From IMG/VR virus record IMGVR_UViG_3300025571_000387, positions 1-29,115 of that record: a stretch of 29,115 nucleotides of DNA; one strand, given 5' to 3'. Numbering within the stretch: position 1 is the first letter of the stretch; every line of letters begins with the position of its first letter. The position numbers were made by a program, and so were the translations under genes. The DNA comes from a virus (Duplodnaviria > Caudoviricetes). Below are positions 1 through 29,115 of this stretch, one piece after another. Under the pieces are notes generated by a model. It did no database searches, had not been told where the DNA came from, and worked only from the letters and a program-made list of their open reading frames with translations.

Positions 1-1
1 C

Positions 2-625
2 AAGCACGGCCACATTGTATTCGATGCTGCGAAATATCAACCAGGGGAAGATGGTTATCCAACTGGCCGCGGTTTCAACGGCGAATACAATGGTACGCTT
101 TCTGCAGAAGATATTATCGATATGGCTGTATCGATCATGGCTGCAGGCTTTACACCAACGGATATCATCATGCATCCGCTTTGCTGGAGCCTGTTTGCGA
201 AAAACGCAGCATTAGAAGGCGCAAGCGTTGCTGCATTCGGTCAAGGCACCGCATTTACAGATCCTCGCAACTTCAATACAACCAATGCATTAGGCCTCAA
301 CGTCATCTTCTCGCCATTTGTTCCATTCGACCAAGTGAACAAAACCTTCGACTTCTATATTATCGACCGCAACAACGTTGGAGTGATTGTTGTGAAAGAC
401 GAAATCTCCACAGAGCAATTCGACGATCCGCTTCGTGACATTCAAACCTTGAAAATCAAAGAACGCTACGGCGTCGGCATCTTAAACGGCGGTTTAGGTA
501 TTGCGGTTGCTCGCAACATCAAATTCGCGAAAACTTACCCAGCTCCAGAACGTCGCTTCGCAGAAATGCCGCTTCCTTCTGACTATACGGATCCAGCAAA
601 AGCAGCGAAGAAAGACGAAATCTGA
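2..625 (+). CDS. Major capsid protein, C-terminal part (5'-truncated by window; probable HK97 fold)
   Basis: Frame is open from base 2 (KHGHIVFDAAKY...) through the track ORF 122..625. Capsid-like segments include PTDIIMHPLCW, GLNVIFSPFVP and EQFDDPLRDIQTLKIKERYGVGIL. It lies directly upstream of neck and tail genes. Confidence 0.8.
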   Translation, partial: KHGHIVFDAAKYQPGEDGYPTGRGFNGEYNGTLSAEDIIDMAVSIMAAGFTPTDIIMHPLCWSLFAKNAALEGASVAAFGQGTAFTDPRNFNTTNALGLNVIFSPFVPFDQVNKTFDFYIIDRNNVGVIVVKDEISTEQFDDPLRDIQTLKIKERYGVGILNGGLGIAVARNIKFAKTYPAPERRFAEMPLPSDYTDPAKAAKKDEI

Positions 626-648
626 TGAATGCGTTGGCCCCTTTTTAT

Positions 649-1002
649 CAGCCTGACCGAGAAGACCCCCACTTATGGAAGTGGGGGTGAATCGGTCGGT
701 TTTGTTTAACTTCCCTCCGAAAGAAGTCTCCTACTTCTAAACGTGAGGGTGCGCCAGTACCAGTGAAAGTGGGAGATGAATTTCGGTTGGCGTTAGCCAA
801 AACGCATGACAAACTTGGTAAGTGACTATATGAGGTTGAGTGGACAAATGAGTCGGCGAAAACCAAGCAGATTCTTCCACTCGTAAAATAGCCAAGCTAG
901 GGTTGGGACGACCCGAAGTTACGCTCAGGGAGACGAAAGGTTGCTTTCGTCGTGGAACTGAGAAGCTCCCACTTCAAGCAGAGCTAAGTGGGAGTAGTTC
1001 AC
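649..1002 (+). mobile_element. Non-autonomous IS200/IS605-family (IS1341/tnpB-derived) miniature element, no ORF
   Basis: Preceded by TTTAT (644-648). Left-end hairpin ACCCCCACTT/AAGTGGGGGT (665-688). Right-end hairpin CTCCCACTT/AAGTGGGAG (966-994) followed by TAGTTCAC ending at 1002. No target-site duplication. Removing it restores a flanking hairpin. Confidence 0.85.
890..1002 (+). ncRNA. Putative TnpB omega-RNA (right-end RNA) scaffold; guide would continue into flanking DNA from 1003
   Basis: 899-961 reads RVGTTRSYAQGDERLLSSWN*, resembling the TnpB C-terminal tail that overlaps omega-RNA. Stems GGGTT/GACCC and GACGAAAG/CTTTCGTC plus the right-end hairpin, ending in TCAC. The 5' boundary is approximate. 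Confidence 0.65.
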
Positions 1003-1081
1003 AAGGGGCCCCATTCTATACTCATATCTAGAGCCGCATAGCTCTTGATCATAGGTTTCTTATTTAAGGAGGGGGAATTTC

Positions 1082-1411
1082 ATGTCCCGAATTAAAGTCG
1101 CTGTCTCTCCATTTTATCGTGGAGAAGATTGGACCGATGAATTAACAGGGATTACCTTTCGTCGCGATGACAAAGGAATGACCATTTATAGCATTCCAAA
1201 AAATCTGGATTTAACGAATATCAAAAAAGCTATTCGCTTAAACACATTGATTTTGGTCGAAGGTGAATTAGAAGACCTCACAAAAGAAGAAGCAGTGGAA
1301 GAGAAGAAAGAAGAAGTGATAGAGGCAAAAGAAGAAAAAACAGAATCCTTAGCATCGGGAAAAGAAGAGAAACCAAAAGCAAAAGCAAAGCGATCTAAGG
1401 GGAAAAAATAG
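1082..1411 (+). CDS. Small hypothetical virion-module protein with Glu/Lys-rich disordered C-terminus
   Basis: 109 aa, strong RBS (AAGGAGG ~1066-1072), located between capsid and neck genes, followed by a terminator. Confidence 0.8.
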   Translation: MSRIKVAVSPFYRGEDWTDELTGITFRRDDKGMTIYSIPKNLDLTNIKKAIRLNTLILVEGELEDLTKEEAVEEKKEEVIEAKEEKTESLASGKEEKPKAKAKRSKGKK

Positions 1412-1420
1412 TACAGCGAT

Positions 1421-1457
1421 AGTGGGGGGATTTCACAAATGACTCCCACTTTTTTTT
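1421..1457 (+). terminator. Rho-independent terminator
   Basis: AGTGGGGG...CTCCCACT stem followed by a run of T's just after the 1411 stop. Confidence 0.75.
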
Positions 1458-1482
1458 AAGCCTTATGGTGAGGTGAATACCG

Positions 1483-3009
1483 ATGCCGATGAATCTTTTT
1501 TTAATTGTAGGGATTACTCCTGCGAACCACGAAACAGAAGTTTCCGTAGATGCTTCCATTGTCGTTACTTTTGCGATGGATATGGATCGCCTAACCATGA
1601 CTCCATCTTATTTTCGTCTTCGTGAGGCGAATGGATCTTATGTCACCGTCTCTGTCGACTATGCGAACCGAAAGGCAACGATTCGTCCGTCTGCTCCATT
1701 AAATCCAGGGGTGCAATATGAGCTTCAGATTGTAGGCGGGCAGTCAGGCATTCGAACCATTACGGGAGATTACATGGCAGCGGATCGTTGGTATGATTTT
1801 ACGACTGCTTCCGTAGATCCTATTTCTCCTCCTGTTTCGGTATCTGTTTCTGTGTCGGATGGATATCCAACCGTATCATGGAATCCTCCTTCGACTTCTC
1901 CTTCTTCATTGGAATATGAAGTAAAGATTAGCACCAGCCTGCTTCCTCCTGAATCGGACCCAGGAGCAGTGGTTTGGCCGTCTTCTTCGGATGTTCTCTC
2001 TATCTCCTCCACAACGCTAGCGATTCCAATGAAACTACAGGCAGGAGATTATGTCGCGTACGTACGAGCCAAAAATGGGAAAGAGGCAAGCGATTGGAGC
2101 TTTGCTTCGTTTGTGGTTACAGAAGAGCCTGCTCCTTCGGTGAATCCTGATCCTTCATCGGATTGGAACGACTTTTACATTGCGGATTCGTACCCAAAGC
2201 ATCAACAATTCCATATAACGCCTGATGCCATCTACTTATTATTCTCTCTTCCAGTGGACCCTGCGTCGGTGACTACGGACTCAGTTTATCTGGTGATGGC
2301 TCCAGGAAAAGAAACTTACAACAAGATCGACCTTCTTACGACATACGACCACTCCAAACAAGTCCCTGCTAAGGTCACGGTACAAGATGCGAATGTGGTG
2401 GTGATTACCCCGTCACAACCACTGGATTCTTCGACAATGTATACGGTTATTGTTCGAGAAACCGTACAGTCCTCTGATGGCTCTTCCGCCCTCGGAGAAG
2501 TAAAGGGAATCTCCTTCCATACTGCATTCACTCCATTCTTTGGAGATCCTGAGGTCGTGCGGGAGAAACTCAAGGACATTCTTGTTGTCGGAGACTTGCT
2601 CTTATATAAGACCATGCATCAAATCAGCCAATATGCGTACGATATTGTCTCTCAGCAAAATGATTTTAATGCTGCGGACTACGAAGATGGGAAGGCGCCT
2701 TATTACGTCCATGAATACGTACAATGCCAAGCCGCTTATGATCTGTTGTTAAACGGCTACATGAATAAAAGCATGGGCGCAGGAAAAACCGTTCAGCTGG
2801 GTGATTTAATGGTGCAGGATAACACCAGCTCCTTAAATGTCACTTCGTTGCTTAGCGCTTTAGAGCAACAACTGAAAACATGGGAAGACTTGCTTCACGG
2901 ACACCATAATCGAGGATACGCAAAACCAGTCTACGCCGTGAAAGGGGAAACAGGAGCGGCATATCCTGAGTTCCTCACACGAACAGAGTTTAAAGAATTT
3001 GGTCAATAA
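1483..3009 (+). CDS. Ig-like domain protein (Big_5-like, FN3-like, Big_5-like) with putative C-terminal head-tail adaptor domain
   Basis: ITPANHETEVSVDASIVVTF...ATIRPSAPLNPGVQYELQI and SYPKH...VVVITPSQPLDSSTMYTVIV are Big_5/SbsA-like. PTVSWNPP...YEVKIS...GDYVAYVRAKN...SDWS is FN3-like. The helical C-terminal part with GKTVQLGDLMVQD resembles adaptor proteins. Confidence 0.7.
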   Translation: MPMNLFLIVGITPANHETEVSVDASIVVTFAMDMDRLTMTPSYFRLREANGSYVTVSVDYANRKATIRPSAPLNPGVQYELQIVGGQSGIRTITGDYMAADRWYDFTTASVDPISPPVSVSVSVSDGYPTVSWNPPSTSPSSLEYEVKISTSLLPPESDPGAVVWPSSSDVLSISSTTLAIPMKLQAGDYVAYVRAKNGKEASDWSFASFVVTEEPAPSVNPDPSSDWNDFYIADSYPKHQQFHITPDAIYLLFSLPVDPASVTTDSVYLVMAPGKETYNKIDLLTTYDHSKQVPAKVTVQDANVVVITPSQPLDSSTMYTVIVRETVQSSDGSSALGEVKGISFHTAFTPFFGDPEVVREKLKDILVVGDLLLYKTMHQISQYAYDIVSQQNDFNAADYEDGKAPYYVHEYVQCQAAYDLLLNGYMNKSMGAGKTVQLGDLMVQDNTSSLNVTSLLSALEQQLKTWEDLLHGHHNRGYAKPVYAVKGETGAAYPEFLTRTEFKEFGQ

Positions 3010-3023
3010 GGGGGCGGTAGGTC

Positions 3024-3545
3024 ATGAATCTGCGAAAAGAGTTTGATGACATCATTGCTCAATATGGGTATCCCATTTTATTGGTTCGGCAGAGCAAACA
3101 AGTTCGCTGTTCCTGCTGGAATGAAAAGAATCAGGAAGCAGATCGGGAATGCCCTGTTTGCTATGGGCTTGGCCGCGTCCCTATTATTGAAAAGCATTAC
3201 GTGCGAGACATGGATACGTCCGTTCCTGAGACGCTAACAAGACTGGTGCAAAAAGGCGAATTCGGAGAAATGGCCATGCCAGGCCGCGTCTATTATTTCC
3301 GTTACAACGCCCCTGTGTCCACAGGAGATCTCATTGTGGATGTCGATTGGACACCAGGCGGTAAACCCATATACACAGGAAGAGGAATTTATGAGGTCAA
3401 CCACGTGGATCCTCAGCAATTCCAGCGAGGGGAAGTCGTTTTCTACAAGGTATATGTGAAAGATCAACCTATTGAAAAAGAGATTCGCTCGATACGAATC
3501 ACCCAAGCCAATGGGATTCGTAATTATGAAATTGTAGGAAGATAG
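3024..3545 (+). CDS. Putative head-closure/neck protein with Cys4 zinc-binding motif
   Basis: RCSCW...ECPVCYGLG (CxC-x11-CxxC), a beta-rich remainder, and position between the adaptor and sheath-like genes. Confidence 0.6.
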   Translation: MNLRKEFDDIIAQYGYPILLVRQSKQVRCSCWNEKNQEADRECPVCYGLGRVPIIEKHYVRDMDTSVPETLTRLVQKGEFGEMAMPGRVYYFRYNAPVSTGDLIVDVDWTPGGKPIYTGRGIYEVNHVDPQQFQRGEVVFYKVYVKDQPIEKEIRSIRITQANGIRNYEIVGR

Positions 3546-3555
3546 GTGAGCTGTT

Positions 3556-5058
3556 ATGCGAATCACTCAATCGGATATTGGTTTTGTCCATCAATCCTCC
3601 TCATTTCCTGAATATACATTAATGTTAGTAGGTACGGCACTCGATGGACCCTCTCGCATTCCTTTTCGCATCAAAAAGCCAGGAGAAGTTCGCCGCATCT
3701 TAGGAGATTGCCCATTAAGCGACGCGTATCAAGCTGCTCATTTAGCGGGAGCTACTGATATTATCCTGTATCGGCTAAATGGAAAGCCTGCCAAAGCATT
3801 GGTTCGTTATGTTACGGATACAGAAAATCACCCGATCATGGAATTGACTTCTGTCGGCGGCAGCGATGAATATCACCAAATTCAGCTCATTATGTACGGA
3901 GATCACTTATATGTAGATGAGACGCAAATTGGCGGCGGCGTTCGGACCTATTATTATGACCGATATCCAACTGTATACGATCTTGTCTACGCTTTAAACC
4001 AAGACGCTTTTTATGGACTCATTTCGTTTACAGCTAAATCGCTCGATAGCGAATTCCGCCTACAAGATCTCCCTTCCGATTATGTATTGGACATTCCTTT
4101 TCAAGGCGGAGATTCGGAGTCCCATCTGGTGCTGGATCGTCAAGCAGACACTTATACCGATGAGCATTTAATGGAAATCAAGCAATATTTATTGGAAGGT
4201 CTTTTTGGAGAAGATCCTGAAGATCAGGCGGCATTTCATCCTGTTGGCCAATTAGGTTTACTTTCTTATGGCGTCATTGCTCTCGTCGATATGTTTCATG
4301 ATGACGGAATGGAGTTTACCGAAATCCTCTCTGAGTTTTGCAAGCAAAAAACCCTCGCCCATAACGATGGTTGTATAGGAGTCATTGGCACCGCTTCTCC
4401 TTTGGAGGAATCGTTGGAAGATGAAACATTTTTGGACACATTAGCGAATCAGTTATTGCAATACACTCCTTCGAGAGAGTGTGAATATGTTCAGGTGGTT
4501 ACGGGGGATACGTACTACCATATCGCAGGAAGACCTGTTTCGCTAGCTTATGCTTACGCAGGCGCACAAGTGACATTATCTCCTCATACGATGATGACCA
4601 ATAAATCTCTTTCTGGAGTAGGCGGGCTCCGCTATAAATTCTCCAAAGAAATGATTGATTCTTTGACCCAGAAAGGTTATATCTGTATTGTACCTTCTAT
4701 ACGAAGAGGTTATGTTCCATACCGAGCCACTACCTTTACCTCCAATTCGTCCTCGATGTACGCGAAGCCACATTGCATCCGCATTATGCAAGTCGTCACC
4801 AGAGCCATCTCCCACCACTTAGACTCCTTAATTGGTAGTATTTATGAACGGCTGTCGTTATCAGATATTCAAGAGTCATTAGAAGAAGTGCTGGATGGTT
4901 TCGTGGGAGACGAGATACTGCGGGATTACTATTTGTTGTGTAAGCTAGATTCAGTTTCCTCCACTCTTCATGTCACTCTGACCCTTGTTCCTTATTCAGA
5001 AATAGAATCCATTACCACCTCCTCCTCGATTATTTACCCAGAAGGGATGATTCTATGA
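3556..5058 (+). CDS. Tail sheath-like protein (divergent paralogue 1)
   Basis: Sheath-type N-terminus LMLVGTALDGP. MMTNKSL matches APTNKPV in 5699..7285, and the C-terminal RIMQVVTRAI...LIG...LHVTLTLVPYSEIESI parallels that protein's C-terminus. Confidence 0.7.
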   Translation: MRITQSDIGFVHQSSSFPEYTLMLVGTALDGPSRIPFRIKKPGEVRRILGDCPLSDAYQAAHLAGATDIILYRLNGKPAKALVRYVTDTENHPIMELTSVGGSDEYHQIQLIMYGDHLYVDETQIGGGVRTYYYDRYPTVYDLVYALNQDAFYGLISFTAKSLDSEFRLQDLPSDYVLDIPFQGGDSESHLVLDRQADTYTDEHLMEIKQYLLEGLFGEDPEDQAAFHPVGQLGLLSYGVIALVDMFHDDGMEFTEILSEFCKQKTLAHNDGCIGVIGTASPLEESLEDETFLDTLANQLLQYTPSRECEYVQVVTGDTYYHIAGRPVSLAYAYAGAQVTLSPHTMMTNKSLSGVGGLRYKFSKEMIDSLTQKGYICIVPSIRRGYVPYRATTFTSNSSSMYAKPHCIRIMQVVTRAISHHLDSLIGSIYERLSLSDIQESLEEVLDGFVGDEILRDYYLLCKLDSVSSTLHVTLTLVPYSEIESITTSSSIIYPEGMIL

Positions 5059-5684
5059 ATCATATGTTAAGGTCAGATCAAACATGCGACTTCGATGGAT
5101 TTACGGATATCGTTCATCGGTTGCTAAAAGCGGCATGGGGAGAAGATTGGGGGACCTTTTGCGAAGCCTTCCCCAATGGAAGAGACCCTCGTCACCTTTC
5201 CTTCCCTGTGATTACGTACACCCTCCAAGAAATGAGGCCAGGAGCGGTAGGAAAAAACAAGGAGATTAAACCAAGGTTCCGAGACAGCTATACGATTCAC
5301 TCCAATGATGAATCGGAGCCAAAGATGGTCTCTGTGTTTTCCCAGGTATTCGAATACGATGTGTGCTTTGAAATTTGGGAGGAAAACAACCAAAAGGCCA
5401 ATGAACTAGCCAAACGATTCCGCCAATTCCTTTCCACTTATACGGGGTACCTCATGAAAAACGGGGTCCAGCAATTGATTTTCGTCAAAATGAGCAACGA
5501 AAATCTTTCTCCAAAATGGAGAGAAGATATTGTGGTTCGAAAACTTGAGTACCTATTGCGACTCGAAGAACAATTTGAAGTGCCAAGCGATGTTATCAAA
5601 AAAGTTACTGGGAGTATCAGCGTTGCTGATCAGCTGCCAGATAACTCTATAGATCAAAGTCGTATTGACTTTACATTACCATAA
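5055..5684 (+). CDS. Putative tail completion/terminator protein
   Basis: 209 aa, ATGA overlap with the upstream gene. FPVITY...YDVCFEIWEENNQKANELAKRF is an alpha/beta pattern typical of tail terminators. It lies immediately before the main sheath gene. Confidence 0.55.
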   Translation: MNHMLRSDQTCDFDGFTDIVHRLLKAAWGEDWGTFCEAFPNGRDPRHLSFPVITYTLQEMRPGAVGKNKEIKPRFRDSYTIHSNDESEPKMVSVFSQVFEYDVCFEIWEENNQKANELAKRFRQFLSTYTGYLMKNGVQQLIFVKMSNENLSPKWREDIVVRKLEYLLRLEEQFEVPSDVIKKVTGSISVADQLPDNSIDQSRIDFTLP

Positions 5685-5698
5685 AAGGAGGAAATCGA

Positions 5699-7285
5699 AT
5701 GTCTAAGTATCCAAACTTACCAGGTATTGAAGTGCAAGTAGCAGATGGGGGATTGATTCTTCCTGAAGACGCTGCTAGCCAAAGCATGTTGATTATTGCC
5801 CCCTCGACAGAAGTAGGAGCTCCAACAGAGCCTGTTCTCATCCGTCAACATTCCGACTTGGTGGACTTTGGTTTCGGGGACTTCCTCAACTCTGCAGGGG
5901 TGGTAAACCCGATTGTTGCGGCTTGGAAAGCAGCGTATGACGGAGGTTGCCGCCGCATCTTTGTTATGGCTTTAGAGGGCAATGATACGAAATCGAGATT
6001 CATGTACCTCTATGACAAGCTATTTGGCATCTTAGCAGACTTCCAAGTCGACCATGTGGTTGCAGTCGGAGTATATGCAGATGAAGAAGCAAGCAACGTT
6101 ACCGCAAATGATTTTGCGAATCCAGAAGACCAAGCTGCGTTCCCGAACCTTCCAGGCGTTATGCGCTACGGCTATGTTGTAGAAACAGATGTACTAAACT
6201 ACAATATCGCCATTACTGCTACGACTGCCGATACTATTATCATCAATAAAGGCGGTACACAGCATACTATCACCTTGACTGCAAAAGTATACGATGGCAT
6301 GCCTGGAAAAACGCTAGAGGATTTAGCGAACGATATTAACGCAGAGTTCGAAGGCACCGCAGAATTGAAGAATTTCAAAGCGATCGTTCGTAGCGGTAAA
6401 ATCGCTATCATCGGAGATGCTGCTTTCACCATCACTGGCGGCACCGCATTAACCGCATTAAGACTTGCCTCTGGCTCAGCTGCGGTGAAACGAGCAGAAG
6501 ATGAGGGAACTATCTACGCAGGAAACTTCGCAAAATTATTAGGCGATTATGCAGAGACGCAAACGAAAAACCACAATTCAACGATTGCTTACATCGGTGT
6601 TGCTGCTCCAACAGGAAACACCTTAACTGAAGTAAAAGCAAAAGTTGATGCTCTTGTCCAACTCTATAACGAATACAGCCCATATGTAAGCGTCGTTGCG
6701 GGTCCTGAATTGGGTTACCGTATTCCAGGCAAGAACGATCTTTACTATACAAACGGTGTTGTCACTTACGCAGCATTAGTATCGATTTTGCGTCCTGAGT
6801 CCGCGCCAACCAATAAACCTGTTTATGGCGTAGCGGGTATGCATTATGTACTGTCGCTCCGTCAATTAAACATGTTAACAGGCAACAAATTTGTCACCTT
6901 CCGCTTAAAAAACAATCAAGTGGTTGTAACAGATGGCATTACGACTGCTCCAGACCTTGTCATCTCTGGTCAACGCAAGTCCTCTGACTTTATCCGCCTC
7001 TCCACGCTTCGCATTACCCAAGCTGCGATTGAGCTAATCCGTGAAGTATGTGAACCGTTCTTAGGAGAACCAAACCGTATGCCTCAATACAATGCGTTAA
7101 ACGCAACCATTAAAGGGGCATTAGAAGGAATGAAATCTTCTGGTGCGATTATGGACTATCGCTTTACTGTGGTTGCTCGCGGAGCTTCCTTGAACGAAGC
7201 TGTAGTCACCTTGGAAATCGTACCAACCTTCGAATTGCGTAAGATTTCGGTGGATGTTGCTTTGCGTCCTCAATTGGAGCAATAA
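5699..7285 (+). CDS. Major tail sheath protein
   Basis: Starts YPNLPGIEVQV, contains APTNK, and ends with the sheath domain RLSTLRITQAAIELIREVCEPFLGEPN...VTLEIVPTFELRKISVDV. Strong RBS (AAAGGAGG). Followed by tube genes. Confidence 0.9.
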   Translation: MSKYPNLPGIEVQVADGGLILPEDAASQSMLIIAPSTEVGAPTEPVLIRQHSDLVDFGFGDFLNSAGVVNPIVAAWKAAYDGGCRRIFVMALEGNDTKSRFMYLYDKLFGILADFQVDHVVAVGVYADEEASNVTANDFANPEDQAAFPNLPGVMRYGYVVETDVLNYNIAITATTADTIIINKGGTQHTITLTAKVYDGMPGKTLEDLANDINAEFEGTAELKNFKAIVRSGKIAIIGDAAFTITGGTALTALRLASGSAAVKRAEDEGTIYAGNFAKLLGDYAETQTKNHNSTIAYIGVAAPTGNTLTEVKAKVDALVQLYNEYSPYVSVVAGPELGYRIPGKNDLYYTNGVVTYAALVSILRPESAPTNKPVYGVAGMHYVLSLRQLNMLTGNKFVTFRLKNNQVVVTDGITTAPDLVISGQRKSSDFIRLSTLRITQAAIELIREVCEPFLGEPNRMPQYNALNATIKGALEGMKSSGAIMDYRFTVVARGASLNEAVVTLEIVPTFELRKISVDVALRPQLEQ

Positions 7286-7333
7286 GCGCACCCCCCTCTC
7301 TATAACTCAATAAGATAAAGGAGGATATCAGCT

Positions 7334-7900
7334 ATGGCTACTTCTCAATACACGAAAACGTATACTTCGTTTTCAGGCGCTGATATTATCGCAACCTTCA
7401 ATGGAGTAGTAATTGGCGAATTACAAGCGATTACCTACTCTGTTACACGGGAAAAAGCGCCGATCTATACGATGGGAGATCCAAACCCACGCAGCTTCTC
7501 TCGTGGAAAACGCGGTATCGCAGGATCCCTTGTCTTCACAGTTTTTGACCGCGACACCTTAATTGCGCTCAAAAACGCAGACAACCCAATCTATCGCCAC
7601 GGAATGAATACGACCGCTTCGCAACCTACTCCTGTTCATGGACCATGGAACAGCGAAGAAGTGATCAGCAAATGGTCTCAACCGCAAGTTCCAAAATACA
7701 GTGACGAAATTCCTCCGTTTGATATTACCATCAGCTTCTTGAACGAATATGGCCAATCTGCAAAAATGACCATTTACGGAGTAGAGATCCTGAATGAAGG
7801 AATGGGAATGTCTATCGATGACATTACCACCGAAAAAGCTTGCACGTTTGTCGCTCGTGCCATCGATGACATGGTAAGCGACAGCCATGAGAAAAACTAA
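7334..7900 (+). CDS. Major tail tube protein
   Basis: Directly after the sheath gene. YTSFSGADI...ELQAITYSVTREKAPIYTMG...RGKRGIAGSLVF...PPFDITISF is a beta-rich tube pattern. Strong RBS, followed by a terminator. Confidence 0.8.
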   Translation: MATSQYTKTYTSFSGADIIATFNGVVIGELQAITYSVTREKAPIYTMGDPNPRSFSRGKRGIAGSLVFTVFDRDTLIALKNADNPIYRHGMNTTASQPTPVHGPWNSEEVISKWSQPQVPKYSDEIPPFDITISFLNEYGQSAKMTIYGVEILNEGMGMSIDDITTEKACTFVARAIDDMVSDSHEKN

Positions 7901-7914
7901 CACGCCTCTTGGAT

Positions 7915-7950
7915 AGGGGAAGTCTCATAAAGAGGCTTCCCTTTCTTTCT
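7915..7950 (+). terminator. Rho-independent terminator
   Basis: GGGAAGTCTC-ATAAA-GAGGCTTCCC stem-loop followed by TTTCTTTCT. Confidence 0.75.
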
Positions 7951-7977
7951 AGGAGGATCAGAAAAGGGTGATGACCA

Positions 7978-8523
7978 ATGAACAATATCTATCAAGCAAC
8001 CTATTCTTCTTTCTCGGGCGCAGATATTGTGGCGACCATTACCCCGTTAAACGGGAAGCCTGTCGTATTTGCAGAGATTCAAACCATTTCCTATAGCATT
8101 TATCGACCAACGACCCCTGTTTATACATTAGGACGAATCAATCCAAAAGGAGTTGTTCGCGGCCAGCGAACCATCGCGGGATCCTTGATTTTTACCGTAT
8201 TTGACCGCCATGTGCTGCGCTCCGTGATAGATTCTTACGCAGAAGCGGCAAAAGGGAAAAACGCCATCTATAAATTCACGAATGATGAATTAAAAGATTT
8301 AAGAAGGAATGCAAAGACCGATGAAATGCCGCCGTTTGATATCAACATCACGTTTCTCAATGAATATGGCCATCAAGCCACGTTGAACATTTATGGGGTA
8401 CATATCCTCACAGAAGGACAAACCATGTCCATTGAGGATATGATCACGGAGAATACGATGCAATATATCGCAATGGATATTGACTTGATGGAGAACGTGG
8501 CAAAGGCTAAGCAAAACTATTAA
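7978..8523 (+). CDS. Tail tube-like protein (paralogue 2)
   Basis: Clear paralogue of 7334..7900: YSSFSGADIVAT, IAGSLIFTVFDR, DEMPPFDINITFLNEYG, IYGVHILTEG. Confidence 0.8.
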   Translation: MNNIYQATYSSFSGADIVATITPLNGKPVVFAEIQTISYSIYRPTTPVYTLGRINPKGVVRGQRTIAGSLIFTVFDRHVLRSVIDSYAEAAKGKNAIYKFTNDELKDLRRNAKTDEMPPFDINITFLNEYGHQATLNIYGVHILTEGQTMSIEDMITENTMQYIAMDIDLMENVAKAKQNY

Positions 8524-8541
8524 AAAGGCGGTGAGCAACCC

Positions 8542-9312
8542 ATGCCTACTTGGACGTATCAATACCCTGATCATGGAAATGCCGAGTATCGAAGATTCAA
8601 CAGCGATTATTACACAGGCGCGGATATTCGCATCTACTTTGAAGATATTTGGGTAGATGAGATTACAAGCCTGCAATTTACCATGCAGGAAAATGTAGCG
8701 CCGATCTATGGGTATGCTTCCTACACATGGGATCGAGTGGCGAGAGGAAATCGAATCATTCAGGGAACATTTAATATCAATTTTAAAGAAAGTTACTATT
8801 TACATTCTGTGTTGAATCGCTTAGAGTCAAAGTGGAAAGAGCGAAAATCCAAGGACAATGCGGTATTCAGTTATAAACAGTTCCTGAATGGGCTCACGAT
8901 TGAACACTTATTGAGCAGCGATGAACAGACTTTTGAAGAGGTCGCCATGCAGTTTGAGCAGTCCTTATGGGGATCGACCAAAAACGAGAAAATCAAATCT
9001 CAAACCAACGACAGATCTCAAAACTCCTACTTCTACCCGAATTTCTATGCCATTGGTGACGATGGGAAGAAAAACTACGCCTCTTATTCCCAACCTCATT
9101 TAAGAGAACACGGATTCAATATTGTGATTGCTTATGGCCCTTACAATATCAAAGGTGGCGGCGCTTCGGGAGGCCCTGGAACTGTTCACACCATTCGCAA
9201 TGTCCAATTAACAGGTGTATCCCAAATCATTGGATTGGACGGGAGACCTGTTGAGGAACAATACACCTTTATTGCAAAAGACTTGGATGTCAACGTCGTA
9301 CAAAAAGATTAA
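8542..9312 (+). CDS. Tail tube-like protein (paralogue 3, possible tube initiator)
   Basis: YYTGADIRI, APIYGYAS, RGNRIIQGTF and EEQYTFIAKD align with the tube motifs. It has a large central insertion. Confidence 0.7.
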   Translation: MPTWTYQYPDHGNAEYRRFNSDYYTGADIRIYFEDIWVDEITSLQFTMQENVAPIYGYASYTWDRVARGNRIIQGTFNINFKESYYLHSVLNRLESKWKERKSKDNAVFSYKQFLNGLTIEHLLSSDEQTFEEVAMQFEQSLWGSTKNEKIKSQTNDRSQNSYFYPNFYAIGDDGKKNYASYSQPHLREHGFNIVIAYGPYNIKGGGASGGPGTVHTIRNVQLTGVSQIIGLDGRPVEEQYTFIAKDLDVNVVQKD

Positions 9313-9337
9313 TATCACGATATAGGAGGAGAAGAAA

Positions 9338-9781
9338 ATGGCAAAGAAAAAGCAAGTACCAGTAGAGCAAGAGGTATTGGAAGTGGAAGCAGTGGAAGAA
9401 GTAGAAGAAGCAACAGAAGAAATTCATCCTGATTTAATCGGTCCTGATGGAAAAGAATTATTGTTTCCAAATGGCCCGACATTGGAGCAAGTAGAAGAAT
9501 GGAAATCACTTTTCGGAGGAGAAGTGTATCTCACGGAATTTGACGAAGAAGTATTCTTATGGCGACCAATCAAACGGAAAGAATACAAAGATATTATGAA
9601 GCTGCAAAATGCAGACAGCTTCTACAAAGAAGAACGGATCTGTGAACGCTGCGTCTTATGGCCTGAAAACTACAACTTCATGGCCATGACACAAGGAAAA
9701 GCAGGAATTCCGACATTGCTTGCGGAGTTAATCATGGAAAAATCGGGATTCCAAGCTCGCACAGGAGCAATGAAGCTGTAA
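9338..9781 (+). CDS. Tail assembly chaperone (short form)
   Basis: Lies between tube and tape-measure genes, acidic, and EQVEEWKSLFGGEVY...FLWRPIKRKEY is a chaperone-like pattern. Confidence 0.65.
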   Translation: MAKKKQVPVEQEVLEVEAVEEVEEATEEIHPDLIGPDGKELLFPNGPTLEQVEEWKSLFGGEVYLTEFDEEVFLWRPIKRKEYKDIMKLQNADSFYKEERICERCVLWPENYNFMAMTQGKAGIPTLLAELIMEKSGFQARTGAMKL

Positions 9782-9796
9782 GACCCACGAACATCG

Positions 9797-9825
9797 GGGA
9801 GGGGACAAACGTCCCCTCCTTTTTC
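9797..9825 (+). terminator. Rho-independent terminator
   Basis: Perfect 9-bp stem GGAGGGGAC-AAAC-GTCCCCTCC followed by TTTTT. Confidence 0.85.
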
Positions 9826-9846
9826 AATCAGAAGGGAGGATTATTC

Positions 9847-10392
9847 ATGGAAGAAAAGCACATCCTATCTAAAGAAGAAAAACAACAAATCAAAGAAGAA
9901 TTGGATCGAAAAATTCGAGAGTGGAAAGAAAAATATCACGCCATTTACATGACCGAAGTGAAAGGTATCGTCTTTATTTGGAGAGGGCTCTCCCTATCCG
10001 AGTTTCGAAAAGCAAATGAATGGTTTGATGATGATTACGAACGGGCGGAGTATGTATGCAAGCAATGTGTCCTAGAGCCGATAATCGAAGATTACAGTGA
10101 TGAAATCTATGCAGGGATTCCAGAAGTACTGACGGAAAATATTTTGCGTGAATCAGGATTTACTTCCGATACCAAAAAACTGGACCTCATGATTCAGCAA
10201 TACGAAGCACAAATGACTACTTTTGATAATCAAATCGCCTGCATTATCAAAGAAGCGTTCCCTGAATACACCATTGAGGAAATTGAATCCTGGACGATGG
10301 AAAAAATGTTATGGCATTACGCACGGGCAAAATGGATGCTAGAGAACTTGCGAGGAGTCATGATCAATAGAGAAGAAGTAACTCCTCAATAA
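9847..10392 (+). CDS. Tail assembly chaperone paralogue (long form)
   Basis: Paralogue of 9338..9781 (FIWR/FLWR, CKQCVL/CERCVL, AGIP...ESGF/AGIP...KSGF) with a C-terminal extension. It has its own RBS (GGGAGGA). Confidence 0.65.
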   Translation: MEEKHILSKEEKQQIKEELDRKIREWKEKYHAIYMTEVKGIVFIWRGLSLSEFRKANEWFDDDYERAEYVCKQCVLEPIIEDYSDEIYAGIPEVLTENILRESGFTSDTKKLDLMIQQYEAQMTTFDNQIACIIKEAFPEYTIEEIESWTMEKMLWHYARAKWMLENLRGVMINREEVTPQ

Positions 10393-10411
10393 GATCGCGG
10401 AGGGACCAACC

Positions 10412-13400
10412 ATGGCAGATCAAGAATATTTACATTCCCAGAAAAAACAAGAGGATAGTATCATCGAACAGGCAGCAAAAACCTCCCTTGTCGCAGGGGC
10501 TGGGTTCCTTGCCTTTCGCTATCGAAGACAGATTGCTTCCGCTGGGGTGAAGATAGCAGGATATGGGACTTCCCTTACTATGTCCGCCATTAGTCGATTA
10601 GCGCACAGTGAAAATGTGGCTGCGGTCACAGCGGCGGCAAGAGCGATCCATCATGCGGTGGAATCCCAAGGGGGACGTCCAACGATTAGCTCCATGATCA
10701 GAAACCGCAAACAAATGATGGGGAAAATGGAAGAGTCCCTTCAGATGACCGCAGAGCGAATCCGAAATCGGTCAGGGTCTTTTCCAGGAGAAGGGCAGTC
10801 TTTAGAGATTATCGAGAATTTTTATAATCGGTTCCGCAGTTATAAATGGGAGATACGAGCCCAGGAACGCGCATTAATGTTTGATAAAATTGTACAGCAC
10901 TTAACCGTTCAAGCTCCGAAACAGGTGGAGCAAGGATTAATCCACTTTTTAGCGGATAAAGACGACGATTTCTTTCTAAATCCTACTAGGGCAAAAGTAC
11001 AAGGATTTATTGAACAGTATGGTGGCAGAAGTGTTCCAAGTGGGAAGGCACAGGAAAACGGATTAGCTAGGGCTCTCGAATTTACTGATGAGATTGAGCG
11101 AAAGAAGTTTGAAGACACCCTACTTGAAACATTAGAGGAATATCGAGATCTTGGAAAGATTCCTGTTGCGGAACGCCGAGGATGGGTTCGTAGGGAGGAT
11201 CCAGAAACAGGGAAGCTTCGAAAGGAAAAACAGCCGTATTTTGGACAGGAAGGTATTCGTGATCTTCATGTTCAAGGATTTAAAGAAGATCATACCTTTG
11301 AAAAAATGGTACAAGAAGACGCTTGGTACGCCTTTCAAGTAAAAGCCCAAGCCACCAGAGGCTATCGTCCTGTTACGGTGGATGACGCCATCGAGTTAGG
11401 TCTTTTTAAAGAAAATGAATTGCTTGTCCCTGGTAAAGACGGTTCTTATCGGCGTTCCAATGTGGAGAGCCGATTAAAAACCTTGCGCCGTCTGGATCCT
11501 GATGTCGGAAAACTTATTGTCGACCGCAACCTTTGGATTAACGACGCGGGAGAAATCGTGGACTTGCGCCGCGCGGTGCGCGCAGGCATGAAAATGCTCT
11601 CGGGAATACGAGATAATACGCAAATTCCTTTCCTTCGTTTTAACCCTCTGGACTTATTGCATTTCACCACGATTCAATCTTGGAAAGAAGCGCCAACGAG
11701 CTATATTCTCCGCCGTGGAACCATTGATCCGCTCTTAAAAGGAGCGGTGCGTCATCCTGTCCTGCAAGCGCATAACCAAGATGCCGCAGTCGGTGTCTTG
11801 TCTAGAGATTACTTATACATGAATAACAAGGTGTATGACCTTGTGACAGGGGAGCTTGTCGATCAGGATGTGTATCTCAACTCCGCTCGTTTTGGGATGA
11901 TGCCGCGTATCACGGCATCCATTGCCAATCTCCACAATAAAGACCTTCGCAATCAGAATTTCTTCCAACGCCTATTCGCCCTTGGCGGACAAGAAACGGT
12001 ATCTGATCTTCGAAGAATGATGAGCATGGTCACCAAGTTTAGCGATAAAGAATGGGCGCCAAACATGCTCTCTATCTTCCTTCGAAGAGGAGAGGTCCCA
12101 GATTTGCAAGAAACGGAGTCGGTATATAAAGTATTTCATAATATGTTGGACACCCAAGCAGGACCTCTTTCGGATCGGGTTGCTTCTTTCTTGCAGCGGC
12201 ATGTTCGACAAGCGTATGGACAAGTTGAAATAGACTTGACCAAGCTGCGTACCGAAGAAGAAATTATGGGAACGCTTGGTCGAATTCGGGAAGCCTATCA
12301 AGATGCTTCTTCAGGACTGGTTCGGAACGAAGAACTCATTAAAGAAATCGATAAGTTCTGGAACCAATACTATCGCCATCCAATGGAATTTGTGAAAGGA
12401 AAACGGATCCGAACCGATCACGGCCCTGTCTATCCAGAAATGATTTCGGTGGCAGATCAGCATGAAACGGATTTAATCAGCCGTATTGAAGACGCGAAGC
12501 GGCTCATTCATCGACATGCCATTGAACAAATCCGCTACGCTTCGAAAGGAAGAATCACCGCAGGATCCTTGGTTCGCAGCGGCATTCAATCAGGTGAATT
12601 AACCAAAGATGCTTTAGATGAGGTTCGCAATCTCACCACCTTAACCGAAATGAGAAAATGGTGGGAAGATGTCTACCTCAACGGTCCGCAAGCGAAAGAA
12701 GAAGCATTAAAAGAATTCCGAGATGTTGTTCGTCAAGCGGATAGCCCTCTGGCTTCTTCCCTTGCTCAGTCTGCTTTGAAATTTTATCCAAAGTGGGGTG
12801 TAGGGATTTCACAAGAGCCGCAGAGCTATTTTGGTTATGTAGGATGGCAAATTGGAAGAAAAGCACGAGGATATCGATATGCCTTAGAGCAATTCAATGA
12901 ATACGTCAAACAAGGAGATAGCCCACTCAAAGCAGGAGTGAAGTCGGTTTGGGATGTCGTCGGACAGCCATTTGCGGGCCGTCGGAACCTAGAAGACTTC
13001 ACAACGATTTCTGCCTTTTCTTATTACTTTGCAGAGCGTCTTGACAATGCGCTTGCCAAAGTGGGGCTTGGTCTTCCTCAACATCTACGTGGAAGCGCCC
13101 AAAGCATTCTCTTCCATCAATTCGCAAGACGCATTGTCCTTCCATATGTGGCTTACCAACAACTCAAGTGGCTGGATGACACGACAGGAGACTTCTTTAG
13201 CGACACCATTGCCGATACCTATGTCAATATGCGCCTAGATATGGCGTGGTTCAAAGATTTAATCGGCCTGAATGCCATTGGAAAACAATGGGCAGGAGTT
13301 TTTGCTGGCACCGACCAAATCATGAGCTTGCCATTTATGCAGGCGCTTCGCACCGCCACCTTTGGTCTCATTGGTGACACTAGAAGCGAAGAAGAACTCC

Positions 13401-16400
13401 GCCGTTATTATGAATCAGGAGAAGATCCGATTCGTAAAGGCCGCTTCTGGGGAATAGGTTCGAATACTCCTTGGATGGGCGGAAAAATTGACCGCTATGA
13501 ACCAAACTGGTACCGCAAGTTAAAATCCGATTGGCAGTACACGGATACGATGTACGGAAGCGCCAGTGAGTACTGGGCGAACCACTGGGTGCCAACTTTA
13601 ACCCATCCATTTGCTCCGCTTCGCCATTTCTTATTCGATCCGTATCACTGGGAGAAAAAACACGCAGAGGATCGTCCATATCCGATTACAGGCGGCATTC
13701 CTGAATTGGAGCAAATCCCTATTATTGGACCGCTTTTGGACAATACGATTGGGCGTGTGTTAAAACCTCGCATTAAACATCCTGAATTGGAAAAAGCACA
13801 TCGCCAGTATCTCCAAGAAATCAACGAATACATCCGCGGTCAATATGCCGCAGGGGGCGATGGCGGCACCGTTCAATTTATGCCTGCGGGAAGCTATCAA
13901 TTGACCGTAGAGGAAGATGGCGAAGGGATAGAGATGATCGGCGCGGAAGATGGCACAGGTGGAGAATCAGCAGGCGGAGAGATTGCCTCTGGAGACATTG
14001 TTGTTCCACGCGGTGCGGTGGGGTCCGCAAAAGGTGTTAATCTTGCTTCTCGGGCGCAGCTTGCCGCATTAAACCTTGGACTTGCTCGCGGAGGCAGTCC
14101 TGTCCGATCCATCACTTCGCTAGACGATCTTCGAGATCCTGATGTAGTGGCGGAATTGCAAGACATTGGAACCATGGGTAGTGCCTCTGGCGTAGCGCGA
14201 GACGTGTTCTATAGCATTTCCGAGTTAGCGGGGATTTACGGGTTCAGCTTGAAATCCTTAATCGGATTTGACGAAAGCGGTCGCGGTCTCACTTTAGAGC
14301 CTTCTAGCCGTATAATGGCTTATGCTCGGGCATGGTGGGATCTCGAAATGGGAAGCTTGGACTTTATTCCATTCTTAAACGGCGCTTTCTCCGAGATTTT
14401 CCGCCGTTATGTACCTCGGGATCCAAATAAGCAATCGTACTATAACCCAATTCGCAACACCATGCCTGACTGGTTGCCAGGAGTCGAATACTTCATTGAC
14501 TTTAAACATGGCGACCCGTATGCAAAAATCCCACATGGGGAAATGCGTTTACCTGGCGAAGCCTACGAGCGCCTCTACAAACTTCATCCTGATGCGTTTG
14601 GAAAATATGGTGCTTTTGACCGATTTCGCATTCTAGCCGATGTGGCTCCGTATTCCGAGCAGTATAAGTTCTATCGCCGCATCGTCTCTGCGATGAACCG
14701 ACAAGGGCTTCTTACGGAGGAAATGAAAGAAGAATATGCGGAAATTCGGGATCAGGTGGCAAGCCGAAAGCGCAAGTACCTGATGTATCCAAGACGTTTT
14801 GGCAATGCGGACATCATTAAATACGATGTCACCATCACGCAAGTCCTTGACCAAAACACCTTCCTCACCAAAGAATTCGGAAGCACGCCAATTAAATTAG
14901 CAGGGGTTCATGTCAAATCCGATGATGAGGAAGCGAAAGCCTTCTTAAGCCAATATATTTATGAAGGTGCCAAAGTAACCATCGGTATTGATGCAGACCC
15001 ACTTTTCCGTGTCCGTGATGATACGATGCGCACGATACGGGCGGTGGTTTACGCAGGAAACAACGAAGAAGGGCTTCCTTTCTATCTAAGCACCAAAGGA
15101 CAAAACATTAACTACATGCTTGCTCATCGAAAATTCGGTGCCTTTATGGGAATGTTCGGCGGTAAGAATAATGTCTCCATTCGAGACGATGGAAGCGCCG
15201 TAGCGACCCGAGCCCTATACAGCGAAGACCAGATTACTGTCGGGAAGCTATGGGAGTTCTTGGTGCATGACGTCTTCCCGAACCTTCCAGTGGCGGGTCC
15301 GATCTTCGATAAATTCTTGCAAGTACGCTCTCCACTGGAGCAGTACAAGCGCCTCTTATATGGCAAAGAGTGGAGACCATGGAATGAGCCAATCAAAAGC
15401 TGGTTGATTCCAATGGTAGAAACCATTGCGGAACGTCATCCGATCCTTGCTGCTGCTCAAGGATATGGAATCGGATGGCTCATCGGTCGGAAACGATTTG
15501 GGAAGTTCTACGGAAAATATATTGGAGCCGCAATTACTGGCTTGATGTCTACGGTTCGCGTCTTTGATGAGCAAATCGGAAAACTTCTTCCAGGTGGGCA
15601 AGAAACATGGATTCCTGAACGCCGACAAAAAGAACGGGAAATTGAAGAGTACTTTGACATCTTAAAATATGTCAAGTACCGCGGGCTTTATGAACGAGCC
15701 AGAGAGATCGCCATTGAAAGAGAAGGCATCGACGTCGAAGAACTCATTCGTGAACAAAAAGAGCGCGGAGAAGAAGTCAAATCTCGTCGTCGCGTCCTTC
15801 AAACGATGAAAAAATGGCTTTCCATCAATAAGAAATTAGGTTATGGTGATAAAGAGATTATTGAAGAACGACTCAAAGAAGTGCGAGAAGACTTCAAAAA
15901 ACTAGACGAAGATCGTCCTGCCTACAAATTAGGGCCATACGCACTTCTTGCCTTGCGCTATCACGCGGAATATACCTCTACGCTTTACGGGGCAGACCCG
16001 AATGGCAACCTCGTTCAAATCTTCCGCGCCCTTCCTGCCAAAGATCGGGAGTTCTTCACGGAATTCTTAAAAGCCTCTCCTGAAGAACGAGAAGAGATCC
16101 TTCGACTTGTTCCTCGCAACCAACGCCGCTTCTATCAGGCAAAATGGGGGCTGGAGCAAGATGAGCGCCCGAGCCTGTCCACGTACTTTAAGACGCACTA
16201 TTTGCCAGGACCTGACTGGGCTGGATGGCGTCCTGACGTTAGCCTAGATGACATTAAAGTCAAAGTCGTGCAAAACGAAGGTCTAGAGTTAACAGAGTTT
16301 GGCTTGTGGCAGGATGATGTGAAGCGAGCAGAGCAATCAGGTGTCAAACCTGTTCCGATTCGAAGCATCAGCTCAGCCATTGATGTAGCGAGACTGGAAA

Positions 16401-16564
16401 AAGTGCTTCATGGCGCAGGATTAAAAGATGTGGAAGTCACCATGACCGTTGGACAATCCTCTCAAAACGAAAACTATATCGACCTCACGTTTGACCTCAT
16501 CAAAGATCGGACCAAGGAGATTATTCAAGAAATGAACAATAACTTTAGCAGCATCTTTGGATAA
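10412..16564 (+). CDS. Tape-measure-like / ejected protein, 2050 aa, with an internal degenerate SNase-like domain
   Basis: Very long ORF directly after the chaperones, largely helical, with Gly/Ala-rich hydrophobic segments (~10472-10520, ~15437-15555). SNase-like motifs at ~14825-15140. Confidence 0.65.
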   Translation: MADQEYLHSQKKQEDSIIEQAAKTSLVAGAGFLAFRYRRQIASAGVKIAGYGTSLTMSAISRLAHSENVAAVTAAARAIHHAVESQGGRPTISSMIRNRKQMMGKMEESLQMTAERIRNRSGSFPGEGQSLEIIENFYNRFRSYKWEIRAQERALMFDKIVQHLTVQAPKQVEQGLIHFLADKDDDFFLNPTRAKVQGFIEQYGGRSVPSGKAQENGLARALEFTDEIERKKFEDTLLETLEEYRDLGKIPVAERRGWVRREDPETGKLRKEKQPYFGQEGIRDLHVQGFKEDHTFEKMVQEDAWYAFQVKAQATRGYRPVTVDDAIELGLFKENELLVPGKDGSYRRSNVESRLKTLRRLDPDVGKLIVDRNLWINDAGEIVDLRRAVRAGMKMLSGIRDNTQIPFLRFNPLDLLHFTTIQSWKEAPTSYILRRGTIDPLLKGAVRHPVLQAHNQDAAVGVLSRDYLYMNNKVYDLVTGELVDQDVYLNSARFGMMPRITASIANLHNKDLRNQNFFQRLFALGGQETVSDLRRMMSMVTKFSDKEWAPNMLSIFLRRGEVPDLQETESVYKVFHNMLDTQAGPLSDRVASFLQRHVRQAYGQVEIDLTKLRTEEEIMGTLGRIREAYQDASSGLVRNEELIKEIDKFWNQYYRHPMEFVKGKRIRTDHGPVYPEMISVADQHETDLISRIEDAKRLIHRHAIEQIRYASKGRITAGSLVRSGIQSGELTKDALDEVRNLTTLTEMRKWWEDVYLNGPQAKEEALKEFRDVVRQADSPLASSLAQSALKFYPKWGVGISQEPQSYFGYVGWQIGRKARGYRYALEQFNEYVKQGDSPLKAGVKSVWDVVGQPFAGRRNLEDFTTISAFSYYFAERLDNALAKVGLGLPQHLRGSAQSILFHQFARRIVLPYVAYQQLKWLDDTTGDFFSDTIADTYVNMRLDMAWFKDLIGLNAIGKQWAGVFAGTDQIMSLPFMQALRTATFGLIGDTRSEEELRRYYESGEDPIRKGRFWGIGSNTPWMGGKIDRYEPNWYRKLKSDWQYTDTMYGSASEYWANHWVPTLTHPFAPLRHFLFDPYHWEKKHAEDRPYPITGGIPELEQIPIIGPLLDNTIGRVLKPRIKHPELEKAHRQYLQEINEYIRGQYAAGGDGGTVQFMPAGSYQLTVEEDGEGIEMIGAEDGTGGESAGGEIASGDIVVPRGAVGSAKGVNLASRAQLAALNLGLARGGSPVRSITSLDDLRDPDVVAELQDIGTMGSASGVARDVFYSISELAGIYGFSLKSLIGFDESGRGLTLEPSSRIMAYARAWWDLEMGSLDFIPFLNGAFSEIFRRYVPRDPNKQSYYNPIRNTMPDWLPGVEYFIDFKHGDPYAKIPHGEMRLPGEAYERLYKLHPDAFGKYGAFDRFRILADVAPYSEQYKFYRRIVSAMNRQGLLTEEMKEEYAEIRDQVASRKRKYLMYPRRFGNADIIKYDVTITQVLDQNTFLTKEFGSTPIKLAGVHVKSDDEEAKAFLSQYIYEGAKVTIGIDADPLFRVRDDTMRTIRAVVYAGNNEEGLPFYLSTKGQNINYMLAHRKFGAFMGMFGGKNNVSIRDDGSAVATRALYSEDQITVGKLWEFLVHDVFPNLPVAGPIFDKFLQVRSPLEQYKRLLYGKEWRPWNEPIKSWLIPMVETIAERHPILAAAQGYGIGWLIGRKRFGKFYGKYIGAAITGLMSTVRVFDEQIGKLLPGGQETWIPERRQKEREIEEYFDILKYVKYRGLYERAREIAIEREGIDVEELIREQKERGEEVKSRRRVLQTMKKWLSINKKLGYGDKEIIEERLKEVREDFKKLDEDRPAYKLGPYALLALRYHAEYTSTLYGADPNGNLVQIFRALPAKDREFFTEFLKASPEEREEILRLVPRNQRRFYQAKWGLEQDERPSLSTYFKTHYLPGPDWAGWRPDVSLDDIKVKVVQNEGLELTEFGLWQDDVKRAEQSGVKPVPIRSISSAIDVARLEKVLHGAGLKDVEVTMTVGQSSQNENYIDLTFDLIKDRTKEIIQEMNNNFSSIFG

Positions 16565-16578
16565 AAGAAGGTGAGAAC

Positions 16579-19500
16579 ATGGCGGATTACAAAGACAAAG
16601 TCAAAGTATATGGCAAATTTGTTTCCACCCAAGGAGAAGGGGAGTATGTGGTATTTGACAGCCGCAACCCCTTCCTTCCGAAGGGAAAAGAGCAAGGGGT
16701 GCCTGAAGAAGTCAAGCGGGCAGCCCTTGCCTTAAATAAAATCAAAGCGCATTCCATTACGGCAGAGGACCTCCTTCAGCCAAAAGAAAATACGGGTGTG
16801 ATCGAGAGCGGAAAGTCTTCTATGGATATCATTAAAGAATCGCTTGGTATTTGGAGGCGGGTAGACCAAGCAAACTCCTTTAACAACTATGGCCAGGCGG
16901 CGATCCAGCCTTTCATGAATTTAAGACATGGGGATACCATCTATGTCTATGACACGGAGATTCTAGGGACAGCCCCAATGCATCGAAAAGGGGCGAAGAA
17001 CCTTCCTTTCTATGCTGTCACCGAGATCGGTTTGGTTGGAACCAAATTTGAGAAAGGAAGACTTGTTCCTGTAGAAGGGAAACAAGCATCCATCTTTATT
17101 CGCCCTACAGATGAAGCACTGCAGGAACTTCGCACCCTTGTGCAAAAAGTAAAACATGGCCATATCGCATTAACCGACGATGAACGGCGGACACTGGCAG
17201 ACCTTACGCTTTATTCGGATCCCGCCTCCTTTTCTACCAAAACCGTTAATGGTATTACGATTACCACCATTGAAAAGCAAGCAGACCGTACCAAATATCA
17301 CCCATTAAAGGGATCTATTTTAACTTCCAGAGAAAATGTGGCCTTGATGGAGCAAGGATTGAAAAACCTAGAAAAGCGCGGGACACCTATTCACCAAGCG
17401 ATTGCATTTATGGATGCGTTTATCAGCGAAAGAAACGCGAAATTTGCAGGGTACAACACCTTAAGCTTCGACCAGCCTGTTCTGTTGGATATGTTGGAGC
17501 AGGCAGAGAAGATGGTGGCGAAAGACAATCCAAACAGCCATATCAAGAAAGCCATTCGGCGCCAACGAGAATTAATGAGGCAAGGACAAATTGACGCGCT
17601 TCATCTCACACGGGCATTAGAGCGAAGACCTGCAACCAAATACGGATCGAAGATGACACTGGAGCGCATTGCCGAAGTGAGAGGCATTACATTAGAAGCG
17701 CACCATGCTTTGTCTGACGCAACGGCAACGATTGAACAAATCAACTATCTGCTTCAAGACCAAGAAATTGCCAAAGCCCTTGCCAGTGGACAAATGAAGA
17801 AAAGCAATCTCCTTGCCTCCTTCGACACCAGAGAATTGAAGGTAGGAGATTATGTATTCTCTAAGGCAGGTTTAACCACTCAACAAGCAGGGGAATTTGA
17901 CGCGGTCTTCGAAAAAGTCAAAGGCGGATTCCGATCTGCTTACAATATTCCAACCAACCCGCTTTATCGAAATACAATGTATCGCATTGAACAATTTTAT
18001 GAAGGAATTGAAATCAAGGGTAAGAAGCATTATGGTGTTCTTCTTCATAACGTTGATGATGGCTTGTGGCACTTTATCGCCAGAGAGCGGTTAGAAGACT
18101 TGCAAAATGTTCTTCATCGAACACTGACTCCAGTAGACCATGCATTGTCGATGTTGGATCAAAACAAACATCCCGTCTCTGGAGCGAGAGAATTTGTGAA
18201 TCGAGACCGTGCGTTGCGTCGATGGAGAAAAATGTTCTCTAGCACGGAACCAGGCGGCGGCTACACACTAGCCAAGCGAGTATTTGATACGCTGGATGTC
18301 ATCCGTGAAAAAGAGAAGGAATTAAAGAACTCTCCTCTTTCCGCAAAAGAAAGACAATTGGAGATTGAGAAAGCCGCGTTAGCAGTCAACCAATATAACA
18401 CGAAAGAGTTCGTTCGCGATCTTTACACCATGCGAAATCGCTTAGAAGCGGAAGAGCCATGGATTCGGGAATTTATGAACCGCTTGGAATCCGCAAAATT
18501 GACCGACGCAGGAAAGAATGTGGCGATGGAGCATTTTGGCAAGATCTTGAACGAGCGGTTTGGAGTTAACGAAACCAACGTTCGATTACCAAGAGGAATC
18601 CAAGCCTTAAAGGTGAACGTTGCCGATAAAGAGTCTTACATCACACTGACGGACCCGAATACCATCAAAGGACAGCTTTATGGCGTGCTTCGCCACGGTC
18701 ATGTTCAAACACCGCATCCTACGGTGATGAGAACGAGATTAAAACAATTGATTAATGAACTTCAAGCCTTAAATCCTGGCAAGCACAAAGAATATGAGCG
18801 CTACCTGGAAATGATGAATCAAATGGATATCAGCGAATCGCTCGACAATCTCTTAACGGAAATTGCTAACGATATTGCCGCAGCAAGAGAGCGCAACGAG
18901 CTTCGCGGTCTCTCCACGATTCGCACCGAAGATCCAACCAATGTTATTAAAGGAAAACGCGGTCGTTACAAAAAGATGAAAGAAGCCTGGAGAACGGGAG
19001 AGTTTGAAATCCTCTTCCAACAAGCATTGGATCGAGGGCTTGCGCATCGAACAGGGTTTTCTCGAAATGAATCCATCCGACTCCTTGGCGGGTCTGTAGA
19101 AGAATTATTTAAGCAACATCAGCAAGCGGTTTCGGAAGCACTGCTGAAAGCGGGAATCCCTCTAGAAGGAAAGATTGATACAAGAAGAATGCGAGATCCT
19201 GCTTCCTCGATTGACCAACTTGTCAAAGCCTATAAACGAATCGGCATGGATTCTAAATTGATTTACGATGCAAAATCGAAGTCCTTGTACCTGGCTTTGG
19301 CTTCTTCAGAGATTTCCAACCGTGTCTTAAATGGCACATTGGCAGAACTGCAAAAGAACAATGAAGTATCTGTTATTCGTCTTCCTAAAATCAATGCAGA
19401 TGGAACCATCACGCTAGGAACGCAAAACCGCGTATCCATCTTAGACGTCAAACGTGTTGGCCATCATCAGTATGAAATGGTGACAGGGTTTGAGCGCGTC

Positions 19501-22500
19501 ATTGACATGTTAATTAGCCGTGCTTCCACCGTGAAGAAAATGGTCGATGTGAATCAAAAGCGCGGACAAAAGACCACTTTCATCGATTTAGAAAAGTATC
19601 TCAATAGCGAAGTGCGTACAACCATTCAAAACCTGGCAATGAACCAACGTGTTGGCAATATGTCCGATGTGGATAAGATGTTTGAAGCTAGTTCTCGTGC
19701 AGCCAATTGGGTGCGAAGCGGATTCATCAATACAGCAGAATTTGCAGAGGACTGGTACCGAGAATACTATGCTACCTTGAGTCCTCAGCGACGCAAGTTC
19801 TTGAAGCTTCGTGACCCTGATAAAATAGCCGAGTATGCGAGAGAAGCGCGCCTTCCATTTGCAGAGGCAATGGGAATGTATGCGAAAAACGTCTTCCAAC
19901 GCCAAGTCGATGACTGGTTGGAAAAACGATTTGGCATTCGAACCGATCTGCATTCGGTGAAAGACACTCACGCAGCAAACTTAATGCGTTCCACTGTAGA
20001 TACCCGTGAACTGATTGGATTTGGTTTCTTTAACCAAATGGCGCGGGAAAATATCATGAAATCCGTCAACTACAAAGCATTGAATGAAGACATTGTCCGC
20101 ATGCGTCTCAAGTTGGCGGGTTGGGGCGATCAAGAAATTGAAATGGCGCTTCATCGAGAGGTGGTCACGGATAAAGCCAAACAAGTATTTGGCGATGAGC
20201 TCGCGTACCTCAACTTACGAAGCGCTTATATGGGAGATTGGCAATTAAAAGAGCGCGCAAGAATCGCCATAGAAACCGTGAAAAACGACAGACAGCGTTG
20301 GACAGAAAAGCAAAAAACCTACTTGCTTCGTCATCTCCAGAACGTGGAACGCCTCACCACTTATGACGGAATGATGCTCATGGCAGAAGATGTTGCTCAG
20401 GCGTTTGAAGCGAACTTTGAGAAAAAGATTAAGCTTCAGCAAAACGCAGAGCTCGATAGCCGCATCATTCAGCTAATGAAAGACTATGTAGAGCAGCGAG
20501 GCGGCCAATTTGACATCACGCAAAGCATGGTCTTTGAAGAAGGAATTGACCTGTCTAAAGAATTTAAAGATGGCAAAATCACGGTAAGCCGACTAGTTAC
20601 CGAAGGTGCGAAGAATGGACAGCCATTAGATGTGTATGACCACTGGAATAAAGATGTTAAAATCATCGGATGGAACGCGGAAGAGCGCACCTTGATTCTC
20701 AATCAACGGGTTCCTGCGATGGATTCCATGAAGGTGATTACGGATGGAGGAGGACGTCATACGGCGACCATTCTTCCAAAAGAAGTCATTGAATTGCTCG
20801 CAGGACAGGAAGGAATTCACGCCATTCTTCCAGAATTCGAGAAAAAGAAAAAGCAATTTGGAACCGAGTTAAACAAATGGTTGGCATTAGCGGCCAACGA
20901 AGCAAAGCGGCAAATCGTTTCCAATAAAATGATCACCGCAGGTTCCGTCCTTCAAGATCAATTGGTCAATGACACCTTAGAGAAAATTGCTGAGCATGTG
21001 CGTGGCCACCTCAACTTAAGCACTGAAGAAGTTCGAGTGGAAAACGGACAAATTGTCCTCTCTTCCCAATTAGGAAGACAGGGCATGAAGATTGAAGGCC
21101 AGAAAATCAAAGATATGATGAAGGCCATTCAGCGCGATGTATTTGATGCAAACCCTGATTTCCGAGGAAAAGTCGACTTGCTCGGTCAAAAAGGAATTGC
21201 TTATGGACAGGTGGGAATCGGAATCCAAAACATCCACACTTGGGAAAACAGCATCGGATTTGTGGAAGGACACCGTTTCGGATTGGTTCGTTATGGCCGA
21301 AAAGAAATCGATATGGTGACAGAACGGGCCAATCAAATTCTTGAGGGAAAATCTGCTGTAGTTAATTGGCTGCGCTCTCACGTAGAAGCGGTATCCGATG
21401 CCCAAAATCGGGACGCAGAGAAGATTCGTCGAAATTTAATCAAAGTGAATATCTCCTATCGCGATGTTGTCGATGAAGGAGATGTCATCATCCGCACTCG
21501 CGGCGCCGATTTTGAAACCGATGCTTATGGAAGACCAAAAACAAAAATTGTCAATGGCCATTACGAAGTCCCGATGCATATGATTATGGATCTTCCGCAA
21601 GTGACGCAAAAGGGACAGGTGTTAACAGCGGGAGAATACGCGAAAACCATTGTGGACTTTGGCCGTGCAGGAGATGAAGTATTCCGCGAGCAAGTAGCGA
21701 AAAAGGGAACCGTCCTTTTCGAGCTGCCAGATGACACCTTTTCTCGCCGCTATGTCCGATTCATGGATTTTGGCGATATCCAAGACCGTACGATTGCCGA
21801 AGCGGTCAACTTAAAAGAAGTAGAGAAACATCAGCGCCAAATCTGGAGATTATCGAAAGAGTATATGGATTTAGGCAAAAACGATGAGTTTACTCCAGAG
21901 GAAATCGAAGAGCGCCAGCGAGAGCTTCGGGATCGCATCGAGGCAGAAATTAGCGCCTATGACGAAAAGATTAATCATATGGTCACCTCCGCGCGAGACG
22001 GATCCATTACCAAAACCTATGGAAGCGCCATGATGGACATGTCAGGACGATTCCGCATCCAGGGGGTTAACCCATTTGCCAACTACGAACGTCAGGCGGA
22101 TGGAACCTGGAAACAAGTTGGAAAATACAAAGAAGGACATGTTTACATCGGAAGAAAACGCTTCTTGGAAATGATTGAAGGGCAAGAGCGGAAAATTGCA
22201 GCAGACATTTTTGGCATGGATGCAAAGCAGTTGAAGAAAATGTCCATCGAACAAGTGCGGGAAGCGATTGTGCAACAAATGCTTGACCCTGACAACAAGA
22301 AGGGTTTATATGGATTTGTAAATCGTTATCCAACGATTAACCAGTCCACTATACAAGCAATGAGAATTATGATTGATGATACGCTTCCTAATGATTTCCG
22401 AGGAGCGATGCTAACCGTCGGAACAGCACAACGACTCAAAGCAGACTATGACGGAGACTTCTTGTCGATTGTCTTGGCTCATTACTCTTCTGATAATGCA

Positions 22501-23919
22501 AAGGCCATTCATGGCGAGTTGCAAAGAATGGCACAGGCGGAAGCTGTTGACTCCACTAGAGAAGCTCAAAAAACATTGACTGATCTATACAAAGAAGCGG
22601 AGCGGCAGCTTCAAGGAAAAGGACTTACGGTACAGGAACTTTCCCATCAAGAGGTCTTTGAGACCGCAACGAGTATATGGGAGAACATACGATCCCGAGA
22701 AGCTCGTTTAGGAAAACAACTCATTGGTATTGTCGACAACACGCGGGATAAAGTGTGGAACCTCGCGCAAATCACCTACGAAACGCTTGCCAATGAGGGA
22801 CGATTAGAAAGACGCCAAGCGCAAGCTCGCTTCAACTATATTGAAAACTTTATGCGGGAGTTTTCACAGGATCTCATTTCCTCAAAGAAATTTGATCCTG
22901 ATCAAATTCGACAAGAGCTAGCGCAAACCTATTCGGGCGAGGAATTGGATAAAAAGGTAAGAGAAGCGCTAGACCGTCGTTGGGAACTGGTTTATCAAAT
23001 GAACGAAGCGATCTTGGATCCAGATCGCATCTTTAAGGATGAATCAGGGCGCCAGCGCACCAGTATGGAAGTCTTCTTAGAAAACAACCGCGTCATTCAA
23101 TTATTCTCAGATGAAGAAGCAAAACGCGGCTTTAGAGAAGTCCAATTCATTCACCGACTGAACGAAGCTTATGGAGGATTCCGAAATGAATCCTTGCAAA
23201 TCGGTGTGTCAGAAGGGCTTTCTCTTGAACAAGGGCGGAAATTGTTAGAAGGAAAAGGTATAGGCTTTTACGGCACCACCGCCATGAGAAACCTGGCTCG
23301 TGATGCAGAACCCGAAGTAAGAAAACGATTGGAAGCGTCGTTTGAACAGCATACAGCTTCTATTTTAGAAGCCTATGACCGAATGCATGAATCGAGTTAT
23401 TTAGCGGAAGCAACCATTACTTCGGAAGCCACTGACAGTATCCTCACCAGAGGAAAAACCATGGCAGAAGAAGCAGGGGAAAAATTTGGCCAGCTTGTTG
23501 AGCGATTCACCTCTCAACTTCCATCGGGATTAAGAAGCTTTGGAGGAATACGAGCAGGAGCGGCCCTGTTTGGCGGGTTATGGGCGATGAGCGCCATGAT
23601 GCGCAGTGGTCCAACTCCTGAAGCTTTGCAAGAACAAACCACTTCTCCAGCTCCTCCTCCACCAGCTATGAGTCAAGCTCCAACAGCGCGCATCACGAAG
23701 AACCCGCAAGGGGAATATATTAACATTCAAATCAAAGCCAAAGACGCCAACAACATGTCTCAGGATGAAATCGCGGCACTCGTGCAACAAGAGTTGGCTT
23801 CGATGACGGCTGTGAATATGAACATGAACCTTAATGTAAGCGACAATACGCAAAACATTGATCCTCAATGGATTCAAGGCGTGGTCGCCAACGCCATTTC
23901 GAAAGGATTCGCCTTCTAG
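16579..23919 (+). CDS. Putative virion-associated single-chain two-barrel RNA polymerase with N-terminal DEDDh exonuclease domain, 2446 aa
   Basis: Exonuclease motifs YDTE (D125/E127), GYN..SFD (D298), HHALSD (H375/D380). RNAP motifs TYDGMML, KVITDGGGRH, RYGRKEI, DMSGRFRI, NRYPT (R1916), ADYDGD (D1956/D1958/D1960). Confidence 0.8.
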   Translation: MADYKDKVKVYGKFVSTQGEGEYVVFDSRNPFLPKGKEQGVPEEVKRAALALNKIKAHSITAEDLLQPKENTGVIESGKSSMDIIKESLGIWRRVDQANSFNNYGQAAIQPFMNLRHGDTIYVYDTEILGTAPMHRKGAKNLPFYAVTEIGLVGTKFEKGRLVPVEGKQASIFIRPTDEALQELRTLVQKVKHGHIALTDDERRTLADLTLYSDPASFSTKTVNGITITTIEKQADRTKYHPLKGSILTSRENVALMEQGLKNLEKRGTPIHQAIAFMDAFISERNAKFAGYNTLSFDQPVLLDMLEQAEKMVAKDNPNSHIKKAIRRQRELMRQGQIDALHLTRALERRPATKYGSKMTLERIAEVRGITLEAHHALSDATATIEQINYLLQDQEIAKALASGQMKKSNLLASFDTRELKVGDYVFSKAGLTTQQAGEFDAVFEKVKGGFRSAYNIPTNPLYRNTMYRIEQFYEGIEIKGKKHYGVLLHNVDDGLWHFIARERLEDLQNVLHRTLTPVDHALSMLDQNKHPVSGAREFVNRDRALRRWRKMFSSTEPGGGYTLAKRVFDTLDVIREKEKELKNSPLSAKERQLEIEKAALAVNQYNTKEFVRDLYTMRNRLEAEEPWIREFMNRLESAKLTDAGKNVAMEHFGKILNERFGVNETNVRLPRGIQALKVNVADKESYITLTDPNTIKGQLYGVLRHGHVQTPHPTVMRTRLKQLINELQALNPGKHKEYERYLEMMNQMDISESLDNLLTEIANDIAAARERNELRGLSTIRTEDPTNVIKGKRGRYKKMKEAWRTGEFEILFQQALDRGLAHRTGFSRNESIRLLGGSVEELFKQHQQAVSEALLKAGIPLEGKIDTRRMRDPASSIDQLVKAYKRIGMDSKLIYDAKSKSLYLALASSEISNRVLNGTLAELQKNNEVSVIRLPKINADGTITLGTQNRVSILDVKRVGHHQYEMVTGFERVIDMLISRASTVKKMVDVNQKRGQKTTFIDLEKYLNSEVRTTIQNLAMNQRVGNMSDVDKMFEASSRAANWVRSGFINTAEFAEDWYREYYATLSPQRRKFLKLRDPDKIAEYAREARLPFAEAMGMYAKNVFQRQVDDWLEKRFGIRTDLHSVKDTHAANLMRSTVDTRELIGFGFFNQMARENIMKSVNYKALNEDIVRMRLKLAGWGDQEIEMALHREVVTDKAKQVFGDELAYLNLRSAYMGDWQLKERARIAIETVKNDRQRWTEKQKTYLLRHLQNVERLTTYDGMMLMAEDVAQAFEANFEKKIKLQQNAELDSRIIQLMKDYVEQRGGQFDITQSMVFEEGIDLSKEFKDGKITVSRLVTEGAKNGQPLDVYDHWNKDVKIIGWNAEERTLILNQRVPAMDSMKVITDGGGRHTATILPKEVIELLAGQEGIHAILPEFEKKKKQFGTELNKWLALAANEAKRQIVSNKMITAGSVLQDQLVNDTLEKIAEHVRGHLNLSTEEVRVENGQIVLSSQLGRQGMKIEGQKIKDMMKAIQRDVFDANPDFRGKVDLLGQKGIAYGQVGIGIQNIHTWENSIGFVEGHRFGLVRYGRKEIDMVTERANQILEGKSAVVNWLRSHVEAVSDAQNRDAEKIRRNLIKVNISYRDVVDEGDVIIRTRGADFETDAYGRPKTKIVNGHYEVPMHMIMDLPQVTQKGQVLTAGEYAKTIVDFGRAGDEVFREQVAKKGTVLFELPDDTFSRRYVRFMDFGDIQDRTIAEAVNLKEVEKHQRQIWRLSKEYMDLGKNDEFTPEEIEERQRELRDRIEAEISAYDEKINHMVTSARDGSITKTYGSAMMDMSGRFRIQGVNPFANYERQADGTWKQVGKYKEGHVYIGRKRFLEMIEGQERKIAADIFGMDAKQLKKMSIEQVREAIVQQMLDPDNKKGLYGFVNRYPTINQSTIQAMRIMIDDTLPNDFRGAMLTVGTAQRLKADYDGDFLSIVLAHYSSDNAKAIHGELQRMAQAEAVDSTREAQKTLTDLYKEAERQLQGKGLTVQELSHQEVFETATSIWENIRSREARLGKQLIGIVDNTRDKVWNLAQITYETLANEGRLERRQAQARFNYIENFMREFSQDLISSKKFDPDQIRQELAQTYSGEELDKKVREALDRRWELVYQMNEAILDPDRIFKDESGRQRTSMEVFLENNRVIQLFSDEEAKRGFREVQFIHRLNEAYGGFRNESLQIGVSEGLSLEQGRKLLEGKGIGFYGTTAMRNLARDAEPEVRKRLEASFEQHTASILEAYDRMHESSYLAEATITSEATDSILTRGKTMAEEAGEKFGQLVERFTSQLPSGLRSFGGIRAGAALFGGLWAMSAMMRSGPTPEALQEQTTSPAPPPPAMSQAPTARITKNPQGEYINIQIKAKDANNMSQDEIAALVQQELASMTAVNMNMNLNVSDNTQNIDPQWIQGVVANAISKGFAF

Positions 23920-23933
23920 AAAGGAGTGGTTGT

Positions 23934-26900
23934 ATGCAGACTTTCATGACTCATATGGTTTCTTGGCTGAAACCTTCTGCGAAAGAAGCGTGGAAGCTAT
24001 CCTTTTTCCATCCTTCTCAACAAAAAGTTGTCATGGTGTCTGTAGGAAATCGTGGAGTAGTAGTAGGGCCTCGGTTAGCTGAGGTCCTCTCTTCCATTGA
24101 AAAACGTATTCCTCATTATCCATATGAGTTGCATTGGCAAGATGTGAAAGCAGAGCCGCACAATGAGTATCAGGTGCAATGGGTAGGAGATACCGCTTCC
24201 TACATTGAAATGTCTTTCTCTACCTATCGCCATTATCATCGTTATCCTCATGAATTTGGCATTGTACAGTCCAGTGGTATTCGAGAAGTGATCAGTTTTG
24301 AAACTTCCCCTTCCGATACTTCTGGCGACACCCTTCGTTCCAAGGATTATCTCATAGTAGGAGAATTTGTCCAAGTAAAAGACGGAGATACTTTGGAAAT
24401 CAGAGTTGTACAAGCAGGGATCAAAGCTAGCCAGGATATCCGCATTACATCTGGGAACATTATTCCGATTCGATTGGTAGGCATTCAAATACCAGAAGCA
24501 AAAGAGAGCGGCGAAGGAATAGGAAATCAAAAGAATTTCAACTATGCTGCGGAATTTTACATTCCTCTTGAGGAAACTTATCAAATAGGAAAAGAAGTCA
24601 AAGAGTTTATCCAAGATCGCCTTACTGCAGGGAATTCCTTGGTGATTGTGGATGTAGATGGTGACGAACAAGGACATCCTGTTGCCGATGCCTATGGACG
24701 ATTCCTTGGTGTTGTATACAAAGCTCGCATCGCTCATGCAGGAGAAGTATTTGATAAGGAAGAAATAGGGTATGCAGTCAGCCTCAACAAAACCCTCTTG
24801 ACCTCTAAGTCCAAACAACATGCTCATGTTCCTCTTGCTATTCCATATATTCCATCCACAAACGAGCAGGGATATCGACGATTTGATGTACTTAGTTGGC
24901 TTCGGGAATTGGGATTAGCGGCGCCTTCTACTCCTACGCCAACCGCTAATAATAATGTGCAGGCTAGTTCTCTTACCTTCTCCATATCTGCTAATGAAGT
25001 GGAAAGCGGAGGTTCTAGCCATACAGGAAATGTCGGAGATGTCTTCAAAGCGCCGAAAGGTGATGCTCCGAATCCTTCCAACAAAGAAATCAATGCAGAT
25101 CCTGTAGAGATCATATATGGGGATCCTCCAAGCAACCGTATTGATTTTCTAGTCCCATATGATGACCGATTGGAACAGCGAGTCAAAGACCCTCTCAGCA
25201 AATATCGGGTTCGCATTGGAGATGTGGATCTCGTCATTCCTCCTCTGTCTATCCAAGTGAATCGCACTTCCAATATGCAAAAAATCAAGACATTGCGGAG
25301 CAAATCCTCGATTATTTTCAAAGTTGGCTCCAGCATGACCACGCTTACCTTGGAACTCTATTTCCATGATTTAGATTCCATTAACGGATATCCTGTCGAA
25401 CGCCCAACCAAAGATGGATATTATTACATGGACGGATTGCGCCCGCTCATTGCGCAATTTAAAAAAGCGCCGTTTCTTCCGATTGATAACGAATTCATTA
25501 ATGAAACATTAGGCATTCACAATGTGGCGCTTGTCGATTTAAGTGTTCGCACGGTTCCAGGGTTCCCTCATTGCTTGGCGGCCACCCTGACGCTGGCCAA
25601 ATTCGAGATTCAAGCGTATATGCCTCAAGTCACTTACTTAGGCAGTGTCATAAACTACCCGCTTTTCCGTTGGTATTATCAAGAGCCAATGAACGATAAA
25701 CATTTAAACAATAAGAAACGGTCTCCATATCGGACATGGCTGTATCCAATTAAAAGTCCAATTGACAACACGTTGACCTTCCAAATTGCAGATGAGGAAT
25801 CATTGCAAGAACGAGTGCAAGCCATCAAACAGATTCGCACCAATGATCCTCCTACGGTCTTCCGAGAAAAACTAGAGGGAGCTGAAACGGAATTAGGACG
25901 TCTCATTAAAGATGGACAAAACGCGCAGATTGCGAAAAAGCAATGGCAGCGATGGAAAGATGGACAAGAAGACTATATCGTCGGTGAAGAAAATACTCGG
26001 TTCTATCCTCCAAAAGCAGTAGAGGGGATTCGGATACAATTTAATAATCAGGTGGGCGGACCTGGCGGCCCAAATATTTTTGAATATGCCCCTGTTGATA
26101 TTCTCGATGAGAAATGGGATAAAGGGTATTTCTGTATTAATCTTTATACCAGTGTCAACCTCAACGAAATCCCTGCATCCTATCGTGGAGGAGAAGGAAA
26201 ATTCCGAGGGGAAATTCCGTACATCACCGTGTTTATTCCAGTTAGCGAAGCCTATCGCTTGGATCCGATTATCGAAAGAGGGTATAAAGCTCAAGAAGCC
26301 GCAGAGGATTATATTAAAGAGTATCAAAGGTTATCCGCCATTGTGGAAGCGGCAGAAGGTCATGTTCGTTTGGTGAATTACGACATTAAAGGTCAATATG
26401 TCGTGACCAGCATCAATGTGATGTACCAAAATGAATTCAGTATGGCGCAGGTGCAATTAACCGATTCTCCTGCTTTGCAATACCTCGGCATTCAAGATCC
26501 GTACATCCAAATCGTGATAGAGGCAGACCAAGACGCGGTGGAAAGCATTCGAGAAATGCTGGAAATCACCGAACGATACTCTCGAGAATATCGCATCGGT
26601 ATTACTTCAGGATTCCTCGGTGTCAGAAACCCGTTGATTCAATTGTTTGGCGTAGAAACCGTCATTCCTGAAGTTGTCAATATTCACACGGTACCAGGAT
26701 ACCCAGGAAGATTCCAAATCGAAATGACCTTATGCGGCTTCAATAAAACACAGAAACGTACCGAGAAGCTAGAAGGCATTTCTCCCATCTACGGCGTTCC
26801 TGACATGAAGGATATTCACGCAAGCGAGTTTAACCCTGCCTCTCAAGAAGCTGTCATTGAACGAAAAATGATGAATTTAGAAGCTTATCCAGATTTAGAA

Positions 26901-29115
26901 TTGCCGACGTATGATGAGCTTAACGCCGTCATTGGAAAACTGGGGATTGGAATGCAGGAATACCGAAACTACGGAAATGGGAAATACCTTGACCCTGACT
27001 TCTATATTGCCACCGATTGGACCTTCCGTGAAGATGTCATCAAACAGCGGCATAACCAGGCCCATCACTTGGATTTAAAAGATACGACGGGAATTCAAAT
27101 GTATACGAATAATCAGATGGGAAAACTGATCGAAGCGGATGAGGATAACTGGGCAGCGATTCAGGCGTTGGATGAAAAAGTCGAACAAGTGGGAATCGAT
27201 AAGCTCTTCTCAGGAGAGAAAATCGAAGGGTCGCTCGATATTGCTCCGCTAGATTTAACAACATGGGATCCATTAGCTAATCAGCCAAAAGAACCCGTGA
27301 TGGATCCAATGGGGGCGGTGAATCGAGGCGAGGTGGAAAAATGGCTGAAAGATTCTTCTCACCTCTATACGGCTCCTTCTTTTAACGAGCTGGTTCAATG
27401 GGGAGTCATCGCGAGCGGCCAAATCGGGGACTACCAAACATGGTTGAAACAATTAAAACAGCCAAGAGAAGAGCAGGTATACTCCTTTATCTACCATATG
27501 GTGGATCGACTCTGGGTAGACGGTGGATTTGTTTTTAATGATAAAAAACTCTCCAAAAAGAGCGAAGCCTGGGAAAAAGTCACGTATGCAAAAAATGAAG
27601 ACTTCTGGGCAGCTTATTACAACCGATTAAAAGAAACCGACGCGAAACACTTAATTAATGAGAAAGAGGTGGCATTGGGGTCACTAAGCGTAGAAGACCT
27701 AAACAAAGTGGCGCCTGGAATGACGAGAGAGCGGATCGCCAATCTCTTAAAAGCCATCTTTGATGTGCAAAGCGACTGGAGACAAATGACCGCCAATAAT
27801 ATGCCCATTTACAATGCGAAAACCACAGAAGTGGGGATTGGTGGCATCTCGTTAAGAACTCATGCGGTCAATCCTATCATGGCGAAACGACTCGCGTGGG
27901 ATTGGAGATACAACCTCGAATATGCCATTCGCTACTTATATAAGCTGTACACGCAAGCAGCCACGCATCGAGACATCAACATTGCTTCTCGTCCGTGGGA
28001 TTGGATGATCTACGCCTATGCCATGGCCAACAAAGTAACAGATAAGAAGAATGCAGGGGCCGCCTCCTCTTTCTATTCCCAAGTATTAGGGACTTTCCAG
28101 TCCAAATACAATTCTTCCATGCAGCGATTCGCCAGCCCAACCACCGCCAACTCCATTGCCATCCTAGGGGAGGTCAAGAACTTAACCCCTCATCAAGAGG
28201 CGATTATCCGCGGCGAAAAAGAAGCATTATTGGAAGAACTAAAAGCCACGGATTACGGCAAAAAGGAATTAGAGAAGTTGAAAAAGAAAACGGCATTGGA
28301 GGTCGCGGACGCATATGAAAAACATATGAAGAAGCTTTTCCCTCTAGATGGAAAACAGCCTGGCATTGTCTATGGAGGAATATATGATACCTACATGACC
28401 ACCATCGTAGCAAAACATATGGGAAATCAAGACAAGTATAAAGAGCAGTTTGAAAACTACCTGCTCTACAAACAGTTCCGAGAAGACGCACAGAAGCTGG
28501 AAAATTATCTCCTCTTCAATGACGATCCGTATACCATTTACGAAGAAATGTTTACGGACTTGGAGGAATATGACCAGCGCGGCCGACTGGTGCGTGCCTA
28601 TCCGACTTTCCAAATGTTTATTATCGATGAGGGAAGATGGATGGCGAACTATCGCTTGTGGGATAATTTATATGGATTTAACGCGATTCGATCCATCGAT
28701 ATCCACAAGAGCCGAAAAAGCGCCGCAGACACCGCTGTTATTGAAATGACCAACGTTTACAGCAACCTCACTTCCTACCCAGTAACCTCTCAATTCGAAG
28801 AGCACCACTACGATTGGTGGGACAACCTTGTAATGGGAAGACCAAACGAAAAGCTCCTAGAGGCAAGAAAACAACTCCTCACTTCCATGATGCTTCAACC
28901 AGGGGCTCGGATCCATCTTCGTTTGGGATACGGTTCTTGCGTTCCAAATCTTCCAATTGTCTTTAATGGAACGATTACCGATATGGAAGTCGATGAAGTG
29001 GTTCGCATTGTTGCTCTGGGAGATGGGTACGAACTCACCAATATCGTTTCCCCAGACCCTGATGATGAAAACACCAAATGGGGTCAAATTATAGAACCAA
29101 GGGATCTTATCTGTG
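23934..29115 (+). CDS. Large baseplate hub / tail-tip protein (3'-truncated, >1727 aa) with SNase-like, repeated distal-tail-like, degenerate SLT-like and hub domains
   Basis: ATG at 23934 with RBS AAAGGAG (23920-23926). No in-frame stop before the window end, hence absent from the ORF track. Translation begins MQTFMTHMVSW and ends ...IIEPRDLIC. Hub-like motif SIDIHKSRKSAADTAVIEMTN...PGARIHLRLGYG...VFNGTITD near the end. Confidence 0.8.
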   Translation, partial: MQTFMTHMVSWLKPSAKEAWKLSFFHPSQQKVVMVSVGNRGVVVGPRLAEVLSSIEKRIPHYPYELHWQDVKAEPHNEYQVQWVGDTASYIEMSFSTYRHYHRYPHEFGIVQSSGIREVISFETSPSDTSGDTLRSKDYLIVGEFVQVKDGDTLEIRVVQAGIKASQDIRITSGNIIPIRLVGIQIPEAKESGEGIGNQKNFNYAAEFYIPLEETYQIGKEVKEFIQDRLTAGNSLVIVDVDGDEQGHPVADAYGRFLGVVYKARIAHAGEVFDKEEIGYAVSLNKTLLTSKSKQHAHVPLAIPYIPSTNEQGYRRFDVLSWLRELGLAAPSTPTPTANNNVQASSLTFSISANEVESGGSSHTGNVGDVFKAPKGDAPNPSNKEINADPVEIIYGDPPSNRIDFLVPYDDRLEQRVKDPLSKYRVRIGDVDLVIPPLSIQVNRTSNMQKIKTLRSKSSIIFKVGSSMTTLTLELYFHDLDSINGYPVERPTKDGYYYMDGLRPLIAQFKKAPFLPIDNEFINETLGIHNVALVDLSVRTVPGFPHCLAATLTLAKFEIQAYMPQVTYLGSVINYPLFRWYYQEPMNDKHLNNKKRSPYRTWLYPIKSPIDNTLTFQIADEESLQERVQAIKQIRTNDPPTVFREKLEGAETELGRLIKDGQNAQIAKKQWQRWKDGQEDYIVGEENTRFYPPKAVEGIRIQFNNQVGGPGGPNIFEYAPVDILDEKWDKGYFCINLYTSVNLNEIPASYRGGEGKFRGEIPYITVFIPVSEAYRLDPIIERGYKAQEAAEDYIKEYQRLSAIVEAAEGHVRLVNYDIKGQYVVTSINVMYQNEFSMAQVQLTDSPALQYLGIQDPYIQIVIEADQDAVESIREMLEITERYSREYRIGITSGFLGVRNPLIQLFGVETVIPEVVNIHTVPGYPGRFQIEMTLCGFNKTQKRTEKLEGISPIYGVPDMKDIHASEFNPASQEAVIERKMMNLEAYPDLELPTYDELNAVIGKLGIGMQEYRNYGNGKYLDPDFYIATDWTFREDVIKQRHNQAHHLDLKDTTGIQMYTNNQMGKLIEADEDNWAAIQALDEKVEQVGIDKLFSGEKIEGSLDIAPLDLTTWDPLANQPKEPVMDPMGAVNRGEVEKWLKDSSHLYTAPSFNELVQWGVIASGQIGDYQTWLKQLKQPREEQVYSFIYHMVDRLWVDGGFVFNDKKLSKKSEAWEKVTYAKNEDFWAAYYNRLKETDAKHLINEKEVALGSLSVEDLNKVAPGMTRERIANLLKAIFDVQSDWRQMTANNMPIYNAKTTEVGIGGISLRTHAVNPIMAKRLAWDWRYNLEYAIRYLYKLYTQAATHRDINIASRPWDWMIYAYAMANKVTDKKNAGAASSFYSQVLGTFQSKYNSSMQRFASPTTANSIAILGEVKNLTPHQEAIIRGEKEALLEELKATDYGKKELEKLKKKTALEVADAYEKHMKKLFPLDGKQPGIVYGGIYDTYMTTIVAKHMGNQDKYKEQFENYLLYKQFREDAQKLENYLLFNDDPYTIYEEMFTDLEEYDQRGRLVRAYPTFQMFIIDEGRWMANYRLWDNLYGFNAIRSIDIHKSRKSAADTAVIEMTNVYSNLTSYPVTSQFEEHHYDWWDNLVMGRPNEKLLEARKQLLTSMMLQPGARIHLRLGYGSCVPNLPIVFNGTITDMEVDEVVRIVALGDGYELTNIVSPDPDDENTKWGQIIEPRDLIC

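Follow-up and report, generated by a model that had tools for sequence, protein, structure and literature searches.

Among the closest described systems is gp96 of the Thermus phage P23-45, a virion two-barrel RNA polymerase (RNAP) fused to the tape measure, which makes pre-early RNA (PDB entries 8h2n and 8h2m). This protein is a tape measure of 5,002 residues that carries the RNAP at its N-terminus and also contains metallopeptidase and transmembrane domains (PMC10770324). The crAss-like phages have virion RNAPs in the form of beta–beta-prime fusion cargo, which are giant single-chain two-barrel enzymes delivered with other large ejected proteins, and a PD-(D/E)XK nuclease lies within a large crAss transcription-associated protein, providing a partial precedent for the joining of nuclease and transcription functions (PMC10136315). 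In Bacillus phage 0305phi8-36, gp146 (EF583821) is recorded as a virion protein by mass spectrometry (GenBank note); it was named 'hypothetical tape measure protein' mainly on the basis of its length and position and of a correlation with tail length (PMC2147016). An RdRP-like polymerase of the YonO/QDE-1-like single-subunit type, gp99 (PF05183, E 1.1e-20), is encoded separately by this phage.

The stretch of DNA analysed here, 29,115 nucleotides in length (the window), contains a giant gene, P0001, in which a DEDDh (DnaQ-like) 3'–5' exonuclease domain precedes a predicted two-barrel RNAP (Table 1). The fusion is genuine, represents a variant form of the single-chain two-barrel polymerases of virions and is apparently undescribed: a literature search, with subscription journals and preprint supplements outside its scope, returned no paper on a two-barrel RNAP fused to a DEDDh exonuclease, the word 'nuclease' occurs 0 times in the main text of PMC10770324, the supplements of that paper (ten files, one of them in part) contain neither the accessions of WH1, KLEB27-3 or gp146 nor the word 'exonuclease', and the available part of PMC5512222 holds nothing on such a fusion. 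While the RNAP of P23-45 gp96 is N-terminal, that of P0001 is located in the C-terminal half, behind the exonuclease, and in a contractile-tail phage. The crAss-like phages share the giant single-chain two-barrel design with P0001, but belong to another phage order with another tail type, and their nuclease is PD-(D/E)XK and not DEDDh. The known DEDDh/DnaQ-like enzymes (Exonuclease I, Pol III epsilon, the PolC and DinG domains, RNase T and ERI1/3'hExo; PF00929) stand alone or are joined to a DNA polymerase or helicase, whereas the domain of P0001 is fused to an RNAP in a virion-type protein, has a long insertion between ExoI and ExoII and scores below the Pfam cut-off.

The gene order of the head–tail block is the same in KLEB27-3, WH1 and 0305phi8-36, and in the window the tail chaperones are followed by three giant genes. 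Since the two flanking giants are homologues of gp145 and gp147, P0001 occupies the position of gp146, of which it is, as judged by sequence comparison, a positional and partial homologue. Both proteins lie between gp145 and the gp147 hub, are similar in length and have in common the DEDDh module and the domain that follows it. Indeed, gp146 (L004:11579-19192) contains a complete DEDDh set (YLDIET 1221, GQNVADAD 1439, HLARADV 1685) that is absent from its annotation. Unlike P0001, gp146 has no DxDxD motif and no RNAP-core match, its exonuclease is placed mid-protein behind an unrelated extension of roughly 1,200 residues, and the polymerase of its phage is the separate gp99, encoded outside the structural block, whereas that of P0001 is fused and lies inside it. 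An SNase-like domain is found near the N-terminus of the hub (about aa 160–290; Pfam SNase E 0.0033, below the cut-off). On visual inspection a stretch of the upstream giant (about aa 1470–1550) also resembles SNase, although its catalytic positions are altered and Pfam gives no match. A nuclease fold may thus be present in each of the three adjacent virion giants. Approximately 450 bp after the capsid gene (window positions 626–1081) are devoid of plus-strand ORFs of at least 60 residues, a place where relatives hold one or two small genes.

Table 1. Features of the window, with positions counted from its first nucleotide
Feature	Positions	Strand	Details
Myophage head–tail block	2..10392	+	Capsid, Ig/FN3 protein, two sheath paralogues, three tube paralogues, two tail chaperones
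Upstream gene of 2,050 aa, homologous to gp145, a virion protein of 0305phi8-36	10412..16564	+	Directly after the two tail chaperones
Giant gene P0001, 2,446 aa	16579..23919	+	Exonuclease, linker domains, two-barrel RNAP, conserved C-terminal tail
DEDDh (DnaQ-like) 3'–5' exonuclease domain, about aa 116–403	16924..17787	+	Foldseek, PHROG 192
ExoI motif, D125 and E127	16951..16959	+	64/64; D125 at 16951, E127 at 16957
ExoI–ExoII stretch of ~140 aa with family-specific insertion	17026..17442	+	
ExoII motif FAGYNTLSFDQPVL (N293, D298)	17443..17484	+	D298 64/64, N293 63/64; D298 at 17470
Invariant D339, in the IDALHL segment that lies between ExoII and ExoIII	17593..17595	+	64/64
ExoIII motif H375-x4-D380 (DEDDh type)	17701..17718	+	64/64; H375 at 17701, D380 at 17716
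Beta-rich domain (about aa 425–518) and DRAxRR helix (about aa 532–554)	17851..18240	+	Model
Beta-like RNAP half, about aa 1030–1558	19666..21252	+	K1385 (20731–33), R1393 (20755–57)
Beta-prime-like RNAP half, about aa 1625–2110	21451..22908	+	R1916-x-P1918; D1956-x-D1958-x-D1960 (22444–22458)
Conserved C-terminal tail	23536..23916	+	Gly/Ala-rich, mildly hydrophobic segment
Downstream baseplate-hub gene, gp147 family	23868..29114	+	Cut by window end; PHROG 20474 E 2.5e-146

The exonuclease domain displays the DEDDh signature (ExoI D-x-E, ExoII D, ExoIII H-x4-D), and the spaced pattern, which was composed after the sequence was known, occurred in 0 of 2,000 shuffles. The insertion between ExoI and ExoII consists of helices and a hairpin, with conserved DxxRRTLxDL and GLxNL motifs. 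The model of the N-terminal domain has a predicted RNase H-like DnaQ fold, for which Foldseek returned ExoI, epsilon and RNase T at probability 1.0, the structural matches covering model residues 16–303 or thereabouts. DNases and RNases tie in this ranking, so that either DNA or RNA may be the substrate of the predicted exonuclease. Profile searches gave PHROG 192 at E 2.4e-8 for the exonuclease region and Pfam RNase_T (PF00929) at E 0.031, with 15.3 bits against a curated cut-off of 24 bits; of eight family members examined, three gave an RNase_T match with E no higher than 0.1, the best at E 0.0074. A phmmer search of the exonuclease region against PDB sequences returned nothing relevant, the family profile reached Exonuclease I at E 0.026 only, and the Atlas matches for this region were all below 0.9 and serve as leads only. 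An Exonuclease I-like three-domain architecture is unsupported, with only 192 residues aligned to 1fxx, and Hsp70/DnaK matches from Foldseek were discarded as noise (TM 0.10–0.18, rmsd about 18–29). The original prediction of an intact DEDDh set with a long ExoI–ExoII insertion is borne out, with all cited motifs at their predicted positions, an RNase H-like DEDD fold predicted and the acidic residues D125, E127, D298 and D380 conserved in 64/64 sequences; of the RNase_T match proposed as a check, P0001 itself falls short, whereas its relative in Moorella phage MTATph1 clears the cut-off with 25.5 bits. The beta-rich domain and DRAxRR helix accompany the exonuclease in its relatives, including those devoid of the polymerase (collinear profile segments in gp146 and MTATph1), and the beta-rich domain has no known family and no Atlas match.

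As modelled, the polymerase part is a two-barrel RNAP, with a beta-prime-type barrel (R-x-P ... D-x-D-x-D) and a beta-type barrel contributing two basic residues. Beta-prime structures match the polymerase model, the RNAP profile reaches a phiKZ subunit at E 0.22 only and crAss RNAP is absent among the structural matches listed. A viral-library structure labelled 'Minor tail protein' (A0A8S5SD80) also matches the model, with a TM of 0.52. The PF05183 profile has no match in P0001 or in its three cultured relatives KLEB27-3, WH1 and Edson. The exonuclease had been described as fused to the N-terminus of the RNAP; it is indeed N-terminal to it, but that wording is loose: ~630 residues separate its end near aa 403 from the start of the modelled polymerase core near aa 1030. 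In contrast to P23-45 gp96, P0001 has no tape-measure Pfam domain (neither PF10145 nor peptidase domains are matched) and no strong hydrophobic segment (the top Kyte–Doolittle window is only 1.15), and its modelled parts are globular; a classical tape-measure identity is thus unsupported, and the upstream gp145-type gene, directly after the chaperones, is an alternative candidate for this role. A 3,900-residue protein encoded elsewhere (L017:6470-18169) combines PF10145 (E 7.6e-26) with a DFDGD polymerase motif and a core match (E 1e-11), and gives no exonuclease match. The profile of the C-terminal tail of P0001 also matches the polymerase-less relatives L041, L042 and MTATph1 CDS31. A repeat search in three small regions gave chance-level pairs only.

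Both active sites are strongly conserved. A full-length search yielded 29 proteins, P0001 among them, to which three cultured phage proteins were added (KLEB27-3, 41%; WH1 and Edson, about 25%); across these non-independent rows all 31 homologues except P0023, which is devoid of the N-terminus, share the six exonuclease residues (30/31). When 1.84 billion cluster representatives were searched with the N-terminal region (aa 101–764), 73 matches were returned, namely P0001 itself, eight short proteins and 64 full-length representatives, and the counts rest on the last group, P0001 and the short proteins being left out. D125, E127, D298, D339, H375 and D380 are identical in 64/64, while none of the remaining 75 Asp, Glu or His positions of aa 100–620 exceeds 0.88 identity; among these 81 positions the invariant ones are therefore exactly the metal-binding and general-base residues. 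In the polymerase part, R1916, P1918, D1956, D1958 and D1960 are identical in 64/64, and a basic residue occupies position 1385 in 63 sequences and position 1393 likewise in 63, counts that are biased by the exonuclease query, which is blind to polymerases that lack the exonuclease. ExoI and ExoIII motifs were present in 30/30 non-redundant picks of distant fused loci.

The exonuclease and the polymerase are separable in evolution, as relatives keep either alone. Among 13 proteins, the exonuclease-region profile matches gp146 (E 1.7e-10) and MTATph1 CDS27 (E 3.5e-25) in three collinear segments. Anchoring on the upstream gp145-type gene, which avoids the exonuclease query bias, gave 74 loci (67 viral, from the best 80 of 165 matches, and seven genome loci), the downstream genes of which were classed. 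Exonuclease and DxDxD occur in one chain in 39 of the 74 (38 by profile and L074 by motif, several being near-copies). In five complete proteins (L039 of 0305phi8-36 and, from uncultured or plasmid sources, L041, L042, L044 and L095) the exonuclease lies in the middle of the chain and a polymerase-type DxDxD is absent, the sole D-x-D-x-D string of L095 falling within its exonuclease region; in five further loci the exonuclease is present and the sequence ends too early to judge the polymerase. Four loci have a polymerase-like core and no exonuclease match, clearly so in L064 (E 6e-33), at E 3e-5 in L047 and L048 and weakly in L090. Seven have too little downstream DNA, and 14 have neither module within 10 kb. 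None of the six complete exonuclease-only proteins (MTATph1 included) matches a polymerase-core profile of 123 sequences, and all three Exo motifs are present in five of the six, ExoIII not being located in L095. At the same position, Acinetobacter phage ME3 has gp36, with REP...DHDQD, a match to the polymerase-core profile at E 9e-10 and no ExoI motif; this protein of 1,603 residues (L103:16298-21109) is unannotated and is, from its sequence, a candidate virion RNAP of a cultured phage. Cultured phages thus show all three states: fused in KLEB27-3, WH1 and Edson, exonuclease-only in 0305phi8-36 and polymerase-only in ME3. The fusion is usually kept in homologues (39/74 anchored loci), but the syntenic exonuclease-only relatives, together with ME3 gp36 and L064, show that it is not obligatory. 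Locus scans of viral contigs with a 4-row alignment and of genome contigs with a 28-row alignment found no relatives, and a search for stand-alone polymerases among proteins of 525–1,953 residues (best 7,998 candidates scored) returned P0023 only, without its N-terminus, a result that does not argue for their absence. A separate PF05183 polymerase gene is present in 0305phi8-36 and in a Paenibacillus element; none was found in KLEB27-3, WH1, Edson or MTATph1. The same holds for L041, L042, L044 and L064, three of these four records being incomplete.

The exonuclease-only state requires three changes on an upstream-gene tree of 52 rows (FastTree) and two on one of 24 rows (IQ-TREE), and a single clade of exonuclease-only relatives is rejected on the upstream-gene tree (p-AU 1.6e-6). 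These trees are of a neighbouring gene and unrooted; the 24 rows were picked after the first tree, although the group itself had been named beforehand. On these unrooted trees the gp146 group branches from within the fused forms; it is therefore most simply read as having lost the polymerase and retained the exonuclease, and an ancestral exonuclease-only state is not favoured.

Our preferred explanation, which we hold tentatively, is that the conserved DEDDh domain heads a predicted two-barrel RNAP that is likely to be packed in the virion and injected, and that, without involving the polymerase, it would likely trim incoming phage DNA at its 3' ends. P0001 is linked to the virion by homology and synteny with gp146, for which there is the mass-spectrometry note, and by 'structural' labels. 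We infer that chains of this type are packaged and injected, with the polymerase making pre-early RNA as P23-45 gp96 does, and that DNA is the substrate of the exonuclease. Where the exonuclease has persisted without the polymerase, it must have a substrate that does not depend on that enzyme, and a few injected copies would plausibly act on a single nearby one, the genome end. The gp145-, gp146- and gp147-type giants would exit the tail together with the leading genome end; the exonuclease, in few copies beside that end, would resect it in the 3'–5' direction; and the resulting single-stranded 5' tails would anneal across terminal repeats and, in fused forms, also provide a loading site for the polymerase and pre-early transcription. 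The direct terminal repeats of 0305phi8-36 measure 6,479 bp, and resection across such repeats would yield complementary 5' tails and possibly a single-stranded template; some virion polymerases prefer single-stranded templates. The dominance of the fused form, the equal fold match of RNases and the absence of the domain from ME3 count against end trimming. A broader proposal, which is possible but doubtful, is that a broad lineage of large tailed phages injects a two-enzyme entry machine, in which the DEDDh domain resects the leading end to give an RNAP loading site and circularization tails, the 'tape measure' gp146 being a descendant that dropped the polymerase and kept the nuclease.

The injected exonuclease could instead be directed at the host, attacking its nucleic acids or the molecules of its defence systems (single-stranded DNA, short signalling oligonucleotides or RNA ends), as counter-defence or takeover cargo on an ejected protein. 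We consider this rather unlikely: a few exonuclease copies would not be expected to clear a circular chromosome, and the domain is retained, near-universally and invariantly, across very distant phages, a pattern less typical of fast-turnover counter-defence genes. Proofreading or trimming of the RNA made by the fused polymerase, with the domain as an extrinsic 3' editing site comparable to nsp14-ExoN of coronavirus polymerases, or cutting of its products into primers, would account for the dominance of the fused form (39/74 anchored loci) and for the presence of both sites in 64/64 representatives of the N-terminal query, the latter count being biased by a query that is itself the exonuclease region. 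RNA-acting DEDDh enzymes match the structure as well as DNases do, and a stripped-down polymerase may be without factor-assisted cleavage. This role is nevertheless unlikely, as the exonuclease is intact in lineages without a fused polymerase, the polymerase persists without the exonuclease in ME3 gp36 and L064, and ~630 residues separate the two; relatives that keep either part alone weaken RNA proofreading and favour a polymerase-independent role at DNA entry. Among the functions originally put forward, RNA proofreading has consequently lost ground, while the separable, syntenic relatives favour action on the genome end or attack on the host. A late role, in which the exonuclease trims or holds the packaged DNA end at head–tail joining and is a passenger at infection, would agree with the location of the gene in the late structural block, with the presence in virions of the homologue gp146, encoded where a tape measure is expected, and with the independence of the exonuclease from the polymerase; it appears improbable, since a fused polymerase makes sense only at entry, as in the P23-45 precedent, and the chain is then likely to reach the next cell. 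Least probable by far is that the domain is a relic without catalysis, serving a structural purpose or binding DNA ends: the Pfam score is under the cut-off and exonuclease activity is a prediction from sequence and structure, but the only invariant Asp, Glu and His residues among 81 are those for metal binding and general-base function, and ExoI and ExoIII persist in 30/30 distant loci.

The family is large, comprising 64 full-length clusters at 50% identity. Its members are labelled as structural, hypothetical or tape-measure proteins, and under such labels a virion polymerase lineage goes unrecognized. The well studied 0305phi8-36 gp146 can be re-read as a nuclease-bearing protein, and the occurrence of all three states in cultured phages opens DNA-end processing and the start of transcription at entry to direct study.

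Several relatives show further rearrangements. The gp146-type gene of MTATph1 (L005:11721-19077) is apparently split by a transposase-bearing insertion into CDS27, CDS28-30 and CDS31, the last with the C-terminal tail. In KLEB27-3 (L001:10656-17809) a 211-residue ORF, homing endonuclease-like by eye, divides the gp145-type gene into two parts, which suggests interruption by an intron. The 206 kb 'plasmid pla' of Paenibacillus sp. EC2-1 (L095, L100) is probably a phage-plasmid related to 0305phi8-36, because genes of the gp145 and gp146 types are present on it together with one for a YonO/RdRP-like polymerase. A stand-alone ORF of 356 residues with DVDGD (L015 and L016:9737-10804) matches the catalytic part only of the family profile (E 1e-12) and is possibly a split polymerase subunit. 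Finally, the fused gene at L034:16535-23811 appears as two overlapping ORFs (2,026 and 419 residues), owing to either a frameshift or a sequencing error, while it is whole in the near-identical L033 and L037.
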